A stretch of 64,000 nucleotides of DNA, taken from assembly GCA_016203455.1 (NCBI GenBank), contig JACQMR010000009.1, positions 6,524 to 70,523 of the forward strand, given 5' to 3'. The notes under the pieces were generated by a model. The model made no database searches. It was not told where the DNA came from and saw only the letters and a list, made by a program, of their open reading frames with translations. This DNA is from Candidatus Wildermuthbacteria bacterium. Lineage in GTDB: Bacteria > Patescibacteriota > Minisyncoccia > Minisyncoccales > UBA10102. Each line of letters begins with the position of its first letter. The first letter of the stretch is position 1. The position numbers and the translations under genes were made by a program. Below are positions 1 through 64,000 of this stretch, piece by piece.

Positions 1-11
1 CACTGCAAGAG

Positions 12-105
12 TTCTGTGGTTCTATGGCTCTGTGGTTCTATGGTTAAATGGTTAAATATCTATACGACTAACTGACTAACCGCCCAACCGTTCAGCCATT
101 TAACC
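12..105. repeat. AT-rich word-repeat spacer upstream of rsmA
   Basis: Direct repeat ctgtggttctatgg at 14-27 and 30-43. A ttaaatgg doublet at 44-57. Inverted pair ggttaaatgg (42-51) / ccatttaacc (96-105). All read directly. Confidence 0.7.
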
Positions 106-122
106 GTGCAACAATATAAAAC

Positions 123-995
123 ATGGACCTGTTTTCCATAAAGACCATAAAAGAACTGCTGGACCAGAAAGGCCTGGCGCCCAAGAAAGGCCTGGGACAA
201 AATTTTCTTGTTGAAAAAAGGGTTGCCGCGCTTGCCGTTCAAGCGGCAGGATTATCGGCGGAAGATTTCGTTTTAGAAATAGGGCCGGGTATTGGCACTC
301 TTACGGCTGAACTCGCCAGGGCCGCAAAAACCGTTACGGCCGTGGAAAAAGACGCGGATATGGTTTCTCTGCTCAAAGAAACCATGCGCGGCCATGACAA
401 CATCTCCATTATACGGGGCGACATCCTCACAACCGACATATCATCCTTAACCCCGTTAAGGTATCCACACCTTAACGGGGTTAAGGATGAAAGAGGATAC
501 AAAGTGGTGGCGAATTTGCCGTATTACGCCGCGGCTCCCATTATACGAAAATTTCTTGAAACAAATACAAAACCCTCTGTCATGGTCTTTATGACGCAAA
601 AAGAAGTCGCCCAGCGGATATGCGCGAAACCGCCTGACATGAATATTCTCGCGGCATCCGTGCAATTGTACGCCCTGCCAAGCATTGTATCTTTTGTGAA
701 AAAAAGCGCGTTCTGGCCCCAACCCGCCGTGGATTCCGCGCTTATAAAACTGGTGCCAAAACAGGGAGCGCCGCCCGCGGCCCCGGCGATATTCTTTGCG
801 GTTGTAAAAGCGGGATTCGCGCACCCGAGAAAACAGATATTCAGCAATATGCGAAAATCCCTGCCTCAACATTCGCCGGAAATAATCGCGGCGTGGCTTT
901 CGGCTCAACGCGTTGATCCAAAACAAAGAGCGGAGACCATTGCCCTGGAAACATGGGTCTCTCTGGCAAAAACATTTCCCGGAAACACTCTGTAA
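123..995 (+). CDS. rsmA: 16S rRNA dimethyladenosine transferase RsmA/KsgA
   Basis: 290-aa ORF with GQNFL motif, SAM-binding EIGPGIGTLT and NLPYY motif. Confidence 0.9.
   Translation: MDLFSIKTIKELLDQKGLAPKKGLGQNFLVEKRVAALAVQAAGLSAEDFVLEIGPGIGTLTAELARAAKTVTAVEKDADMVSLLKETMRGHDNISIIRGDILTTDISSLTPLRYPHLNGVKDERGYKVVANLPYYAAAPIIRKFLETNTKPSVMVFMTQKEVAQRICAKPPDMNILAASVQLYALPSIVSFVKKSAFWPQPAVDSALIKLVPKQGAPPAAPAIFFAVVKAGFAHPRKQIFSNMRKSLPQHSPEIIAAWLSAQRVDPKQRAETIALETWVSLAKTFPGNTL
441..490. repeat. Perfect hairpin embedded in-frame in rsmA
   Basis: catccttaaccccgttaagg (442-461) is the exact reverse complement of ccttaacggggttaaggatg (470-489). The loop is tatccaca (462-469). It encodes SSLTPLRYPHLNGVKDE in a variable loop of RsmA. 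Confidence 0.9.
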
Positions 996-1025
996 CATTT
1001 TGGGGTTGTGGCGTACAATATCTTA

Positions 1026-3353
1026 ATGCGCGTTTTTCTTCTCTCTATTTTTGGCATTACAATGTTCATGGGGCTGATTGGCTTTCTGCCCCTGACACTG
1101 CGCGCGGAGCATTTTGCCTGCCCTTCCGACCCTCTCCATCCAGACGCGCCTTTTTGCCCGCCGGAAAACCCCAGTCCTCCATCGGGGTCAAGGGGCGTAA
1201 CATTGCGTACAGACGGATTTTTGATTTTGTCGTGGGAAAACAACCCGTCTGCGCAATGGTATAGATATCAATACAAAAAATCGGATACCCCATGGCCTCT
1301 TTCAGACAAAGATAACGAACCGGGCAATGTAAAAACTCTCACCTCGGCCCCAGAAAGCAACCCCATACCGTTTAATGAGCTTGCCCCCGGACAAAAATAT
1401 GAATGGCGCGTAAAAAGCTGCGCCCCGTTTGACGACGCGGAAAGCGGTATTCACATGGACGAGTTGTGCGGACTCTGGGACGACAGCGATATATGGACAT
1501 TCACATTCGCGCTCAACCCGCCTCCAAAAGAGACACTGACCCCCAATCTTGAAACATCGTCTAAAGACGCGGAATTGCCGATTACCCTTTCTTGGGGCAA
1601 GGTGCCGCTCGCGCAATGGTATCAACTCTACGCGACTCCGTGCCTTAATTGGATCTGGTTTGATCTTGGAGAAGAAGAAGACGAAGACGCAGAAAACGGC
1701 CCTCCGGAAGAATGCTCGTTCTCAATCGTTCCGGATGCGGACGGCAAGCTGGAAGAATCATACAAAGACGACTTTTGCTATTTCACCAAAGACACGACCT
1801 ACATGTGGAGGGTGTCCGCTTGCCTTGTGCCGGGCAACGAAGCTTCTTGCGGTCCGTTTGTTCTCAACGAAGGACTGGAAAACGCAGAGCAACCGGTTGA
1901 GTTTAGAACAGGATTGCCGCCTTCTGATAAACCGTTTCTGCCGAGTCCTGAAATAACCGCTCCGCAATATTCTCCGGAGCAACCTTTGCCTGTAATCTCT
2001 TGGGAATCATCGCTCTCATGGAAAAGCCCCGACGACTGCGCGTATATACACAGAATCTCTTTAACGCGAGAAAGCGACGGGAAAATCTTCCGCATATATA
2101 CAAAAGACCCGCAGGACGAATCTCTCAATATGGGAGATACCATTGGAGCAAGGGGGCGGGATCCAGAAAGCATCTCGTTGGAGGATTTTTGGAGCGATGC
2201 GAATAATATCAATGCCGATTTTACATGGACAGTCGCCGGGTGCTGGGCAAACTCAACAGGCGGAAATGTTGACTGCGAGGGATCGGGAGAAAGCGCGCCT
2301 TCCAGGTTCCGCACCGCCGGAACTCCGCCTTTGTTATCTTTTCCAAAAAAGGGGGCATCCGTAAAAGTCCCGATTGTTCTGCAATGGCAAGGCATAAATG
2401 GCGCCGTATCATACGCGTTTGAGATTTCTCCGGACGGAACGCGCGAACCGGAACCGGGCGGAAATTTTACGAGCGTATCCGCGAGCGGGTCCGCGCTCTC
2501 CGCAACGGTCGCGATTCCTTACGCGGCCGGAAGCATTGAACCTGACAAAGAATACTGGTGGCATGCCAGAGCATGTCTTAACGCGAAAGCGACGGCGTGC
2601 GGGCCCTGGGCAGAACCGATTCATTTTTCTACGCTTCCCATACATACGCCGGCACAGACAACCCCCGCCAATGAAGATGAGGTTTTTGTGCCGGGTTTCA
2701 TATCCTGGCAAGCAGACCCGGGCGCTTCCTACTACCAATACGATCTCGCGTATTTCTGCAAAAATCCGGCTGAAACCCTGACTGCGTGCGACATACCCTC
2801 GTGCGCCCGCCCGGACACGGAATGGAGACCAAAAGTTCTCGCAACCAACACCATTACAAACAGCCCGTTCTTTTCCCAGAATCTCGCGTGCGCCGGGAAA
2901 TACCAATGGAGAGTGCGGTCATGCGCGGATAAAGATTGCGCGCTTGAAAGCGCAAGCGCATATACTCCCTTTATGACATTTCACGGCATAGACCCGCCTC
3001 ACACGGCCGGACTTGTACCCTGCCAGCGGGTTTCAAACAACCCAAACACGCCGTACAACGAAAAAGAGCCGTGCCAGCTCAAGCACGCGGGATTTTTGCT
3101 TCAAAATATTCTGGATTTTGTGCTTTGGAAACTCGCGCTTTTAGTATTTGCCGCGCTTTCGGCATTTCTCGCCGCTTCCACCTTCTTTTCTTTTGGCAGT
3201 GCGGATATTATTTCAAAAGCAAAAGAAATTACGCGATCGTATGCTTACGGATTTATCCTCTTAATGCTCGCGTGGGGAATTGTAAACATTATCATGAGCA
3301 TATTTGGATTCCATGCCGAATTTTTCGGGTACTGGTGGAAACTGCCGTTTTAA
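1026..3353 (+). CDS. Secreted/anchored protein: five Cys-containing FN3-like repeats fused to a C-terminal VirB2/TrbC-like T4SS pilin module
   Basis: The ORF opens at GTG 1008. ATG 1026 lies 6 nt after tacaat (1014-1019). The N-terminus is hydrophobic and signal-like. There are five modules with a W..Y.Y ... Y.WRV.[SA]C pattern. The C-terminus has GLVPC...PCQLKHAGFLLQNILDFVLW followed by two TM helices. Confidence 0.7.
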   Translation: MRVFLLSIFGITMFMGLIGFLPLTLRAEHFACPSDPLHPDAPFCPPENPSPPSGSRGVTLRTDGFLILSWENNPSAQWYRYQYKKSDTPWPLSDKDNEPGNVKTLTSAPESNPIPFNELAPGQKYEWRVKSCAPFDDAESGIHMDELCGLWDDSDIWTFTFALNPPPKETLTPNLETSSKDAELPITLSWGKVPLAQWYQLYATPCLNWIWFDLGEEEDEDAENGPPEECSFSIVPDADGKLEESYKDDFCYFTKDTTYMWRVSACLVPGNEASCGPFVLNEGLENAEQPVEFRTGLPPSDKPFLPSPEITAPQYSPEQPLPVISWESSLSWKSPDDCAYIHRISLTRESDGKIFRIYTKDPQDESLNMGDTIGARGRDPESISLEDFWSDANNINADFTWTVAGCWANSTGGNVDCEGSGESAPSRFRTAGTPPLLSFPKKGASVKVPIVLQWQGINGAVSYAFEISPDGTREPEPGGNFTSVSASGSALSATVAIPYAAGSIEPDKEYWWHARACLNAKATACGPWAEPIHFSTLPIHTPAQTTPANEDEVFVPGFISWQADPGASYYQYDLAYFCKNPAETLTACDIPSCARPDTEWRPKVLATNTITNSPFFSQNLACAGKYQWRVRSCADKDCALESASAYTPFMTFHGIDPPHTAGLVPCQRVSNNPNTPYNEKEPCQLKHAGFLLQNILDFVLWKLALLVFAALSAFLAASTFFSFGSADIISKAKEITRSYAYGFILLMLAWGIVNIIMSIFGFHAEFFGYWWKLPF

Positions 3354-3389
3354 AAAACAGGCGGCGGAATTCCTTTTTTTACGAGCGCG

Positions 3390-6300
3390 ATGTATAATGC
3401 AATAATCTTTATGCAAAAAATCCAACAAGGGGCAATGCGCATTCTCCGGGCTATCATTACGCCCCGATCCGCCGTTTTTCTCGCGCCGTGCCTCGCGCTT
3501 GCGCTGATTTTCGCGTTTACACCTTTTCATATTGCCCAAGCAGGCATTGCGTCTAGCATAGTAGACGCGATACTAGGTACTTTTCTAAACGCCGCGGATA
3601 ATATTTTTGGCTATCTTCTTACTCCAGTAGTATTGATCGTAGAGGCCTTATTCATAGGGATCACAAGTATATTTACAGTGGCTTTAGACATCATCTTAAC
3701 CCTCACAGTCCTCCCCGGCAAAAACCCTACTACTCCGGAATTTGTAACCGATGCGTGGGACGTAACACGCAACATAGCAAACCTCTTTTTTATACTTATT
3801 TTTGCCTTTATAGGTCTTGCCACCATTTTGCGTATTCCCAACTATGAAACACAAAAGCTTCTGCCTTCCCTGCTGATCGTCGCCCTGCTCGTGAACTTTA
3901 GTGGGGTTTTTGTTGGATTCATTGTTGACATCGGGAACATACTCACAACGATCTTCCTGCACGAGACCACCAAAATTGGCGGAGACTGGAATTTCTTCAC
4001 TGCTGCCGGGGGTCACTCCGCGGTACAGCAAATCATACGAATTATTTTTTACCTTCTTGCAACGCTTATCTACTTTGTCGTACTGATTCTTTTTGCCGTA
4101 CGCATACTATTTCTCTGGACTCTCACCATACTTGCGCCTCTTGCTTTTGTGGCCCGTATCCTTCCTCAAACCAAAAAATATTGGGACCAGTGGTTGCAAC
4201 AACTCGTACAGTGGTCTATTGTCGCAGTTCCCGTAACTTTTTTTATGTATTTAGCCAAGAAAGTACTCGAAGCTAGCTCAAATTATGGTTTTTCTCTCAA
4301 CGATGTCACAGAGCCATTGGGCTCTTTTGTAGCGCCGATCACCGCCCTCTTTCTTCTTGCCATAGGAGTCATGGCGAGCATGCAAATGGCCCCAGCAGGA
4401 GCGAAGGGGGCGATTGACTTTGGAAAGAAATGGGGGCTCCGCGGGGGTCTTGCCGCGGGGAGCGGGGCATGGAGAAGATTTGGAACCCCGGTGGAAAACT
4501 TTTCCGCGAAAATGCGGCAACGAGGACAAGATATCGCGGCAAAAGCCGGGCAAGACATGCGCAATGTCAATAAGGACAAAAATATTCTGCAGAGAAGCGG
4601 AGCGGCCGTGAAGTGGGCGGTTGCCGGAAAAACAATAGGCGGCCTGGGCAGAGGCATGGAAATGCTGGGACGCGAAGGGACCATGCGTATGCGCCAGCGG
4701 GATGAGAAAGAACTCAAAGCCGCGCAAGAAGAAGGAAAGAAAAATCCCGGAGACGCGATCAATCAGCTAGAGCAGGAGTTTGCCAAAGGGCCTGCCGCGA
4801 ATATGAACAGAATCACCGGCATTGTTACAGGACTCATAGGAAACGGCAATAAAGACGACATCAATAAGGCGCTCAACGACGGCCGCTTGACGCGCAACCA
4901 AATGCGGCGAACTTACAAACACGCGAAACAATCAGGCACTCCGTATCGCCGCATGATGGAAAAAGGATTCATGGAAGAAAGCATGGGCGACACCGCGGAA
5001 ACCAATCTGCTTGGAGTTGCCGCTGAAGACCGCAAGAGAACTTTGGAAGTCATCGCCGGAGAAGATATATCAAAAGAAATCGTTGATCTCACCAAATTTG
5101 ACCCGTCAAACAACGAAAACCAGGCAAAACTCCTGGACGAACTGATGAAGAACCGCGGCGCGGAACTTTTGCCCGCCATAGCAAAAATGGATCAAAAAGA
5201 CGCCCGCGACCGCATCTTGAAATATATTGCCGGAGACGGAACCGCCGAAGACCCGAAAATTCGCGCGCTTGCCAAGAATTCGCCCGCGGCCTTGAAATGG
5301 CTCACTTCAGGCCCGGGAGCAAGAATCCTGGGGACTGGCATAGATATGTCTCCTGCGCAGGCAGACCAGCTTATACGGGAAGCGCAGACAGAGGGCAAAA
5401 CAACGCAAGAACTTGAAACACGAAGAACACAGATCGCTCAAGCAACCCGAGAGGTGGATGATGATCCATCACTGGCCACTGAAAATCAAAAAAATGCCAA
5501 GAAAAACCAGCTTGCAAAAGAGGGGGAACTAATTGACCAGGAGTTGGAAACGCGCCGCTTCAGGAATATGTCGCCGGAAGCGCTTACGGAATTACAACGC
5601 ATATCGCCACGAGAACGCGAGCGACTGCAAACATTGTCTCTTGAGGATCTTGAGGCGGAACGGTCAATCTACACCAAAAAAGATATCGCGGGGCTTGAAG
5701 CAAAGAAGCGGGATTTGGAAAAGAAGATGGCAGATCAAATACAACAAGCCGCACAGGAAATCACTGGCGGAGAATTTGCGAGAGAACGAGAACGCATACA
5801 GACGACCTTCCAACCGCAAATCGCGAAATTGGATGGCGAACTAGATCGCGCAGAAAGAATAAGACGATCTCCTGCCATAAGGAAAGTGCAGGCGGAGCGG
5901 GCCGCGGCGGCCAAGGCACCAGCTCCCCTGGACCAGCAACCCGCGATTGTTCAGATTGCCGCCCTTGAGAAAGAGAGAGAGCAGTTACAACAAGACGCAA
6001 AGGTGCCGTTCGCCCCGGGCGACGCGGCAAGAAAACGCGTAAAAGAAATTAACGCGGAAATAAGTCTGCTGGAGTCCCAGAAACAAGAACAAACACCCAC
6101 ACAAGAAGATGATGTCTTAAAGTTGCAAAGCGATCTCTACCGAACGGAGGGGGGGAGAAATCCCGCAACCCGTGTTGCGTCGCTTGTGCCGGGGACCAAG
6201 CGGCATAGAGAAGCCCAGGAAATAAAACAGCGAATAGCCCAAGCTACCGAATCGTTTGATATGCGCACATATAGAAAGGCCGCCACCTACACCGATGACC

Positions 6301-7730
6301 GGTTGGCGGAAGAACTTCTGCAATCCAGTCAAACATCAGACACACATTCTGCAAATCTTGAGAACATCCGCGCTCAAATTCAAAACGAACCGCCAAACAG
6401 TCCGTTAAGAACCGCGCTTAGGCAAAAAGAGCAGGAGGTCGCCGATGAACTGCGGGACATTCAAGAAAACCAAAGGGAACTTTTGGGCGCTCGGCTCTTT
6501 AGAACCCAGCAAAAACTGGATGAGGCGCAAGGAATCGGCAAAACAATTGAAGAAGAAATAAGAGAACTCCAGAAAGAAAAAACAACTCTCGCGCCGAACC
6601 AAAGAAACGAGGCACAAGCAATTGACCGCGATATTCAAATCAAACGCACAGAACTAAAACAGCGCTCTACTGAAGCAGAAAGCATTGTCAAACAACAAAA
6701 AGAGGATCTTGAAATAATTGATACTCTTAAGATAGCCATGGACCCCTCGGCACGCGCCACGGCAGAAACTGCCGCAAAAACGGCGCGGGCGCGAGAGGCC
6801 GCGGCAAAAGCGCGAACCAATCTCAACCGTCTCATTACCTCTAACGCCCACCCGAACATTGTTAAAAAAGCCGAAGCGGAGGCCAAAAAGGCGCGCGTAA
6901 CGCAAGAAGAGCAGGAGCGGCTCTTGCTTGTGGTTGCCGCAAAAGAAGAACTGGAACAAAAGATTGCTCAAGAAAAAAGAGACGAAAACCCCGTTATGCT
7001 TGAGGATTATGACAACCAGCTAAAAGCGATAGAACAGGGAGAAGCTCTGATGCAAAGAGATAAAAGGTATCTAAATCGCGCGGCGGCGGCACGGCTTGAA
7101 AAAGACCAGCAAAACTATATCCGAACTGTTCTTATGCCGCATAAAACAAAAGAACTGCAAGAACGCATGGACAACGAAATAAAAAGACAGGCGGAACTGG
7201 CAAAGGTTCAGGAACGCAAAAAAGCGAAGAATAAAAATGCTCCGCCCGATCAGACGCCGCCCTCCGGCCCGCCCCCCTCAACCCCGCCGCCCAGACCTTC
7301 TTCCGGCCCCTCTTCTTCAACTCCCCCGCCGCCCCAAAGACCGCGCGCTCCCAGAGGCGGAGGCGCAAGCCAGGCGCCTCCGCCTTCTAGCGGCGGCGCC
7401 CGGTTTGCCGGCGGCGCGCAAGGAATGCAGGATTTTGGCACAAGACCTTCCGCGCCCACTCCACCTAGTACTCCCCAAAACTCTAGGTTTGCAGGAACAT
7501 CAACACCGGGAGGAATGCAAGATTCAGAGAACGAACCGCAAATCGGAGATTTGGCTCATTGGGTCGGTAACGGGGTACAACGCACACATCAACCGATCAA
7601 AATAACGCGAATTGAAATGGGGCCGGATGGTAAAAAATACGCTTTTATTGAGCATCAAGATCCTAGAGACGCAACATCTAGCGCGATCCCACTTAATGAG
7701 TTGATAAAAGAAGCGAATCCGCGCGCATAA
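3390..7730 (+). CDS. Giant polytopic membrane protein, VirB6/TrbL-like N-terminus plus long charged coiled coil, Pro-rich linker and small C-terminal domain
   Basis: 1446-aa ORF. About 7 hydrophobic helices lie in the first ~330 aa. These are followed by ~800 aa rich in E/K/R/Q/A, then PPSGPPPSTPPPRPSSGPSSSTPPPPQRP. The start is uncertain: tataat (3393-3398) overlaps the first ATG, and in-frame ATGs occur at 3411 and 3435. Confidence 0.6.
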   Translation: MYNAIIFMQKIQQGAMRILRAIITPRSAVFLAPCLALALIFAFTPFHIAQAGIASSIVDAILGTFLNAADNIFGYLLTPVVLIVEALFIGITSIFTVALDIILTLTVLPGKNPTTPEFVTDAWDVTRNIANLFFILIFAFIGLATILRIPNYETQKLLPSLLIVALLVNFSGVFVGFIVDIGNILTTIFLHETTKIGGDWNFFTAAGGHSAVQQIIRIIFYLLATLIYFVVLILFAVRILFLWTLTILAPLAFVARILPQTKKYWDQWLQQLVQWSIVAVPVTFFMYLAKKVLEASSNYGFSLNDVTEPLGSFVAPITALFLLAIGVMASMQMAPAGAKGAIDFGKKWGLRGGLAAGSGAWRRFGTPVENFSAKMRQRGQDIAAKAGQDMRNVNKDKNILQRSGAAVKWAVAGKTIGGLGRGMEMLGREGTMRMRQRDEKELKAAQEEGKKNPGDAINQLEQEFAKGPAANMNRITGIVTGLIGNGNKDDINKALNDGRLTRNQMRRTYKHAKQSGTPYRRMMEKGFMEESMGDTAETNLLGVAAEDRKRTLEVIAGEDISKEIVDLTKFDPSNNENQAKLLDELMKNRGAELLPAIAKMDQKDARDRILKYIAGDGTAEDPKIRALAKNSPAALKWLTSGPGARILGTGIDMSPAQADQLIREAQTEGKTTQELETRRTQIAQATREVDDDPSLATENQKNAKKNQLAKEGELIDQELETRRFRNMSPEALTELQRISPRERERLQTLSLEDLEAERSIYTKKDIAGLEAKKRDLEKKMADQIQQAAQEITGGEFARERERIQTTFQPQIAKLDGELDRAERIRRSPAIRKVQAERAAAAKAPAPLDQQPAIVQIAALEKEREQLQQDAKVPFAPGDAARKRVKEINAEISLLESQKQEQTPTQEDDVLKLQSDLYRTEGGRNPATRVASLVPGTKRHREAQEIKQRIAQATESFDMRTYRKAATYTDDRLAEELLQSSQTSDTHSANLENIRAQIQNEPPNSPLRTALRQKEQEVADELRDIQENQRELLGARLFRTQQKLDEAQGIGKTIEEEIRELQKEKTTLAPNQRNEAQAIDRDIQIKRTELKQRSTEAESIVKQQKEDLEIIDTLKIAMDPSARATAETAAKTARAREAAAKARTNLNRLITSNAHPNIVKKAEAEAKKARVTQEEQERLLLVVAAKEELEQKIAQEKRDENPVMLEDYDNQLKAIEQGEALMQRDKRYLNRAAAARLEKDQQNYIRTVLMPHKTKELQERMDNEIKRQAELAKVQERKKAKNKNAPPDQTPPSGPPPSTPPPRPSSGPSSSTPPPPQRPRAPRGGGASQAPPPSSGGARFAGGAQGMQDFGTRPSAPTPPSTPQNSRFAGTSTPGGMQDSENEPQIGDLAHWVGNGVQRTHQPIKITRIEMGPDGKKYAFIEHQDPRDATSSAIPLNELIKEANPRA

Positions 7731-7734
7731 AAAA

Positions 7735-7780
7735 GAGGGGAGAAGCAGTTTGGATTAAATCCTTCCTGCTTCTCCCCTTT
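7735..7780. terminator. Bidirectional hairpin terminator between convergent genes
   Basis: ggggagaagcag (7737-7748) pairs with ctgcttctcccc (7766-7777). It is flanked by an A-run upstream and ttt downstream. Confidence 0.7.
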
Positions 7781-7791
7781 AAAACCGCCGC

Positions 7792-8265
7792 CTACGCCGT
7801 GGAATCATCCGGTGGCTCGGCGGCAATGCCGCCGCCTTCTTTCTCGTCAGCCGATTCCTCGGCCAATAGAATTTCCTGCCACCTGGCGTGCGCCCGCGCA
7901 CGCCGATCGGGCAGGACTCGCTCAACGCGTCCTGCCGCGGTTTGAGCGGCCGAAAGGGTCCCAAGATCCCGTTCGGCGGCATCTAACTCGGCGGCGGCGG
8001 CCCGGGCGCGCACAAGGCGCGCCGTTACACTCGTCGCCAGGCTGGCCCTCTCGGCGGCCGAGGGAAGCCCATCCCCCCCGCCAAGAACTGCTTGTCCAAC
8101 ACCCAGTTGGCGACGGAGATCCTCCAGAGGACTATCTCCCGCAGTGTCCTCTGGCGGCGCATTCTCGTTTTTGTTGCGCCGCCGCACCACCACCGCCACC
8201 GCCACAAAAAACCCTCCGGTCGCCACCATGGCGACCGCAATCAGAAGCCATCCCCACCACTCCAT
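7792..8265 (-). CDS. Single-pass membrane protein, Ala/Arg/Gly-rich, in a locally G+C-rich segment
   Basis: The ORF is 7792-8325. The internal ATG at 8265 is preceded by gaggagg (complement of 8271-8277). The TM segment is WWGWLLIAVAMVATGGFFVAVAVVV followed by RRRNK. Confidence 0.55.
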   Translation of the reverse strand: MEWWGWLLIAVAMVATGGFFVAVAVVVRRRNKNENAPPEDTAGDSPLEDLRRQLGVGQAVLGGGDGLPSAAERASLATSVTARLVRARAAAAELDAAERDLGTLSAAQTAAGRVERVLPDRRARAHARWQEILLAEESADEKEGGGIAAEPPDDSTA

Positions 8266-8460
8266 GGAGTCCTCCTCTGGGACCAAAACTTCGCAAGACC
8301 CTATCTTACGAGCTGGCAATATCATACATCATAATACATAAAATGTCAAGGATTTTGAGTATTCCTGTTTAGCGCGCGCCGCCTTTCCTGCGGACGCATA
8401 CGCGCGTCTTTGCATACAAAACACCGTGGATTGTGATATACTCAATTTATACATTTATCT

Positions 8461-8907
8461 ATGGCAATCACATACACGCAGGTGCAAAAAGACGCAATAC
8501 TAACAAAACTCCCGCAGGAGCTCAAAGACGCGCTGTTTTCCCTGGAAACAGCGGACGCCATCCTGGAGATATGCGAAAACGCCGGCATCATGGATGAACG
8601 GGCGAATAAAATATCTGAACTGGCAGGGGATGTGTTATTGGGATTGTTGCTCCCGCAAGATTTTTCCGGCGCGCTGGAAAAAAACCTCGGACTTTCCGCG
8701 CAAGACGCGCAGGCAATAGCCAGGATCATGAACCGAACCGTGTTCTACCCGGTAAAACCTGCTTTAGAGCAAATCCACCGCATGGAAATTGAGGTGTCCG
8801 CCAAAATTGTAACGCCAGAACCCCGGAAATCCGGCGAAGAATCCAAAGAACAAGGGCCGCCGCAAAAACCAAGCGGAGAAGATAGATACAGAGAACCGCT
8901 GGAATAA
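8461..8907 (+). CDS. Hypothetical protein
   Basis: 148-aa ORF in the same direction as the T4SS-like genes. TGnTATACT-like tgatatact lies upstream. No motif recognised. Confidence 0.5.
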   Translation: MAITYTQVQKDAILTKLPQELKDALFSLETADAILEICENAGIMDERANKISELAGDVLLGLLLPQDFSGALEKNLGLSAQDAQAIARIMNRTVFYPVKPALEQIHRMEIEVSAKIVTPEPRKSGEESKEQGPPQKPSGEDRYREPLE

Positions 8908-8910
8908 TGC

Positions 8911-8941
8911 GTTTGTATTGCGTAGTTTGTATTTTGTATCT
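8911..8941. repeat. Left arm of TACAAA-word inverted repeat bracketing the four-helix-bundle gene
   Basis: gtttgtattgcgtagtttgtattttgtatct is an imperfect reverse complement of the arm at 9304-9332. The shared core is ttgtattttgta / tacaaaatacaa. Confidence 0.7.
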
Positions 8942-8944
8942 GGT

Positions 8945-9340
8945 ATGACTGAAAACAAAATCAGATCTTTTACAGACCTCAACGCGTGGAAAGAAGGGCA
9001 TAAGCTTGTACTGATGATTTACAGAACAACCGAACACTTCCCCGGCAGAGAAATGTTCGCCTTAATAAATCAGATGAGGCGATGTGTGATTTCCATAACC
9101 TCAAATATAGCCGAGGGATTCAGTAGGGGCACAAACAACGACAAGTGCCAATTCTACACAACAGCCCAGGGATCGTTGACAGAACTGCAAAATCAACTGT
9201 TAATTGCCCGCGATATCGGATACATCCGACAGGAAGAATTTCAAACGCTTGCCAACCAAACCATTACAACCAACAAACTCCTGAACGGCCTAAAAAGAAT
9301 ACGAAATACAAGCTACAAAATACAAGATACACAGCAATGA
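8945..9340 (+). CDS. Four-helix-bundle protein (23S rRNA intervening-sequence protein / Avd-like family)
   Basis: MTENKIRSFTDLNAWKEGHKLVLMIY...ITSNIAEGFSRG...FYTTAQGSLTELQNQL matches the family signature known from memory. The stop overlaps the next start (ATGA at 9337-9340). Confidence 0.8.
   Translation: MTENKIRSFTDLNAWKEGHKLVLMIYRTTEHFPGREMFALINQMRRCVISITSNIAEGFSRGTNNDKCQFYTTAQGSLTELQNQLLIARDIGYIRQEEFQTLANQTITTNKLLNGLKRIRNTSYKIQDTQQ
9304..9332. repeat. Right arm of TACAAA-word inverted repeat (inside the 3' end of the four-helix-bundle CDS)
   Basis: aaatacaagctacaaaatacaagatacac encodes ...NTSYKIQDTQQ. Confidence 0.7.
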
Positions 9341-9747
9341 GATTCCAGGTTCCCCAATTTATTGAACACGAGGCAAAGGTCATAGGCCCTCTTACTTTCA
9401 AACAGTTCGTGTACCTGGGGGTTCCGGGGGCGATCGGATTCTTTTTATATTTCCTTACTCCTTTCCCCGTATTCATCTCAATCACCATACCTCTTGGCGC
9501 TTTCGGTTTTCTCCTTGGATTTATTAAAATGGGGGGCAGATCTCTCCCCGGACTCCTCTCCAGTTTTGTAAAATTCATCTTTGAGCCCAAAAGATACATC
9601 TGGAGAAAGGGGAAAGCTCCCGCGCAGACACCGCAAGCCAGGTATGTTTCCGCGGCGCCGGAAGAATCATACGGAAAAGCAAAAATACAGCTGGTGCAGA
9701 AAAGCAGGGTGCGAGATTTGGCGATACGGGTGGATACGGCCAAATAG
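9337..9747 (+). CDS. PrgI/VirB3-like small T4SS membrane protein
   Basis: MRFQVPQFIEHEAKVIGPLTFKQFVYL followed by two TM helices. This is the typical PrgI-family N-terminus. The ATG at 9337 is in frame within ORF 9145-9747. Confidence 0.65.
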   Translation: MRFQVPQFIEHEAKVIGPLTFKQFVYLGVPGAIGFFLYFLTPFPVFISITIPLGAFGFLLGFIKMGGRSLPGLLSSFVKFIFEPKRYIWRKGKAPAQTPQARYVSAAPEESYGKAKIQLVQKSRVRDLAIRVDTAK

Positions 9748-9825
9748 GGGAATAATTTTACGCAAGCCGCCAGTTGTTCGTGCTTTGGCATTTATTATCC
9801 GTTATATATTATATACATGTAACCC

Positions 9826-10470
9826 ATGCCCCAGGGATCCACGCAAAACTTTCTTGAAGTAGAGGAAATCAGAGAGGGCATACTGGTGCTTAAAACCCGG
9901 CAGGTGCGCGGGGTGCTTATGGTTTCTTCCCAAAACTTCGCCTTAAAATCCGCAGAGGAACAAGAGGCGATTATCTTTCAGTTTCAGAATTTTCTTAACT
10001 CCCTGGATTTCTCGCTCCAAATATCCATACAGTCAAGACGGCTCAATATCACGGGGTACATTGACTATTTAAAAAACCTTGAACAAGACCAGCCAAACGA
10101 ACTCTTGAAAAACCAGACGGCTGATTACCGGACATTCGTGGAACAGCTTATCTCGGGCGGATCCATTATGGCAAAAAACTTTTTTGTGGTGGTCCCGTTT
10201 TCCCCGCTGGAAGTGGTGGGCGGGTATCAAAAACAATCCCCCGCGGATCAGCAGGGCAAGGTGGGCAAACTTTCAGACGCCCAGTTCCAAAGAATGAAGA
10301 ACCAGCTGTGGCAAAGAATGGAGTATGTTGCCCTGGGCCTGCGCAGAGCCGGTCTCCAGGTTGCTCCCTTGAGCACGGAAGAACTCATTGAGCTTTTGTG
10401 GACCTGGCACCACCCCCAGGAAGCGGAGGTTGGATATTACCCTGAAATACCCCCGGAAATGGTACGATAA
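9826..10470 (+). CDS. Hypothetical protein resembling a VirB4/TraC-type N-terminal domain
   Basis: 214-aa ORF immediately upstream of the VirB4-like ATPase. Pattern FLEVEEIREGILVLKTRQVRGVLMVSSQNFALKSAEEQEAI. Confidence 0.5.
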   Translation: MPQGSTQNFLEVEEIREGILVLKTRQVRGVLMVSSQNFALKSAEEQEAIIFQFQNFLNSLDFSLQISIQSRRLNITGYIDYLKNLEQDQPNELLKNQTADYRTFVEQLISGGSIMAKNFFVVVPFSPLEVVGGYQKQSPADQQGKVGKLSDAQFQRMKNQLWQRMEYVALGLRRAGLQVAPLSTEELIELLWTWHHPQEAEVGYYPEIPPEMVR

Positions 10471-10474
10471 AGAC

Positions 10475-12277
10475 ATGAAGATTCCCTTTATAAAAACAAG
10501 GCGAAAGGCCGTTCCCGGACGCGTCTTTGAAGCGGAGGTGACAACAGCCGCCGATATTATAGCGCCATCTTCCGTGCAGGTGAATTCGGAAAATCTGGAC
10601 ATGTCCGGACGCCTTGCCAAAACCTTTTTTGTTTTCTCATACCCCAGGTATCTCTCGGCCGCGTGGCTTTCCTCCACCATCAACCTGGATGTGCCAATGG
10701 ACATCTCATTATTCATACACCCCATAGACACCACTTTTATCTTAAAACAACTCCGCAGAAGGGTAACGGAAGTGCAATCGGAGATCATGGACAAAGAAGA
10801 CCGGGGACTGGTGAGAGACCCGGAACTGGAAACCGCATTCCAGGATTTGGAAGATCTGCGGGACCGTCTGCAAACCGCCCAAGAAAAAATGTTCCGCCTG
10901 GGGGTGTACATCACCGTATATGGAGAAACAACCGAAGAACTGCGCCAGATTGAAACCACCCTCCGTTCTATTTTTGAATCGCGGCTTTTATACATAAAAC
11001 CCGCTCTGTACCAGCAAAAAGAGGGATTTAACTCCTGCCTCCCGTACGGCAGAGACCTGCTGGGGGTTCACACATCGCTAAATACGGACCCTTTGTCTTC
11101 CACCTTTCCTTTTGTGTCGTTTGACCTGTCTTCCAACGCAGGCATTTTATACGGCATAAACCGGCATAATAATTCCCTTATTCTTTTTGACAGGTTCTCT
11201 TTGGAAAACGCCAACGAGGTCATCTTCGCGAAAAGCGGCTCCGGAAAGTCCTACGCGGTAAAACTGGAGGTATTAAGGTCGCTTATGACCGGCGTAGATG
11301 TTGTGATTCTAGATCCGGAAAACGAATACCGCGCGCTCGCGCAAGCCATTGGCGGCAGTTTTTACGACATCTCTTTGGGATCTGAAAACCATGTAAACCC
11401 TTTTGACCTTCCGGCCCCCAGAGAAGACGAAAAAGCGGAGGATGTATTAAGATCCAACATTATCAATCTTGTGGGCCTCATGCGCATCATGCTGGGAGGC
11501 CTCACCCCGGAAGAAGACGCGATTATGGACAGAGCGATTACTGAAACCTATGCCGCCAAAGACATAACCATAGAGTCAGACCCGGCGGCATGGAAAACAA
11601 ACATCCCGCTTATGGAGGATCTGGAGCAAGTTCTGGAAGGCATGGAAGGGGCCGAGTCCCTGGTGCGCCGCCTCCATAAATTCACCAAGGGAACATATGA
11701 AAATTTCTTTAACCGCCCAACCAACATTGAGCTGGGCGCGAGTCTTATTTCATTTGGCATCCGCGACATGGAAGAAGGCCTGCGGCCCATGGCTATGTAC
11801 ATCATCATGCGGTATATATGGAATATCGTAAGATCTGAATTGAAGCGCAGAATACTGGTGCTGGACGAAGCATGGTGGATCATGCAGTCAGAAGAAGGAG
11901 CGTCTTTTTTATACGGCATTGCCAAGCGCGCGAGAAAATACTATCTGGGGGTTACCACTATTACCCAGGATGTGGGGGACTTTATGAAGTCCTCGTACGG
12001 GAGGCCCATCATCACAAACTCTTCCATACAAATTTTAATGAAACAAAGTCCGGCAACCATAGATCTTCTGCAAAAAGCGTTTAATCTCACAAGCGAAGAA
12101 AAAAATTTACTGCTGGAAACCGATGTGGGTGAGGGAATATTTTTCGCGGGACAAAAACATGTGGCGATTAAAATCGTGGCCTCTCCGGCGGAACACCAAA
12201 TCATCACCACGGCCCCCGAAGAACTCTTAAGAAGACGAGAACAAAAAGACAATCTAACAAACGCGGCGAATCCTTAA
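10475..12277 (+). CDS. VirB4/TrsE/TraC-like T4SS ATPase
   Basis: Walker A FAKSGSGKSY, Walker B ILVLDEAW, N-terminal FFVFSYPRYLSAAWL motif. ATG 10475 lies in frame within ORF 10388-12277. Confidence 0.85.
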   Translation: MKIPFIKTRRKAVPGRVFEAEVTTAADIIAPSSVQVNSENLDMSGRLAKTFFVFSYPRYLSAAWLSSTINLDVPMDISLFIHPIDTTFILKQLRRRVTEVQSEIMDKEDRGLVRDPELETAFQDLEDLRDRLQTAQEKMFRLGVYITVYGETTEELRQIETTLRSIFESRLLYIKPALYQQKEGFNSCLPYGRDLLGVHTSLNTDPLSSTFPFVSFDLSSNAGILYGINRHNNSLILFDRFSLENANEVIFAKSGSGKSYAVKLEVLRSLMTGVDVVILDPENEYRALAQAIGGSFYDISLGSENHVNPFDLPAPREDEKAEDVLRSNIINLVGLMRIMLGGLTPEEDAIMDRAITETYAAKDITIESDPAAWKTNIPLMEDLEQVLEGMEGAESLVRRLHKFTKGTYENFFNRPTNIELGASLISFGIRDMEEGLRPMAMYIIMRYIWNIVRSELKRRILVLDEAWWIMQSEEGASFLYGIAKRARKYYLGVTTITQDVGDFMKSSYGRPIITNSSIQILMKQSPATIDLLQKAFNLTSEEKNLLLETDVGEGIFFAGQKHVAIKIVASPAEHQIITTAPEELLRRREQKDNLTNAANP

Positions 12278-12292
12278 TCATTCCTCTTTTCT

Positions 12293-12790
12293 ATGCCACT
12301 GCCCGCCATTGCCGCGGCCGCCGGGAAAGCGGCCCAAGGCGCGAAAAAACTCATACCGCGAAAGAAACCCGGGGTGTTCAGCCCGCCCGGCATTATCATG
12401 CTCTTTCTCGCTGTGATCATAGAGGTGGTAAATATGATATTAACTTTTCTGGATCTCGCGCTTGGCATAGGCACGGTTGTCGCCGTGCCCGTAAACGCGG
12501 CCGCCATGCTTATTATAGGCGGATGGATTTGGTTCACCTCGGGCCAGCTCCCGCTAAAAAAAGCGCTCCTCCCGTTTGGCCTCAATGCCCTCCCCGTCGC
12601 AAGATTTTTCCCGTTCTGGCTGTGGTCTGTATGGTCTAATTTAGACAAGGGTTCCCCCGCGCAGGGAGAGGAAAACCCGGAGCCGAAAGAATCCGGCGAA
12701 GAAACCGCGGAACAGCCCGCGGAGCCAGCCCAAACCAGCAATACTCCCAATTCGCAAAGCAAAACACAAACAACAAAAGCCGGCGCATAA
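12293..12790 (+). CDS. Polytopic membrane protein of the T4SS-like locus
   Basis: 165-aa ORF with several hydrophobic helices and an acidic/polar tail. Confidence 0.55.
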   Translation: MPLPAIAAAAGKAAQGAKKLIPRKKPGVFSPPGIIMLFLAVIIEVVNMILTFLDLALGIGTVVAVPVNAAAMLIIGGWIWFTSGQLPLKKALLPFGLNALPVARFFPFWLWSVWSNLDKGSPAQGEENPEPKESGEETAEQPAEPAQTSNTPNSQSKTQTTKAGA

Positions 12791-12840
12791 ATACAGCGCG
12801 CGCGTCGCTGTGCCTCGCGTTTTCTCCTGTTGGTCATTGG

Positions 12841-12880
12841 AAATTGATTAGAAATTAGGCATTAAAAATTAGGAATTAGT
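12841..12880. repeat. ATTAGAAATT-word repeat spacer
   Basis: aaattgattagaaattaggcattaaaaattaggaattagt. The same words (tgattag, gaattag, attagaaatta) recur on the other strand at 21862-21880, 22110-22135 and 22871-22905. Confidence 0.7.
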
Positions 12881-12931
12881 TCTGTGAGCGTTCTCCTATC
12901 CAAACAACGCGCCATGCGATATAATAATACT

Positions 12932-13306
12932 ATGAAAACATGGGTGTCCGTCTTATTGCTTGTTTTTGTACTTTTACCAATAACGGCAAGCGCGCTTGAA
13001 CTTGAACTTAATCTTGATTACCCTAAATTTGGCGGGGTGGATATTAGTCAAGAATCCAGCCAAAACCTCCCGGGTTTGGTGTCTTGGGTTTATGTCACCA
13101 TTGTAGGCATATCGGGACTTGCCGCGTTTGCCATGATCATTTGGGGCGGGGTTCAATGGATGACATCCGCGGGAAACCCATCAAAAACAGGGGACGCGAA
13201 AGATAAAATACAAAAAGCCCTGCTCGGGCTTCTCATTGTTCTTTCCTCTTATGTCGTGCTTTCTTTTATTAACCCGGATCTTACGACTCTGCGGGATATC
13301 TTTTAA
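12932..13306 (+). CDS. VirB2/TrbC-like T4SS pilin
   Basis: Signal-like MKTWVSVLLLVFVLLPITASA. Two TM helices flank the loop SAGNPSKTGDAKDKIQKA. tataat (12920-12925) lies 6 nt upstream of the ATG. Confidence 0.7.
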   Translation: MKTWVSVLLLVFVLLPITASALELELNLDYPKFGGVDISQESSQNLPGLVSWVYVTIVGISGLAAFAMIIWGGVQWMTSAGNPSKTGDAKDKIQKALLGLLIVLSSYVVLSFINPDLTTLRDIF

Positions 13307-13745
13307 GACGCACAACCACCCTGCGCTCCGGCCCCTCGCCAATGCTTTCTGTTTCAACATCGGTCCTGGACGCAAGTTCCATGTGGACCACTCTGCGATC
13401 GCCTGAATTCATAGGGGAAAGCTCTTTTGGGGCGCGGAACAGCGCCACCTCGTCTGCCGCGGATCTCGCAATTTCGCGGACCCGATCTTCCCTGTCTTTT
13501 TTGTACCCGTTCACATCCACGCTCACAAGCGCCAGTCCGATCAGATGCTTTCGCGCGAGAGCGCGAATAATATGCTGAATGTCGTCTAGCGACCGCCCTT
13601 GTTCACCAATGTAAAGATGGGGATCTAAAGAGGACGCATGTACCCAAAAAACGCGGCCGTCTTCACTAAACGAACACACCGGCGCCTGAACGCCAAGTAA
13701 AAAAAATATCCGCTGGATGATGGATTCCAATAGAGAGGTGTCCAT
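13281..13745 (-). CDS. jag: Jag/KhpB-like KH plus R3H RNA-binding protein
   Basis: R3H-like LSPMNSGDRRVVHMEL, in the conserved position downstream of yidC. Confidence 0.75.
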   Translation of the reverse strand: MDTSLLESIIQRIFFLLGVQAPVCSFSEDGRVFWVHASSLDPHLYIGEQGRSLDDIQHIIRALARKHLIGLALVSVDVNGYKKDREDRVREIARSAADEVALFRAPKELSPMNSGDRRVVHMELASRTDVETESIGEGPERRVVVRLKRYPAES

Positions 13746-13748
13746 AGG

Positions 13749-14444
13749 TTACGGAGTTTGGCGTTTTCTTGTTACCATCCATTGCTGGCCTATGGAAAAC
13801 AGGGTTGTAGTCACCCAATACAGCCCAATGGCGGACGGAAGCTGGGAAACAAACATGAGAGTAATCGCGGGAAACAAATACAACATATATTTTTGCGCAG
13901 TGGGCGCGGGCCCTGTTTCTTTTTTTGCCCCCGCCATTTGTTTGCCTTGGAAGAACTGGAAAACGGCGGCGGCAAGCGCGAGCGCGAAAGACCGCCCGCC
14001 CAAATCCAAAAACCCCAAAAACACGGGGTCAATATGCGCCGGGTTCTGCACGAAACCATACAGACGGGACAACTGCTCGGCATCCAAACCGTTCCAAAAC
14101 ACCTGGTACAGCGTTATTAAAAAAGGAAGCTGAATCAACAAAGGCAGAATACCGGCAAACGGATTCACTTTTTCTTGCGCATACAGCGCCAAAAGTTCCC
14201 GGGCCTGCCTGTCTTTATCGCCCTTAAACCGCTCCTGAATTTCTTTTGCTTTTGGCTGGATGTCCGCGATTTTGCGCTGGGCCACAATCGCTTTCGCGCT
14301 TAGGGGGTATAAGGCAAATCTAAACAAAAGAGTGAGAAGAATAATGGCAAGCCCAAAATCCTTCCCGGGGATAAGGTTGTACAATATGACGAGAATATTA
14401 AAAAAGGGGTCAAAAAGAAATGTGTGATAAAGCGATGAAAACAT
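13749..14444 (-). CDS. yidC: Membrane protein insertase YidC/Oxa1 family
   Basis: 231-aa polytopic ORF with GLAIILLTLLFRFALYPLS and NPFAGILPLLIQLPFLITLY, within rnpA-yidC-jag synteny. Confidence 0.9.
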   Translation of the reverse strand: MFSSLYHTFLFDPFFNILVILYNLIPGKDFGLAIILLTLLFRFALYPLSAKAIVAQRKIADIQPKAKEIQERFKGDKDRQARELLALYAQEKVNPFAGILPLLIQLPFLITLYQVFWNGLDAEQLSRLYGFVQNPAHIDPVFLGFLDLGGRSFALALAAAVFQFFQGKQMAGAKKETGPAPTAQKYMLYLFPAITLMFVSQLPSAIGLYWVTTTLFSIGQQWMVTRKRQTP

Positions 14445-14459
14445 GTGAATATGTCCTCT

Positions 14460-14792
14460 TTAATGAATCTTGAAAAAAAGCCGCCGCACAATCTCTTGGG
14501 CATCCGCCGCGCCCTTGAGGGAAATACCGCGCAAGACAATTATCACGACATCCCGCGCGCCGATATGCTGAATGTTAGCCCGCAGGCCTTCTTGCAAAAG
14601 ACGGCGGATCCTGTTTCTCTGAACCGCGCTTTTATGAACCGCCTTTGACACAACCACGGCAAACCTCGGCTCTTTTCCTTTGGACATTGCCGCTTTCATT
14701 ACCACCCTTCCTTCTTTTATGCTTACGGGACCGGAAAAAACTCCGCGAATATCCGAAGACCGAACAAGCCGATGCGCCCGGGGTAACGCCAT
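14460..14792 (-). CDS. rnpA: Ribonuclease P protein component
   Basis: 110-aa basic ORF with KAVHKSAVQRNRIRRLL, immediately downstream of rpmH. Confidence 0.8.
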   Translation of the reverse strand: MALPRAHRLVRSSDIRGVFSGPVSIKEGRVVMKAAMSKGKEPRFAVVVSKAVHKSAVQRNRIRRLLQEGLRANIQHIGARDVVIIVLRGISLKGAADAQEIVRRLFFKIH

Positions 14793-14795
14793 ATT

Positions 14796-14930
14796 TTAGA
14801 GCGCGATCCGCGCTCTCCCTTTTCTGCGCCGCCTGGCAATGGTTCTTCTCCCCCCAACGGTTTTCATCCGGCCCAAAAATCCGTGGGCGCGGGCGCGTTT
14901 TTTCTTTTTTGGTTTATATGTAACGCTCAT
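14796..14930 (-). CDS. rpmH: 50S ribosomal protein L34
   Basis: Hand translation of the complement gives [44 protein letters not shown] (44 aa). It is below the ORF-track size cut-off. Confidence 0.9.
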
Positions 14931-15042
14931 GAGAAAAGTATAAACGAAAACCGCCAAAATGTCCACAAAGGCAACAGTACTTTAAAAAACTAAAAACCGC
15001 GCGCTAAAAACCTGTTTCTGCCCAGAAGCGGATCTCCCCTGT

Positions 15043-15062
15043 TTATCCACAGGTTATCCACA
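15043..15062 (+). promoter_or_regulatory. Two consensus DnaA boxes (oriC candidate) upstream of dnaA
   Basis: ttatccaca at 15043-15051 and 15054-15062. A degenerate atgtccaca at 14960-14968. The rpmH | dnaA arrangement is classic. Confidence 0.8.
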
Positions 15063-15120
15063 CATTCCAACCGCAATGATATGTTTTGCTACCCTTGCTT
15101 GCCTGGGATATACTATTTCT

Positions 15121-16479
15121 ATGAACAAAGAAGAACTCTGGCAGGCAACCCTTGCCCAACTGCAATTCAAAACCTCTCCGGCAAATTTTGCCACATGGCT
15201 GAAAAACACTTATATCTTAGACAACAAAGACGGCTTGCTCACGGTCTCCGTGCCGAATAACTTCTCAAAGGAATGGCTGGAAAATAAATACAACAAAACA
15301 ATCTTTCATATTATTAAAGAACTCAACGACGAAGTAAAAGAAATCAAATACATGGTGGAAAAAACCGCTGGCAAGGCAAAAGAGGCGGCGCCACGGCACG
15401 CGCAACCCTCGCCGCCCGAACGCCAGCTGGGATTCCCCGAATTAGACGCGGACCAAACAACCAACCTAAACCAAAAATACACATTTGAGAATTTTATCGT
15501 TGGCCCGTTTAACGAACTGGCGCATGCCGCGGCCCTGGCAACCGTAAAAAATCCTGGCGGTCCGGGAAATCCGCTGTTTGTGTATGGAGGCGTAGGTCTT
15601 GGGAAAACCCACCTTCTTCAGGCAACGGGAAACCAGATCATACAAAACACTCCGGGAAAAAAGGTGAAGTACATAACTTCCGAATATTTTACATCTTCGG
15701 TGGTTTCCGCGATACGCAACAGAACCGTGGAAACGCTCCGGGAAAAATTCAGGGAACTTGACGCGCTTATTATTGACGACATACAATTTCTCGCGGGTAA
15801 AGAAAAAACCCAAGAAGAGCTGTTCCACACCTTCAATACCCTTTACCAAGCCGGAAAGCAGGTTATCTTTTCTTCTGACCGCCACCCAAAAGCAATCCCC
15901 GCGCTGGAGGAACGGTTGAGATCTCGGTTTGAGGGAGGCATGGTCGCCGATGTTTCCATGCCCGACTATGAAACCCGCCTGGCTATTCTGCGAACAAAAC
16001 TCCAAGAAAAAGGTGTGTTTATGGAAAACGATGTGCTGGATTATATTGCATCTCACATACAAAGAAACATTAGGGAATTGGAAGGAGCCCTAAACAGATT
16101 GATCACATCGTCTCAAGTTGTGGGAAAAATGCCCGCATTGCAGGAAGCTAAAACCCTCTTGCGAAGTATTATTTCCAACCCGAATAAGGCGGCAAACCCA
16201 AGAAAAATCATACAAGTTGTGGCTGAATTTTATGATTTGAAAGAAAAAGAAATTATTGCCGACTCGCGCAAAAAAGAGGTGGTAAGGCCCCGGCAGATCG
16301 CCATGTATCTTTTGCGGGAAGAACTAAAAGGATCATATCCTTTTATTGGCAAAAAATTCGGGGGGAAAGACCACACAACGGCAATATACGCATGTGAAAA
16401 AATCCACAAAGAACTCCAGGAATCAGAGATGCTGGTTGATGAAATATCGTTGATAAAACAGAGAATCTACAGCGGATAA
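15121..16479 (+). CDS. dnaA: Chromosomal replication initiator DnaA
   Basis: Walker A GGVGLGKTHL and C-terminal DNA-binding GGKDHTTAIYA. tatact (15109-15114) lies 6 nt before ATG 15121. The ORF opens at 15076. Confidence 0.95.
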   Translation: MNKEELWQATLAQLQFKTSPANFATWLKNTYILDNKDGLLTVSVPNNFSKEWLENKYNKTIFHIIKELNDEVKEIKYMVEKTAGKAKEAAPRHAQPSPPERQLGFPELDADQTTNLNQKYTFENFIVGPFNELAHAAALATVKNPGGPGNPLFVYGGVGLGKTHLLQATGNQIIQNTPGKKVKYITSEYFTSSVVSAIRNRTVETLREKFRELDALIIDDIQFLAGKEKTQEELFHTFNTLYQAGKQVIFSSDRHPKAIPALEERLRSRFEGGMVADVSMPDYETRLAILRTKLQEKGVFMENDVLDYIASHIQRNIRELEGALNRLITSSQVVGKMPALQEAKTLLRSIISNPNKAANPRKIIQVVAEFYDLKEKEIIADSRKKEVVRPRQIAMYLLREELKGSYPFIGKKFGGKDHTTAIYACEKIHKELQESEMLVDEISLIKQRIYSG

Positions 16480-16643
16480 CCTGGGGAAAACTCGCCGCTA
16501 AACTCCCCCCATATTTTTTCCCCGCGCATCCCCAAGAGATTTCCCCCGCGCTCTCCCCGCACACATAGACGGCCGATCCGCGTTTTGCACACCCGTAAGT
16601 ATAATAAATAATAGATTCTATATAAAAACATTAGAATATTATT

Positions 16644-17774
16644 ATGGAGATCACCGTATTACGAGACGCATTAAAATCCGGACTGTCTTTTACCGAGCGG
16701 GCGTGCTCTAAATCAACCACGCTCCCCATACTCCAGTGTGTTTCTTTGGTTGCTGAAAAAAACAAAGCAACTCTTTCCGCGACCGACCTTGAGATGGGAA
16801 TACGCTATGTCATATTGTCTAAAACCGAAAGCGAGGGGGGAGTTGCGGTGCCATCCCGGTTTTTTTCCCAGCTAGCGGGGTTTTTGCAAGAATCTCAAAT
16901 TTCCCTTTCATCTTCAAGCGCCGGCGTTCGCATAGCTTCAAAAACGCACGATACGCTTTTAAAGACCATGCCGCTTGAGGATTTCCCCATTATTCCTTCT
17001 TTACAGGGGGATGAACGCGCCCTGGAGATTGACGCGAGGGCTTTGTGCGCGGGGCTTGCCCAGATTGTGTCTTTAACAGGGCAGACGCAAGGGAGACCGG
17101 AGATATCAGGCGTATTTTTTGCCTTTCAGGGGGACGCGCTGCGTCTCGCGGCAACAGACAGTTTTCGTCTTGGGGAAAAAACAATCCCGCTCCCAAAGAA
17201 CCAGGAAGCCGGAGTTTCTTTTATTCTTCCGCAAAAAACAGCGCGCGAACTTTGCGCGATTCTCCAAGATCAAACCGGCAGGATTAAAATATATGCCGCG
17301 TCTTCGCAAGTATTGTTTGATTACGCGTTTTCAGATCCCGCGAAAGGAGTTTCCGCGCAGGTTGTTTCCCGCCTCGTAGAGGGGGAATACCCCAAGTATC
17401 AAGATGTCATCCCCGGGAATTTTAAAACAAAGATTGTTCTGGAGAGAAACGCCCTTATTTCTCATTTGAGAACAGCTTCCGTATTTTCCGGGAAACTAAA
17501 CGATGTCCTTGTGTCCATAGACCCGAAAGAACAGGGGGTGAAGATTGTAACCAAAAATTCCGAAGCGGGGGAGCACAGTTCGTTTATTTCGGGAGATGTG
17601 ACCGGGGAACCCCTGGACATTTCTTTTAATTGGAAGTTTTTTCTGGACGGGGCGTCGCAGTTTAAAGCGAAAGACATTGAAATAGGGTTCGCGGGAGAAG
17701 AAGCGCCCGCTTTGTTAAAATCCGCGGGAACTCCGGAGGCGTATCTTTATGTGATGATGCCTCTGCGCTCGTAA
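16644..17774 (+). CDS. dnaN: DNA polymerase III beta sliding clamp
   Basis: 376-aa ORF following dnaA. ATDSFRL motif. tagaat (16632-16637) lies 6 nt upstream of the ATG. Confidence 0.9.
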   Translation: MEITVLRDALKSGLSFTERACSKSTTLPILQCVSLVAEKNKATLSATDLEMGIRYVILSKTESEGGVAVPSRFFSQLAGFLQESQISLSSSSAGVRIASKTHDTLLKTMPLEDFPIIPSLQGDERALEIDARALCAGLAQIVSLTGQTQGRPEISGVFFAFQGDALRLAATDSFRLGEKTIPLPKNQEAGVSFILPQKTARELCAILQDQTGRIKIYAASSQVLFDYAFSDPAKGVSAQVVSRLVEGEYPKYQDVIPGNFKTKIVLERNALISHLRTASVFSGKLNDVLVSIDPKEQGVKIVTKNSEAGEHSSFISGDVTGEPLDISFNWKFFLDGASQFKAKDIEIGFAGEEAPALLKSAGTPEAYLYVMMPLRS

Positions 17775-17820
17775 ACAAAAAAGCACGCGCTTGAGCCAGA
17801 GAAAGTCGGGTGGCGCGCGG

Positions 17821-19785
17821 TTATTCTGGCGCGGCAAGAGAGGTTTGTTTTTTAAAGAGGAGGGGAAGCGCTTCGGTCATAAATCTGTTCCAAATAGGGG
17901 CCGCCACCATGACGCCGGCTTGAGCCATGGGGGTGTTGTCGTTATTTCCAACCCACACCCCGGCCGAGAGATTTTCAGAATATCCGATAGTCCAGGCATC
18001 TTTGTATTCTTGGGTGGTGCCGGTTTTCACCGCGACATTGAACCCCGGGACGACAAGAGAAGAGTGGAGGCCAAACATGGGGGCGCGGGCGTCGTTATCA
18101 GAAAGAATGTCGGTTATGGCGCTTGCCACCTCGGGGGCCAACACTTGGATGGGAGTATTTTTGTTCTCTTCTAAAACCCGTCCTTTTTTGTCTATGACGC
18201 GCACAATAGAGAGGGGAGACGCTTTTTTGCCGCCCGCGGCAAAAACCCCATACGCCGAAACCATATCCAGGAGTTTGACCTCTCCTCCTCCCAAAACCAA
18301 AGAAGGGCCGTAATATGACGCATCGTTCAAGGTGGTGATGCCGAGTTCTTTTGCCATCTGGACGGCAGGTTCAATGCCGGAAAGCGAGAGCAGTACTTTA
18401 ATAGCCGGGATATTGAGAGATTGCGCGAGGGCGGATCGCAACGAAACGGGTCCGCGGAACAGGCCGTCGTAATTCTGCGGGATGTATTCTTTGCCTCCCC
18501 ATACTCCAAAGTTTGTTAGGGCATCTTCAACCACAAAAGAATCGGGGTACCCCTTTCCCAAAGCAACCGCATAGACAAAGGGCTTAAACGAAGACCCGGG
18601 CTGGCGCCCCGGAGAAAATGTGGCCACATTAACCTTTGGATCAAAAAGGCATGTCTTTCCCGGGGCGCACCGTTCCGGAAAGGGTTCTCCAAACCAATCT
18701 TTTGACCCCACAAGGGCCAGCACTTTCCCCGTGTGAGGGTCAAGCGCGACCAAGGCCTCGTTATTTGCATTAAACAAGGAGTTTCTTTCCGCGAAAGCCG
18801 CCACCGCTTCTTCGGCTTTTTGCTGGATGTTCCAATCCAGGGAAGTTATGACGGTAAGGCCGCGTTCTCTCAAAAAATCTTCCCCGTATTTTTCAGTAAG
18901 AGTTTCCAAAACATCAAAGACAAAATGCGGCGCCTTGATGGGCAACGCGGATTCTTGAAAATCAAACGAGGTTCGCAGGGCTTCCTGGAACTGCTCCTGG
19001 GAGATGAATTCAAGAGATGCCATAAGACCCAAAACGATATTTCTTCTTTTTAAGAGCGCGTCCAAATGCGCGCCGTACGGCGAATAGAATGTTGGCGCCT
19101 GAATCATGGCCGCGAGCGCGGCGGATTCCGCCAGGGAAAGTTCCCGAGGCGTTTTCTGAAAGTACAGTTCCGACGCCGCCCCGATGCCGTAGGCGTTTTG
19201 ACCCCAGGGGATTTGGTTTAAATAAAATTCAAGAATTTCGTCTTTTGCATATCGGCGCTCCAATTCCAATGTCAGGATGAGTTCCCGGACTTTTCTTCCC
19301 ACGGTTTTTTCCCTGGTGAGAAGAATAGATCTCACAAGTTGCTGGGAAATAGTGGAGCCCCCGATCGCGGGATTGTTGTTGAACGGAGCGACTATATTAT
19401 TGAGCACGGCCCGCGCCACCCCTTTCGCGTCCACTCCCATGTGGTTGTAAAACCGCTGGTCTTCAACAGCGAGAACCGCCTGCGAAAGAAACGGGGAGAT
19501 TTCAGAGAGCGGAGTGAATTGCCGTTTTTCTTCCCCGTGGATTTCATACAAAAGAACTGTTCCCGTGTTGTCGTAGATCTTTGTAGGATTGGCAAACGAA
19601 ACCTCCGAGAGTCGCTCCGGACGGGGCAGATCTTTGGCGTAATACAGGAATATTCCCGCAAATAACAAGACACACAAAGCAAAGCCCGCGCCCCCGAATT
19701 TCAAAATCTTTTTTATAATATCAAACCAGGCGTGGTTATTTTTTTGAGCGCGCGTTTTCATAAATAGGCCATGCTTTATTTGCAA
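17821..19785 (-). CDS. Class A penicillin-binding protein (glycosyltransferase plus transpeptidase)
   Basis: GT51 motifs EDQRFYNHMGVD and GGSTISQQL. Transpeptidase SSFKPF (SxxK). N-terminal TM. Confidence 0.9.
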   Translation of the reverse strand: MQIKHGLFMKTRAQKNNHAWFDIIKKILKFGGAGFALCVLLFAGIFLYYAKDLPRPERLSEVSFANPTKIYDNTGTVLLYEIHGEEKRQFTPLSEISPFLSQAVLAVEDQRFYNHMGVDAKGVARAVLNNIVAPFNNNPAIGGSTISQQLVRSILLTREKTVGRKVRELILTLELERRYAKDEILEFYLNQIPWGQNAYGIGAASELYFQKTPRELSLAESAALAAMIQAPTFYSPYGAHLDALLKRRNIVLGLMASLEFISQEQFQEALRTSFDFQESALPIKAPHFVFDVLETLTEKYGEDFLRERGLTVITSLDWNIQQKAEEAVAAFAERNSLFNANNEALVALDPHTGKVLALVGSKDWFGEPFPERCAPGKTCLFDPKVNVATFSPGRQPGSSFKPFVYAVALGKGYPDSFVVEDALTNFGVWGGKEYIPQNYDGLFRGPVSLRSALAQSLNIPAIKVLLSLSGIEPAVQMAKELGITTLNDASYYGPSLVLGGGEVKLLDMVSAYGVFAAGGKKASPLSIVRVIDKKGRVLEENKNTPIQVLAPEVASAITDILSDNDARAPMFGLHSSLVVPGFNVAVKTGTTQEYKDAWTIGYSENLSAGVWVGNNDNTPMAQAGVMVAAPIWNRFMTEALPLLFKKQTSLAAPE

Positions 19786-19934
19786 CCTATAGGATTTAGG
19801 AATATGGCTTGTAGTTTATAAAACTAAGAGTTGGGGAAACTTGCAAACTACCAGCTACCAGCTAAATTCTTCCCCCCCAAAGTAGCATTCAAAAGGGGTT
19901 TCTGCAACCATATTTTTATGATACAGTACGGATT

Positions 19935-21104
19935 ATGAAAGGTATATCGGCATCCATAGACGAACTTCTTGGCAGGGGGGTGGCGGATGTTTTGCCCAAA
20001 AAAGCCCAACTCGCGGCCCTGCTCAAAAAAAAGAAAATCCGTCTCTATTTAGGCGTGGAGCCCACCGGGAAGAATCTTCATTTGGGGCACACGATCGCTT
20101 TGCGCAAACTTCAACAGTTCGCGGACCTTGGGCATGAGGCGATCCTGGTTGTGGGCACAGGCACCGTGCTGGCAGGGGATCCCTCCCAAAGAGAATCCGC
20201 CCGCCCCAAGATTACCAAAAAAGAGATTGAGGAAAATATAGAAACATGGAAAACGCAAGCGGGGAAAATCGTGGATTTTTCCAAAGTGAAGATACAATAT
20301 AATGGAGATTGGCTGTTGAAGCTCGGGCTGGCGGAGATATTGGAGATCGCTTCTCATATCAGCGCCGTGCAGTTGTTGCAGAGAGATATGTTTGCTCGCA
20401 GGATAGAACGGGGAGATACGGTGTGGACTCATGAGATGCTCTACCCCTTGTTGCAGGGATACGACTCGGTCGCCTTGGATGTGGACCTGGAAATAGGAGG
20501 GACGGATCAGACATTTAATATGCTTATAGGCAGGGATCTCCAGCGCAAAATGCGCGGCAGGGAAAAATTCGTGCTGACCGTGCCCATGATTTTGGGGCTG
20601 GACGGCAAGACCATGAGCAAAAGCTCGGGGAATACGGTTAACATAGCGGACTCTCCGCAAGATATGTATGGGAAGGCCATGTCTCTTAGGGACGAATTGA
20701 TCAAGGACTATTTTCTTTTATGCACCCAGGTTTCCATAGGCGAGATAGAATCAATGGACAAAGAACTCTCCCGGCGGGATTTTAAGGCGCGTCTTGCGAA
20801 AGAGCTTGTGCGGGTGTTTCACGGGGAGGAAGAGGCGCGAGACGCGGAGGATGAGTTCGCGCGCGTGTTCCAAAAACAGCAAACCCCGGCAGACATACCC
20901 GAGATTGCAGGGCTCGTCGGGCATTCATTGATTGACGCTTTGGTAAAGGCGGGTTTTGCGAGTTCAAAAGGGGAGGCGCGCCGTCTTGTCGCGCAGGGAG
21001 GCGTGAGTGTTGACGGCGCGATACAGCAAGATCCTTTGCGGGCGCTTCATGAAAAAGGTTTGGTTGTGCAGGTGGGAAAACGCCGGTTCCTAAAGACCAA
21101 GTAA
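19935..21104 (+). CDS. tyrS: Tyrosyl-tRNA synthetase
   Basis: HIGH-type LHLGHTI, KMSKS-type TMSKSSGN, C-terminal S4-like domain. Confidence 0.9.
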   Translation: MKGISASIDELLGRGVADVLPKKAQLAALLKKKKIRLYLGVEPTGKNLHLGHTIALRKLQQFADLGHEAILVVGTGTVLAGDPSQRESARPKITKKEIEENIETWKTQAGKIVDFSKVKIQYNGDWLLKLGLAEILEIASHISAVQLLQRDMFARRIERGDTVWTHEMLYPLLQGYDSVALDVDLEIGGTDQTFNMLIGRDLQRKMRGREKFVLTVPMILGLDGKTMSKSSGNTVNIADSPQDMYGKAMSLRDELIKDYFLLCTQVSIGEIESMDKELSRRDFKARLAKELVRVFHGEEEARDAEDEFARVFQKQQTPADIPEIAGLVGHSLIDALVKAGFASSKGEARRLVAQGGVSVDGAIQQDPLRALHEKGLVVQVGKRRFLKTK

Positions 21105-21112
21105 CGCAATAA

Positions 21113-21150
21113 AACAAAAAGCTCCGAGTTGGTACGGAGCTTTTTGTTTT
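21113..21150. terminator. Bidirectional hairpin terminator after tyrS
   Basis: aaaaagctccg-agttggta-cggagcttttt, read directly. Confidence 0.6.
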
Positions 21151-21360
21151 CCTACATCTCTTCTTTTGTTTCTTCTCCTGCTTCTTCTGTTGTTCCCGCT
21201 TCTTCCGCGGGCGTTTCTGGGGTTTCCCCTTCCTCTCCGTCGAGCAAGGCGGAAGCCAATGTGGTATCTTCTGTGATCATGGTGCGTTTGAATTTAGGTT
21301 GCATTGGTTTCACGACCTTTTACGAACATAGGGTCTATGATACTCGCTTGATACGGTATG

Positions 21361-21828
21361 TCAACCCCCAAAGCATCCCGCGATCGCCAACCCCAAAGCA
21401 TCCGCGGCATCATCTGGTTTGGGGAGTTCCTTGAGTTTAAGAGTTTCTTGAACCATGCGCTGGACCTGCGCTTTTTGAGCTTTTCCATATCCGGTAATTG
21501 CCATTTTTGCCTGAAGCGGAGTAAACTCTCTTATGGGGATGCCGTGTTTCGCGCAGGCCAGAAGAATGACTCCCCTCGCTTCGCTTACCGGAAACGCCGT
21601 TTTCGCGTTATTAAGAAAGAAAAGCCGTTCTACGGAAATCAGGCCGGGCGCGTGTTTTTTAATAACCAAAACAAGCTGTCGTTCAAGCATGAGAAGGCGG
21701 TCCTGGGAGGGCATTCCTTTTGGCGTTTCTATGACTCCGTATGCCACGCACGAAAGCCGGCGCCCCTCTTTTTTCACTACGCCGTATCCGGTGGTGGCGG
21801 TCCCGGGGTCAATGCCTAGAATAATCAT
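21361..21828 (-). CDS. ruvC: Holliday junction resolvase RuvC
   Basis: MIILGIDPGTATTGYGVV N-terminus, 155 aa. Confidence 0.9.
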   Translation of the reverse strand: MIILGIDPGTATTGYGVVKKEGRRLSCVAYGVIETPKGMPSQDRLLMLERQLVLVIKKHAPGLISVERLFFLNNAKTAFPVSEARGVILLACAKHGIPIREFTPLQAKMAITGYGKAQKAQVQRMVQETLKLKELPKPDDAADALGLAIAGCFGG

Positions 21829-21884
21829 TTTCTAGTTTTCAATTTCAAATTTAAAAACAATTTCTAATGATTAAATGTTCCAAA

Positions 21885-22108
21885 TAGGGGAGGGCGGAGC
21901 AAGCCGAGCGATGACCGCAAGTGCTACGCGTTCGGTTTATTGTTTTTACGCAACCACCTTGTTCCGCCCCCGGCGGGGCGGACGGGTTGCGCTTTCGGTC
22001 TGCCACCCCTTGTCCCGCGGGGACTTCGGGGACCATGCTGGCAGACCTCCGAGAACTCGCTTTAAAAACAATGATACCTTGCGCGTCCCACTGGTTATCG
22101 TTGGGTTT
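21885..22108. ncRNA. GC-rich structured intergenic module R1 (class unknown)
   Basis: It lies between the yebC stop and the ruvC start. Strong local helices are ccgcccc/ggggcgg and ggtctgcca/tggcagacc (9 bp). It is flanked by AT-rich word repeats and has no convincing ORF. Confidence 0.3.
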
Positions 22109-22135
22109 TTTAGAACATTGTATTTTCTAATTTTC

Positions 22136-22858
22136 CTACTCCGCAAGATTTGAGTAGATTTCCTGGACCGCGTCGTTTTCATCAAGCGCCTCAAAGAACC
22201 GCTCGGCAGAGAGCCGATCTTCCGGGGACAGCCGTATTGTTTCTTTTGCGGTCCACGCGAGAGCAGACGCGTCAATTTCAACGCCGCGTTCCCGGAGTTT
22301 TGACCGCACGGATTCTGTTTCCCCCGGCGGGACCTGTAGTTCGCATAAACCATCTTCTTTCCACGCTATATCTTGAGCGCCAGCTTCAATCGCCAGGAGC
22401 TCCATGTCTTCTTTGGAGAGATTTCCCGGCTTTGCCTGGAGCGTTCCCACGCGGTCAAACATCCAGCGCACAGCTCCTTCCTGCGTGAGCTTGCCCCCGT
22501 TTTTTTCAAAAATCTGTTTTAATTCCCCGGAAGCGCGGTTTTTATTATCGGTGATTCCTTCAACCAGCGCGGCAAACCCTCCGGGGCCGTAGCCCTCAAA
22601 CAAAATTTGTTCCAAATTCCCCCCGGCTTCCTCCCCAGTTCCTTTCTTAATGGAACGGTCAATATTTGCCGTAGGCATGTTGCATGAGCGCGCCTTGTCT
22701 ATGGCCATGCGCAGGCGCGGGTTCGCGGCGGGGTCTTCTCCTCCTTCTTTCACCGCGATGACAATTTCGCTTGAGAGCTTTGAAAATACCTTGCTTCTCT
22801 GGGCGTCCGTGGCGTCTTTTTTATGTTTTATGGTTTTTGCGTGGCTGTGTCCGGACAT
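22136..22858 (-). CDS. yebC: YebC/PmpR family transcriptional/translational regulator
   Basis: MSGHSHAKTIKHKKDATDAQRSKVFSKL N-terminus, typical of the family. 240 aa. Confidence 0.9.
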   Translation of the reverse strand: MSGHSHAKTIKHKKDATDAQRSKVFSKLSSEIVIAVKEGGEDPAANPRLRMAIDKARSCNMPTANIDRSIKKGTGEEAGGNLEQILFEGYGPGGFAALVEGITDNKNRASGELKQIFEKNGGKLTQEGAVRWMFDRVGTLQAKPGNLSKEDMELLAIEAGAQDIAWKEDGLCELQVPPGETESVRSKLRERGVEIDASALAWTAKETIRLSPEDRLSAERFFEALDENDAVQEIYSNLAE

Positions 22859-22934
22859 ACTTTGGGGCGCTAATTTCTAATGACTAAAGTTCTAATTCCT
22901 AATCAATGCTCAATAACTCAATGCCGCAATAAGG

Positions 22935-23190
22935 TAAGGCGAAGCGAGGGAAGCGGTTTTCCAGGAAACTCGCGGAGGCAGTTTTGCATGGGCCAGAACT
23001 CAACTACTTGAGTTCTGGCGGGAAACCTGCCTTATCATGCCATGTCCGCCTTTGGCGGACGGCATCCGAAAGGTTTCCCCGGGAACTATACTTCTCATCA
23101 AAGAACCCTTGCCGAGCGATGCCTGTTGTACTGGGGCGGAACAAGGTGGTTTCGCAAGAAAACAGGGCGCCGAGCATTATGATCAGCAGG
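22935..23190. ncRNA. GC-rich structured intergenic module R2 (class unknown)
   Basis: It lies between the ruvB stop and the yebC start. There is a 12-bp hairpin gccagaactcaa/ttgagttctggc, a helix gggaaacct/aggtttccc, and a helix gtccgcc/ggcggac. It shares ggggcggaacaaggtggtt with R1 in inverted orientation. Confidence 0.3.
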
Positions 23191-23194
23191 TTCT

Positions 23195-24208
23195 TTATAG
23201 CAAATCTCTTGTTTTTTGAGAAATGCCCAGATGTTTGTATGCGAGAGGGGTTGCAATTCTGCCCCGCGGCGTGCGTTCCAGCAGTCCGGTTTGCAGGAGG
23301 TACGGCTCGTACACATCTAAAATGGTGTCCTGCTCTTCGGCCACAAGGGCGGAAAGCGCTTGTATGCCAACTGGTCCGCCCCCGAATTTTTCTATAACGG
23401 CGCGCAGGATTTTTCTATCGTCGGGCTCCAGTCCCCAGTCGTCTATCTCCAAAAAAGAAAAGGTTTTCATCGCGGCTTCTTTCGTGATGACCGGGTGTTC
23501 TTCCATGGTTGCGAAGTCCCGCACGCGCTTTAAGATTCTGTTCGCGACCCGCGGGGTAAACCGCGATCTTTGGGCGATTGCGGAAACCGCCTCCGGGAGT
23601 ATTTGAACTCCGAGAATCGCGGACGATCTTCGCAATATTTCCTCCATGTTTTCTTGGTTATAAAAAGAAAGCTGGAAGACCGCTCCAAACCGGTTCCTAA
23701 ACGGAGCCGGAAGAACCGCGACCCTGGTTGTCGCGGCAATCAGCGTGAACTTTGGAAGAGAAATTTCCATGGTTCTTGCCATGGGCCCTTTGCCTATGAC
23801 AAGGTGCAGTTTGTAGTCCTCCATGGCGGAGTAGAGCGTTTCCATGGCCTGCCTTTGCAGGCGATGACACTCGTCTATAAACAAAACCTCTCCTTCCGCG
23901 AGGTTGGTAAGCAGAGAAGCGATGTCTCCCACACGCTCCAAAGAAGCGCCCGAACATGTCGTGATGGAAGATCCTATTTCCCGCGCGATAACATTGGCGA
24001 GAGAGGTCTTGCCGAGCCCCGAGTTGCCGTACAGCAAAAGGTGTTCCAGCGGGTCTTTTCGTTTTTTAGCGGCGCCGATAATAATCTGAAGGGTGTTTTT
24101 CACCTTTTCTTGGCCGATATATTCTTCCCATGTTCTTGGCCGCAGGGAAGTGTCCAACGAATCCTCTCCGCGCTCGGGTTTTTCTTGGCCCTTGACATTC
24201 ATTTCCAT
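23195..24208 (-). CDS. ruvB: Holliday junction branch migration helicase RuvB
   Basis: Walker A GNSGLGKTSLA, Walker B LFIDECHRL. 337 aa. The start may be the second ATG at 24202. Confidence 0.95.
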   Translation of the reverse strand: MEMNVKGQEKPERGEDSLDTSLRPRTWEEYIGQEKVKNTLQIIIGAAKKRKDPLEHLLLYGNSGLGKTSLANVIAREIGSSITTCSGASLERVGDIASLLTNLAEGEVLFIDECHRLQRQAMETLYSAMEDYKLHLVIGKGPMARTMEISLPKFTLIAATTRVAVLPAPFRNRFGAVFQLSFYNQENMEEILRRSSAILGVQILPEAVSAIAQRSRFTPRVANRILKRVRDFATMEEHPVITKEAAMKTFSFLEIDDWGLEPDDRKILRAVIEKFGGGPVGIQALSALVAEEQDTILDVYEPYLLQTGLLERTPRGRIATPLAYKHLGISQKTRDLL

Positions 24209-24230
24209 ATATAGTATACTTTTTCACTAG

Positions 24231-24358
24231 AACGCCTATTTTGCTGGGGACCTGGAGTTATCTGTTCTGGAGGGTGATACGGGTAATGCTGAATCATTCC
24301 CCGGGGTAATTCCACATTTGTGTTCCGAAAACCAAATGGTCCCCAGCAAAGGAGGCGT
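24231..24358. repeat. Intergenic element closed by a 22-bp imperfect inverted repeat
   Basis: aacgcctattttgctggggacc (24231-24252) versus ggtccccagcaaaggaggcgtt (24337-24358). The 13-bp core is perfect. Confidence 0.6.
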
Positions 24359-24365
24359 TTTGTTG

Positions 24366-25655
24366 TTATTCCGCGGCTACCCGCAAGATCTCTTCCATTG
24401 TGGTGGCGCCGTCCAGCATCTTGAGGAGCCCGTCCTGGAGAACCGTGACGAGGCCGTGTTGTTTGGCGTAGTCGCGCAGTTCAGCTATGGACGGGTTTTT
24501 TGAGATGAATATGCGCAGGGGGTCGTCAATGACCAGGGCTTCGTACAGCCCGATTCTTCCTCTATACCCCGTGTGTCCGCATTTTTCGCATCCTTTTGCT
24601 CGGACAACGGCCGTTGCCGGGGATAAAGGTTTTTTCAAATGATCTGGAATGTGCTCCAGCTCCCGTTGTATGAACTCGTATTCTTTTTCCGTGAGGGGTT
24701 CCGCGCGCTCGCATGTTTCGCACACCTGGCGGACAAGCCGCTGGGCTATGACCAGATTAATGGCGGCCGCGATACTCTGCGCGTTTCCTCCCAACGACAG
24801 CAGGCGCGCTATTGTTCCGGCGGAGTCGTTTGTGTGAAGCGTGGAGAATACCAAATGTCCGGTGAGGGCCGCTTGTATGGCAATATCCGCGGTTTCCGGG
24901 TCACGGATTTCTCCCACCAAGATGACATCCGGGTCTTGGCGCACAATGGCCCGCAATCCGGAAGCAAAGGTATATTCTTTGCCCTGAACCTGCGTCTGGG
25001 AAACTCCTTCCAGATGGTACTCAATGGGATCTTCAATGGTGATAATTTTAATTTCGGAGTTTTTTACTTCCTGCAAAAACGCGTACAGCGTTGTCGTTTT
25101 TCCGGACCCCGTGGGGCCGGTAACCAAAATCATGCCGTTGGGCCTCCGGATTTCCCTTGCGAAGATTTCAACGAGATCCGGGCGGAGCGCGAGGTCTTTG
25201 AAGGCGCGCAGATTCTTTGGATTCAAAAGGCGGATAACCAAAGATTCCCCGAATTGGGACGGGAGCGAGGATACCCTGGTTTCCAGAGGCAGGCCTTCTC
25301 CGGTTTCAAGGGTGAATCTGCCGTCTTGAGGCCTGTCCTGGACATTGAGTTTGATTCTGGAAACAAGTTTTACGCGAGAGAGAAGCCCCTCATACTCTTT
25401 TGGCTCCAGGACTGCCGTGTCTTGAAGGATGCCGTCAACCCTTAAACGGATTTTTACCCCGTTTTCTTCGGTTTCAAAGTGTATGTCAGACGCGTTAAAG
25501 GCGATCGCGGCTCTTAAGATTGCCAAAAAAAGTTCGGTGGCGTCTTTGGCCTGGGATTCTTGTATCGCGGCGCCCGCGTCAGCGAGCGACGCGTATGTCT
25601 TTCGCCCGTCTTTGCCGAGCTGTACTTCCCCCGTGAGTTTTACGCGAGCATCCAT
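24366..25655 (-). CDS. GspE/PilB-family secretion ATPase lacking an N-terminal GSPII domain
   Basis: Walker A GPTGSGKTTT and a tetracysteine CETCE...CEKCGHTGYRGR. The internal ATG (MDARVKLTG) sits just after the stop of the upstream gene. The ORF extends to 25802. Confidence 0.85.
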   Translation of the reverse strand: MDARVKLTGEVQLGKDGRKTYASLADAGAAIQESQAKDATELFLAILRAAIAFNASDIHFETEENGVKIRLRVDGILQDTAVLEPKEYEGLLSRVKLVSRIKLNVQDRPQDGRFTLETGEGLPLETRVSSLPSQFGESLVIRLLNPKNLRAFKDLALRPDLVEIFAREIRRPNGMILVTGPTGSGKTTTLYAFLQEVKNSEIKIITIEDPIEYHLEGVSQTQVQGKEYTFASGLRAIVRQDPDVILVGEIRDPETADIAIQAALTGHLVFSTLHTNDSAGTIARLLSLGGNAQSIAAAINLVIAQRLVRQVCETCERAEPLTEKEYEFIQRELEHIPDHLKKPLSPATAVVRAKGCEKCGHTGYRGRIGLYEALVIDDPLRIFISKNPSIAELRDYAKQHGLVTVLQDGLLKMLDGATTMEEILRVAAE

Positions 25656-25660
25656 GGCAA

Positions 25661-26197
25661 TTACAGCGATTCTTCCATAAGTTTTTTTGCGGCGGCGATG
25701 GGTCCTGACGAGGAACCCAACGCCCAGTTTCCTTTGCGAGATCCCGGGCATATGGACGCCACCGCATTGAGCACGCGTTCTTTTTCGCTCCACGCGAGGC
25801 ATTGCGTATCCTTGCGTTCTTTGGTTTCAAAGAGTATGACAAAAGAGGAGTTTTGGCTGGCGCAGTCGCGCAGTTCTTCAAGCGCGGTTCGCACGGATTT
25901 CGGGCTTGCCTGGCAGGAGGCGAAATCTTCAGGCCGCAAAAACGCGATATATAAATCGGAAGACGGCCAGTATTCTATGGTGGAGAGGAGTTTTTTTGAG
26001 AGAGGTCCCAGGGGCGCGAGCCGTTTGCAGGTTATGGACGCGTCGTCCACGAGAACGCGCACCGGCATATTTTTTTGGATGGTGATATAGAGCGTAACAT
26101 CCTGTTCTTTTTTTTCATAACGAACTTCAGACACAAGCGGGGCTATTCCTTTCAGCGTCAGGGAAAATGTCTTTTTTTCAGTAGCCACCATACTCAT
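25661..26197 (-). CDS. Hypothetical protein upstream of the GspE-like ATPase
   Basis: 178-aa ORF, 5 nt from the ATPase start. No motif recognised. Confidence 0.5.
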   Translation of the reverse strand: MSMVATEKKTFSLTLKGIAPLVSEVRYEKKEQDVTLYITIQKNMPVRVLVDDASITCKRLAPLGPLSKKLLSTIEYWPSSDLYIAFLRPEDFASCQASPKSVRTALEELRDCASQNSSFVILFETKERKDTQCLAWSEKERVLNAVASICPGSRKGNWALGSSSGPIAAAKKLMEESL

Positions 26198-26213
26198 TTC
26201 GTAGCGTTTTTAC

Positions 26214-26744
26214 ATGGGAAAGTCAATTTCTTCTCATTCAATAACTCATACAAAACGGATCGCGCAAAAGATCGCGGAGCGTTGCGCGGCACAAAAGCCC
26301 GGAAAGCGCGCCATGGTTATCGCGCTGGAGGGGGATCTGGGGGCGGGGAAGACCGCGTTCGCCCAGGGATTCGCCAAAGGCCTGGGCATTGCGGAAAAAG
26401 TGTTAAGCCCCACCTTTGTCATCATAAAATCCTACAAAATCCCCCTCTACGCTGGTCAGGGCAAGCACGCTACCCTTCCACGCTGGTCAGGGCAAGCAGG
26501 ATACAAACTTCTTTACCATTTGGATTGTTATCGTCTAAAATCCGGGGAAGACCTGGTTTCTTTGGGCTGGCAAGAGATTCTCAATAATCCCCAAGCAATT
26601 ATTATGCTTGAATGGGCGGATCGCGTAAAAAGCGTTTTGCCTCCTCGCGCGTATTGGGCCAGATTTTCTCATTCGCGTGAAGAAAGGAACGCGCGAACGC
26701 TTGCTTTGCGTTTTCCCGCCGTGTTTTTGAGAGATATATCCTAG
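26214..26744 (+). CDS. tsaE: tRNA t6A37 biosynthesis ATPase TsaE
   Basis: P-loop GDLGAGKTAF, SPTF and HLDCYRL motifs. It contains a ~20-aa insertion encoded by a 19-nt direct repeat. Confidence 0.85.
   Translation: MGKSISSHSITHTKRIAQKIAERCAAQKPGKRAMVIALEGDLGAGKTAFAQGFAKGLGIAEKVLSPTFVIIKSYKIPLYAGQGKHATLPRWSGQAGYKLLYHLDCYRLKSGEDLVSLGWQEILNNPQAIIMLEWADRVKSVLPPRAYWARFSHSREERNARTLALRFPAVFLRDIS
26449..26498 (+). repeat. 19-nt direct repeat inside tsaE
   Basis: acgctggtcagggcaagca occurs at 26449-26467 and 26480-26498, a 31-nt period. The two copies are therefore read in different frames. Confidence 0.9.
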
Positions 26745-26778
26745 ATACGAATGCAAAAAAGTGCGGTAAGATACACGC

Positions 26779-29025
26779 ATGGCGCAAGAAAGAGAAGAGA
26801 AAAAAGTTCTGCTGTTGCTGGACGCGAACTCCCTTATCCATAGGGCGTTTCACGCCCTGCCTCCTTTAACAACCTCCAAAGGCGTTATGGTGAACGCGGT
26901 GTACGGATTTTTGCTGGCGTTGTTTCGCGCCATAAAAGAGTTTAATCCCGACTATATAGCCGCCGCGTTTGATGTTCCTTCAAGCACCGAAGGAAGAAAG
27001 AAGAAATTTTTGCAGTATAAAGCGCAAAGAGAAAAAGCGCCGGACGAATTGTACGCGCAGATTCCGCTTGTGCAAGCCGCTCTTAAAGTTCTCCATATCC
27101 CCGTATTTGAGCAGGCGGGGTTTGAAGCGGACGATATTATCGCGACTATTTCTCGCGTTGCTCCTTTGCGGCAGGCGCACCCCCCGCTGGAGACCGTTAT
27201 AGCAACCGGAGACGCGGATGCTTTGCAACTGGTGAGCGGGCGCATAAAAGTATACGCTCTGCGAAAAGGGGTTCAGGACTCGGTATTATATGACGAAAAA
27301 GCGGTGCGGGAAAAATACGGCGCGGACCCGCGCCAGCTTGTAGATTGGAAAGGATTGCGCGGGGATCCTTCAGACAACATTCCCGGGGTTAAAGGGGTTG
27401 GAGAAAAAACAGCAACCCTGCTTATAGGAGAATTTGGATCGCTGGAAGATTTATATGTTGCATTGGAAGCGAGAACGGATATTCCGGGGATTTCTTTAAA
27501 ACTCAAACAGACATTGCTGGAGGGAAAAGAGTCCGCGTTTTTGAGCAGGGATCTGGCAACCATGAGCAAGGATGTGCCCCTGGATATTTCACTGCCGGAG
27601 CTTTCATGGCGGGGGTTTAACAAGAGCGAGGCGGAGGAATTTCTCCGGTCTTTTGAGTTTAAGACCCTTATCCCGCGGCTCGCGGAACTTTCCGGCGAAT
27701 CTTCGCAGACAGCGCGCGGCGGAGAGAAAGAAGCCATTATAAAAGAGAGCGTTCAGAGTCAGGCGGATCGTCTGCTGAAAGACGGCGTTCTTTCAGAGCA
27801 GATATATGAGCTGGAGATTGAGCTGGACCCGGTTTTGCGGCGCATGGAAGATATTGGCATCGCCATAGACCCTGTGTATTTTAGGGCGCTGGGAAAAGAG
27901 CTTGAGAAAGATATCGCGAAACTCCAGGACGATATTTTTAAAGATACGGGAGGGCCTTTTAATATCAGCTCTCCCAAACAGTTGTCCGAAGTGTTGTTTT
28001 CCCGTTTGGGCATTTCTCCAAAAGGTTTGCATAAGACCCCGGGGGGGGCGATTTCCACGGCATCTTCCGAATTGGAGAAGATTTCAGGCGAATCTCCGGC
28101 AATATCTCTGATTCTTTCATACAGGGAACTTGCCAAGCTTCTTACCACATATGTCGCGCCCCTGCCTTTGCTGGCCGATCCAAACAATAGAGTCCACACT
28201 TCGTTTGATCAGTTTGGCGCCGCGACGGGCCGCTTCTCGTCTTCCCGCCCGAATTTGCAGAACATTCCCATGCAGGGGCCTTGGGGAGAAAGGATCCGCA
28301 AGGGTTTCGTGGCGGCGCCCGGCTTTCAGCTGGTTTCATTTGATTATTCGCAAATGGAATTGCGCCTCGCGGCTCACATGGCGAACGAAGAAAAGATGAT
28401 AGAGGCGTTTGAACAAGGCAAGGACATCCACAAAGAAACCGCGGCGGCGGTGTTCGGGGTACCCGAAGCGCGCGTGGATAAAGAGATGAGAAGCAGGGCG
28501 AAAGCGCTGAATTTTGGAATTTTATACGGCATGGGCGCGCGGGGGTTCGCGAACTCCGCGAAGATTTCTTTGCAGGAAGCCCAGGAGTTTATGGACGGTT
28601 ATTTTCTCCAGTTTCCCGCGATTGCCGCGTATATGGAAGAGTCCGTTCGTTTCGCGAGAGAAAACGGGTTCGCGGAAACGCTGTTTGGGCGCAAGCGTTT
28701 TCTTCCGGATATTTATTCTTCCAGTCCCCATATCAGGGCCGCCGCGGAGCGGGTTGCCATAAACCACGGCATTCAAGGAACCGCCGCAGATATCATGAAG
28801 ATGGCCATGGTACTCGTTTCAAAGGCGCCGGGTTTGCTTGGCGGGCATTGCGAGATGGTTTTGCAGATTCACGATGAATTGTTGTTTGAAATATCCGATG
28901 ATATGATTCAAGAAAAGGCGGCCGTTATCAAAGAGATCATGGAGACCGCGCGTTCTTTTAAGGTGCGGCTGACCGTTCAGGCGTTTGCGGGGAAGAGCTG
29001 GGGAGAGCAGGCGCCTCTTATATGA
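26779..29025 (+). CDS. polA: DNA polymerase I
   Basis: A 5'-nuclease domain N-terminus and polymerase motifs DYSQMELR and QIHDEL. taagat (26767-26772) lies 6 nt before the ATG. Confidence 0.9.
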   Translation: MAQEREEKKVLLLLDANSLIHRAFHALPPLTTSKGVMVNAVYGFLLALFRAIKEFNPDYIAAAFDVPSSTEGRKKKFLQYKAQREKAPDELYAQIPLVQAALKVLHIPVFEQAGFEADDIIATISRVAPLRQAHPPLETVIATGDADALQLVSGRIKVYALRKGVQDSVLYDEKAVREKYGADPRQLVDWKGLRGDPSDNIPGVKGVGEKTATLLIGEFGSLEDLYVALEARTDIPGISLKLKQTLLEGKESAFLSRDLATMSKDVPLDISLPELSWRGFNKSEAEEFLRSFEFKTLIPRLAELSGESSQTARGGEKEAIIKESVQSQADRLLKDGVLSEQIYELEIELDPVLRRMEDIGIAIDPVYFRALGKELEKDIAKLQDDIFKDTGGPFNISSPKQLSEVLFSRLGISPKGLHKTPGGAISTASSELEKISGESPAISLILSYRELAKLLTTYVAPLPLLADPNNRVHTSFDQFGAATGRFSSSRPNLQNIPMQGPWGERIRKGFVAAPGFQLVSFDYSQMELRLAAHMANEEKMIEAFEQGKDIHKETAAAVFGVPEARVDKEMRSRAKALNFGILYGMGARGFANSAKISLQEAQEFMDGYFLQFPAIAAYMEESVRFARENGFAETLFGRKRFLPDIYSSSPHIRAAAERVAINHGIQGTAADIMKMAMVLVSKAPGLLGGHCEMVLQIHDELLFEISDDMIQEKAAVIKEIMETARSFKVRLTVQAFAGKSWGEQAPLI

Positions 29026-30113
29026 TATTTTCAAGGTTTTCCATTAATGGGGCGGTTAGGTTCACGGGGGCATTGCTTTTCCTGGCGTCTTTGGTTTCCA
29101 TTTATGTCGCTGTTTCATTCGCTCCGGTTGTCGCCCTGGCTTTTGTCGCGGGGGTGAATATTTTTGCGGTATCTTTTTTGGTTTTCAGCGTTACGCGCGG
29201 ATTTTTGTTGCCCTTGCGGGAGATAAGAAATCTTGTGGCCGGCGTAAAGAACGCGGGGTTCTCCGGACGCGTTAAAGAGCATGGATCAAGCGAAATGCGA
29301 GATCTTGCCAGGGCGTTCAACATAATGATGGCGAATGCCGCGGAAGCTCAAGAGAAAGAGCGGGAGATTGAACGAATGAAAACGGAATTTGTGTCTTTGG
29401 CCGCGCATCAATTGAGAAACCCGCTTTCGGTGATCCGGTGGACCCTTCAGGTCATGCTTGAGGGAGATTACGGGCCCGTGCCCAAAAAACAACGGGAGCT
29501 TTTGCAAAAAACCTTTGAATCAAACGAATCCATGATTCGTCTTATTAATGACTTGCTGGATGTGAGCAGGATTGAGGAGGGGAGATATTTATATGAGCCG
29601 GCGTTTAAAGATATCGTCGCGGTCGTGAACTCCATGGCGGATAAGTATAAAGAGGAGGCGGAGCGCCGGGGCGTGGCTTTGTTGGTGCAAGAAGTTTCTG
29701 GCGGGGTTCCTTTGGTGTACATAGACGAAGAAAAAATCCGGCTCGCCATTCAAAATCTTCTTGAGAACGCTCTTCGGTATACCCCGCGAGGCGGGCGGGT
29801 GACAATAGAGCTTTCGCATGATACAAAAGAAGTGCGGGTAGCGGTGCGAGATACCGGCATGGGAATACCCGAATCCCAGCAGAGGCGGGTGTTTCAGAAA
29901 TTTTTCAGAGCCACAAACGCGAAAAGCTTGGATAGCGAGGGATCCGGCCTGGGATTGTATCTGGTAAAGAATATCATTCAGGCGCACGGAGGGAGCGTGG
30001 AATTCCAAACCCAAGAAGGCAAAGGTTCGGTATTCACTTTGCGAGTTCCCCTAGGGAAGATTGAAAGCGCGCCCGATGCCGCCGGGATCCGCGGTATTTC
30101 AAAGGGGGCATAG
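29022..30113 (+). CDS. Sensor histidine kinase (2 TM, HAMP, HisKA, HATPase)
   Basis: H-box SLAAHQLRNPLS, N-box NLLENALRYT, G-box DTGMGI and GSGLGL. Confidence 0.85.
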   Translation: MIFSRFSINGAVRFTGALLFLASLVSIYVAVSFAPVVALAFVAGVNIFAVSFLVFSVTRGFLLPLREIRNLVAGVKNAGFSGRVKEHGSSEMRDLARAFNIMMANAAEAQEKEREIERMKTEFVSLAAHQLRNPLSVIRWTLQVMLEGDYGPVPKKQRELLQKTFESNESMIRLINDLLDVSRIEEGRYLYEPAFKDIVAVVNSMADKYKEEAERRGVALLVQEVSGGVPLVYIDEEKIRLAIQNLLENALRYTPRGGRVTIELSHDTKEVRVAVRDTGMGIPESQQRRVFQKFFRATNAKSLDSEGSGLGLYLVKNIIQAHGGSVEFQTQEGKGSVFTLRVPLGKIESAPDAAGIRGISKGA

Positions 30114-30133
30114 CAGTAATTTTTTTATCACGC

Positions 30134-30526
30134 ATGGCAAAAATTCTCATTATTGAAGACGATAAATTTCTTCGGGAGCTTATTTCGCAAAAAGTGGCGC
30201 GCGAGGGGTATGAGGTGCTTGACGCGGTTGACGGAGAGTCGGGTTTAAAGATGGCGCAAGCGGAAAGCCCGGATCTTATTTTGCTGGATCTGATTCTTCC
30301 GGGCATGGACGGATTTGAGGTGCTATCGCGAATCAAAGGAGACGAGAAGACGGGGAAAGTTCCCGTGGTTATCATTTCAAACCTGGGGCAAAAAGACGAT
30401 GTTGACAAAGGCATGGCCATGGGAGCCGCCGATTACCTTATTAAGGCGCATTTTACGCCCGGGGAGATCGTAGAGAAAATTGCCTCTGTTCTTTCTTCCG
30501 GCAAGGATTCTGCGGCGGCGGCATAA
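30134..30526 (+). CDS. Stand-alone response-regulator receiver domain
   Basis: KILIIEDD...LILLDLILPGMDG...ISNLG...K pattern. 130 aa with no output domain. Confidence 0.85.
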   Translation: MAKILIIEDDKFLRELISQKVAREGYEVLDAVDGESGLKMAQAESPDLILLDLILPGMDGFEVLSRIKGDEKTGKVPVVIISNLGQKDDVDKGMAMGAADYLIKAHFTPGEIVEKIASVLSSGKDSAAAA

Positions 30527-30543
30527 GCGCGTCTTTTTTGCGC

Positions 30544-31485
30544 ATGATCTATTTTTTGCACGGCGAGGAGCCATTTTTTGTGAAGAGGCGCGCGGAGGAT
30601 CTGCGGCGCGAGTTTCAAAAAGATTGCGCGATTGAGGATGTCATGTGCTCTGACGCAAACGCGGCCGAATCTTTGGAGAAGATTTTCGCGCCTGTTTTGT
30701 TTCCAAGAAAAACCGCGTATATTTTTTTGAATATTTTTTCATCCGATAGTTTTCTGCGGGCTGTTGAGGCGCGGCTCCCCGCTTTCGCGAAAGACGCGGC
30801 CAATCATTTTGTATTTATACAGGAGGGCGCGCCTGGTTCCGAATCCCGGACGGCGGCGGATTTCTTGCGAGCGCGCGGCAGAGAGGAAATATTCCCCCGT
30901 TTATCTCCGCGAGATGTTGGTATTTGGGCAAAGAAGGAGGTTGAACGGCTTGGCGGGTCTATTGGTCCGGCCGCGGTTTTTGAGCTTGTTTCCCGATCTT
31001 CCGGAGATATGTGGCGGCTTTCCCAAGAAATTCAAAAATTGACCGCGTTCGCTTTCGGAAAAGAAATTTCTCGGGAGGACGTTCTTTTATTCGTGCGAGA
31101 GGACGCGGACCCCGATATATTTAAAATGCTGGATGCCGCGGCGGGAGGCATGAAAAACGAGGCGCTTGCCATGGCGGCGCGGCGTCTCGCGAACGGAGAA
31201 GCGCCCCTGTATTTGTTTTCGCGCATTTCCGGGCAGGCGCGGCTTATGATGCTCGTGAAAGACGCGCAAGACCGGGGCGTTCCAAGCTCCAAGATAGCCG
31301 GCCTGCTTTCTTTGCATCCGTTCGCGGCAAAAAAGGCGCAAGCCGCTTGCGCGCGCGTCTCGTCCTCCGCTCTGCGGGAACTGTATAAAAAGGTGTTTTC
31401 TTTAGATATCGCGCTTAAGACCGGCAAAGGAGATCCGGAGCATCTGCTCTATCTTTTCGCGGGCCAGATAGCGGGCATGAGATAA
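30544..31485 (+). CDS. holA: DNA polymerase III delta subunit (HolA-like)
   Basis: MIYFLHGEEPFFV N-terminus. Size and helical C-terminus are typical of the delta subunit. The assignment rests on weak motifs. Confidence 0.55.
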   Translation: MIYFLHGEEPFFVKRRAEDLRREFQKDCAIEDVMCSDANAAESLEKIFAPVLFPRKTAYIFLNIFSSDSFLRAVEARLPAFAKDAANHFVFIQEGAPGSESRTAADFLRARGREEIFPRLSPRDVGIWAKKEVERLGGSIGPAAVFELVSRSSGDMWRLSQEIQKLTAFAFGKEISREDVLLFVREDADPDIFKMLDAAAGGMKNEALAMAARRLANGEAPLYLFSRISGQARLMMLVKDAQDRGVPSSKIAGLLSLHPFAAKKAQAACARVSSSALRELYKKVFSLDIALKTGKGDPEHLLYLFAGQIAGMR

Positions 31486-31499
31486 GAAAAACGAAGGAG

Positions 31500-31766
31500 T
31501 TATCCTTCGTTTTTCTTTAAGAGTTTCGCGATCCTGGATTTGTTTCGGGAGGCGGTATTTTTTTTGATTATCCCCGCCTTTGCCCCTTTATCCAGGGCCT
31601 GCTGGAGTTGCGGCAAAAGTTTTTGAGCTTCTCCGGTCTTTTTCGCGGCAACAAGTTTTTTCACCTCTTTGAGGAGGGTTTTTACCGCGTCTTTTCTTTT
31701 GATGTTGCGGATTTTTCGCCTGATGCTTTGCCGAGCCGCTTTCTTGGCGGATTTTGTGATTGCCAT
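31500..31766 (-). CDS. rpsT: 30S ribosomal protein S20
   Basis: MAITKSAKKAARQSIRRKIRNIKRK from the internal ATG of ORF 31500-31790. Confidence 0.9.
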   Translation of the reverse strand: MAITKSAKKAARQSIRRKIRNIKRKDAVKTLLKEVKKLVAAKKTGEAQKLLPQLQQALDKGAKAGIIKKNTASRNKSRIAKLLKKNEG

Positions 31767-31779
31767 AATGGTATAGATA

Positions 31780-33735
31780 CTATGTATCACGCTTCCTGTT
31801 TTTAATCAAGTCGCGGATGGTCGCGGCCCGTTCAAAATCCAGATTTTTAGCGGCTGTTTTCATTTCTTTTTCAAGAATCGCGATGTCTTGCAGGGGGCCG
31901 AATTCAATTGATATTTCCTCCGGCTTTTTCCCGACAGTCCATTCCCGTATGTCTTTAACGATCGCCGAAGGGACAATGCCGTGTTGTGTGTTGTACGCTT
32001 CCTGGATGCGTCTCCGCCGCGCTATTTCGGCAAGCGCGTTTTTCATGGATGTCGTTTCTTTGTCCGCATACAGAATGACTTTGCCGTATTCATGCCGAGC
32101 CGCCCTTCCCATGGTTTGGATAAGCATGGTGGCGTTGCGCAGAAAACCTTCTTTGTCCGCGTCCAATATGGCGACAAGAGATACTTCGGGCAGATCCAGG
32201 CCTTCGCGCAAGAGATTGACCCCAACCAGAGCATCTACCGTTCCTTTGCGCAGGTCCTGAAGAATAGAGGGACGGTCAAGCGTTTTTACCTCTGAATGAA
32301 GCCAGTGCGTTTTTACGCCTCGCTCTGAAAGAAATTCGGCTATATCTTCCGCGAGCCGTTTTGTGAGCGCCACAACCAGGGCCCGCCGGCCGTGTTTTTT
32401 GAGAGCTTGGATTTCCCGCAAGACATCTTGCATTTGATTTTTTAAGGGGCGCACTTGGATTTCCGGTTCCAAAAGTCCGGTAGGGCGCACCAATTGTTCT
32501 ATGATAAAATCCCGCCCGCCTTCTTTGAGCGCGAGATCTTGTTCAAATTCTCCGGGGGTTGCCGAAACGGAAATTCGTTTCGGGGTTTTTTCCAGAAATT
32601 CCCGGAATGTAAGGGGCCTGTTGTCTATGGCGGAGGGAAGACGGAATCCATGTTCCACGAGAGATGTTTTGCGTACTTTGTCTTGGACGGACATTGCCCT
32701 GGCTTGAGAGAATGTGAGATGGCTTTCGTCCAGGAACACCAGGAAGTCCTTGGGGAAGTAATCAAGAAGCGTGAATGGGGCCTGATCTGTCTCCCTGAAA
32801 TCCAGATGCCGAGAGTAGTTTTCAATGCCGTGGCAATATCCTGTTTCCTCAATCATTTCCATGTCGTAATTTGTGCGCTGTTCAAGACGCGAGGCCTCCG
32901 GCAGTTTGCCCTGTTTTTTTAATTCCGCGAGCCGTTCTTCAAGCTCGGCGCGGATATTTTGCAAAGCGATTTTCAGCTTGTCTTCCGCGGCAACCCAGAA
33001 TTTGGCGGGGAATAGTCGGTAGTTTGTAGTTTTTAGTTTGTAGATTGGAGAGAGGGGGTCTTGCGCCGTGGAGACGGATTCAATATGGTCTCCGTCAAAC
33101 TCAATTCTTACCAGTTCTTTGCCGGTTACAAGGAATATCTCAACAATATTTCCGCGCACTCTAAACGATCCGGGCGCGAACTCAACATCATTCCGCACAT
33201 ACTGGAGTTGCGTCAGGGAGCGGAGAAAATCTTTTCGCGTTGCGCGCTGGCCCGGAGAAACGCGCAGAGAAACTTTTTGGTATTCCTCCGGATTCCCAAT
33301 ATTGTAAATACAGGATATGGAGGCGACAACGATGATATCTTTGCGGGAGATCAGGTCTTGCACGGCTTCGTGGCGCAGGCGGTCAATGGTTTCGTTGATC
33401 TTGGAGTCCTTTTCTATATAGGTGTCTGTTTTTGAGATATATGCTTCCGGCTGATAATAGTCGTAGTATGAAACGAAATAATGGACTCCGTTATTCGGGA
33501 AAAACTCTTTAAATTCCTGGTAGAGTTGAGCGGCAAGAGTTTTATTCGGAGAGATAACAAGCGCGGGTCTTTGGAGTTTTTCAATGACATTTGAGATGGT
33601 GAAGGTTTTTCCGCTTCCGGTTACGCCCAAAAGCACCATGTCTTTTGCTCCTTTTTGAATGTTTGCCGCGAGTTTTTCTATCGCCTGGGGCTGGTCTCCC
33701 GTTGGTTTAAATTTTGATACGAGGCGGAAATCCAT
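31780..33735 (-). CDS. uvrB: Excinuclease ABC subunit B
   Basis: MDFRLVSKFKPTGDQPQAI start, Walker A GVTGSGKTFT, DESH box, C-terminal UVR motif. The ORF extends upstream to 33867 across a structured repeat, which is probably not coding. Confidence 0.9.
   Translation of the reverse strand: MDFRLVSKFKPTGDQPQAIEKLAANIQKGAKDMVLLGVTGSGKTFTISNVIEKLQRPALVISPNKTLAAQLYQEFKEFFPNNGVHYFVSYYDYYQPEAYISKTDTYIEKDSKINETIDRLRHEAVQDLISRKDIIVVASISCIYNIGNPEEYQKVSLRVSPGQRATRKDFLRSLTQLQYVRNDVEFAPGSFRVRGNIVEIFLVTGKELVRIEFDGDHIESVSTAQDPLSPIYKLKTTNYRLFPAKFWVAAEDKLKIALQNIRAELEERLAELKKQGKLPEASRLEQRTNYDMEMIEETGYCHGIENYSRHLDFRETDQAPFTLLDYFPKDFLVFLDESHLTFSQARAMSVQDKVRKTSLVEHGFRLPSAIDNRPLTFREFLEKTPKRISVSATPGEFEQDLALKEGGRDFIIEQLVRPTGLLEPEIQVRPLKNQMQDVLREIQALKKHGRRALVVALTKRLAEDIAEFLSERGVKTHWLHSEVKTLDRPSILQDLRKGTVDALVGVNLLREGLDLPEVSLVAILDADKEGFLRNATMLIQTMGRAARHEYGKVILYADKETTSMKNALAEIARRRRIQEAYNTQHGIVPSAIVKDIREWTVGKKPEEISIEFGPLQDIAILEKEMKTAAKNLDFERAATIRDLIKNRKRDT
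33018..33046 (-). repeat. TACAAA-word repeat in-frame within uvrB
   Basis: The complement reads aatctacaaactaaaaactacaaactacc and encodes IYKLKTTNYRL. Confidence 0.7.
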
Positions 33736-33786
33736 GTTTATGGCATCAATGTGTTCAAGTTTATGTAATCGTTTTGATCCCTGGGT

Positions 33787-33968
33787 TTTCTTCCATTCCC
33801 CCTCTCCAGAACCGCTTGTCCCCGCCTCCGGCGGGCGGGGCAAGCCCCGACGAGTATATCGGGGCAAGCTTGGCTCTCGCCCCGAGGACCCCTTCGTCGT
33901 CGCTCCTCCTCAGGGGGCCAAGCTCCTCGGGACTCCGAGGCATTCTTTGAGATGGGGAATGGAAGAAA
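33787..33968. repeat. GC-rich structured element R3 closed by a perfect 16-bp inverted repeat
   Basis: ttttcttccattcccc (33787-33802) versus ggggaatggaagaaaa (33953-33968). Internal hairpins are ccccga/tcgggg, cctcgg/ccgagg, and cttgtccccgcc/ggcggggcaag. Confidence 0.75.
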
Positions 33969-34019
33969 ACCTGCCGTAAGCAACGCGTGCGGTTTTTGCA
34001 TTTGTGGTACAATGCGGGT

Positions 34020-34577
34020 ATGATTTCGTATATCAAAGGAAAGGTTATTGCCAAAGGTTCTGATTATATCATAACAGAGGCGGGAGGCATAGGGTACAAG
34101 GTGTTTGTTTCCGGGATGTTTCTTGTGAAAATGACATTGGGAAAAGAGATAGAGGCATATTGTCATCTTCATATCAGGCAGGAAGAAACATTGGAGCTCT
34201 ATGGAGTGGAAAGCGCGGAAGCGCTGGAGTTATTTGAACTTTTACGGGGTATTTCCGGCATAGGGCCAAAAGTTGCCTTGGCGATTTCTTCGCTTGGGAA
34301 CAGAGGCCAGCTGGAGCGCGCGGTGAAAGAGGGAAACGAAAAGTTTTTTGCCGGGGTCAGGGGGATCGGGCAAAAGCGCCTGCAAAAAATCATGCTGGAG
34401 CTCACGGGGTCTTTTAGGCGCGCGGTATCGCCCAAACAAGAGGAAGATGAAGCGGTGGATGCTTTGGCGGCGCTTGGATTTACCAGGCAAAAGGCCCGGG
34501 ATGCCTTGTCAAAAATAGGGTCAAGCATAGAGACCGCCGAAGAACGGGTAAAAGCCGCGCTAAGACACATTCAATAA
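34020..34577 (+). CDS. ruvA: Holliday junction DNA helicase RuvA
   Basis: MISYIKGKV start and HhH GISGIGPKVA. TGgTACAAT (34005-34013) lies 6 nt before the ATG. Confidence 0.9.
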   Translation: MISYIKGKVIAKGSDYIITEAGGIGYKVFVSGMFLVKMTLGKEIEAYCHLHIRQEETLELYGVESAEALELFELLRGISGIGPKVALAISSLGNRGQLERAVKEGNEKFFAGVRGIGQKRLQKIMLELTGSFRRAVSPKQEEDEAVDALAALGFTRQKARDALSKIGSSIETAEERVKAALRHIQ

Positions 34578-34583
34578 AATACC

Positions 34584-34730
34584 ATGTTGCCATTCGCGTT
34601 TGTTTCCGCGGTTTCCGGAGCCGCGTCGCTGTTCCTGGGGGCTCATCAGGGGATGATGGAGCCCATTACGGGCGCTTTATGCGCGCTGTGTTTTTGCGGG
34701 GCCGTGGTTATGCAGACGCTGGATTCTTGA
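34584..34730 (+). CDS. Possible 48-aa hydrophobic peptide
   Basis: Hand translation gives MLPFAFVSAVSGAASLFLGAHQGMMEPITGALCALCFCGAVVMQTLDS. No clear RBS. Confidence 0.25.
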   Translation: MLPFAFVSAVSGAASLFLGAHQGMMEPITGALCALCFCGAVVMQTLDS

Positions 34731-34741
34731 AACAGCAGAGT

Positions 34742-36019
34742 ATGAAAAAGTTCTTGAGAAAACATACGCCTTCTTTCCTGGTGTCTTTGTATCATCTCGC
34801 GTGGGCGTTTTTAAGCGCTCTGCGATACGGGTTTCCCGGGTACGGCATGACGGTTATTGGCGTTACAGGCACCAACGGCAAGTCAACCACCGTGGACATG
34901 CTGTCTCGCATACTGCTTGCGGGCGGAAAAAAGACGGCCTCCCTTTCTTCCATACGGTTTCAAATCGGCAAGAGAGAGTGGAGAAACACCATGAAAATGA
35001 CCATGCCCGGACGGTTTGTGATACAGAAATTTCTGCGCCAGGCAAAGAAGGAGGGGTGCGGATTCGTTGTGCTGGAGGTTACTTCGGAGGGGATTCTTCA
35101 GCATCGCCACAGGTTTATCCCTTTTTACGGAGCGGTATTCACGAACCTTTCGCCCGAGCATATTGAGCGGCACGGTTCGTTTGAAAATTACAGAAAAGCA
35201 AAAGGAGCGTTATTTAAAGCCGCCCGCGGCTTTCACGCGGTGAACGGAGACGATGAACATGCGAGCTTTTTTCTTGGGTTTCAGGCGCGAAAGAAGATTG
35301 TATATTCCGCGAAAAAAGAAGGGGAGGCGAGTATCCGGGCCGCAGATATTGTTGCCGGGCAAAACGGCGCGGCATTTATTGCAGACGGAGTAAAAGTTTC
35401 TCTGCGTTTACTTGGGGAGTTCAATGTGTATAATGCTTTGGCGGCAATCGCGGCCGCGAGAGAGCTGGGGGTTTCTTTGGAGACGGCGCGCCAGGCGCTG
35501 GAGGGCGTAAGCAAAGTTCCGGGGAGAATGGAAGAAGTTATTTCAAGTCCCATACGAGTTATCGTGGATTACGCTTTTACTCCCGCGGCATTAAAACAGG
35601 TGTATCAGTCGTTAAAAACCGTTTCCCATTCTCGTTCAGGGCAAGCAATCCGTAAATTGATTTGCGTTCTCGGAGGAACCGGAGGAGGGAGGGACGCGTG
35701 GAAACGCCCGGTGTTGGGGGCCATAGCGAGCGAGTGGTGCGATCATATCATTGTTACCAATGAAGACCCGTACGAGGAAGATCCTCAAAAAATTATTGAC
35801 GAGGTAGCGGATGGAACGGGCGGCAAAGCGATTAAAATTTTAGACAGAAGAGAGGCCATAGCCAGCGCTTTAGATATTGCTACGCCCGGAGATACGGTGG
35901 TGATTACCGGCAAGGGATCGGAGGATTCAATAGCTGTTGCCGGAGGAAAAAAGATTTCCTGGGATGACAGGGTAGTGGCGCGGGAAGAGTTTGAGAAAAG
36001 AAAAACCGGCCGTGGTTAG
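34742..36019 (+). CDS. murE: Mur ligase, MurE-like
   Basis: GVTGTNGKSTT P-loop and a VTNEDPYEEDP motif resembling the MurE DNPR motif. Confidence 0.7.
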   Translation: MKKFLRKHTPSFLVSLYHLAWAFLSALRYGFPGYGMTVIGVTGTNGKSTTVDMLSRILLAGGKKTASLSSIRFQIGKREWRNTMKMTMPGRFVIQKFLRQAKKEGCGFVVLEVTSEGILQHRHRFIPFYGAVFTNLSPEHIERHGSFENYRKAKGALFKAARGFHAVNGDDEHASFFLGFQARKKIVYSAKKEGEASIRAADIVAGQNGAAFIADGVKVSLRLLGEFNVYNALAAIAAARELGVSLETARQALEGVSKVPGRMEEVISSPIRVIVDYAFTPAALKQVYQSLKTVSHSRSGQAIRKLICVLGGTGGGRDAWKRPVLGAIASEWCDHIIVTNEDPYEEDPQKIIDEVADGTGGKAIKILDRREAIASALDIATPGDTVVITGKGSEDSIAVAGGKKISWDDRVVAREEFEKRKTGRG

Positions 36020-36207
36020 TTGGCCGGGGTTTGTCTTTGCATTGCAATTTCCGCAAGGCGCACGATTTCGGGTATTGATGGATCCACGAGCATCATCATC
36101 CCGTTTCTTAGTGCTAAAAGCATGGCATCTTCGTTTTGGGCGATGGTAGTGGGGTCCAGAGGGCTTTGGGAAAGTTCCGGGGGGTAAATATAGCCACTTG
36201 GTGGCAT
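36016..36207 (-). CDS. Hypothetical 63-aa protein, convergent with and overlapping the murE stop by 4 nt
   Basis: agaggaga Shine-Dalgarno-like sequence a few nt upstream of the ATG at 36207. Confidence 0.45.
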   Translation of the reverse strand: MPPSGYIYPPELSQSPLDPTTIAQNEDAMLLALRNGMMMLVDPSIPEIVRLAEIAMQRQTPAN

Positions 36208-36355
36208 ATGTTTCTCCTCTAATTGAAATCAGCTGGCTTTTCTATATCATATTTTTCTTTTGTGTCCATACCCCGCTTCTTTTCGGATTCTAGACAGAAT
36301 AAGGCGCGCGTGATACCATTTGTTTATTCTATAATCTCTGATAATCGGTATTTGT

Positions 36356-36739
36356 ATGTCAAAACCATTGTTTTCAAAAAGTGTTCGGGCGCATATTCGT
36401 TTAGAAAAAGCCCGCATCAGAAAGACGGTAAAAGACGAGAAAGAACGAGAGGAGCTTATCAATAAGCTTTATGAAGGTCTCGCAAGCCAAAGATCCCGAG
36501 TCGCGCCAAGACGCCGCAAAGGAAAAATCGCGGAGACAGGCAAGAATACCGAAGAAGGCAAAAACACTGAAGAAGTGAAACGAGTTGGCGCGCGCAAAGA
36601 AAAAGCAAAGCCGGCAGGCATAAAAAAGGATAATTCGTCTTCGTCTGTTCCGGGCGCACCTGGGCGCGTTTTGCCAAAGCTTCAGTCAGGCAAAGGGAAA
36701 GCAAAAAAGACAGCAAAAAAGAACGCTCAAAAGAAATGA
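36356..36739 (+). CDS. Lys/Arg-rich basic protein
   Basis: 127-aa ORF overlapping the next start by 4 nt. Internal tandem GKNTEE repeat. Confidence 0.5.
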   Translation: MSKPLFSKSVRAHIRLEKARIRKTVKDEKEREELINKLYEGLASQRSRVAPRRRKGKIAETGKNTEEGKNTEEVKRVGARKEKAKPAGIKKDNSSSSVPGAPGRVLPKLQSGKGKAKKTAKKNAQKK

Positions 36740-37680
36740 AAATCCAGGAAATCTATGACAAAGCGGTTCTCATGGGTATTGATGCGGATTTTCGCAGTAA
36801 TGCCCGCGTTGAGGAATTGCTGAAAAGAAAGCAAAAGAAGTTTGAAAAGCTTTCCGTAGAGCAGAAAGAGGAGTTTGACGCGGAAGCATTAAAGAATCCG
36901 TATTCTGATACGAGGGTTTTGCATATCGCGGAAGACCAGGAGATCAAAAAAGTTCTTGTAGGCATTGATATTGATGTCGCGGAAATTCTTCTGGCAAAAC
37001 AGCTTGGGGATATTGATCTCGTTATTTCCCACCATCCTTTGGGCAGGGCGCTTTCTGACATGCATGAGGTGATGGAATTGCAGGTAGATGTGCTGAATCA
37101 GTACGGTGTTCCGGTTACCATTGCCGAGGGCTTGATGCGGGAGCGCATCTCGGAGGTTTCCCGCGGGCTGAATCCTCGCAACAATTGGAGGGCGATTGAC
37201 GCGGCAAAACTGCTTGGGGTTAATTTGATGTGCGTTCATACCGCGGCAGACAATGTGGCCGCGAGGTTTTTGCGAGATCATATAGAGAACAAAGAGATTG
37301 AACTATTGGGCGATCTCATGGATATTCTTAGAAAGATTGAGGAGTATCAGAGAGCCATACGCATGGGCGTGGGGCCGCGATTGTTTGTGGGCAGTCCCGA
37401 AAGCAGATGCGGGAAAATCGCGCTTACCGAGATTACCGGAGGCACGGAAGGATCCCCAAAGCTGTTGGAAAAAATGGCAAACGCGGGCATTGGCACTATT
37501 GTCGGGATGCATACTTCAGAGGAACACAAAAAAGAAGCGGAGGCCGCGCATGTTAATGTGGTGATTGCCGGCCACATGCCTTCCGATTCCATTGGAATGA
37601 ACATTATTTTAGACGAGTTAGAGCGGGGCGGAGTTGAAATTGTTTCATGTTCCGGCATGGTTCGGGTTTCTCGGGCCTAG
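36736..37680 (+). CDS. NIF3-like dinuclear metal-centre protein
   Basis: DLVISHHPL motif, 314 aa. Confidence 0.7.
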   Translation: MKIQEIYDKAVLMGIDADFRSNARVEELLKRKQKKFEKLSVEQKEEFDAEALKNPYSDTRVLHIAEDQEIKKVLVGIDIDVAEILLAKQLGDIDLVISHHPLGRALSDMHEVMELQVDVLNQYGVPVTIAEGLMRERISEVSRGLNPRNNWRAIDAAKLLGVNLMCVHTAADNVAARFLRDHIENKEIELLGDLMDILRKIEEYQRAIRMGVGPRLFVGSPESRCGKIALTEITGGTEGSPKLLEKMANAGIGTIVGMHTSEEHKKEAEAAHVNVVIAGHMPSDSIGMNIILDELERGGVEIVSCSGMVRVSRA

Positions 37681-37712
37681 TATGCCAGGCAAAATTCAAG
37701 CAGTTGAATGTT

Positions 37713-37784
37713 GTCTCCGTAGCTCAACGGATAGAGCGCGGCCCTCCGAAGGCCGAGATCAGGGTTCAATTCCCCGCGGAGACA
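37713..37784 (+). tRNA. tRNA-Arg (anticodon CCG)
   Basis: Hand-folded cloverleaf. Acceptor gtctccg/cggagac, D arm gctc-aacggata-gagc, anticodon stem cggcc/ggccg with loop ctCCGaa, T loop ttcaatt. The T stem has one A-C mismatch. CCA is not encoded. Confidence 0.85.
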
Positions 37785-37874
37785 CAACGCTTTATGGTGC
37801 GGATAACTCATCCGATTTAGTCAGGGCTTTTTCAAGGTTTTTGGCATGAAACGCGGCGTTGGGTATAATGCGGT

Positions 37875-38414
37875 ATGGAGATTGCGATACTGGGCGGGGC
37901 GGTAGTGTTTTTGGTTTTGGGAGCGTTTGTTGGGGTTGTCATGGCCGGGCATATTCTCTTGTTTTCCATAGTGCCTATCTGCTACGGCGCGTTTTACGCG
38001 GGGACTAGAAAAGACAATCTTCAAGAACTCATGGTATTGGCGCAGACGCGTTCAGGTGAAAAAGCCGCGGACTTGGGATCTGGCGACGGAAGGATTGTGA
38101 TTGCATTGGCGAAAGCTGGAGCAATGGCGCATGGGTATGAGATAAATCCTTTGCTGGTGTGGTGGTCGCGCCGCAAGATTAGAAAAGCAGGCCTTCAAAA
38201 TACGGCATGGATATACTGGAGAAACTTTTGGAGCATTGATTTTAGTCCTTTTGATGTGGTCATTGTGTTTGGCGTTTCTACGATTATGAAACAGCTGGAG
38301 GAAAAACTAAAAAAGGAACTTAAACCAGGCGCGCGGGTCGTTTCTAACAGCTTTGCGTTTCCTTTTTGGAAGCCGGAAAAGACCGTTGGCAGAGTGTTTT
38401 TTTATAGAAACTAG
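37875..38414 (+). CDS. Membrane-anchored class I SAM-dependent methyltransferase
   Basis: Two N-terminal TM helices, then motif I DLGSGDGRIVIALA. Confidence 0.65.
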   Translation: MEIAILGGAVVFLVLGAFVGVVMAGHILLFSIVPICYGAFYAGTRKDNLQELMVLAQTRSGEKAADLGSGDGRIVIALAKAGAMAHGYEINPLLVWWSRRKIRKAGLQNTAWIYWRNFWSIDFSPFDVVIVFGVSTIMKQLEEKLKKELKPGARVVSNSFAFPFWKPEKTVGRVFFYRN

Positions 38415-38444
38415 AAAAACATAGCGCGGCTAAGTTTGAAAAGA

Positions 38445-38473
38445 AAAAACGATGAGGGTTGTTCATCGTTTTA
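38445..38473. terminator. Bidirectional hairpin terminator
   Basis: aaaaacgatga-gggttgt-tcatcgtttt lies between convergent genes. Confidence 0.65.
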
Positions 38474-39331
38474 TTGCTTTGCTGGAAGGCGATTAAAGCC
38501 CTGCGCCGTTTGCATCGTTTGGTTTCTCGTCGCGGTCCTTTGCTTTAAAGCATGAGCCGCGAAACTTTGTTTGAGCGTGTTTGGCATGATAGCGCGTTCA
38601 ATGCACGCTTTTTTGCCGTATGTTTTGAGGATGGTCCAGACCCATTGCCGGGATAGGCGGCTGCCCAGGCGACGGTTGATGAAGAGGGCCCCCTCTCTTC
38701 TAGAGGGGCCAAGAAGTGTTTTGCGCGTGGCCCTTAAGTAGTAGACCAACTTGGCGGCTGTGCCGCGGGGAATATAGACAAGTCGTTCTTTCCCCCCTTT
38801 CCCCATGCAGCGGATATGCCCTTGTTCCAGATTGACATCCGCCACATTCAAATTGATCAACTCGCTAACCCGCAATCCGGCGGTGTACAGCAGTTCCATA
38901 ATGGCGGCGTCGCGCTGACCCTCGGCGGTTCCGGCCTGGGCCGCCGCGTCCAGTAAGCGGATAACCTCCTCCTCCGTGAGGGGCTTTGGCAGGGAGCGGT
39001 CCACGCGGTGTGATCCTAGCGACTCGGCGGGGTTTCCGCTTATAATTCCATTAAGGGACATGAAGCGGAAAAAGGATTTTATAGAACATATCTTCCGCGC
39101 CGTAGTGGCGCCCCGGTATCCTTTCTCGTCTCGCAAGTCGGCGATGTATTCGTTCAGCGTGTTCGCGTCCACCAGGCGCCACCCGTTTTCCGAGTTGGAC
39201 GACCCGTTGAGGCGCGGTTTCAAGAAGTTCTTGAGCTGGAATAAATCGTTGCGGTAGGCCTCCCATGTGTTGCGCGAGAACCCCTTTTCCACCAGCAGAT
39301 GGTCAAGGAAGGCGTTGATGGATTTCTCCAT
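38471..39331 (-). CDS. XerC/XerD-like tyrosine recombinase homologue with degenerate catalytic box II
   Basis: The N-terminal SAM-like domain and box I ELLYTAGLRVSEL...GKGGKERLV are intact. The C-terminus reads PNTLKQSFAAHAL...QGFNRLPAKQ-stop where HxLRHSFATHLL...LGH...Y is expected. aaggaggt lies 9 nt before the ATG at 39331. Confidence 0.7.
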   Translation of the reverse strand: MEKSINAFLDHLLVEKGFSRNTWEAYRNDLFQLKNFLKPRLNGSSNSENGWRLVDANTLNEYIADLRDEKGYRGATTARKICSIKSFFRFMSLNGIISGNPAESLGSHRVDRSLPKPLTEEEVIRLLDAAAQAGTAEGQRDAAIMELLYTAGLRVSELINLNVADVNLEQGHIRCMGKGGKERLVYIPRGTAAKLVYYLRATRKTLLGPSRREGALFINRRLGSRLSRQWVWTILKTYGKKACIERAIMPNTLKQSFAAHALKQRTATRNQTMQTAQGFNRLPAKQ

Positions 39332-39468
39332 GGTGTAGGAACCTCCTTTTGCGTGCGTCATATCCCGATTCTGAAACGAGAATGGCATGTGCTATAAATT
39401 ATGTCAAGTTTCTTTACTACAAGGCGAGATCGTTGGCAGAGATGGCCCGGGTTTGGTATATTGCATAT

Positions 39469-39801
39469 ATGAAGAAAAAAACTCCGGCAAAAAAGAGAGG
39501 CGTTATCAAAAAGGTTGCGGTCAAAACAATTTCCGTGAAGAAGAAGACGCCCAAAGAGAGATTGATAGGCAGGATCACGCATTTCTACGACAACATTGGC
39601 GTTGCCGTTATTAAGCTGACCGCTCCTTTAAAAAAAGGCGATACAATCCGCGTGGAAGGCGGAGATGTTTCTGTAAAGCAAAAGGTGTCTTCCATGCAGA
39701 ACGATCATAAGCCGGTTGCCGCGGCTAAGGCGAAAAACGAGATTGGCATGAAAATCTCAAAGAAAGTGCGGGACGGATACAGGGTGTATAAAATCGGATA
39801 A
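39469..39801 (+). CDS. Small basic protein with EF-Tu domain-2-like beta-barrel signature
   Basis: MKKKTPAKKRG... then GRITHFYDNIGVAVIKLTAPLKKGDTIRVEG. TGgTATATT (39454-39462) lies 6 nt before the ATG. Confidence 0.5.
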   Translation: MKKKTPAKKRGVIKKVAVKTISVKKKTPKERLIGRITHFYDNIGVAVIKLTAPLKKGDTIRVEGGDVSVKQKVSSMQNDHKPVAAAKAKNEIGMKISKKVRDGYRVYKIG

Positions 39802-39808
39802 CCATTTC

Positions 39809-40954
39809 ATGAACTTCGGCTCTTTGTTTGCGTTTTCAACGCTTTTGGGAACGATTATCGGGGCCGGCATGTTTGGCCTGCCGTTTGTGGTTCAGAAAGT
39901 CGGGGTGATTCCCGCGCTTTTTTATTTTTTGGCGCTGGGGGGAGCGGTTACGCTTATTCATTTGTTTTTTGGAGAGATATGTTTGCGCACCATACGGAAA
40001 TCCCGCCTTGTGGGGTACGCTTCTGTGTATTTGGGTCCCGCGGGCAAAGCGGCGGCTGTTTGCTCTACCGTGTTGGGGGTTACGGGAGCTTTGCTCGCGT
40101 ACATTATTTTGGGAACTCATTTTTTGCGTATTCTTGCCGGTTCCTTCCCGTTTGTTCTTTCTGAAACGGCGCTGGCGGCGGTATTTTGGGCGGCGCTTTC
40201 GTTTTTTGTTTTGCGGGGTATTCGCGCGGTTGCCAAAGCGGAGCTTGTTATGGTTATCATTCTTGCGGGGGTTTTATTGCTTATATTCGGCGCGGCGATT
40301 CCGCGCGTTCGTTTTGACAATTTGCTGTGGTTTGGATCAGACGGAGTATTCTTGCCGTACGGAGTTATTTTATTTGCTCTTGCCGGGTGGTCCGCGGTTC
40401 CAGAAATTGCCGAGATGTTTAAAAAACGGAGCGAGAAAAAAAGATTGGACAATGTCATTATTGCCGCTTCTTTGGTCGCGGCGGGCGTATCTTTTCTTTT
40501 TGCTCTTGTTGTCGCGGGGGTATCTGGCAACGGCACAAGCCAGGACGCGCTTTCCGGGCTTATCCCGTTTCTTGGGGGTAATATAGTTTTTCTGGGTTCT
40601 GTGTTTGGACTGGTCGCGATTGCCTCCTCGTTTATGGTTTTGGCCAGTTATCTGAAAAATTCTTTAGTGCAAGACGGCAAAATGCCCGGGTGGTTCGCGG
40701 CTGTTTTTACCATTACGGCTCCCATGGCGTTGTTTCTGGCCGGGTTGAGAGAATTCATCTCGGTCTTGGGAGTGCTTGGCGCGGTTTTCGGTCTTATGGA
40801 GGCCTTGTTGATTATTGCCATATTTATTCAGGCGAGGAAGAAAGGCGACAGGGAGCCCGAATACGCTTTGCGCGGAGTGGGCATCCTCCCGATCTTTTTA
40901 TGTTTTTTGCTGGCAGGGGGAGCGGTGGCGCAATTTTTGTACCATGCTAGATAA
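39809..40954 (+). CDS. Amino-acid-permease-like polytopic transporter
   Basis: 381 aa with about 11 hydrophobic helices. The family assignment is tentative. Confidence 0.55.
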   Translation: MNFGSLFAFSTLLGTIIGAGMFGLPFVVQKVGVIPALFYFLALGGAVTLIHLFFGEICLRTIRKSRLVGYASVYLGPAGKAAAVCSTVLGVTGALLAYIILGTHFLRILAGSFPFVLSETALAAVFWAALSFFVLRGIRAVAKAELVMVIILAGVLLLIFGAAIPRVRFDNLLWFGSDGVFLPYGVILFALAGWSAVPEIAEMFKKRSEKKRLDNVIIAASLVAAGVSFLFALVVAGVSGNGTSQDALSGLIPFLGGNIVFLGSVFGLVAIASSFMVLASYLKNSLVQDGKMPGWFAAVFTITAPMALFLAGLREFISVLGVLGAVFGLMEALLIIAIFIQARKKGDREPEYALRGVGILPIFLCFLLAGGAVAQFLYHAR

Positions 40955-41042
40955 TGTTCTAACAATCGCGTTTTTTATCTTTTTCCCCGTGCTGGTTATC
41001 TTGTGGGCGCTTTCTCATTTATTGCCGTATCTTGTGAGTTGA
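40944..41042 (+). CDS. 32-aa single-TM peptide, translationally coupled
   Basis: MLDNVLTIAFFIFFPVLVILWALSHLLPYLVS. The start overlaps the permease stop (ATGCTAGATAA). Its stop overlaps the next ATG (TGATG). Confidence 0.4.
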   Translation: MLDNVLTIAFFIFFPVLVILWALSHLLPYLVS

Positions 41043-41485
41043 TGGGGTTTTCGCCCTGTTGTTTTTTTGGTTTTGTGGTATCATTGACGGCATACGGCAT
41101 GACGAACATTTTTCGCAAGATCCCAAGGCGCGGCATCGCGCAGGCGCTTCCCAGGGCATCTTTGGGCATAGCGCCCATGCTTTTGTCTGTTGAGCTCGGT
41201 TTGAGTGTCATGGCCGGGTATTTCGCGGCGCGGTTTTTTGCGGGGGCAAAAACCGGGGATCGGGGCCGCCTTCCTTCCCTGGTGTTTGATATTAAAGAGT
41301 ATAGGGTGCATTTGCATCATTGGTTTGTATTCTTGATTATTCTTGTGGCAACGGCCGTAGCAAACTTTTTTCTGGCGGAACCCGCGGTGTTTTACGGATT
41401 TCTGGGGGGTGTGGTGGCCCAGGGGGTTCTGCACTACGAGGATTGGCCGCGAATCGTAACAAAACAGAAAAAGCATTCATGCTAG
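41042..41485 (+). CDS. Membrane protein
   Basis: In frame within ORF 41003-41485. Several TM helices and an HLHHW motif. Confidence 0.5.
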   Translation: MGFSPCCFFGFVVSLTAYGMTNIFRKIPRRGIAQALPRASLGIAPMLLSVELGLSVMAGYFAARFFAGAKTGDRGRLPSLVFDIKEYRVHLHHWFVFLIILVATAVANFFLAEPAVFYGFLGGVVAQGVLHYEDWPRIVTKQKKHSC

Positions 41486-41808
41486 AAGCCGTTCTGGTCT
41501 GGGGGTTTTTGGGAGGAGCCCTGCGCGGCGTTGTCGGGTTTTTAAAGCATCGGTTTTCATACAAGGATGTTTCTTTCTCCGTATCCGCTTTCGGGTCTTC
41601 CGTGGCGTTATCCGGATTCGTTGGAGTTGCCGTATTTATCGTTGCCAAGGAGGTTGGCGTGTCTTTTCTTGGCACAGATACCCTGTCTCCCGCTTTGGGC
41701 GTTGTTATCGGATACGCGGGCGGGGATTTTTTGGAGAATTTGTGGAAGATTATCATGAAAACTCCGGGCGCGGTTTTGTTTCGCGGGCAGACAGACGCGC
41801 GAAAATGA
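41479..41808 (+). CDS. Membrane protein
   Basis: MLEAVLVWGFLGGALRG... with three TM helices. ATG 41479 overlaps the upstream stop (ATGCTAG). Confidence 0.5.
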   Translation: MLEAVLVWGFLGGALRGVVGFLKHRFSYKDVSFSVSAFGSSVALSGFVGVAVFIVAKEVGVSFLGTDTLSPALGVVIGYAGGDFLENLWKIIMKTPGAVLFRGQTDARK

Positions 41809-41902
41809 AAGCCATCTTATTTTTTAATTTTTAATCTCTAAAGCGGTTGTTCGTTATTAGTTACAGGTTATTTGTTATTGGTGATTTGTTATTTGTTGCT
41901 CC

Positions 41903-42646
41903 ATGACAACGGATTTTTTTAAATACAAGTACGGGTACGAGATTGAAGGAATATGGCTTCCCCGCGTTACGGCTATTACTTCCCTCATTTCCCGTTCGTT
42001 TTCTTTTGCCGGGGCAGGCGCCGCCGCTGATTGGGGCACAAAAGTTCACGCGGCCGTGGAGCGGATCATGAAGAATGAATACGCGGGCGGATTTGAGGAT
42101 ATCGCCCCTTCCGTGCGCGCCTTTGAGAAATGGAGAACGGATCACGGGGTGAAGCCGGCCGGGCGCGCCAATGCCGTGGAAGCAAGGGTCTGGGATTTTG
42201 AGCACGGATACGCGGGGACGCTGGACCTGGTTGCCGAAGTTCAAGGCAGAGTGGGCGTGGTTGATGTGAAGACAGCGAGCGTTATGCGCGAGGAATACGC
42301 CTTGCAAACCGCGGCGTACATGGGGGCGTATAATCTTGGGGCGCCCGGGAAAGAGAAGGCGGAAACCCGATGGATTCTTCGCATTGATCAGTACAGAGAA
42401 TGCCGGGGATGCATGGCCAGGAAGAAAGACAAAGACAAAAAAGGAAGGGCGCAGGGCGGAAACGAGCAGTGCAACCACCAGTGGGGAGAGGCGGTTGGGG
42501 CGGCGGAGTTTTTGGAGTTCCCGGATTTTTTACAGGATTTTAACGCGTTTCTCGCCGCTAAAGAAGTTTGGGAGTGGTATCACAGGGGCATTCTGCGCGG
42601 AATTTCCAATTACCCTAAAAATGTCGTTCAAAAAGTGCTAGTGTGA
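41903..42646 (+). CDS. PD-(D/E)XK (RecB/Cas4-like) nuclease with inserted CxxC...CxH zinc-ribbon-like segment
   Basis: GTLDLVAE...GVVDVKT...LQTAAYMGAY fits the D...(D/E)xK...QxxxY pattern. The insert is RECRGCMARKKDKDKKGRAQGGNEQCNH. Confidence 0.6.
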   Translation: MTTDFFKYKYGYEIEGIWLPRVTAITSLISRSFSFAGAGAAADWGTKVHAAVERIMKNEYAGGFEDIAPSVRAFEKWRTDHGVKPAGRANAVEARVWDFEHGYAGTLDLVAEVQGRVGVVDVKTASVMREEYALQTAAYMGAYNLGAPGKEKAETRWILRIDQYRECRGCMARKKDKDKKGRAQGGNEQCNHQWGEAVGAAEFLEFPDFLQDFNAFLAAKEVWEWYHRGILRGISNYPKNVVQKVLV

Positions 42647-42650
42647 TCGT

Positions 42651-42998
42651 ATGAATATTCATAAAATTATCGGGTTCGCGCTTTTGGGTTTCGGGGTGTC
42701 CGTGATTCTGTACGGGCTGTATGCTTCGTATGGGATTTTCACGGGTCAGAACGATGCCCCGCGGATATTCCGGGAACAAGAAAGCAATTCGCCTGGCGCT
42801 GACAATACTGCCGCGCTCGGTTCGCTGGAGGATCTGCAGAACCAGCTCCCCGGTTTGTTGCAAAGTCAGTTGCAAGGACTCCTGCCCGCGGGTTCTATCC
42901 CCGGCATGCTTAACTTGTTTTCCTGGTCTGTGTTCGCGGGCATTCTCATGCTGGGCGGCGGGCAGATCGCGGGGCTCGGCATTAAATTGATTAAGTGA
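42651..42998 (+). CDS. Small two-TM membrane protein
   Basis: 115-aa ORF with hydrophobic N- and C-terminal helices. Confidence 0.5.
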   Translation: MNIHKIIGFALLGFGVSVILYGLYASYGIFTGQNDAPRIFREQESNSPGADNTAALGSLEDLQNQLPGLLQSQLQGLLPAGSIPGMLNLFSWSVFAGILMLGGGQIAGLGIKLIK

Positions 42999-43004
42999 AA
43001 CACA

Positions 43005-44258
43005 ATGAAGATTGTCGCGGATTTTCATATTCATTCTCGGTTTTCCCGAGCCACTTCGCGCGCTTTAAATCTCACAAATCTTGATGCGTGGGCCGCGCGA
43101 AAAGGCATTACCGTCATGGGGACCGGGGATTTTACGCATCCTCTCTGGCTCCGCGAGCTTCAAGAGGAATTAGAACCCGCTGAACAGGGACTGTATAAAA
43201 GAAAAGCGGGCGGCGCCGCCAGGTTTGTTTTTTCTTCGGAGATTTCTTGTATTTACTCAAAGGGAGGGAAAGTAAGGAAAGTGCATCTTATACTGGTCGT
43301 CCCTTCTTTGCGGGCCGTTGAAAAGATTAACGCGGCGCTGGGAGCGAGAGGGAACCTTGCGTCGGATGGCCGGCCTATTATCGGTATTGACGCAAAAGAG
43401 GTTGCGAAAATTGCTTTGGACGCAGACCCGTCTTCTTTGGTGATCCCCGCTCACGCGTGGACTCCGTGGTTCGCGGTGTTCGGGTCAAAATCCGGATTCA
43501 ACGCTTTGGAGGAATGTTTTGACGAATACACCAGGTATATTTACGCGATAGAAACGGGATTATCTTCAGATCCCGCCATGAACTGGCGCCTGTCTTCTTT
43601 AGACGGTATCGCACTGTTGAGCAATTCTGATTCCCATTCTTTGGAGAAAATAGGGAGAGAGGCAAATGTGTTTGAGGCAGAGTTAAGTTACGCAGGCATT
43701 GCAGAGAGCATTAAATCAAAAGACCCGGCGCGTTTTTTATATACCGTGGAGTTTTTTCCGGAAGAGGGGAAATATCATCATGACGGCCACAGATTATGCG
43801 GCGTGAGTATGAGCCCGGAGGAGTCCAAAAAACACAACGGGGTATGTCCCAAATGCAAACGGCCTCTTACCATCGGGGTGCTCAACAGGGTCGCCGAACT
43901 CGCGGATCGTCCCGAAGGATATAAGCCGGACAACGCCATACCTTATAAAAGTTTAATTCCTCTGCAAGAGATTATAGCCGATGCTTTGCGCGCGGGCGTT
44001 GGAACCAAAAAGGGAAAAGCGGAGTATGAAACGCTGATAAACACGCTGGGAACGGAGTTTGCCGTTCTTCTGGACGCGACAGAGGCGGAATTGCGGAACG
44101 CGACCACTCCGGAAATCGCGGAGGGGATTCTGCGCGTGCGGCAAGGCAAGGTGCGCATTGTTCCCGGGTATGACGGAGAGTACGGAAAGATTGAGATTTT
44201 CGCTCCCGAAGAACGCGCTACAGGTCATCCTTTGTCTGCCTTAGCTGTGGATAACTAA
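43005..44258 (+). CDS. Endonuclease Q-like PHP-domain nuclease
   Basis: N-terminal DFHIHSRFSRATS PHP motif, a central CPKCKRPLT zinc finger, and ~417 aa length. This matches the EndoQ architecture as recalled. Confidence 0.6.
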   Translation: MKIVADFHIHSRFSRATSRALNLTNLDAWAARKGITVMGTGDFTHPLWLRELQEELEPAEQGLYKRKAGGAARFVFSSEISCIYSKGGKVRKVHLILVVPSLRAVEKINAALGARGNLASDGRPIIGIDAKEVAKIALDADPSSLVIPAHAWTPWFAVFGSKSGFNALEECFDEYTRYIYAIETGLSSDPAMNWRLSSLDGIALLSNSDSHSLEKIGREANVFEAELSYAGIAESIKSKDPARFLYTVEFFPEEGKYHHDGHRLCGVSMSPEESKKHNGVCPKCKRPLTIGVLNRVAELADRPEGYKPDNAIPYKSLIPLQEIIADALRAGVGTKKGKAEYETLINTLGTEFAVLLDATEAELRNATTPEIAEGILRVRQGKVRIVPGYDGEYGKIEIFAPEERATGHPLSALAVDN

Positions 44259-44309
44259 GGGAGACAAGGGCTAGATTCAATGCTGTTTTGCAGGCGCGTG
44301 ACATGCCGG

Positions 44310-44338
44310 TTGACAGGCGGTTGACTCATGGATATACT
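44310..44338 (+). promoter_or_regulatory. Near-consensus sigma-70 promoter
   Basis: TTGACA (44310-44315), a 17-nt spacer, then TATACT (44333-44338). Confidence 0.7.
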
Positions 44339-44360
44339 GAAATCCCAGGGAGGAGAGGAT

Positions 44361-44498
44361 ATGAACATGAAAACAATGTTAAACGCGCAAAACAACAAAA
44401 GAGAATCAAAAAGTTCCGATGTGTTCAAAGGAATGTGTTTTTCTTTTTCCCAGGGTATCATGACGCGCGCGATGAAGGCGCGGGCCCAGACCAATTGA
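44361..44498 (+). CDS. 45-aa small protein
   Basis: gggaggagagg RBS, then the ATG. Sequence MNMKTMLNAQNNKRESKSSDVFKGMCFSFSQGIMTRAMKARAQTN. It is followed by a terminator. Found by hand, in a different frame from track ORF 44288-44518. Confidence 0.55.
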   Translation: MNMKTMLNAQNNKRESKSSDVFKGMCFSFSQGIMTRAMKARAQTN

Positions 44499-44534
44499 TG
44501 CGGTTCCGGATTTTATGAACAAGTATCAATGCGT

Positions 44535-44563
44535 CTGATTCCCCGCGAGGAATCAGTTTTATT
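44535..44563 (+). terminator. Rho-independent terminator
   Basis: ctgattcc-ccgcga-ggaatcag followed by ttttattt. Confidence 0.75.
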
Positions 44564-44586
44564 TAAAAAGCGTAAGAGCAAGAGAC

Positions 44587-45057
44587 ATGGAAACAACATA
44601 TCATCTCACAAGCAAAGGACTGGAAGCCCTGCGAAAAGAGTACGAGGGACTTCTTGAATTGAAAAAAATCAAGACAACGGGAGATGATGTGCCTTCCATT
44701 TTGCATTCAGAAGAGGCGAACCCCGAGTATCTGTCTTTCCAAGAAGACATGGTCTTGCTGGAAGGCAGGATAGCGGACCTGGAGAACATTTTCAAAAATG
44801 CGGTATTGATCGCGCCTCCCACGGGAGAAGAGAAAAAGAAGATCGGTTTAGGGGCGATAGTAACCGTTGATCTTGGCGGAGAAGTTGATGAATTTACAAT
44901 CGTGGGGACGCTTGAGGCCGATCCTTTGCGCAAAAAGATTTCTAACGAATCCCCTTTGGGGCGAGGTCTTTTGGGAATGCGGGCGGGGGATATGGTGAAG
45001 GTCAAAACAGCATTGATAAATCACGATTGTAAGATTCTTAAAATTTCATATCTTTAG
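44587..45057 (+). CDS. greA: Transcription elongation factor GreA
   Basis: 156 aa with an N-terminal coiled coil and the C-terminal motif ISNESPLGRGLLGMRAGD. Confidence 0.85.
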   Translation: METTYHLTSKGLEALRKEYEGLLELKKIKTTGDDVPSILHSEEANPEYLSFQEDMVLLEGRIADLENIFKNAVLIAPPTGEEKKKIGLGAIVTVDLGGEVDEFTIVGTLEADPLRKKISNESPLGRGLLGMRAGDMVKVKTALINHDCKILKISYL

Positions 45058-45058
45058 C

Positions 45059-46426
45059 ATGCCTACTTATTTTTCTTTTCCGAGCAAGAATGAAAGCTCT
45101 ATCGCGGAAGAACGGGAGGTTTTAGAAAAACTTAGTCAGGCGGCAAAGATTGCTTCTGTATTGTATGAATCGCAAAAAAACGCCGGTCATCCGGGAGCTA
45201 ATTTTTATCCTGTTGGCGTTACAAAAAAGGAGTTGGAGTTTGCGGCAAGAAAGAATCCTAAAATTTTGGATCCCTACACTATCGTTGAAAGAAAAGGGAA
45301 AGAGCTGGTTGCCGTGCCGTATAGCGTAAAATACAAAAAAGAATTGGAAGAAATTTCCGGACTTTTGAAAGCCGCGGCTAGCATGTCTTCAGACAGAGGA
45401 CTTCAGGCATATCTTCGCTCGCGGGCAAAGGACTTACTGAATGATAACTATGACAAGAGCAACATTCTTTGGTTGAAAACAAAGGGTTCTGCGGTAGGAT
45501 GCGTGATTGGAGCGTTTGACAGATATTTAGACAAGCTGTTTTTTAAAAAACGCGCGTTTATGGCGTGGGCGGGGATTTTAGATCAAAAACTGACCAGCGA
45601 AATGAATCGCCTGAAAGAGTTGATTCTCACAACCGAACGAGCGTTTCTTCCCGGGGCAAACCGCGCGAGAATAGCGAATACGGAAATTCGCGTAGAGGAC
45701 ACAGCGGCATTTTCCGGTTTAGCCGCGGATTTCTTGTTTGTGGGGAATAATCTCCCCTCTTCCGCGGATATTGATCTTATACAAAAACATGGAACGGTTT
45801 TCACGATTTTTAAGCCAACGCTTGAATGGCGATTTCATGCGTGGGTGCTCCCGATTTTCAGGCGATTGTTTGACGAGGAAACAAAAAATAAATTTTCTGA
45901 CCAGGATTTGCAGTCGGCGTTTATCCAGAGCGTGGTTTTGCACGAATCATGCCATTCTTTAATGCGCTACAAAGACGCACCCGCTCGTTTAGAAGAGCTG
46001 TTTCCGTATCTTGACGAATTATTTACCGATCTCTTGGGTATTAAGGGATGCGGGACGCTTATATTAAAAAACGCCTTAACCGAGCATGAATTGGAAGCCA
46101 TTGTCGCGGTCGCGGTATGCAGAAGCTTATATTTTTACGCCTCTTTGCTGGATCGCCCGCATATTGACCCCTACGCGACAGGAGGAGCATTGGTTATGGA
46201 ATTTTTATGTAAAGCCGGCGCGCTTCTGCAAAAAAAGGATGGTTTTCATTTGGATTCGTATAGAGCTCTTATCGCGCTGAATCAGTTGACTTCCATTATT
46301 GAGTATTATATTGCTCTTGGAAATCACGCGGAGGCAAAAGAGTTTTTGAAAAGGTTCGCGGTGAAAAAGATTTTCTCCCCATTTTTGCCGTATCTTGCAG
46401 GACTTCCCCACGGCGGGTCTCTTTGA
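45059..46426 (+). CDS. Hypothetical HExxH protein (possible DPP III/M49-like metallopeptidase)
   Basis: LHESCHSL (HExxH) followed ~20 aa later by LDELFTD. The assignment is tentative. Confidence 0.35.
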   Translation: MPTYFSFPSKNESSIAEEREVLEKLSQAAKIASVLYESQKNAGHPGANFYPVGVTKKELEFAARKNPKILDPYTIVERKGKELVAVPYSVKYKKELEEISGLLKAAASMSSDRGLQAYLRSRAKDLLNDNYDKSNILWLKTKGSAVGCVIGAFDRYLDKLFFKKRAFMAWAGILDQKLTSEMNRLKELILTTERAFLPGANRARIANTEIRVEDTAAFSGLAADFLFVGNNLPSSADIDLIQKHGTVFTIFKPTLEWRFHAWVLPIFRRLFDEETKNKFSDQDLQSAFIQSVVLHESCHSLMRYKDAPARLEELFPYLDELFTDLLGIKGCGTLILKNALTEHELEAIVAVAVCRSLYFYASLLDRPHIDPYATGGALVMEFLCKAGALLQKKDGFHLDSYRALIALNQLTSIIEYYIALGNHAEAKEFLKRFAVKKIFSPFLPYLAGLPHGGSL

Positions 46427-46522
46427 CAGAGGGCATATTTCATGTAGTATAGCTGGTGCTACCTGGTAGCATGCGTTCTTTGAGAATATGAAAAGACGAT
46501 TGTTTTTAAGGAGGAGAGTCCT

Positions 46523-47446
46523 ATGTACGGTATTATCGTGCATGGCGGAGCTGGCGGCACTTCTCCTCTCGCGGAAGAGGGGTGCAGGCGGGCCGCCGAA
46601 ATCGGAATGGATATCCTCCGGCGCGGAGGGTCTTCATTAGACGCGGTTATTGCCGCCGTAAGATTTCTGGAGGACTCCGGAGATTTTAACGCAGGCACGG
46701 GGTCCGTCTTGCGGGCAGACGGCAAAACCATAGAGATGGACGCGGTTGTTGCGAATTCAAGCGGCATGTATGGTGCCGTTGCCGCGGTCCGCGATATTAA
46801 AAATCCGGTTCTTTTGGCTCTGGCGCTTTCAGCCACAACTACGCGTTTCTTGGTCGGCGATGGCGCGAGGGCATTTGCGCGTCAAATGGGGCTTGAAGAT
46901 CACCCTGGTCCTACGCCGCGGGCCCTTGAGAGAGCCGCTCAATTGAGGGCTCTGCTTATGGGGGCGTACAGGGGCGGAACCTTGAGCACGGTAGCTCCTG
47001 GGTGGGATCCTGTGGAGTTGCAACAATACGGAATCATTCCTGAAGGGGATGGCGCTCTGTTCTACGCCCGAGATTGTGACACGGTCGGGGCGATTGGCCT
47101 GGATCGTCAAGGGGTTTTTGCTATCGCCGGCTCTACCGGCGGAAGCGGGCTCATGCGCCTTGGGCGCGTGGGAGATGTCACTGCCGATGGCGCCGGGCAT
47201 CGTCTTGGCTCTTTCGGAGGCGTCCTGGCAACAGGTGTGGGAGAAGCTATCATGGCACGAAGGGGGGCAGAGCAGGTCGCGCGTCTCATTGAAGAGATGG
47301 GATTCGCGCCCCAAGACGCCTGCGCCCATGTCGCGCTAAAGGTGTTCCCTCCCGAAACAGATGTTGGGTTCATTGCAATGAACAGGAACGGCGTGGGGCA
47401 TAACGCAAACTGCCCCATGTCGTTTCATTATATGACTGACGAGTAA
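46523..47446 (+). CDS. Isoaspartyl peptidase / L-asparaginase (Ntn hydrolase)
   Basis: The DTVGAIGLD autoprocessing-threonine motif. aaggagg RBS upstream. Confidence 0.8.
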   Translation: MYGIIVHGGAGGTSPLAEEGCRRAAEIGMDILRRGGSSLDAVIAAVRFLEDSGDFNAGTGSVLRADGKTIEMDAVVANSSGMYGAVAAVRDIKNPVLLALALSATTTRFLVGDGARAFARQMGLEDHPGPTPRALERAAQLRALLMGAYRGGTLSTVAPGWDPVELQQYGIIPEGDGALFYARDCDTVGAIGLDRQGVFAIAGSTGGSGLMRLGRVGDVTADGAGHRLGSFGGVLATGVGEAIMARRGAEQVARLIEEMGFAPQDACAHVALKVFPPETDVGFIAMNRNGVGHNANCPMSFHYMTDE

Positions 47447-47448
47447 TG

Positions 47449-47483
47449 GGTCTTTGCCTCTCTGGTAAAGACCTTTTCTTTTT
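47449..47483 (+). terminator. Rho-independent terminator
   Basis: ggtcttt (47449-47455) pairs with aaagacc (47467-47473), followed by ttttcttttt. Confidence 0.6.
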
Positions 47484-47520
47484 ATAAGCTTGGCTGTGAT
47501 TCGTGGTATAATCCTTGATT

Positions 47521-49245
47521 ATGAAAAATCGTGAAATCGCCCGCGTGTTGCGTCTTTTGGCGCTCTATTTGCGGATGGACGGGGTTTCGTTTAAGCCCCA
47601 AGCACTGGAGAGAGCCGCGGACGGCATAGAAGCATTTAGCGGGGACATTGGGGTTTTATATGGCAAAGAAGGGATAAAGGGGCTGGAGGCGATTCCCGGG
47701 GTAGGGAGAGGCATTGCCCAAAAAGCGGAAGAATATCTTGCTGCGGGCCGCGTGAAAGATTTGGAGGACTACAAGCAAAAGATCGGCATGGATGTGGAGG
47801 AGATAACCCGGGTGGAAGGTATTGGCCCAAAAATGGCAAAAGAGTTGTGGGTGAAACTGAAGATTAAAAATCTCAAGGAGCTGGAAGCGGCGGCAAGAGC
47901 AGGAAAGGTGCGCGCCCTCCCTGGGTTTGGAGAGAAAAAAGAAAGCAATATCCTTGACGGCATCGCCTTTTTAAACCGTTCGCGGGGCCGGCTTTCTCTT
48001 GGTGTCGCGTACCCGTTTGCCAAAGAGTGCGAGCGCATCTTCAAGGAGTCAGGACTCGTGGACAATGTCGTTGCCGCGGGTTCCGTGCGGAGAATGAAAG
48101 AAACCATAGGAGATGTGGATCTTTTGGTATCCAGCAATAATCCCAAAGCGGTGATGGAGTTTGCTTTACAATCCATACCTCATGAAAAGGTGTGGGGCGC
48201 GGGGGAAACCAAAACATCCATGCGGTCTGCGTGGGGTTTTGATATTGATATACGAGTGGTAAAAAAAGACGCGTTTGGAGCGGCTCTGCAGTATTTTACC
48301 GGGTCAAAAGAACATAATGTGAAATTGCGCGCTAGGGCCATGCAGTTAGGGTACAAGCTTTCCGAATACGGGTTGTTCAGAGGAGAGAAACTCATTGCGT
48401 CCCGCACGGAAGAAGATATATATAGGGCGCTGGGGTTGCGGTATATAGAGCCGGAAATGAGAGAAGATGCCGGAGAAATTGAGGCGGCCGCGCAAGGCGT
48501 TTTGCCCGCGCCTATCGGTTATGGGGATTTACGGGGAGATTTGCAGACGCAGACCGACTGGACCGACGGCGAGGACTCCATAGAAACCATGGCGCTGGAA
48601 GCAAAAAAGGCGGGGCTGGAATATATCGCCATTACAGATCATACTCAAGACCTTGCCATGACCAGGGGATCAGACGAGAAGCGTCTCTTGCGTCAAATGG
48701 CAGAAATTGATACTCTCAACAAGAAGATTTCCGGCTTTCGCGTATTAAAGGGAGCGGAGGTGAACATTAGGAAGGACGGTTCCCTGGACATTCAAGATGA
48801 GGTTTTGGCTCAACTGGATGTCGTGGGGGTGTCTGTGCATTCATTGTTTCGCATGACAAGCAAAGATATGACAGAGCGGATTTCAAGAGCCATGAGAAAT
48901 CCGTTTGTGGACATTCTTTTTCATCCAACCGGCCGTCTCGTTTTAAAGCGAGATGCCTATCAGGTGGATATGGCGGAGATTATTCGCGTGGCAAAAGAAA
49001 CCGGGACTATTCTTGAAATCAACGCGTTTCCGGAACGGCTGGATCTTAAGGACACTCATATCAGACAGGCGGTGGACGCGGGGGTGAAAATGGCCATTGA
49101 TTCTGACGCTCACCAAAAGGGTCATTTTGAGGTATTGCGGTATGGCATTGGCCAGGCGAAAAGAGGATGGGCGAGAAAGCAAGATATTATAAATACAAAA
49201 GATGTTGCCGAGTGTCTAGCGTCTCTTAAAAAAAGCCCAGAGTAG
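47521..49245 (+). CDS. Family X DNA polymerase with C-terminal PHP domain
   Basis: HhH motifs GVGRGIA and GIGPKMA, catalytic GDVDLLV, PHP ITDHTQ. TGgTATAAT at 47504-47512. Confidence 0.85.
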   Translation: MKNREIARVLRLLALYLRMDGVSFKPQALERAADGIEAFSGDIGVLYGKEGIKGLEAIPGVGRGIAQKAEEYLAAGRVKDLEDYKQKIGMDVEEITRVEGIGPKMAKELWVKLKIKNLKELEAAARAGKVRALPGFGEKKESNILDGIAFLNRSRGRLSLGVAYPFAKECERIFKESGLVDNVVAAGSVRRMKETIGDVDLLVSSNNPKAVMEFALQSIPHEKVWGAGETKTSMRSAWGFDIDIRVVKKDAFGAALQYFTGSKEHNVKLRARAMQLGYKLSEYGLFRGEKLIASRTEEDIYRALGLRYIEPEMREDAGEIEAAAQGVLPAPIGYGDLRGDLQTQTDWTDGEDSIETMALEAKKAGLEYIAITDHTQDLAMTRGSDEKRLLRQMAEIDTLNKKISGFRVLKGAEVNIRKDGSLDIQDEVLAQLDVVGVSVHSLFRMTSKDMTERISRAMRNPFVDILFHPTGRLVLKRDAYQVDMAEIIRVAKETGTILEINAFPERLDLKDTHIRQAVDAGVKMAIDSDAHQKGHFEVLRYGIGQAKRGWARKQDIINTKDVAECLASLKKSPE

Positions 49246-49250
49246 AATAA

Positions 49251-49327
49251 CTCTTGTATTTTGTATAGTGTAGCTTGTATCTAGGGTGCCGAATACAACA
49301 TACAAGATACAAAACACGAGATACAAA
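49251..49327. repeat. TACAAA-word imperfect palindrome with a 10-nt centre (empty counterpart of the 8911-9332 bracket)
   Basis: Left arm ctcttgtattttgtatagtgtagcttgtatct (49251-49282). Centre agggtgccga. Right arm atacaacatacaagatacaaaacacgagatacaaa (49293-49327). Confidence 0.75.
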
Positions 49328-49338
49328 TTCCCAGCAAT

Positions 49339-49779
49339 ATGCCGAGAGAAAAATCAACAGGAGCCATTGTGTATCTTATGGAGGAGGGGGAACCCCTCTA
49401 TCTTTTATTGCACTATCCAACGACAAAAAGGGCAAAAAAGGAGTATTGGGATTTTCCCAAGGGCCATGTGGAGGAAGGGGAAACCGAGAAAGCAACGGCA
49501 ACCAGGGAGATCGCGGAAGAAACAGACCTGAAAGACATTGTGTTCATAGAGGGCTTCAGAGAGAGCATCCAATATTTTTTCAGGGTGGACAAAAAGACGA
49601 TTTTCAAGACCGCGGTGTTTTTTTTGGCGAAAACCAAAAACAAAGATGTGAAAATTTCCCCGGAGCATCAGGGGTTTGCGTGGCTGGCGTACGAGAACGC
49701 TCTCGCGCGCTTGAAATTCGCGAATGCAAGGCGGTTGCTGAAAAAAGCGCACCGTCTTCTGGGGAAGTTGGGAAGTTAG
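49339..49779 (+). CDS. Nudix hydrolase
   Basis: Nudix box GHVEEGETEKATATREIAEETDL. Confidence 0.85.
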   Translation: MPREKSTGAIVYLMEEGEPLYLLLHYPTTKRAKKEYWDFPKGHVEEGETEKATATREIAEETDLKDIVFIEGFRESIQYFFRVDKKTIFKTAVFFLAKTKNKDVKISPEHQGFAWLAYENALARLKFANARRLLKKAHRLLGKLGS

Positions 49780-49795
49780 CTTTGCAATCGCCACC

Positions 49796-49834
49796 AAAAA
49801 GGCGTAGTGGGGTCAGACCCCACTACGCCTTTTT
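49796..49834. terminator. Bidirectional terminator
   Basis: aaaaa-ggcgtagtgggg-tcaga-ccccactacgcc-ttttt, a perfect 12-bp stem. Confidence 0.8.
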
Positions 49835-49844
49835 GTGTTTAATG

Positions 49845-50192
49845 CTAGCCCCGCGCTTTTTGTATAATGTTTTGGAATACGGCGGGGTGGTTTTGAGCCA
49901 AAGAAGCAAGGATTTTTCTATCCAGTTCAATGTTTTGTTTTTTAAGCAAGGGAATCAGTTTGCTGTATGAAACTCCCGCCGCTTTTGCCGCGGCGGAAAT
50001 TTGCGTCTGCCACAGTCCTCTAGCCAGCCGTTTTTTTACTTTGCGGTCCCTGAAAGCATAGGCGAGGCCATGCATGACGGCCTGCTTTGCCAGCTTGTAC
50101 TTTGCTTTTCTGCCCCAGCGAAAACCCTTGGTCTCTTTGAGAACATTTTTTCTGCGCTTATGAGCCGATACTCCTCGTTTAACGCGTGCCAT
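49845..50192 (-). CDS. rplT: 50S ribosomal protein L20
   Basis: MARVKRGVSAHKRRKNVLKETKGF from the internal ATG of ORF 49845-50252. Confidence 0.9.
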   Translation of the reverse strand: MARVKRGVSAHKRRKNVLKETKGFRWGRKAKYKLAKQAVMHGLAYAFRDRKVKKRLARGLWQTQISAAAKAAGVSYSKLIPLLKKQNIELDRKILASLAQNHPAVFQNIIQKARG

Positions 50193-50199
50193 AGTAGTA

Positions 50200-50400
50200 T
50201 TATGATACCAATGCTTCTTTAATGCGTTTTGCGTCCGGCTTTGAGACAACAACCCATTGCCGTCCCTGCCTGCGCTTTTTCGCGGTCATTTTCATGCGCG
50301 CGTGGTCTTGTCCGGTCAGGCGTCTCAAAATCTTTCCCGTTTTGGTGAATTTGAACCGCTTGGAAACGGACTTTCTGGTTTTTGCTTTATGTTTGGCCAT
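50200..50400 (-). CDS. rpmI: 50S ribosomal protein L35
   Basis: MAKHKAKTRKSVSKRFKFTKTGK, within infC-rpmI-rplT synteny. Confidence 0.9.
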   Translation of the reverse strand: MAKHKAKTRKSVSKRFKFTKTGKILRRLTGQDHARMKMTAKKRRQGRQWVVVSKPDAKRIKEALVS

Positions 50401-50909
50401 TACTGTTTGCCTATAATCATGCTTAACCCTCTTGGTTCTTGCTGTATGGGTTTTTCCGCTTTTGCAGGAACCCTCGCGTTTAATATGGAAAGGAATTTCT
50501 CAATTTTTTCTTTTGCGTGATCCCGGAGCGCTTTTTGCCTGCCCCGCAGGGGAAGGGCGATTCTTACTCTGTCGCCCCGTGAAAGAAATTTTTCCGCCTG
50601 TTTTACCCTTGTTTCCAGGTCATGGTCTGAAATGTTGAATGTGAGGCGTATCTCTTTTAATCCTCCGCCGGTCGGTTTTTTGATTGCCTTGTCTTTTTTG
50701 TCTTGCTGGTACAGATATTTCCCGTAATCGCCCAGGCGACATACGGGAGGATCCACTTTCTCGGTTACCTGGATTAAGTCACACCCTTTTTGTTGGGCCA
50801 TGACCAGGGCTTCTTGCAGGGTTACCACTCCCACTTGTTTTCCCGTTTCGTCTATGAGGCGCACCTTGCTTGCCCGTATTTGATTGTTGAGGGGTGTTCT
50901 TGCAACCAA
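50400..50909 (-). CDS. infC: Translation initiation factor IF-3
   Basis: NNQIRASKVRLIDETGKQVGV. There is no ATG, so the start is TTG (50909) or ATC (50912). This is consistent with the non-AUG starts known for infC. Confidence 0.85.
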   Translation of the reverse strand: MVARTPLNNQIRASKVRLIDETGKQVGVVTLQEALVMAQQKGCDLIQVTEKVDPPVCRLGDYGKYLYQQDKKDKAIKKPTGGGLKEIRLTFNISDHDLETRVKQAEKFLSRGDRVRIALPLRGRQKALRDHAKEKIEKFLSILNARVPAKAEKPIQQEPRGLSMIIGKQ

Positions 50910-50929
50910 GATAAAAGTGGAAAAATATT

Positions 50930-50946
50930 AAAAACCTAAGGTTTTT
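50930..50946. terminator. Short palindromic terminator after ssrA
   Basis: aaaaacctaaggttttt. Confidence 0.5.
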
Positions 50947-50970
50947 ACAGCTGGGGATCGGGGTGATTTG

Positions 50971-51329
50971 TGGAGGTGGGGAGGATGAGCTCCCTTCTGG
51001 AGAATTTCCGTTCTTCTCTTGTACGGGCGTATCCTTGTTTAGAAATTCGGGAAGAGCGTAAGAACAAGGCAAAGCCGCTTTTCCTCCGGAGCTGTTTATT
51101 TCGGCAGGCGTCTCTCGTTCCGTGAAACGCCGCCTATCCCGATAATTTGCGCCTCCCCCCAATACCGGGAATCTTAAGAGGAGACGGCTGTGAGCTTTAT
51201 GCTACAGCAAGAGCCCTTTGAGGGGCAAAGATGTTGGCACTTGTGGTGCTCCCGGGGTTTTTAACAAGATGCCCTGGAAACTCGGCCCGGGTGAAAAATT
51301 TCCATTCTCCATCGAAACGATTCACCCCC
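50971..51329 (-). ncRNA. ssrA: tmRNA (SsrA)
   Basis: On the complement the 5' end is GGGGGUGAAUCGUUUCGAUGG. The 3' end is GGGAG-CUCAUC-CUCCC-CACCUCC-A. The acceptor stem GGGGGUG/CACCUCC includes a G3-U70 pair. The tag ORF GCC AAC AUC UUU GCC CCU CAA AGG GCU CUU GCU GUA GCA UAA encodes ANIFAPQRALAVA (51197-51238). It lies directly downstream of smpB. Confidence 0.85.
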
Positions 51330-51765
51330 GTTTTAGCGCCCTTTCTATTTCTCGCTTGGATTCGCGTTTTCTTATGGCGTCGCGTTTGTCGTACTGTTTT
51401 TTGCCGCGCGCCAGAGCGAATTCAAGTTTGATCTTGGCTTTTTTAGTATATACCTTAAGGGGCAATAAAGTCAATCCTTTTTCTTGTGTCTTGCCAATGA
51501 GATACCTGATCTCCCGTTTGTGAACAAGGAGTTTTCTGGTCCGGTCCGGAGCGTAATCTCCGGCGTTTTGGGGCTGATACGGGGGTATGATAGACCCCAA
51601 AAGAAACAGCTCTCCTCCTCTCAAGGCGATGTAAGCTCCGGCAAGTTGTATTCTGCCCTGGGAAACCGATTTTACTTCTTGCCCAAAAAGAACCAAGCCG
51701 GCTTCAAAGGTTTCAATAATTTCGTAGTTTTGACGCGCTTTTCTGTTTTCCGCGAGTACGCCCAT
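51322..51765 (-). CDS. smpB: SsrA-binding protein SmpB
   Basis: NRKARQNYEI...GLVL.G.EVKS pattern, 147 aa. Confidence 0.9.
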   Translation of the reverse strand: MGVLAENRKARQNYEIIETFEAGLVLFGQEVKSVSQGRIQLAGAYIALRGGELFLLGSIIPPYQPQNAGDYAPDRTRKLLVHKREIRYLIGKTQEKGLTLLPLKVYTKKAKIKLEFALARGKKQYDKRDAIRKRESKREIERALKRG

Positions 51766-51805
51766 GGTTTTATTCTACGGCAAAATACGCTACATTAAAA
51801 ACATC

Positions 51806-53563
51806 ATGATAGTGAAAGAATTGGAGAAACTTGTCCAGGCGGCCCTTTTTGCTCTTGCAAAGGAAGGCGTTTTGGATGCGGCACCCGTTGAGCATATTGC
51901 GTTTGAGCATCCGGAGGATAAAAAGCACGGCGATTATTCCGCGAATATCGCCTTGGTTTTGGGAGAAAAGATCGGGAAAAATCCGCGGGAACTTGCCGAA
52001 GGCATCGCGAGGGTTTTTCCGCCGGCGGAGTTTTTAGAAAGGGTTGAGGTGGCGGGCCCCGGTTTTTTGAACTTTTTTTTGTCGCGGGCGTATCTTGCAA
52101 ATGAGCTCGGCGAAATTCTTAAGAAAAAAGAAAAATACGGGAAGGGCGAATGTCGGGGGAAAGTTATTATTGAGTATTCCAGTCCCAATATCGCAAAACC
52201 GTTCGGGATAGGCCATTTGCGATCCACTATTATTGGTCAGGCGATATATAATCTGTACAAGTTTCTCGGGTACGCGTGCGTGGGTATCAATTACCCCGGC
52301 GATTGGGGGACTCCGCATGGCAAGATTCTCTACGAAGTTCATGAGGTTTTGCTCAAAGATAAATCCGCAGAGGAGAAAAAAGATATATTAGAGAATCTAT
52401 CAATAGAGGAATTGGAGCGCTTGTATGTTCAATTTCACAAAGATGCGGCAAGCAATCCTGCATTGGAGGAAGTCGCCCGAAACTGGTTTAAGAAACTGGA
52501 AGACGGAGATAAGGAGGCGCGCATGGTTTGGGAGTACACAAAGAGAGTGAGTTTTAGGGAGTTTGAACGCATATACCGCCTGTTGGATGTTTCAATAGAC
52601 CATACTATCGGAGAGAGTTTCTTTGAGGATAAAATGGATGAGGTAATTAGGGATTTTCAAAAGCGGGGCTTGGCGACAGAGAGCAGAGGCGCGCTTATCG
52701 TATCTTTTCCCAACGAAGAATTGTCGCCCGCGATGCTTTTGAAATCAGACGGCGCGACCACATATTTTACCAGAGATATGGCGAATATGAAGTACCGGCT
52801 GAAACGCTGGAAACCCTCTCTTGTCGTTATTGAAACCGGAGTGGAGCAGAATCTTCACTTTCAACAGGTGTTTCTTGCTTCCCGGCTTGTTGGATATGCG
52901 AAAGACGAGCAGTTCGCGCATGTCTATCACGGGCTGTATAGATCTAAAGAGGGAAAGTTCTCAACCAGGAAAGGAGAGACCATACATCTTGAAGATGTTT
53001 TGCATGACGCGAAAGCCCGGGCGAGAGAGATTTTGGATTCATCAGAGGCGAGTCGGGAATTTTCAGAAAACGAGAAACAGGAGATCGCCGGCGTGGTAGG
53101 CATTGGAGCGGTAAAGTACAACGATCTTTCCCAGCATCCAAGCGGAGACATTGTGTTTGACTGGGATAAGATGCTGAACCTGCGCGGGAATTCCGCCCCC
53201 TATCTCCAGTATACTTATGCTCGGTGCCAGAGCATCCTCCGCAAGTCAAACTTGGCCGGGCCAAGTTATTCACACCTTAACGGGGTTAAGGATGTGAATG
53301 AGGAGGAAATGGGGGTATTGAGGTTGCTGTATAGGTTTCCGGAGGTGGTTGAGGATGCCGCCCGCCGGTTTTCTCCAAATATGGTGTGTTCCTTCGCGTT
53401 TTCCGTGGCGCAGGCGTACAACCTTTTTTACAACACGCATAGGGTGCTGGAAGCGGAAACAAAGGAAATCGCGAATTTTCGCCTCGCTCTCACGAAAGCC
53501 ACCGCCCAGATTATTAAAAACTGTCTGTTCCTTTTGGGTATTCAAGCCCCGGAAAAGATGTAG
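51806..53563 (+). CDS. argS: Arginyl-tRNA synthetase
   Basis: SSPNIAKPFGIGHLRS (HIGH region) and a C-terminal DALR anticodon-binding domain. ATG 51806 lies within ORF 51764-53563. Confidence 0.9.
   Translation: MIVKELEKLVQAALFALAKEGVLDAAPVEHIAFEHPEDKKHGDYSANIALVLGEKIGKNPRELAEGIARVFPPAEFLERVEVAGPGFLNFFLSRAYLANELGEILKKKEKYGKGECRGKVIIEYSSPNIAKPFGIGHLRSTIIGQAIYNLYKFLGYACVGINYPGDWGTPHGKILYEVHEVLLKDKSAEEKKDILENLSIEELERLYVQFHKDAASNPALEEVARNWFKKLEDGDKEARMVWEYTKRVSFREFERIYRLLDVSIDHTIGESFFEDKMDEVIRDFQKRGLATESRGALIVSFPNEELSPAMLLKSDGATTYFTRDMANMKYRLKRWKPSLVVIETGVEQNLHFQQVFLASRLVGYAKDEQFAHVYHGLYRSKEGKFSTRKGETIHLEDVLHDAKARAREILDSSEASREFSENEKQEIAGVVGIGAVKYNDLSQHPSGDIVFDWDKMLNLRGNSAPYLQYTYARCQSILRKSNLAGPSYSHLNGVKDVNEEEMGVLRLLYRFPEVVEDAARRFSPNMVCSFAFSVAQAYNLFYNTHRVLEAETKEIANFRLALTKATAQIIKNCLFLLGIQAPEKM
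53250..53294. repeat. Second copy of the rsmA palindromic element, in-frame in argS
   Basis: Palindrome acttggccgggccaagt (53250-53266), then tattcaca, then ccttaacggggttaagg. The 24 nt cacaccttaacggggttaaggatg (53271-53294) are identical to rsmA 466-489. Confidence 0.85.
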
Positions 53564-53635
53564 GGGCGTATCATGAGCGCGGATTGAGTTCTTGACCGCT
53601 TTCTTTTTGGGCGAGGAAATGGTAAAAATAAAGAT

Positions 53636-56600
53636 ATGGACGCGAATTTTCCCAAGATAGAAGAGGAGATTTTAGAGAAGTGGAAGCAAGAGAAAACCTT
53701 TGAGAAGTCGGTCGCGAGGAGAAAGGGATCTCCCCGTTTTGTGTTTTACGAGGGCCCTCCAACGGCAAACGGGAAGCCCGGCATTCATCATGTGGCGTCC
53801 CGGTCGTTTAAGGATGTGGTTCTGCGCTATAAGACCATGGCCGGTTTTTTCGTTCCCAGACGCGCCGGGTGGGATACGCACGGTTTGCCTGTGGAGATCG
53901 CGGTGGAAAAAAAGCTCGGTTTAAAATCCAAGAAAGATATTGAGCGGTACGGCATAGAAAAATTCAATCAAGAATGTAAAAATTCGGTGTGGGAGTACCA
54001 AAAGGAATGGGAGGATGTAACTCGCAGAATAGGGTTTTGGGTGGACACAAAGAATTTTTATGCCACATATCAGACGCCGTTTATTGAAACCCTCTGGTTC
54101 ATCATTCAGACATGGTTTAAAAAAAAGCTTTTATACAAGGGGCATAAGGTGGTTCCGTGGTGCGCGCGGTGCGGGACCGCGCTGTCTTCGCATGAGCTGG
54201 CGCAAGGGTACAAAACTCTTGAAGATCAGTCGGTGTATGTGAAGTTTAAGGTAAAGCCCGGACAAAAAATCGGCAATGGTGTAGCAGACGACAGAACATA
54301 TATTTTGTCTTGGACCACAACCCCGTGGACATTGCCCGGGAATGTGGCGTTGGCGGTTGGAGAAAACATCGCATACATCAAGTATTGGAGAATAATTAAC
54401 GGCAAGAAAGAATCTTGCATTGTAGCGGAGGAACTCTATAAAAAAGAGCCGAACCCGTTTGTTCCCGAAGCGGAGTTCGCCGGAAATGATGTTCCGGCGC
54501 TCGGCGCGGATTCAGAGAGATTGATGGGCAAGGATCTTGTTGGCTTAGCATATGAGCCGCTTTTTGACATGAAAGCGCTTCAGAATGAGCGTTCTCACAA
54601 GGTGTACGCGGCTGATTTCGTGACCACAACAGACGGCACCGGAGTTGTGCATACGGCCGTTATGTACGGCGAAGATGATTACGCGTTAGGAAAGAAAGTT
54701 GGATTGCCGCAATTCCATACGGTTGACGAGCGGGGAAACTTTATCCAGGAAGTTCCGGGCGGGCTTGGAGGATTGTTCGTGAAAGCAAAAGAAACCGAGG
54801 ACAAAATTTTCAGCCACCTTGCGGAAAGCGGCGCTTTTTTTGCCGTTCAGCCGTATTCTCACGAATATCCGCATTGCTGGAGGTGTTCTACTCCTCTGAT
54901 GTATTACGCGAAAGATTCTTGGTTTGTTGATATGCAGAAGGTGAAAAAAGAACTGTTGGCAAACAACAAAAAGATCAATTGGATTCCCGGTCACCTCAAA
55001 GAGGGGAGAATGGGCGAGTGGTTGCGGGAAGTCAAAGATTGGGCGTTTTCGCGGGAAAGGTACTGGGGAACTCCTTTGCCTATTTGGGAATGCAAAGAAT
55101 GCAAACATCAAGAAGCATTGGGCTCTATAAAAGAATTGATCGCGAGACAAGTTCCAAACAATACCTATATTTTAATGAGGCATGGGCATTCAGGAAAGCA
55201 GGAAACCGATCTGATGAGCTGTTGGCCCGAGAAAAAGCCGTTTTCTCTTACCCCCGCTGGCAGGGCGCAGGCGGCAAAGACCGCAAAAGCATTGCGGAAA
55301 AAGAAGATTGATCTGATTGTTTCTTCCGATTTGCTCCGCACGAAAGAAACGGCAGAGATTCTGGCCAAAGCGACAGGTGCTCCCGTTCTGTTTGAGGAGC
55401 GGCTTCGCGAGGTGGACGCGGGGGAGTTAAACGGGAAGAGCGTTCTTTCCATAAGCAGGACCTGGGCGAGAAAAGAAGAAACGGAGACGGAGCATTATCT
55501 GCGCAGGTTTATTGATCCTTTGCCCGGAGGAGAAAATTGGATCCAGGTTCAGCGGAGAATGTATGAGGCGGTGCGCGATTTGGAGAAAAAGCACGCGGGC
55601 AAAACCATTGTTTTGGTTTCCCATGAAGCGCCTCTTACTTTGCTTGAAGGAACCCTGCGCGCGATGTCGCGCGAAGAAATTATTGAATTGAGAAAGAAAA
55701 AGGCCCTGGGGACGGGAGAAGCGCGCCAGACGCCGTTTGCCGATCTTCCGTATAATGCGGCTATGGAACTAGATTTGCACCGCCCTTTTATTGACCGGGT
55801 GGAGTTTCCGTGCGCGGCGTGCGAGAAGGGGCAGATGCAAAGAATTAAGGAGGTTGCCGATGTGTGGTTTGATTCCGGAGCCATGCCGTTCGCCCAGAAC
55901 CATTGGCCCTTCGCTCAAAATCCGAAAAAGCTACAAACTACAAACTACAAACTACAAGCTCCCCCGGACTTTCCCGCCGACTACATCGTGGAAGCGATTG
56001 ATCAAACCCGCGGCTGGTTCTATACTTTGCTCGCGGTTTCTACGCTTTTGGGCTTTGGGCCTCCGTACAAAAATGTTATATCTCTGGGCCATGTGCTGGA
56101 CGAGAAAGGAGAAAAGATGTCTAAATCCAAAGGGAATGTCGTAGATCCCCGGGACATGATTGAAAAATACGGCACCGATACCCTTCGCTGGTATTTTTTC
56201 ACGCTAAGCCATCCGGAAGATCCAAAACTGTTTTCGGAAAAAGATCTTATTCAGGTTTCCCGCAAGTTCATCTCAACTCTTTGGAACTCGTTTCTCTTTT
56301 ACGATACTTACGGGGCTTCGGTTTCCGTAAAAACTCCTCAACCCGATTCTCCGCTGGACTTTTGGATTTTGTCGCGGTTGCACGCGGTTATCGCGGCAAT
56401 GACAAAAACCATGAATTCTTACGACATTACCGGCTCTGCCAGGGTTTTGGAGGATTTTGTCATCAATGATTTGTCTCTGTGGCATATCCGCAGATCCAGG
56501 CCAAGATTTCAAAACCCCGCAACCAAAAAAGAGTTTGAAAGCGCGCGTTCCGTGCTGGGGTTTGTTTTGGCGCAGGTGAGCATACTGTCTGCCCCATTCA

Positions 56601-57205
56601 TTCCTTTTTTGAGCGAGCATATATATGGAAAGCTGGCAAAACAAAAAGAGAGCGTTCATTTGGAATCCTGGCCCAAGCCGGAAACTCGCTTTATGAAGCC
56701 CCTGTTAGACAAAGAGATGGCGCGGGCGCGGGAACTTGCGAGCAAGGGACTTGCATTGAGAGCTGTCGCCGGCATAAAGGTGCGCCAGCCGCTCGCGGCA
56801 TTAAAGATTAAAGATACACAAAAATTCAAAAAAGAGGTATTGGAAATTATACAAGACGAACTTAATGTGAAGCGGATTATCACGGATGCTTCGTTGCCGC
56901 GGGACGCGGAGTTGGATACCGTTATTACGCCTTCTTTGTTTGAGGAGGGCGTTGTGCGAGAGATCATAAGAAATGTGCAGGGGATGAGAAAGGATTCGGG
57001 GTATAAGCCCAAAGATAAGGCATGGCTGTATTACCGGTGCGCGGTTCCTTTGCAGGAGTTATTTTCGCGCAATGAGAAAAAAATTCGCGATGCGGGCGGC
57101 TTGACGGAGTTGCGCAAAGGAGATAGGCCAAAAGAGGTGTTTGATGTGGAGAAGACCATGTCTCTCTCAAGCGGAGAGTTATGGCTGGGAATGAAAAAAG
57201 TATAG
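53636..57205 (+). CDS. ileS: Isoleucyl-tRNA synthetase with an inserted histidine-phosphatase domain
   Basis: PTANGKPGIHHV (HIGH), WTTTPWTLPGN editing domain, KMSKSKGN. An extra ~200 aa with RHG...SSDLLRTKETA...VSHEAP lies between WECKEC and FPCAACEKG. Confidence 0.9.
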   Translation: MDANFPKIEEEILEKWKQEKTFEKSVARRKGSPRFVFYEGPPTANGKPGIHHVASRSFKDVVLRYKTMAGFFVPRRAGWDTHGLPVEIAVEKKLGLKSKKDIERYGIEKFNQECKNSVWEYQKEWEDVTRRIGFWVDTKNFYATYQTPFIETLWFIIQTWFKKKLLYKGHKVVPWCARCGTALSSHELAQGYKTLEDQSVYVKFKVKPGQKIGNGVADDRTYILSWTTTPWTLPGNVALAVGENIAYIKYWRIINGKKESCIVAEELYKKEPNPFVPEAEFAGNDVPALGADSERLMGKDLVGLAYEPLFDMKALQNERSHKVYAADFVTTTDGTGVVHTAVMYGEDDYALGKKVGLPQFHTVDERGNFIQEVPGGLGGLFVKAKETEDKIFSHLAESGAFFAVQPYSHEYPHCWRCSTPLMYYAKDSWFVDMQKVKKELLANNKKINWIPGHLKEGRMGEWLREVKDWAFSRERYWGTPLPIWECKECKHQEALGSIKELIARQVPNNTYILMRHGHSGKQETDLMSCWPEKKPFSLTPAGRAQAAKTAKALRKKKIDLIVSSDLLRTKETAEILAKATGAPVLFEERLREVDAGELNGKSVLSISRTWARKEETETEHYLRRFIDPLPGGENWIQVQRRMYEAVRDLEKKHAGKTIVLVSHEAPLTLLEGTLRAMSREEIIELRKKKALGTGEARQTPFADLPYNAAMELDLHRPFIDRVEFPCAACEKGQMQRIKEVADVWFDSGAMPFAQNHWPFAQNPKKLQTTNYKLQAPPDFPADYIVEAIDQTRGWFYTLLAVSTLLGFGPPYKNVISLGHVLDEKGEKMSKSKGNVVDPRDMIEKYGTDTLRWYFFTLSHPEDPKLFSEKDLIQVSRKFISTLWNSFLFYDTYGASVSVKTPQPDSPLDFWILSRLHAVIAAMTKTMNSYDITGSARVLEDFVINDLSLWHIRRSRPRFQNPATKKEFESARSVLGFVLAQVSILSAPFIPFLSEHIYGKLAKQKESVHLESWPKPETRFMKPLLDKEMARARELASKGLALRAVAGIKVRQPLAALKIKDTQKFKKEVLEIIQDELNVKRIITDASLPRDAELDTVITPSLFEEGVVREIIRNVQGMRKDSGYKPKDKAWLYYRCAVPLQELFSRNEKKIRDAGGLTELRKGDRPKEVFDVEKTMSLSSGELWLGMKKV
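55931..55958 (+). repeat. Heptamer tandem repeat (ctacaaa x4) in-frame in ileS
   Basis: ctacaaactacaaactacaaactacaag encodes LQTTNYKLQ. It lies in a loop that is about 10 aa shorter in other IleRS as recalled. Confidence 0.85.
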
Positions 57206-57207
57206 AG

Positions 57208-57663
57208 ATGGCTCTGCGCTACAAAACACAAGGAGTCATACTGCAGAGAAAAGATGTTGGCGAGGCGCACAGGGTGTTCACCGTATTTACAAAAGAATTT
57301 GGGAAGGTGCTTGTTTGGGCGGTATCGGAACGGAAGATAGGGTCAAAGCTTCGCGGGGGTTTGGAATTGTTTTCTCTTTCACATCTGGAATTCGTGGAGG
57401 GAAAAGAGCGCAGAGTTCTTGTTGAGGCGATTTGTTTGGAACAGCAGGTGTTTCTTAAGAATGATTTGCGGAAAATTCAGGCGGCGCAAGGCATGTGTGA
57501 ATTCCTGGATCGCCTCGTTGGCGAAGAGCAAGGAGACCTGGAGCTGTGGGATTTATTGAGATCTTCGTTCGCGGAGCTCAAAGACCACGGATCCCCCAAA
57601 GCCGTATATTCGCTGTTCGTATCCCGCGCTTTGGAGGCGGCGGGATACGGGGCGCGCAATTAA
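57208..57663 (+). CDS. recO: DNA repair protein RecO (short form)
   Basis: MALRYKTQGVILQRKDVGEAHRVFTVFTKEFGK OB-fold N-terminus, typical of RecO. Confidence 0.65.
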   Translation: MALRYKTQGVILQRKDVGEAHRVFTVFTKEFGKVLVWAVSERKIGSKLRGGLELFSLSHLEFVEGKERRVLVEAICLEQQVFLKNDLRKIQAAQGMCEFLDRLVGEEQGDLELWDLLRSSFAELKDHGSPKAVYSLFVSRALEAAGYGARN

Positions 57664-57674
57664 TATAGACGCAT

Positions 57675-59351
57675 ATGAAGAAACCGCGCATTGCCATTCC
57701 AAAGTTTTCATACATTATTGCCGGATCTCTTATGGCGCTTTTAGCGCTGGGGTTTTGGTTTTGGCAAAGAAACGACTATTCAAAAGATGTGTTGAAGCTT
57801 GAGATTTTAGCGCCCTCCCGGACGGTCATGGGAGAGGAGATTTCTTTTGTGGTGAAATACAAGAATAACGGGGAAATACGATTGGAAAAACCCACGCTTA
57901 TTTTTGAGTATCCTGCGGGGTCTTTGGTTCCGGAAGGGAAGTCCGAGCGTCAAACGCTTTCACTGGAGGACATTTATCCCGGGCAAGAGCAGAATATTGA
58001 ATTCCCCGCGCGGTTGTTTGGCAAAGAGGGCGATATTAAAGAAGCCCGCGTGCTTTTGCAGTATGCTCCAAAAAATCTGAACGCGCAGTTTGAGTCAGAG
58101 ACAACGGCGGCTGTTGTCCTTTCTTCCGTGCCGCTGAATTTTGAACTGGACATTCCTTCCAAAGTTGAGGCCGGCCAGCAGTTTGATTTTGCATTGAATT
58201 ATTTTTCAAATTCCGAATTTCCGCTTTCCGATCTGCGGATTCAGCTTGAGTATCCAGGAGGGTTTTCTTTTGCCAAAGCGGTCCCTTCTCCCATTGGGGA
58301 TAAAGAATGGAAAATAGGAGTGCTCAACAAGGCGGGCGGCGGGAGGATTGTTGTAACCGGGTCTTTGGACGGGCAGGTGGAAGAAGCCAAAATTTTTAAG
58401 GCCGTGCTTGGCATATGGAGAGACGGCAAGTTCACGGCCCTTAAAGAAGTCGCGCGCGGCCTGGAGATCACCCAGACGCGGCTTATCATTGCCCAGACGA
58501 TAAACGGGCTTCCTGATTACACGGCTTCTCCCGGAGAGATATTGCATTATGTTGTTTCATTCAAAAACGCAAGCGACAAGAATTTGGAGAATTTGTTTCT
58601 TATTGTTTCTTTGGAGGGGAGGCCGCTGGACATGGGAAGCGTGCGGACAACCGGCGGGATGTTTCAGAAAGGGGACAACTCTATTATCTGGGAGTCAAAG
58701 GATTCTTCGCGTTTGCGGTTCTTGGGCAAGGGCGAGGAAGGCCAGGTTGAGTTTTGGGTGGCGGTAAAAAATTCCTGGGAGGTGTTTAGTCCGCAGGATA
58801 AAGAATTTATCATACAAAATCGCGTCTTGTTGTCAGACGCACGGGCGGAATTTACTGCAAAAGTCAACTCTCAAGTGGCCATTGAGCAAGCGGTTTATTT
58901 TCAGGATGAGGTGTTTGGAAACCTTGGTCCTCTGCCTCCGCAGGCGGGCTTCCCCACCTCCTTTACGGTTTTATGGAAGGCAAAGAATTTTTCCAACGAC
59001 GCGGAAAACGCCAAGGTGAGAGCGGTTTTGCCGGAAGGCGTCTCTCTGACCGGCCGCATATTTCCGGAGGATTCGCATCTCACATACGACGAAGCGTCTC
59101 GGGAGGTACTCTGGAATATCGGGGATATTTCCGCGGGAACAGGGACATTCTCCGATGCTCTGGAGATTGCGTTCCAGATTCAGCTTGCCCCGTCTGTTTC
59201 CCAGCGCGGAGCCATTCTTCCTCTTATGGGAACGGCAGTTATTACGGGAGACGACCGCTTTACGGATCGGGAAATCTCTGGTAGTGATGGAGCGGTGGAT
59301 ACGCGGCTTCCCGACGACTCCTCAATCATTCAGAATGGGATTGTGCTCTAA
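57675..59351 (+). CDS. N-terminally anchored envelope protein with repeated beta-sandwich (DUF11/CARDB-like) modules
   Basis: An N-terminal TM, then at least three modules with the pattern G(E/Q)x(I/F)xFxxxYxNxxxxxLxxLxI.LEYP. Confidence 0.45.
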   Translation: MKKPRIAIPKFSYIIAGSLMALLALGFWFWQRNDYSKDVLKLEILAPSRTVMGEEISFVVKYKNNGEIRLEKPTLIFEYPAGSLVPEGKSERQTLSLEDIYPGQEQNIEFPARLFGKEGDIKEARVLLQYAPKNLNAQFESETTAAVVLSSVPLNFELDIPSKVEAGQQFDFALNYFSNSEFPLSDLRIQLEYPGGFSFAKAVPSPIGDKEWKIGVLNKAGGGRIVVTGSLDGQVEEAKIFKAVLGIWRDGKFTALKEVARGLEITQTRLIIAQTINGLPDYTASPGEILHYVVSFKNASDKNLENLFLIVSLEGRPLDMGSVRTTGGMFQKGDNSIIWESKDSSRLRFLGKGEEGQVEFWVAVKNSWEVFSPQDKEFIIQNRVLLSDARAEFTAKVNSQVAIEQAVYFQDEVFGNLGPLPPQAGFPTSFTVLWKAKNFSNDAENAKVRAVLPEGVSLTGRIFPEDSHLTYDEASREVLWNIGDISAGTGTFSDALEIAFQIQLAPSVSQRGAILPLMGTAVITGDDRFTDREISGSDGAVDTRLPDDSSIIQNGIVL

Positions 59352-59357
59352 AACACC

Positions 59358-60764
59358 ATGGAAGACCTTATGCAAAAAATTGTTTCTCTGGCAAAACGCC
59401 GCGGCTTTATTTTCCCGGGATCTGAAATCTACGGCGGACTCGCCAATTCTTTTGATTACGGGCCTCTTGGCGTTGAGTTAAAGAACAATATCAAGCAAGA
59501 GTGGTGGAAGCGGTTTGTGCATCAAAGAACCGATGTTGTTGGCATTGATGCCGCGCTTTTAATGAATCCGAAGGTGTGGTCAGCAAGCGGGCATATAAAG
59601 AATTTTTCAGATCCTCTTGTGGAGTGCAAAAAATGTCATACCAGATTTCGCGTTGAGGGCGAAATATCCAGCAAGAGCTTGCCTAAAGAGATATATGACC
59701 ACATAGAAACTAGTCATCCTCCAAAGGAAGGAATTCCGACGGTTTTGGGATTTGAGTCACTCAAACAGGATTTTACAGAAAAGAAAGCTTTTAATTTGAT
59801 GTTGAAGACATATCTAGGACCAGCCGAAGGGGACGCGAATGTTGTTTACTTCAGGCCTGAAACAGCCCAGGCAATGTTTGTGGATTTTAAAAATGTGCTT
59901 GACACGAGTCATCGCAAACTGCCTTTTGGCATTGCGCAGATTGGGAAAGCGTTTCGCAACGAGATTACTCCGGGAAACTTTATTTTTCGCATGCGTGAGT
60001 TTGAGCAAATGGAGATTGAGTATTTTATAGAAGAAAAAGATTGGGAAAAATACTTTGACCATTGGTTAGAACAAATGAAACAATGGCTGAAAGACCTTGG
60101 AGTTTCAGACACTAAACTTCATTATGTTGATATTCCTGACGGGGAAAGGGCGCATTATTCAAAGAGAACCGTGGATATAGAATATGACTATCCGTTTGGT
60201 CAAAAAGAGCTGTATGGATTGGCGTACAGGGGGGATTTTGATTTAAAAAATCATATGGAGGCAAGCGGTCAGGACTTGCGTTATCAAAATCTTGAAACAA
60301 AAGAAAAGTTTCTTCCTCATGTGATTGAGCCAACATGGGGCGTTGATCGTTCGGTGCTGGTCGCGCTTCTTGAAGCGTATGCGGAAGAAACGGTAGAGCA
60401 GAAAGAACGAACGACGGGAGAGGAAATTGAAGATACAACTCGCGTGGTGATGAAATTTCCAGCGTGGCTTGCCCCCGTGAAAGTTGCCGTATTGCCTCTT
60501 TCAAAAAAAGAAAATCTGATGGAGATTGCAAAAAAAATACACGCGGAACTTTCCAGACAATTTGTCGTTGAATATGATGAAACGCAAAGCATTGGAAAAC
60601 GCTACCGCAGACAAGACGAGATCGGCACGCCCATCGCCTTAACGGTTGACTTTCAAACGGTTCAAGATAATACGGTAACACTGCGCGATCGCGATACCAT
60701 GAAGCAGACGAGAATCGCGATAGATAAGCTGGCCGATGTCATCCAAGAAAAACTCCATGATTAA
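59358..60764 (+). CDS. glyQS: Glycyl-tRNA synthetase (alpha2 type)
   Basis: RRGFIFPGSEIYGG..., FRNEITPGNFIFRMREFEQMEIEYF (class II motif 2), and a C-terminal anticodon-binding domain. Confidence 0.9.
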   Translation: MEDLMQKIVSLAKRRGFIFPGSEIYGGLANSFDYGPLGVELKNNIKQEWWKRFVHQRTDVVGIDAALLMNPKVWSASGHIKNFSDPLVECKKCHTRFRVEGEISSKSLPKEIYDHIETSHPPKEGIPTVLGFESLKQDFTEKKAFNLMLKTYLGPAEGDANVVYFRPETAQAMFVDFKNVLDTSHRKLPFGIAQIGKAFRNEITPGNFIFRMREFEQMEIEYFIEEKDWEKYFDHWLEQMKQWLKDLGVSDTKLHYVDIPDGERAHYSKRTVDIEYDYPFGQKELYGLAYRGDFDLKNHMEASGQDLRYQNLETKEKFLPHVIEPTWGVDRSVLVALLEAYAEETVEQKERTTGEEIEDTTRVVMKFPAWLAPVKVAVLPLSKKENLMEIAKKIHAELSRQFVVEYDETQSIGKRYRRQDEIGTPIALTVDFQTVQDNTVTLRDRDTMKQTRIAIDKLADVIQEKLHD

Positions 60765-62028
60765 CAAAACAACATTCAAAAGCGGCCTGCGTCTTCTTAC
60801 CATACCGGAGAAAAACACCACCACCGCAACCGTGGTGGCGCTTGTCGGCACGGGTTCTAAATATGAGGAGAAACGGATTAACGGAGTATCTCATTTTTTA
60901 GAGCATATGTTTTTTAAAGGGACCAAGAACCGCCCGACATCATTTGATGTGGTCGCTCCCATTGAGAATGTGGGCGGAATTTTTAACGCGTTTACCACGC
61001 AGGATGTTACCGGATATTTTGTAAAGGTGGATGCCAGGCATGTGGACATGGCTTTGGAAATCGTGGCGGATATTTTTTTGAATTCCGTGTTCTCGCAAGA
61101 GGAGATAGAAAAAGAAAAAGGCGTGGTTATAGAAGAAATCAACATGAGAAAGGATGCCCCCCAGACCAGAGTATGGGATTTGTGGGAGCAGGTTATTTTG
61201 GGAGATCAGCCGGCCGGGTGGGATGTCGCGGGCACGAAAGAAAGCGTTTCGGGGCTTAAAAGAGAAGATATCGTGGGCTATGTGAACAGCCAATATGTGG
61301 CAAAAAACACCGTGATAGCCGTTGCGGGCAACATTCAAGAAGAAAAGATGGCAGAACGCGTGGAATCTTTATTTCAGAATGTCGCGACCGGAGAATTTAA
61401 ACCAAAGTATCCTGTTGTGCCTTATCGCATGGACCCCCCAGTGTTTTTGGAGACGAGAAAAACCGACCAGACGCATTTGGCTCTTGGGGTTATGGCGCGC
61501 AACGCGTTTCATAAAGACAGATACGCGCAGGATATTTTAGCGGGTATTTTGGGAGACGGCATGAGTTCCCGCATGTTTATGGAAATTAGAGAAAAGATGG
61601 GGCTCGCGTATTATATTTACACGGCGAGCAGGAAGGACCCCGATACGGGATTTCTTGCCACATTTGCCGGGGTTAAGAATGAATACGCGGAACGAGCGGT
61701 TGCGGCAATTGTTGAGGAATATCGCAGAATTAAAGATGTGCGGGTGTCTTCGCAAGAATTGAGAAACGGCAAGGACAAAGCTCTGGGAGGTCTTGCCATG
61801 CGCCTGGAGCCGTCTGAAGTTCAGGCGGAGTTTTATGGCATGCAGGAAGTCCTGGAAAACCGTTTTTTCAGTCCGGAAGAGGTGTATGGTATGATAGAGG
61901 AGGTTACCGTTCAAGATATTCAGCGAGTGGCGCAAGAACTATTTTCCGCGGGCAATTTGCGCCTCGTTGCCGTGGGTCCCGGCGACAACAAGGAATCGTT
62001 AGAAGGACTGCTTTCGCGCGCGACATGA
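60757..62028 (+). CDS. M16 family (pitrilysin-like) zinc peptidase
   Basis: HFLEHMFFKGT (HxxEH). ATG 60757 overlaps the glyQS stop. Confidence 0.8.
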   Translation: MINKTTFKSGLRLLTIPEKNTTTATVVALVGTGSKYEEKRINGVSHFLEHMFFKGTKNRPTSFDVVAPIENVGGIFNAFTTQDVTGYFVKVDARHVDMALEIVADIFLNSVFSQEEIEKEKGVVIEEINMRKDAPQTRVWDLWEQVILGDQPAGWDVAGTKESVSGLKREDIVGYVNSQYVAKNTVIAVAGNIQEEKMAERVESLFQNVATGEFKPKYPVVPYRMDPPVFLETRKTDQTHLALGVMARNAFHKDRYAQDILAGILGDGMSSRMFMEIREKMGLAYYIYTASRKDPDTGFLATFAGVKNEYAERAVAAIVEEYRRIKDVRVSSQELRNGKDKALGGLAMRLEPSEVQAEFYGMQEVLENRFFSPEEVYGMIEEVTVQDIQRVAQELFSAGNLRLVAVGPGDNKESLEGLLSRAT

Positions 62029-63056
62029 ATAACCAAGAAAGAATTTTAGACATATCCTGGAGCACGATCTTTAAGCTTGGAGTCGCGGGCTTGAGCTTTT
62101 ATGTGCTGTTTCTTACAAGAGATATTCTCGTATGGGTTCTGTTCGGGATTATTTTATCTATTCTTGTAAATCCCCTCATTGACATCCTGGCTCGCTTCAG
62201 AGTTCCCCGGCCGGTCGGGGTTATGAGCGTGTATTTGTGTATTTTCGGGCTTTTGTCTTTCATGCTTTGGGGGATGGCGCCTTTTTTCGTGGGAGAAATT
62301 CAGCGGTTTTCCCAGGTTCTGCCCCAGTATTTTGAAACGATTTCTCCCGCCCTGCGCGGTTTGGGCATCGCGGCGTTCTCTGATACTCAAACACTGCTGG
62401 ATTCCGTGGCGGGAAGCGCGGAGAGAATCGCCGCAAACGCGCTGAACGCCCTGTTCTTTATCTTTGGAGGCATTTTTTCAACGATCTTCGTGTTTTCCAT
62501 AGCGGTATTTTTGTCGTTGGAGCATAAAGCCATAGAGCAGGGCATTGTACTGATGTTTCCAAAAAAATACGAGGTGTTCGCGCTAAAACTTTGGGAGAGT
62601 TCCCGCCAGAAGGTTTCAGGATGGTTTGCGTCCCGTCTTCTTGCCTCTTTGTTTGTGGGCGTTGCGACTGCCGTTGCTCTGCTTTTATTTAATGTACAGT
62701 ACCCTTTTTCTTTGGGTTTACTGTCTTTTGTGACAAACTTTGTTCCTATCATCGGGCCATTGATCGCGGGCGTGCTGGTTGCCGGGGTTGTGGCGATGGA
62801 TTCTCTGCTGAAAGCCGGATTCGTTATGCTCGCGTTTTTTCTTATACAGCAGGTTGAGGGGAATATCTTGACCCCCCTGCTTTCAAAAAAATTTTTGGGG
62901 GTGCCTTCCGTTCTGGTGCTTATTTCTCTGGCCGCCGGCGGGGAGTTGTGGGGGATTATGGGCGCCATCATGGCGGTTCCTCTGGCTGGGATTCTCTTTG
63001 AGTTTCTTCGGGATTTTCTGGCAAAAAGAAAAGAAGACGCCGCTTCTGACGCATAA
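62025..63056 (+). CDS. AI-2E/PerM family transporter
   Basis: 343 aa, about 8 TM helices, with the conserved FVPIIGPLIAG segment. Confidence 0.7.
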   Translation: MNNQERILDISWSTIFKLGVAGLSFYVLFLTRDILVWVLFGIILSILVNPLIDILARFRVPRPVGVMSVYLCIFGLLSFMLWGMAPFFVGEIQRFSQVLPQYFETISPALRGLGIAAFSDTQTLLDSVAGSAERIAANALNALFFIFGGIFSTIFVFSIAVFLSLEHKAIEQGIVLMFPKKYEVFALKLWESSRQKVSGWFASRLLASLFVGVATAVALLLFNVQYPFSLGLLSFVTNFVPIIGPLIAGVLVAGVVAMDSLLKAGFVMLAFFLIQQVEGNILTPLLSKKFLGVPSVLVLISLAAGGELWGIMGAIMAVPLAGILFEFLRDFLAKRKEDAASDA

Positions 63057-63061
63057 TAGCC

Positions 63062-63742
63062 GTGGGCACTCTTTTTATTGTAGCCACTCCAATAGGGAAT
63101 TTGGAAGATATGACATTGCGCGCGATTCGCGTCTTGAAAGAGTGCGTTTTTGTGTTATGCGAAGATACCAGGGTAACCCGAAAACTCTTGGACAGGCACG
63201 AAATTACAACGCAGACGATGAGCTATCACCAGCACAGCGCGGAGGAAAAAAAGAAGGAGATCTTCTCTCTTCTTTCGCAAGGCAAAAATCTTGCTCTGGT
63301 AACGGATGCGGGTACTCCGGGCATTTCAGATCCGGGCAACGAGCTGATCTCGTTTTTACTGGAACAATGTCCCGGGTTGAAAATCATGCCCGTGCCAGGT
63401 CCCTCCGCTCTCGCGGCGATTGCGAGTGTTGCAGGCATCCCCATGGATAAGTTTTTGTTTCTTGGGTACCCTCCGCATAAAAAAGGCAGGAAGACATTTT
63501 TTGAAAAGGTCAGTCAGTCGGGATATCCGGTTGTGTTGTACGAGTCCCCGCACCGCATTACAAAGACCCTTGGCGAATTGCGCAACGCCGACCCGGCCTT
63601 TTGCGTCGTGGTTGGCAGAGAGCTGACCAAGGAATTTGAGGAGGTTCTGCGCGGGTCCATAGACAGCGTGCTCGCGGTTCTTGAAGCAAAAAAGAAACTG
63701 TTGGGCGAATTTGTTTTGGTGGCATATAGAAGAGATTCGTGA
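63062..63742 (+). CDS. rsmI: 16S rRNA C1402 2'-O-methyltransferase RsmI
   Basis: GTLFIVATPIGNLEDMTLRAIRVL...CEDTR...DAGTPGISDPG. GTG start. Confidence 0.85.
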   Translation: MGTLFIVATPIGNLEDMTLRAIRVLKECVFVLCEDTRVTRKLLDRHEITTQTMSYHQHSAEEKKKEIFSLLSQGKNLALVTDAGTPGISDPGNELISFLLEQCPGLKIMPVPGPSALAAIASVAGIPMDKFLFLGYPPHKKGRKTFFEKVSQSGYPVVLYESPHRITKTLGELRNADPAFCVVVGRELTKEFEEVLRGSIDSVLAVLEAKKKLLGEFVLVAYRRDS

Positions 63743-63764
63743 TACAAGAACGATATGGAGAAGT

Positions 63765-64000
63765 TTTACATTACAACATCCATTCCGTATGTGAACGGGC
63801 CTCCGCATATCGGTTTCGCGCTAGAGATCATTCAGGCGGATGTTTTGGCTCGGTTTAATCGCAGGAAGGGTTCTGCCGTTTTCTTTTTGACCGGAACCGA
63901 TGAGCACGGGTTAAAGATAGCAAAATCCGCGAAAGACGCGGGAGTTTCTCCGCGGGAGTTTACGGATTCAATTTCCGGAAAATTTCGCGACTTAGCTAAA
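63765..64000 (+). CDS. metG: Methionyl-tRNA synthetase, 5' part (runs off the window)
   Basis: Hand translation gives MEKFYITTSIPYVNGPPHIGFALEIIQADVLARF...LTGTDEHG. Confidence 0.85.

Follow-up and report, generated by a model that had tools for sequence, protein, structure and literature searches.

Beside the replication origin of a Candidatus Wildermuthbacteria genome lies a block of genes that resembles part of a type IV secretion system (T4SS). The locus raises the question of whether this is a fixed machine of the chromosome or a piece of a conjugative element, and of what such a machine would do there. We analyzed a window of 64,000 nucleotides (GCA_016203455.1 JACQMR010000009.1:6524-70523), in which the block occupies positions 1026-13306, and compared it with related loci, of which at least 510 were found. 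The comparison covers the best 80 of these, which are species-level genomes chosen by VirB4 similarity (67-79% VirB4 identity). Nearly all of the best 80 are Patescibacteria-type MAGs of Wildermuthbacteria, Nealsonbacteria, Paceibacterota and Parcubacteria, and many of the records carry generic or 'Saccharibacteria' titles.

The block encodes a VirB4 ATPase, a TrsD-like detached VirB4 N-terminal domain, PrgI/VirB3, an extended VirB6, a VirB2-type pilin, and an Ig-repeat protein with a terminal pilin module. It is very probably a vertically inherited chromosomal T4SS of the 'Patescibacteria clade', derived from monoderm MPF_FATA conjugation machinery and carried by a Paceibacteria genome (Parcubacteria, near Ca. 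Wildermuthbacteria), and it would act as a pilus or contact machine rather than in relaxase-led conjugation.

VirB4, TrsD, PrgI and VirB6

Profile searches support the pilin, PrgI and VirB4 assignments of the earlier note directly and its VirB6 assignment at the family level. The VirB4-family ATPase (10475-12277, plus strand, 600 aa) consists of the middle and C-terminal P-loop domains. It scores 371 bits against NF045971 (conju_CD1110; cut-off 325) over profile positions 185-734 of 752 and also matches PF19044 and PF12846, and the previously reported Walker A (SGSGKS) and Walker B (ILVLDEAW) motifs are both present in its translation. Among solved structures the monoderm VirB4 4AG5 is nearest (E 7e-45), and TrwK is matched at E 4e-7.

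The gene 4 nt upstream of virB4 (9826-10470, plus strand) encodes a TrsD-like protein of 214 aa that corresponds to a detached VirB4 N-terminal domain, since the VirB4 models NF045975 (E 1.8e-8) and NF045971 match it with their N-terminal parts and the TrsD model NF041427 matches it as well. Its orthologues behave likewise, with 33 of 33 matching NF045975, 31 matching NF045971 and 21 matching NF041427. In 77 of the best 80 of at least 510 loci it forms an ORF of its own, and it ends in an invariant GYYPEIPPE motif. A transmembrane scan finds no segment in this soluble protein. The earlier note had listed it with two others (8461-8907 and 12293-12790) as unassigned and had taken two of the three to be membrane proteins; the TrsD-like assignment and the scan, in which the 12293-12790 product alone is a membrane protein, overturn both points.

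The PrgI/VirB3-like protein (9337-9747, plus strand), with a hydrophobic membrane hairpin at residues 29-65, matches PF12666 with E 2.3e-8, above the gathering cut-off, and is present in 71 of the best 80 of at least 510 loci.

The giant polytopic membrane protein of 1,446 aa at 3390-7730 (plus strand) has no Pfam match when searched alone. Its VirB6/TrbL-like identity is supported by its relatives, as 7 of 39 orthologous N-terminal domains match PF04610 (TrbL) and its database homologues carry precomputed PF19590/PF04610, and by structure. A sequence-profile search of the PDB returns TrwI/VirB6 as the sole match, and a Foldseek search with an AlphaFold model of residues 1-420 (pLDDT 80.8) places TrwI/VirB6 chains in the top nine positions, with probabilities of 0.84-1.00 (1.00 for the top five) and target-normalised TM values of 0.39-0.54. 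The N-terminal channel/platform domain (approximately residues 1-360) is conserved in 48 of the best 80 of at least 510 loci, and the tail beyond residue 800 is matched in no locus of the best 80. The charged, hydrophilic tail of approximately 1,000 aa, a Pro-rich stretch and a small C-terminal domain are lineage-specific. Because the orthologous ORFs span 578 to 1263 aa, leaving aside one locus with a 30-aa split call, the VirB6 of the window is the longest among the loci compared.

Pilin and pilin-fusion proteins

Two proteins had been described as ending in a VirB2-like two-helix module, and both descriptions stand. The small VirB2-type pilin (12932-13306, plus strand, 124 aa), which has a signal peptide and two hydrophobic helices, matches PF18895 (T4SS_pilin) with E 2.5e-9 and 37.5 bits (cut-off 26.6) and the ICE pilin model NF045849 with E 3.4e-7. 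The large one (1026-3353, plus strand) is an Ig-repeat surface protein of 775 aa in the public gene call, or 781 aa if a GTG at 1008 is used. It has an N-terminal signal or anchor, approximately five Ig/fn3-like repeats that carry a YxWRVxxC motif and match PF25788 (E 1.2e-7), and a C-terminal VirB2-type two-helix module; its hydrophobic segments are residues 1-32, 695-731 and 744-770. Taken alone, the module scores below threshold against T4SS_pilin (E 0.011), and a direct BLAST comparison with the small pilin is not significant. A jackhmmer family profile from the ORFs of 80 related loci matches it at residues 677-762 of the 781-aa form with E 4e-17.

Most of the best 80 loci contain pilin-module ORFs, which often form arrays or carry long extensions at the C-terminus. 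In 17 of the best 80 of at least 510 loci, virB6 is preceded by an orthologue of the Ig-repeat protein that shares its architecture. Besides the window, 16 other loci have the module at the C-terminus of a fusion; in many others of the best 80 it stands at the N-terminus and is followed by extensions of 150-1,300 aa.

This fusion of pilin modules to large extracellular domains, at either end, would suit an adhesive pilus or surface-display device and nothing more, in which VirB4 and VirB6 would insert Ig-repeat adhesins by their pilin anchors and polymerise them, without passage of any substrate. The lack of a coupling protein fits such a device, as does a report on methanogen-enrichment cultures with Patescibacteria, which lists T4SS pilins among highly expressed genes whose function is unknown and places them with proteins of the adhesion type (PMC10936435). 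However, type IV pili already give Patescibacteria adhesion (PMC12857230), and a PilB-type ATPase is encoded within the window. Sequence data, and conservation in particular, do not separate pure display from a contact and transfer machine, because VirB6 and VirB4 are very strongly conserved and the pilins and adhesin domains are variable. We consider display without substrate passage unlikely.

Further genes inside the block

A conserved soluble protein of 148 aa (p148; 8461-8907, plus strand) has its gene directly upstream of prgI in 60 of the best 80 of at least 510 loci. A helical bundle spans residues 7-115 and is joined by a disordered, variable linker to the C-terminus, which carries the invariant motif D-x-Y-R-E-P-x-E. 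Its large, unannotated family comprises 6,352 clusters at 50% identity (E ≤ 1e-3), and its genes always stand just ahead of prgI-trsD-virB4. Searches of Pfam, NCBIfam, the PDB and Foldseek return no match for p148, whose AlphaFold model has a pLDDT of 73, and a transmembrane scan finds no segment. Probably, p148 is a cytoplasmic accessory subunit of the T4SS. The placement of this family and its motif may be new relative to the published system; the sections of the 2025 survey by Quinonero-Coronel et al. that were consulted contain no description of the p148 family or of pilin-fused Ig-repeat proteins (PMC12102498). A more speculative and doubtful proposal is that p148 is an unrecognized, near-universal cytoplasmic subunit of Paceibacteria-type T4SSs whose DxYREPxE motif docks TrsD/VirB4 and replaces the missing coupling protein in substrate recruitment. 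Equally speculative is that the pilus is itself a modular adhesin display, by way of the fusion of its pilin modules to large ectodomains such as the Ig repeats.

The gene at 7792-8325, on the minus strand and called in a public assembly, encodes an orphan single-pass membrane protein with one transmembrane segment. Its likely start is an ATG at 8265, and it follows the region's best sigma-70-like promoter match (8349->8321). The gene is GC-rich. No homologue is found among the best 80 related loci, and it is not a conserved part of the T4SS. The block had been called co-directional, which is correct for the main T4SS genes on the plus strand but not for this gene inside it.

Between p148 and prgI lies a gene for a 23S-rRNA-IVS/four-helix-bundle protein (8918-9340, plus strand; PF05635, E 1.6e-34; TIGR02436), whose stop overlaps the prgI start (ATGA). 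The slot between p148 and prgI is filled in 3 of the best 80 of at least 510 loci, and the IVS protein is not a T4SS component. Directly after virB4, a gene at 12293-12790 (plus strand) encodes a small membrane protein of 165 aa with two or three hydrophobic helices and an acidic disordered tail. It belongs to a narrow, lineage-specific family; it has no Pfam or NCBIfam match, occurs in 8 of the best 80 of at least 510 loci, and returns 8 clusters, including the window's own protein, in a word-indexed protein search.

Absence of conjugation genes

No sizeable ORF of the 64-kb window gives a family match to a relaxase, a VirD4/coupling protein or VirB8-11, and neither a relaxase nor a coupling protein is found in the 5.4 kb upstream of the window or the 3.7 kb beyond its end. 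The block itself contains no VirB8-like or VirB1-like gene, and nothing in the locus can be recognized as a gene for a substrate, an effector or DNA processing. Across relatives, none of the 80 loci has a paralogous P-loop ATPase (T4CP) within ±10 kb. VirD4-like genes lie elsewhere in most Patescibacteria genomes, according to the 2025 survey (PMC12102498).

This gene set would also be compatible with an importer of DNA or other nucleic acids like the Helicobacter pylori ComB or archaeal Ced systems, feeding nucleotides or genes to a cell unable to make nucleotides. The block has a ComB-like set of VirB2/3/4/6 and no relaxase, nearby T4CP or VirB11; its VirB4 weakly matches the CedB (E 2e-9) and CedD (E 6.5e-7) models; the T4SS of the ABY1 class adjoins comF, recG and radA in the same survey (PMC12102498); and Patescibacteria lack nucleotide synthesis (PMC10633639). 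However, the CedB match amounts to 36.5 bits against a cut-off of 700, far from the score with the conjugative monoderm VirB4 model, and profile searches find no VirB7-10/ComB7-10 homologues or CedA-like genes. Moreover, transformation in Southlakia is comEC-dependent and dispensable, whereas its T4SS is essential independently of ComEC (PMC12857230). Competence or recombination genes tied specifically to the block are also lacking; ruvA, ruvB, recO and polA are scattered through the window as housekeeping genes. We therefore regard an importer as improbable.

Conservation and chromosomal setting

The block is bordered by ksgA on one side and by jag-yidC-rnpA-rpmH-oriC-dnaA on the other, as the earlier note had reported for the latter, and profile searches identify ksgA, jag, yidC, rnpA, rpmH, dnaA and dnaN. 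The intergenic region at 14932-15075, between rpmH (14796-14930, minus strand) and dnaA, is a putative oriC; it contains two DnaA boxes in tandem, both perfect (15043-15051 and 15054-15062), and the cumulative GC-skew minimum of the window falls at 14-16 kb.

Within the best 80 loci the shared order is ksgA-(pilin fusion)-(pilin)-virB6-p148-prgI-trsD-virB4-(pilins)-jag-yidC-rnpA-dnaA-dnaN-PBP-tyrS. Where sufficient flank is available, dnaA lies less than 10 kb from the locus in 51 of 53 loci. The median distance from virB4 to dnaA downstream is 2.2 kb. The gene order common to 80 genomes and the nearness of dnaA therefore indicate a vertically inherited core locus rather than an ICE fragment. 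Median conservation in the best 80 is 71% for VirB4 and 61.5% for DnaA, the VirB4 value being inflated by selection on VirB4 similarity.

No integrase, tRNA or repeat boundary is found at the block edges, which are ksgA and jag. The sole tRNA in the window lies at 37.7 kb, approximately 24-25 kb from the block, and the sole recombinase, an Xer-like tyrosine recombinase, at 38471-39388, 25 kb away. A ksgA-jag junction that lacks the block and carries att-like repeats is seen in none of the related loci, and the GC content of the block (0.49-0.53) is close to that of its flanks and of the rest of the window. It is thus extremely improbable that the block is a decayed or partial ICE near oriC by chance in one genome: its closest models outside the Patescibacteria are conjugative (conju_CD1110, Mycoplasma ICE VirB4 and pilin, and TrsD of pGO1) and two of its genes, for the IVS protein and the GC-rich orphan, look foreign, but against this stand the identical synteny in 80 species-level genomes (the best 80 of at least 510), the housekeeping borders without mobile boundaries, the unremarkable GC content, the lack of a relaxase or T4CP, a VirB4 conserved as much as or more than DnaA (in loci picked by VirB4 similarity), and the report, in the 2025 survey, that for 99.3% of Patescibacteria VirB4 proteins the nearest relative belongs to the same class (PMC12102498).

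Proposed function

The locus shows the traits of the Patescibacteria-clade T4SS, namely a VirB4 of monoderm affinity, TrsD, PrgI, VirB6, pilins, no relaxase or T4CP, and a position beside dnaA; its likely membership in that clade is based on VirB4 profile score, closest solved structure and nearest relatives. The central claim of the earlier note was a chromosomally fixed T4SS-derived machine of an episymbiont without relaxase or coupling protein, possibly for DNA uptake or host-cell contact. Read as a machine for host contact or macromolecule transfer rather than conjugation, it is supported by the 80-genome synteny, the absence of mobile genes at the borders, the flank-like GC content, the 2025 survey (PMC12102498) and the Southlakia study (PMC10633639). 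The minimal character that the note describes reflects monoderm (MPF_FATA) ancestry and not recent reduction of a VirB1-11 machine. The note missed that the system, its missing conjugation genes and its origin-side position had already been published in 2023-2025.

By analogy with the structure of the R388 T4SS and with genetic work on Saccharibacteria, the cytoplasmic ATPase would consist of TrsD and VirB4, held at the membrane by PrgI, and VirB6 would be the membrane platform and channel. The ATPase would pull pilin modules from the membrane and, on VirB6, polymerise them to form a pilus or stalk through the monoderm wall, with the Ig-repeat pilin fusion as a putative adhesin or tip. Such a machine would serve host-cell contact and the transfer of proteins or host-derived macromolecules, without relaxase-led conjugation, and is probably needed for epibiotic growth, the essentiality data coming from Saccharimonadia, not Paceibacteria.

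Comparison with known systems

Archaeal Ced has a CedB-type ATPase and CedA, whereas the VirB4 of the window falls far below the CedB cut-off and no CedA-like match is found. H. pylori ComB resembles the block as a chromosomal T4SS-derived machine with no relaxase or VirD4 and a non-conjugative use, but its components include VirB7-10 homologues and its affinity is with the diderm MPF_T lineage, neither of which is found in the window. In the R388 Trw T4SS (cryo-EM 7O3V, 8RT9 and 8RTD), TrwI superposes on the window's VirB6 N-domain model with probability 1.0 and a target-normalised TM of 0.50-0.54 at 17-18% sequence identity, and TrwK is homologous to the VirB4 ATPase domain. R388, however, is a diderm machine whose further parts, VirB5, VirB7-11, VirD4 and a relaxase, are all absent from the window.

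The order VirB3-like, TrsD, VirB4 is that of the Gram-positive pGO1/pIP501 subclass (TrsC-TrsD-TrsE), TrsD being otherwise confined to the pGO1 subclass in the 2025 survey (PMC12102498). The window VirB4 scores above the cut-off of the NCBIfam CD1110 family, named for CD1110-type ICEs, and its nearest solved structure is monoderm (4AG5). Unlike Gram-positive conjugative T4SSs, the block has no relaxase, T4CP, VirB1-like hydrolase or VirB8-like protein, contains VirB2-type pilins, which are absent from those systems (PMC12102498; PMC12857230), and is chromosomal and syntenic rather than on a mobile element.

In Southlakia epibionticum ML1 (Saccharimonadia), epibiotic growth requires the T4SS (SEML1_0006-0019), pilins included (Wang et al. 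2023, Cell; PMC10633639; reviewed in PMC12857230). The proposed role is protein or DNA delivery or another task at the epibiont-host interface (PMC10633639). Like the window, this system is monoderm-type with VirB2-like pilins, and its cluster has no recognizable coupling or relaxase protein (PMC10633639). It differs in having a six-gene pilin array, where the window has one free pilin and one fusion, and peptidase/lysozyme genes directly downstream of virB4. The sole candidate hydrolase near the block, a LysM-M23 peptidase, is encoded beyond ksgA, just outside the window, and is linked to the T4SS by position.

The closest counterpart is the Paceibacteria T4SS of Quinonero-Coronel et al. (2025, Microb Genom), who surveyed 3,035 Patescibacteria genomes. 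In that survey (PMC12102498), it comprises VirB4, TrsD, PrgI, VirB6 and VirB2 without a relaxase and lies beside dnaA, dnaN, rnpA, ksgA and rpmH, an arrangement characteristic of Paceibacteria and Microgenomatia. The window shares its MPF_FATA-affinity VirB4, TrsD, PrgI/VirB3, VirB6, pilins near virB4 and lack of a relaxase and of an adjacent T4CP, and nothing essential differs from the system as described there. What is specific to the window is a VirB6 tail longer than in any other of the loci compared (in a protein of 1,446 aa), the IVS-protein and minus-strand orphan genes, and a single free pilin in place of an array.

Gene content and the replication origin

An ORF listing combined with profile searches provided a gene map of the first 21 kb of the window, whose GC content is about 50% throughout its 64 kb. 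On the plus strand, ksgA (123-995) is followed by genes for a surface protein of 775-781 aa (1008/1026-3353), a polytopic protein of 1,446 aa (VirB6; 3390-7730), a soluble 148 aa protein, p148 (8461-8907), a 23S-rRNA-IVS four-helix-bundle protein (8918-9340), PrgI/VirB3 (9337-9747), a soluble TrsD-like protein of 214 aa (9826-10470), VirB4 (10475-12277), a membrane protein of 165 aa (12293-12790), and a pilin (12932-13306). Beyond this T4SS block lie jag, yidC, rnpA, and rpmH (13281-14930, minus strand), dnaA and dnaN (15076-17774, plus strand), a class A PBP gene (17821-19785, minus strand), and tyrS (19935-21104, plus strand).

Two perfect tandem DnaA boxes (15043-15062) stand immediately ahead of dnaA, and cumulative GC skew reaches its minimum at 14-16 kb, the skew being negative left of 16 kb. 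The origin assignment is therefore sound, and the earlier note was right to place the block beside oriC and dnaA. Over the entire window DnaA boxes occur at chance level (14 seen, 10 expected), and only the tandem pair before dnaA is meaningful. The whole block lies on the lagging strand and meets the fork that leaves oriC head-on. All related loci keep this orientation, Jag being minus-strand in 70/70 cases and DnaA plus-strand in 60/60; this may be a new detail, though only a refinement that does not alter the overall verdict.

Components of the T4SS block

VirB4 scores 371 bits against NF045971, the curated model of monoderm conjugative VirB4 (cut-off 325), and contains the Walker A and B motifs quoted for it in the earlier note. 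Its closest solved structure is the Thermoanaerobacter VirB4 domain 4AG5 (E 7e-45), and R388 TrwK is matched at E 4e-7. Likewise, the PrgI/VirB3-like assignment holds, with PF12666 matched above its gathering score; a PrgI profile searched against PDB gave no match.

Three proteins had been left without a family, two of them called membrane proteins. A simple hydropathy scan finds transmembrane segments in the 165 aa protein and none in the 214 aa protein or p148, so that only one of the three is a membrane protein. The 165 aa protein has no family match in Pfam or NCBIfam, and a word-based homologue search found seven clusters besides the window's own. The 214 aa protein does have a family: judged by its alignments, it is a TrsD-like detached N-terminal domain of VirB4. 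On the CD1110 VirB4 model it covers positions 2-104 and the VirB4 ORF positions 185-734; all 33 orthologues tested match the N-terminus of a VirB4 model, and 21/33 match the TrsD model. Its C-terminus is an invariant G-Y-Y-P-E-I-P-P-E, and its profile produced nothing in PDB except a chance TPR match. A frameshifted VirB4 can be rejected as the origin of the split, since trsD and virB4 are separate, abutting ORFs in 77 of the 80 related loci.

The VirB6 giant has no direct Pfam match. Support for the VirB6/TrbL-like assignment comes at the family level, in that 7/39 orthologous N-domains match TrbL, database homologues carry precomputed PF19590/PF04610 annotations, and the family profile has TrwI/VirB6 as its sole match among PDB sequences. 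It also comes from the fold, the nine best Foldseek matches to an AlphaFold model of residues 1-420 (pLDDT 80.8) all being TrwI chains. Conservation is limited to the N-terminal 360 residues, and a charged, Pro-rich tail some 1,000 residues long is lineage-specific; the protein is thus an "extended VirB6" in the sense of a 2025 FEMS review (PMC12857230), whose term this is.

The small protein at 12932-13306 matches PF18895 above the gathering score, in agreement with its designation as a VirB2-type pilin. The second pilin module, at the C-terminus of the 775-781 aa protein, is sub-threshold alone (E 0.011) and is not significantly similar to the small pilin by pairwise BLAST (781 aa form, E 0.70), but an iterated profile over the ORFs of the 80 related loci recovers it at E 4e-17, which bears out the claim through the family. 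Across these loci the module takes two forms: upstream of virB6 it forms the C-terminus of Ig-repeat proteins of about 700-860 aa, and downstream of virB4 it stands at the N-terminus of proteins that extend 150-1,300 aa beyond it. These architectures may be a new detail, a refinement that leaves the overall verdict unchanged.

The p148 gene lies directly 5' of prgI in 60/80 related loci, and its very large, unannotated family, whose gene always sits immediately 5' of prgI-trsD-virB4, comprises 6,352 clusters at 50% identity (E <= 1e-3). Alignment and AlphaFold modeling indicate a helical bundle predicted with confidence, then a disordered linker, and at the C-terminus an invariant D-x-Y-R-E-P-x-E. 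Neither p148 (Pfam, NCBIfam) nor 43 family members (Pfam) gave any match, a p148 profile searched against PDB sequences returned only chance-level matches to IHF and an endonuclease, and Foldseek found no credible match to its model among PDB folds. The p148 protein looks like an unrecognised T4SS accessory subunit. Its description, too, may be new, again as a refinement without effect on the verdict; as a widespread unannotated partner protein, it would suit structural or interaction studies.

Conservation of the locus

Searching one genome per species, we found at least 510 loci encoding VirB4 relatives. In the best 80 of these, VirB4 is 67-79% identical and nearly all records are Patescibacteria-type MAGs (Wildermuthbacteria, Nealsonbacteria, Paceibacterota, and Parcubacteria, many titled generically or "Saccharibacteria"). 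The recurring order in the best 80 is ksgA-(pilin fusion)-(pilin)-virB6-p148-prgI-trsD-virB4-(membrane protein, pilins)-jag-yidC-rnpA-dnaA-dnaN-PBP-tyrS, and in 51 of the 53 informative loci dnaA follows within 10 kb (median 2.2 kb). Median identities are 71% for VirB4, a figure inflated by selection of the loci on VirB4 similarity, 60% for TrsD, and 61.5% for DnaA.

As had been claimed, relaxase, VirD4, and VirB8-11 are missing around the block: no ORF in the 64 kb window matches the relaxase, coupling protein, or VirB8-11 families, and the remaining genes are housekeeping. An iterated search from VirB4 for a coupling-protein paralogue, covering all ORFs of the 80 loci and the window, recovered VirB4 orthologues only, and none of the 80 loci has a VirB4 paralogue within 10 kb on either side. 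Nor does an integrase or tRNA boundary adjoin the block, the only tRNA in the window lying at 37.7 kb and the only tyrosine recombinase, Xer-like, at 38.5 kb. Given the conserved synteny, the absence of relaxase, coupling protein, and paralogue, and the distance to the tRNA and recombinase, we reject an ICE fragment, which is excluded for practical purposes.

Embedded and neighboring genes

The IVS-protein gene (Avd-like; 8918-9340, plus strand) sits exactly between p148 and prgI, its stop codon overlapping the start of prgI in the sequence ATGA. IVS-type genes of 35-71% identity occupy this slot in three related loci (L010, ~8034; L033, ~486; L074, ~8507), as do small pilin-like ORFs in two others (L005 and L006), and the slot thus looks like an insertion hot spot within the T4SS operon. 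An orphan gene for a single-pass membrane protein (7792-8325, minus strand) is GC-rich and convergent with virB6, with a hairpin at ~7735-7775 between the two. Its sigma-70-like promoter match (8349->8321) is the best in the region, AGGAGG precedes an ATG at 8265, and the 80 related loci contain no homologue. Rfam and tandem-repeat scans found nothing within the block.

The 5.4 kb upstream of the window, covered by locus L081, encode NYN, PNPase, an unknown 339 aa protein, a DksA/TraR zinc-finger protein, and a LysM-LysM-Peptidase_M23 protein. The last gene (L081 4254-5279, minus strand) is divergent and lies beside ksgA, some 190 nt before window position 1, a placement kept in 25 related loci; its product is a candidate for a cell-wall hydrolase in the role of VirB1. 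The 3.7 kb beyond the window end contain housekeeping genes only. Within the window, a PilB/GspE-type T2SSE ATPase gene (24366-25802, minus strand; 389 bits) is located between ruvB and tsaE at a distance of 11 kb from the T4SS, and presumably encodes a type IV pilus motor. At 37713-39388, tRNA-Arg(CCG) is followed by genes for a small methyltransferase and the Xer-like recombinase (minus strand), which may represent a small integrated element or just xerC/D, with no relation to the block. At 53636-57205 (plus strand), a class I aminoacyl-tRNA synthetase of the IleRS type, 1,189 aa long, has an unusual insertion, PF00300 His_Phos_1 (residues 512-682, E 3.7e-34), between two stretches of its catalytic tRNA-synt_1 domain. 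A tmRNA gene (RF00023, 90 bits) adjoins smpB in the ordinary arrangement (50968-51765, minus strand).

Possible function

Direct observation covers which parts are present, how they are ordered and conserved, and the lack of conjugation-specific genes nearby; the mechanism is an inference modeled on the R388 structure and on the TrsC-TrsD-TrsE core of pGO1/pIP501. On this model, TrsD and VirB4 would form an ATPase held at the membrane by PrgI, and VirB6 would be the platform; the ATPase would pull pilin modules from the membrane for assembly into a pilus or stalk, and the Ig-repeat protein would serve as an adhesin or tip, its pilin module being the anchor. As a whole, the machine would bring about contact with the host and the transfer of proteins or of macromolecules derived from it. 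A role in adhesion alone, with which the sequence is compatible, is a less likely reading. DNA import, which the earlier note had allowed alongside host contact, is also less likely; an import machine of the ComB or Ced kind is weakened by the weak CedB model score of VirB4, the absence of VirB7-10/CedA, and the essentiality of the Southlakia T4SS independently of ComEC.

Comparison with known systems

The Southlakia T4SS, pilins included, is essential for epibiotic growth by Tn-seq and has no recognisable coupling or relaxase proteins (Wang et al. 2023, PMC10633639). For no T4SS before that of the Patescibacteria had essentiality to the carrier bacterium been shown, and the Patescibacteria T4SS is probably central to the host-cell lifestyle of about a quarter of bacterial diversity; the 2025 FEMS review lists systems of this type as a new superfamily branch (PMC12857230). 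In the survey by Quinonero-Coronel et al. (2025, PMC12102498), 2,417 of 3,035 Patescibacteria genomes have VirB4, and a monophyletic clade within MPF_FATA takes in 2,425 of the 2,474 VirB4 proteins. There, virB4 is clustered with genes for TrsD, PrgI/VirB3, VirB6, and VirB2-like pilins; relaxases hardly occur, and a T4CP gene is seldom found next to the cluster. The T4SS neighbors in Paceibacteria and Microgenomatia include dnaA, dnaN, rnpA, ksgA, and rpmH, a position that its authors read as an origin-proximal dosage effect.

The earlier note was thus correct, in observation and interpretation, in describing a T4SS-derived, origin-side machine free of conjugation genes, but papers of 2023 and 2025 had already described the system and what it is made of, the lack of conjugation genes, and the location beside the origin (PMC10633639 and PMC12102498). 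The window is one more well-resolved example from Paceibacteria, which adds nothing further on T4SS role or substrate and yields as a by-product a cleaner Paceibacteria parts list, with a split VirB4, a fold-confirmed VirB6, and pilin modules fused to ectodomains. Set against the Paceibacteria arrangement as described in PMC12102498, the locus is of the same kind and is an ordinary member.

What the first reader, a model, noticed from the sequence alone, without database searches (positions are those of the whole stretch)
55160..55765. Complete histidine-phosphatase (RHG) domain inserted into the zinc knuckle of IleRS
Seen: about 200 extra residues lie between WECKECKHQEALGSIKELIARQ and [38 protein letters not shown]. 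They carry the hallmark motifs of the histidine phosphatase (phosphoglycerate-mutase-like) superfamily in the right order: LMRHGHS, SSDLLRTKETAEIL, LREVDAGELNG, VLVSHEAPL.

Established: the RHG His, the two Arg and the distal His form the catalytic core of that superfamily. In other IleRS, as recalled for Thermus thermophilus, the two CxxC halves are joined by a short linker.

Inference: this is an apparently catalytically competent phosphatase nested in an essential synthetase. It might act on a nucleotide, on a tRNA end or on a synthetase by-product. I am not aware of this architecture being described.
Basis: partly seen in the sequence, partly recalled or inferred. Interest (0 to 1): 0.7.

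Follow-up and report, generated by a model that had tools for sequence, protein, structure and literature searches.

The report
Phosphatase domain nested inside IleRS
An essential protein-synthesis enzyme (isoleucyl-tRNA synthetase) of a tiny uncultured bacterium carries a complete, apparently active phosphatase looped out of its catalytic core; in sister lineages the same phosphatase is a separate gene just in front of the synthetase gene, so the two are long-standing partners, but what the phosphatase acts on is unknown.

Summary
Window 53636-57205 (+) is one uninterrupted 1189-aa type-2 IleRS. Residues about 509-705 form a complete branch-1 histidine phosphatase (His_Phos_1, E=1e-35) between the two CxxC pairs of the CP3 zinc knuckle.

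It is not a chimera. 108 of the 120 closest IleRS clusters carry the insert at the same site, all labelled Patescibacteria/Parcubacteria or unnamed. The catalytic set (R515, H516, G517, R568, E592, H663) is near-invariant, and the synthetic and editing motifs of IleRS are intact. AlphaFold models are confident (pLDDT 92 for the whole protein, 96 for the module).

New here: in related lineages the same phosphatase is a free gene wedged between argS and an insert-less ileS, usually overlapping its start by 4 nt (50 of 59 free copies). The nested form looks derived. It was later deleted at least twice, leaving sequence scars. Related copies occur in tandem, at a second IleRS site, in a ValRS and fused to TsaC.

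The substrate is unknown. My leading but weak hypothesis is a tethered phosphomonoesterase that acts on a tRNA or nucleotide phosphate. A functionally unrelated neighbour-gene capture is nearly as likely. I found no publication describing the architecture.

The parts
53636..57205 (+). ileS: type-2 isoleucyl-tRNA synthetase, 1189 aa, with the nested phosphatase
   Evidence: Single ORF. TIGR00392 scores 840.8 bits. Pfam finds tRNA-synt_1, Anticodon_1 and DUF5915. The AF2 model has pLDDT 92.2 and pTM 0.88. Best Foldseek matches are 8c8v (IleRS2) and 1ile, TM 0.82-0.91 normalised to the target.
53780..53791 (+). Class I signature motif in its non-canonical G-X-H-H form (G49-I-H51-H52)
   Evidence: Read directly from the sequence. 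G49, H51 and H52 are near-invariant in the clade. The motif class is described in PMC10485003.
54311..54343 (+). CP1 editing-domain motif WTTTPWTLPGN (W226-N236). The editing residues H339 (54650-54652) and D348 (54677-54679) are also intact.
   Evidence: W226, T227-T229, W231, T232, L233, N236, H339 and D348 are invariant in 119 sequences.
55091..55102 (+). First CxxC pair (C486, C489) of the CP3 zinc knuckle
   Evidence: Conserved in 108/108 and 107/108 clusters. CP3 is zinc-binding in T. thermophilus IleRS (PMC7191050).
55160..55750 (+). Nested histidine phosphatase module (N509-P705). It equals a whole free-standing HP protein, from the N-terminal NxYxxLRHG motif to the C-terminal GExR motif.
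   Evidence: PF00300 at E=1.1e-35. The module-only AF2 model has pLDDT 96.1. Foldseek neighbours are PspA, GpgP, dPGM and CobC at TM 0.70-0.79. Boundaries come from insert-less linkers and free-protein termini.
55178..55186 (+). RHG motif: R515, H516 (predicted phospho-accepting nucleophile), G517
   Evidence: Conserved in 108/108, 108/108 and 106/108 clusters. Also conserved in free, ArgRS-, TsaC- and ValRS-linked copies.
55337..55339 (+). R568, the second phosphate-binding arginine (SSDLLRT motif)
   Evidence: Conserved in 108/108 clusters.
55409..55411 (+). E592, predicted general acid (RLRE motif)
   Evidence: E in 100 and D in 8 of 108 clusters. Aligns with the RLRE motif of PhoE 1ebb/1h2e.
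55622..55624 (+). H663, the distal catalytic histidine (VSHE motif)
   Evidence: Conserved in 107/108 clusters.
55811..55822 (+). Second CxxC pair (C726, C729) of the CP3 zinc knuckle
   Evidence: Conserved in 108/108 clusters.
56114..56128 (+). KMSKS motif (K827-S831)
   Evidence: Position. K827, M828 and K830 are invariant.
51764..53563 (+). argS, the conserved upstream neighbour. In sister lineages the free HP gene lies between argS and ileS.
   Evidence: Translation. Synteny.
57181..57663 (+). Short recO-like gene, the conserved downstream neighbour of the block
   Evidence: RecO_N and partial RecO_C. Synteny.

Best explanation
Shown: the insert is a complete, independently folding branch-1 histidine phosphatase of the PhoE/PspA/GpgP type. 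All catalytic residues are under purifying selection. It loops out of the CP3 subdomain of an otherwise fully intact type-2 IleRS. The module is a lineage-specific partner of ileS in Parcubacteria-type Patescibacteria. Apparently it was first a separate gene overlapping the ileS start, then was captured whole into CP3, and was later deleted at least twice. It also varies in copy number and position.

Inferred mechanism: the module works as an autonomous phosphomonoesterase. H516 attacks a terminal phosphate to form a phospho-histidine. E592 protonates the leaving group. R515, R568 and H663 hold the phosphoryl group, and water then releases phosphate.

Inferred role (weak): the synthetase tethers it next to its client, most likely a phosphate-bearing tRNA end or nucleotide met at the charging step. 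An example would be a 2'/3'-phosphate on the acceptor end that blocks aminoacylation. It would then be an accessory repair or clearing activity, not a step of the normal IleRS cycle.
For: Fold and active site:
- His_Phos_1 at E=1e-35.
- Confident AF2 models, and Foldseek neighbours that are all branch-1 phosphatases or mutases.
- The catalytic set is conserved in 106-108 of 108 clusters and in every copy context.
- The IleRS signature, KMSKS and CP1 editing motifs are invariant, so the host enzyme is not degenerate.

Partnership with ileS:
- Of 80 metagenome loci, 21 have the nested form.
- Of the 59 free HP genes, 50 sit directly upstream of an insert-less ileS, with a median gap of -4 nt.
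- No end-to-end N-terminal fusion was seen. All 20 evaluable nested loci, and every protein that matched the IleRS N-terminal part, have the HP internal.

Direction and dispensability:
- IleRS with an upstream free HP are basal on the body tree and have scar-free linkers.
- Insert-less IleRS inside the nested clade keep either the post-HP linker 'LPH(D/N)ENGEVDLHRP' or the HP N-terminal 'SxNPY'.
- Their loci have no HP within 8-10 kb.

Link to tRNA enzymes beyond synteny:
- HP copies sit at the homologous CP3 site of a ValRS.
- A second copy lies just before the anticodon-binding domain in some IleRS.
- TsaC::HP fusions lie in a cluster with the CCA-adding enzyme, tgt, a queuosine-salvage gene and truD.

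Other support:
- The module is basic, with median pI 9.1-9.6, like the tRNA-binding body.
- Precedent for a phosphatase built into a tRNA 3'-end enzyme: the HD domain of the CCA-adding enzyme (PMC10673834).
Against: - No substrate evidence exists. The closest solved relatives all act on small metabolites.
- The attachment points differ: CP3, a site before the anticodon domain, and the TsaC C-terminus. The module also works as a separate protein in many lineages. Both facts argue against a precise geometric hand-off of the CCA end.
- The smpB-argS-ileS-recO block is syntenic as a whole, so adjacency alone is weak evidence of functional coupling.
- The ArgRS-HP fusion is explained by simple stop-codon loss between neighbours.
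- Patescibacterial TsaC is fused to many unrelated domains, so its HP fusion may mean little.
- The ValRS case rests on one low-coverage contig.
- The trees are NJ trees without support values or an outgroup.
Confidence: 0.35

Rival explanations
1. Neutral capture of a neighbour. The HP is a housekeeping or general small-molecule phosphatase whose gene happens to lie between argS and ileS in this compact, syntenic genome block. A rearrangement dropped it into the permissive CP3 loop. It keeps its own unrelated job, and the fusion has no mechanistic meaning.
For: - The closest solved and structural relatives are metabolic phosphatases or mutases.
- The whole block is syntenic.
- The ArgRS-HP fusion shows that neighbour fusions happen by accident.
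- The module functions as a separate protein in most basal lineages.
- It is dispensable for IleRS.
- Patescibacterial proteins such as TsaC fuse promiscuously.
Against: - The easy fusion, read-through of the 4-nt overlap into an N-terminal fusion, is never seen. The topologically hard internal CP3 insertion radiated widely instead.
- The same CP3 site is used in a ValRS.
- The TsaC::HP fusion lies in a different, tRNA-maturation locus.
- Copy number ranges from 0 to 4, which is unusual for a housekeeping enzyme.
- No curated metabolic subfamily cut-off is reached.
Confidence: 0.3
2. By-product scavenger. The HP hydrolyses pyrophosphate or AMP released by adenylate-forming enzymes (IleRS, ValRS, TsaC), pulling the activation step forward locally.
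For: - All hosts convert ATP to an adenylate plus PPi (established biochemistry of aaRS and TsaC).
- In TsaC the HP occupies the C-terminal position.
- The module has many conserved basic residues and a high pI, which suit a polyanionic ligand.
- No pyrophosphatase gene lies in the 64-kb window, though this is weak evidence.
Against: - To my knowledge, no branch-1 histidine phosphatase is an inorganic pyrophosphatase.
- One soluble PPase would serve all 20 synthetases, so an IleRS-specific one is hard to justify.
- Destroying AMP is costly for organisms that are thought to salvage nucleotides.
- The module is repeatedly lost without local replacement.
Confidence: 0.15
3. Regulatory or protective phospho-site domain. 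The pocket binds a phosphorylated ligand to tune IleRS, or it removes a phosphate that a kinase toxin places on the synthetase itself.
For: - The phosphate-binding residues are strictly conserved.
- The pattern is accessory and volatile in copy number, as is typical of conflict or regulation modules.
- The host IleRS lineage already shows an antibiotic-resistance signature, GXHH.
Against: - The general acid E592 and the nucleophile H516 are both conserved, which points to turnover rather than mere binding.
- The module works as a separate gene in many lineages.
- There is no PADLOC or phage link.
- No kinase is known to target IleRS.
Confidence: 0.1
4. Artefact: an assembly chimera, an intein or a mobile-element insertion.
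For: GC is slightly higher in the insert (0.53) than just upstream (0.43-0.47).
Against: - The reading frame is uninterrupted.
- The same architecture occurs in more than 100 clusters from NCBI, JGI, ENA and Logan, on contigs up to 729 kb, and in 21 metagenome loci.
- The insert's GC lies within the window's normal range.
- There are no flanking direct or inverted repeats above chance.
- Pfam finds a phosphatase and no Hint or endonuclease domain.
Confidence: 0.01

Closest known systems
PhoE (Bacillus stearothermophilus, 1ebb/1h2e), PspA phosphoserine phosphatase (4ij5), mycobacterial glucosyl-3-phosphoglycerate phosphatase GpgP (4pz9/6s2q)
   Same: They share the branch-1 histidine phosphatase fold, a size of about 190-210 aa, and the RHG, Arg, 'RLRE' Glu and distal His catalytic set. 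They are the best sequence matches (E=2.6e-12) and structure matches (TM 0.70-0.79).
   Different: They are free-standing metabolic enzymes only about 25% identical to the insert. The window module is nested in, or genetically coupled to, IleRS. It reaches no curated subfamily cut-off, and its substrate is unknown.
Type-2 IleRS with the non-canonical G/AXHH signature motif (Deinococcus radiodurans type; P. megaterium IleRS2 structures 8c8v/8c8w)
   Same: The host enzyme has the same fold (TM 0.82), the C-terminal DUF5915 region, a GIHH motif, KMSKS and an intact CP1 editing site.
   Different: None of the described IleRS2 carries a catalytic domain in CP3. PMC10485003 and the 2026 preprint on IleRS domain evolution do not mention one.
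CP1 editing domain of class Ia synthetases (IleRS, ValRS, LeuRS)
   Same: It is an independently folding hydrolytic domain nested in a connective-peptide loop of the Rossmann fold, giving a second active site on one polypeptide (established knowledge; domain layout in PMC7191050).
   Different: CP1 is universal and essential for fidelity, and it acts on the aminoacyl ester. The HP is lineage-specific and dispensable, sits in CP3 and is built for phosphate monoesters.
HD domain of the bacterial CCA-adding enzyme
   Same: It is a phosphohydrolase built into a tRNA 3'-end enzyme and is thought to clear 2',3'-cyclic or monophosphates from tRNA ends (PMC10673834 citing Yakunin 2004). It is the functional analogy behind the leading hypothesis.
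   Different: It has an unrelated fold and a metal-dependent mechanism, and it is a terminal fusion rather than a nested domain. RNA-end activity of the HP module is untested.
Bifunctional RNase H / acid phosphatase (NCBIfam PRK07238 type) and the GNAT-containing IleRS (NCBIfam NF040702)
   Same: The first is another case of a His_Phos_1 domain fused to a nucleic-acid enzyme and is the best NCBIfam hit of the insert (88 bits). The second is another IleRS carrying an extra catalytic domain.
   Different: Both score far below their cut-offs (88 vs 326 bits; 314 vs 1999 bits), so the window protein is a member of neither. I did not examine where the GNAT domain sits.

Membership tests
Histidine phosphatase superfamily, branch 1 (Pfam His_Phos_1, PF00300) | Profile match above the curated gathering score | tested here: met
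   118.5 bits in the whole protein and 123.5 bits for the insert alone, against a cut-off of 21.7.
Histidine phosphatase superfamily, branch 1 (Pfam His_Phos_1, PF00300) | RHG motif with the nucleophilic His, a second Arg, a general-acid Glu and a distal His, in that order | tested here: met
   R515-H516-G517, R568, E592 and H663 are present and conserved in 100-108 of 108 orthologous clusters. They align with the PhoE motifs.
Histidine phosphatase superfamily, branch 1 (Pfam His_Phos_1, PF00300) | The alpha/beta fold of the superfamily | tested here: met
   The AF2 model of the module has pLDDT 96.1 and pTM 0.92. All top 50 listed Foldseek PDB matches are family members, with TM up to 0.79.
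Histidine phosphatase superfamily, branch 1 (Pfam His_Phos_1, PF00300) | Phosphatase or mutase activity through a phospho-histidine intermediate | not testable with these tools
   This needs an enzyme assay with an H516A control.
Characterised subfamilies: dPGM (NF038349), CobC alpha-ribazole phosphatase (TIGR03162), PspA (NF045917), SixA (TIGR00249), RNase H/acid phosphatase (NF005567) | Score at or above the curated equivalog cut-off | tested here: not met
   The scores are 85.1 vs 225, 82.8 vs 162.9, 67.9 vs 350, 26.9 vs 74.5 and 88.3 vs 326 bits.
Isoleucyl-tRNA synthetase (TIGR00392), type 2 | Equivalog score above the cut-off, and the type-2 C-terminal architecture | tested here: met
   840.8 bits against 621.4. 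Anticodon_1 and DUF5915 are present. Structural matches are 8c8v and 1ile.
Isoleucyl-tRNA synthetase (TIGR00392), type 2 | Class I signature motif, KMSKS, and CP1 editing residues | tested here: met
   GIHH (the G/AXHH variant known only in IleRS2, PMC10485003), KMSKS at 827-831, WTTTPWTLPGN at 226-236, H339 and D348.
Isoleucyl-tRNA synthetase (TIGR00392), type 2 | Aminoacylation of tRNA-Ile and editing of Val | not testable with these tools
   This needs a biochemical assay. It is the only IleRS in the 64-kb window, but the rest of the genome was not seen.
Intein or mobile genetic insertion | Hint or homing-endonuclease domain, splice-junction residues, or flanking target-site or terminal repeats | tested here: not met
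   Pfam finds only His_Phos_1 in the insert. No repeats above chance flank it.
Known anti-phage defence components (PADLOC-DB) | Match to any defence-system profile | tested here: not met
   There were no hits for the insert, the free HP P0128 or TsaC::HP P0393.

The most novel reading that the evidence does not exclude
The phosphatase is a third active site on the synthetase that the flexible tRNA acceptor end can visit. It removes a blocking 2'/3'-phosphate, or a toxin-installed pyrophosphate, from the CCA end immediately before charging. tRNA end-repair, or immunity to tRNA-targeting toxins, would then be built into an aminoacyl-tRNA synthetase. The free upstream gene would be the trans-acting ancestor of that site.
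Probability: 0.12. Interest if true: 0.9.

Novelty: new variant of a known kind. Interest (0 to 1): 0.6.

Why it matters
Aminoacyl-tRNA synthetases are among the best-studied enzymes. Their extra domains (editing, tRNA-binding, signalling) have repeatedly revealed new biology. Here a second, chemically unrelated hydrolase with an intact active site is nested in the catalytic core of an essential class Ia synthetase across a large radiation of uncultured, host-dependent bacteria.

The same enzyme is kept translationally coupled to ileS where it is not nested. It has also spread to a ValRS and to the t6A enzyme TsaC. If the coupling is functional, it points to an unrecognised phosphate-removal step linked to tRNA charging or tRNA maintenance in Patescibacteria.

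Even if the coupling is neutral, this is an unusually well-documented natural series of whole-gene capture into an internal loop of a neighbouring essential gene. It runs from a free gene to a nested domain to scarred deletions. That is useful for understanding how nested multi-domain enzymes such as the CP1-bearing synthetases arise. The system is directly testable with recombinant protein.

Tried and rejected
- **Assembly chimera, intein or mobile element:** rejected.
- **HP replacing a degenerate editing domain:** rejected, because the CP1 motifs are invariant.
- **ArgRS-HP fusion as independent evidence for a general aaRS link:** rejected. argS and the free HP gene are immediate neighbours, often overlapping, so the fusion is a trivial stop-codon loss. 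Only 3 clusters exist.
- **Membership in dPGM, CobC, PspA or SixA:** all scores fall below the curated cut-offs. The 'SHExPL/SHGDPL' motif differs from the 'HGN' motif that I recall for mutases.
- **Subfamily signature unique to the nested copies:** none found beyond motifs shared with the free copies.
- **Docking geometry of the HP relative to the synthetic and editing sites:** could not be done. The prediction tool returns no coordinates or PAE.
- **First metagenome scan with a 47-sequence alignment:** failed for lack of a conserved stretch and was redone with 10 sequences.
- **Defence-system and phage links:** none.
- **HP remnant in the argS-ileS spacer of the insert-less locus L006:** I read the spacer, and it is too short (457 nt) to hold an HP gene.
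- **Literature:** eight searches found no description of the architecture.
Full report
**1. The observation**

The window contains a single ORF, 53636-57205 (+), of 1189 aa. The 202 codons at 55160-55765 read in frame and carry LMRHGHS, SSDLLRTKETAEIL, LREVDAGELNG and VLVSHEAPL in that order.

Pfam places His_Phos_1 (PF00300) on residues 512-682, at E=3.7e-34 in the whole protein and 1.1e-35 for the insert alone. The IleRS profile (TIGR00392, 840.8 bits against a cut-off of 621.4) and Pfam tRNA-synt_1 are split around it. The insert lies between C486/C489 and C726/C729.

**2. Not an artefact**

A search of 5.8 billion clustered proteins returned 120 best hits. They are either named Patescibacteria/Parcubacteria (Wildermuth-, Yanofsky-, Jorgensen-, Lipton- and Pacebacteria) or unnamed. 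They come from NCBI, JGI, ENA and Logan, on contigs up to 729 kb.

In a joint alignment, 108 of the 120 have 221-245 residues between the CxxC pairs and 12 have 34-41. GC content across the insert lies within the window's normal range, and no repeats above chance flank it. Pfam finds no intein or endonuclease signature.

**3. Both enzymes look functional**

Across the 108 insert-bearing clusters, conservation is as follows:
- R515 108, H516 108, G517 106, R568 108, H663 107.
- E592: 100 E plus 8 D.
- E633 107 and R641 106.
- The four knuckle cysteines: 107-108.

In the PhoE alignment the 'RLRE' motif containing E592 aligns with PhoE's 'RLRE'. From my knowledge of the family, that Glu is the general acid.

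The host keeps its own motifs: the class I signature (in the GIHH form), KMSKS at 827-831, and the CP1 editing motifs WTTTPWTLPGN, H339 and D348, which are invariant in 119 sequences. The phosphatase therefore does not replace a lost editing site.

AlphaFold2 with a 119-sequence alignment gives pLDDT 92.2 and pTM 0.88 for the whole protein, with the insert blocks at 93-98. The best PDB matches are type-2 IleRS 8c8v and T. thermophilus 1ile, at TM 0.82-0.91 normalised to the target.

The module modelled alone reaches pLDDT 96.1. Its neighbours are PspA, mycobacterial GpgP, dPGMs and CobC, at TM 0.70-0.79 and about 25% identity. It reaches no curated subfamily cut-off.

The insertion site is the CP3 subdomain. 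CP3 is zinc-binding in T. thermophilus IleRS but not in the S. aureus or Candida enzymes (PMC7191050).

**4. The same phosphatase is a separate gene in sister lineages**

An exhaustive search with the insert alone found 11,934 relatives. Of the 150 best representatives, 79 are IleRS fusions or fragments of them and 71 are HP-only, mostly proteins of 187-214 aa. The free proteins share the insert's subfamily motifs: NxYxxLRHG, WPE, DKRLRE, ILIVSH and a C-terminal GExR.

One free copy (P0128) lies 8 nt upstream of an insert-less ileS, in a locus that also carries argS and recO. A metagenome scan seeded with free copies found 433 relatives. I classified the best 80 loci:
- 21 have the nested form, 17 of them with argS directly upstream.
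- 59 have free HP genes.
- 50 of those 59 have an insert-less ileS immediately downstream, with a median gap of -4 nt (overlapping stop and start). 44 also have argS upstream.
- In 5 more, the contig ends before the downstream gene.
- 3 loci have two tandem free HP genes.

The block is smpB(-), argS, [HP], ileS, recO, then a DUF11/DUF7619-like gene. This is exactly the window's context.

**5. Direction of evolution**

On an NJ tree of 168 IleRS bodies with the insert region removed, IleRS with a free upstream HP form the basal groups. The nested forms make one large inner radiation, and the 12 insert-less sequences sit inside it.

The linkers settle the direction:
- IleRS with a free upstream HP have a short, scar-free CP3 linker, for example GSIEEIKKNQIKEYKLDDLHRP.
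- One insert-less group keeps the post-HP linker (...RAHALPH(D/N)ENGEVDLHRP; compare nested ...LPxNExxELDLHRP).
- Another insert-less group keeps the HP's own N-terminal SxNPY.

These are two independent deletions with different breakpoints. Three such loci (L006, L094, L095) have no HP gene within 8-10 kb.

The nested domain corresponds to essentially the whole free protein. The easy N-terminal read-through fusion was never observed. All 20 evaluable nested loci, and every protein that matched the IleRS N-terminal part, have the HP internal. The trees have no support values and no outgroup, so the number of events is tentative. The scars are direct evidence.

**6. Other contexts of the module**

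- **ArgRS.** ArgRS with a C-terminal HP exists in 3 clusters. It sits in the same block with ileS absent, so it is best read as a stop-codon loss between neighbours.
- **Multi-copy IleRS.** Some divergent IleRS carry two tandem HPs in CP3 (P0132). Others carry one in CP3 and another just before the anticodon-binding domain (P0160). These lack the CP3 cysteines, so the zinc knuckle is not required for hosting the domain.
- **ValRS.** One ValRS (P0147) carries four HP copies. Copies 2-4 follow 'WGHRIPVW', the homologous CP3 site. This contig has low coverage.
- **TsaC.** TsaC::HP fusions form about five clusters. P0393, the one whose locus I examined, lies next to the CCA-adding enzyme, tgt, a queuosine-salvage gene and truD, not in the argS/ileS block. 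Patescibacterial TsaC is, however, also fused to MGMT-type, TruB, 2H phosphoesterase, NUDIX, glycosylase and GNAT domains, which weakens the inference.
- **Catalytic residues.** All scored copies in multi-copy proteins keep the catalytic residues. One copy (P0179.d1) has Gln at the positions of E633 and R641.
- **Charge.** The modules are basic, with median pI 9.1-9.6, like the IleRS body (9.2). Six other proteins encoded in the window range from pI 4.9 to 8.7.

**7. What it most likely does**

Shown: it is an intact phosphomonoesterase-type active site. It has been genetically coupled to ileS for a long time, captured into CP3, proved dispensable, and varies in copy number.

Inferred chemistry: phospho-histidine catalysis through H516, with E592 as the general acid.

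The substrate is open. My ranking is:
- **(a) A tethered phosphatase acting on a tRNA or nucleotide phosphate at the charging step, about 0.35.** An example is a blocked acceptor end. The supporting evidence is the internal-site preference, the ValRS and TsaC contexts, the basic charge, the accessory and volatile pattern, and the precedent of the CCA-enzyme HD domain (PMC10673834).
- **(b) Neutral capture of an unrelated neighbour, about 0.30.**
- **(c) PPi or AMP scavenging, about 0.15.**
- **(d) Regulatory or anti-kinase roles, about 0.10.**

I could not test docking geometry because model coordinates are not exposed. There is no link to known defence systems or phages.

**8. Comparison with what is known, and novelty**

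Both component families are textbook. Nested hydrolytic domains in class Ia synthetases (CP1) and phosphatases in tRNA-end enzymes (the HD domain of Cca) are known concepts. NCBIfam also lists an IleRS with a GNAT domain.

I found no paper describing a histidine phosphatase in or next to IleRS. Two recent IleRS evolution papers do not mention it. Public annotations merely call these proteins 'class I tRNA ligase family protein'.

I rate it a new variant of a known kind, with interest 0.6. The architecture is robust, widespread and testable, with a clear evolutionary series. The functional meaning is unresolved, and a neutral origin remains plausible.

Noticed in passing
window 53780-53791: The class I 'HIGH' signature of this IleRS reads G-I-H-H. 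G49, H51 and H52 are near-invariant in the whole clade. This is the non-canonical G/AXHH motif that PMC10485003 links to mupirocin hyper-resistance in IleRS2. That study's text makes no mention of Patescibacteria.
   Followed up: partly
window 57181-57663: The recO-like gene is only 160 aa (RecO_N plus a partial RecO_C), against about 240 aa in related loci. It overlaps the 3' end of ileS by 25 nt. It may be truncated or degenerating.
   Followed up: no
window 55928-55955: A 14-nt tandem duplication (AAGCTACAAACTAC / AAACTACAAACTAC) lies inside ileS. It encodes the KLQTTNYKLQ repeat, shortly after the CP3 knuckle.
   Followed up: no
window 50968-51329 (-): Rfam finds a tmRNA (90 bits) next to smpB (51322-51765, -), but ARAGORN did not report it in the same window.
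   Followed up: no
L092/L093 (P0147), locus 366-3851: A ValRS carries four histidine-phosphatase domains: one in the CP2 region and three in tandem at the CP3 site. The fourth is cut short and the ORF ends before the C-terminal half of ValRS. Coverage is about 2x, so frameshifts or misassembly are possible.
   Followed up: partly
proteins P0395-P0507; L089 1964-3292: Patescibacterial TsaC (the t6A TC-AMP synthase) is fused to a striking range of partners. The commonest is the MGMT-type DNA_binding_1 domain. Others are TruB, 2H/CPDase phosphoesterases, NUDIX, a methylpurine glycosylase, GNAT and the HP module. This looks like a nucleic-acid repair and modification theme.
   Followed up: no
P0132, P0160, P0205: Divergent IleRS of 1419-1468 aa carry two HP domains: either tandem in CP3, or one in CP3 and one just before the anticodon-binding domain. 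Both CP3 CxxC pairs are absent in P0132 and P0160, the two I checked.
   Followed up: partly
window 3390-7730 and 9145-12277: There is a 1446-aa ORF with no Pfam match, followed by PrgI-like and TraG/VirB4-like (type IV secretion-type) genes. They lie a few kb from dnaA (15076-16479) and dnaN.
   Followed up: no
window 37713-39388: tRNA-Arg(CCG) is followed by a small methyltransferase gene and a tyrosine recombinase (Phage_integrase) gene on the minus strand. This could be an integration hotspot.
   Followed up: no
L016, L017, L023: Two tandem free-standing HP genes precede ileS. Both copies have the full catalytic set, with Asp in place of Glu at the general-acid position.
   Followed up: partly
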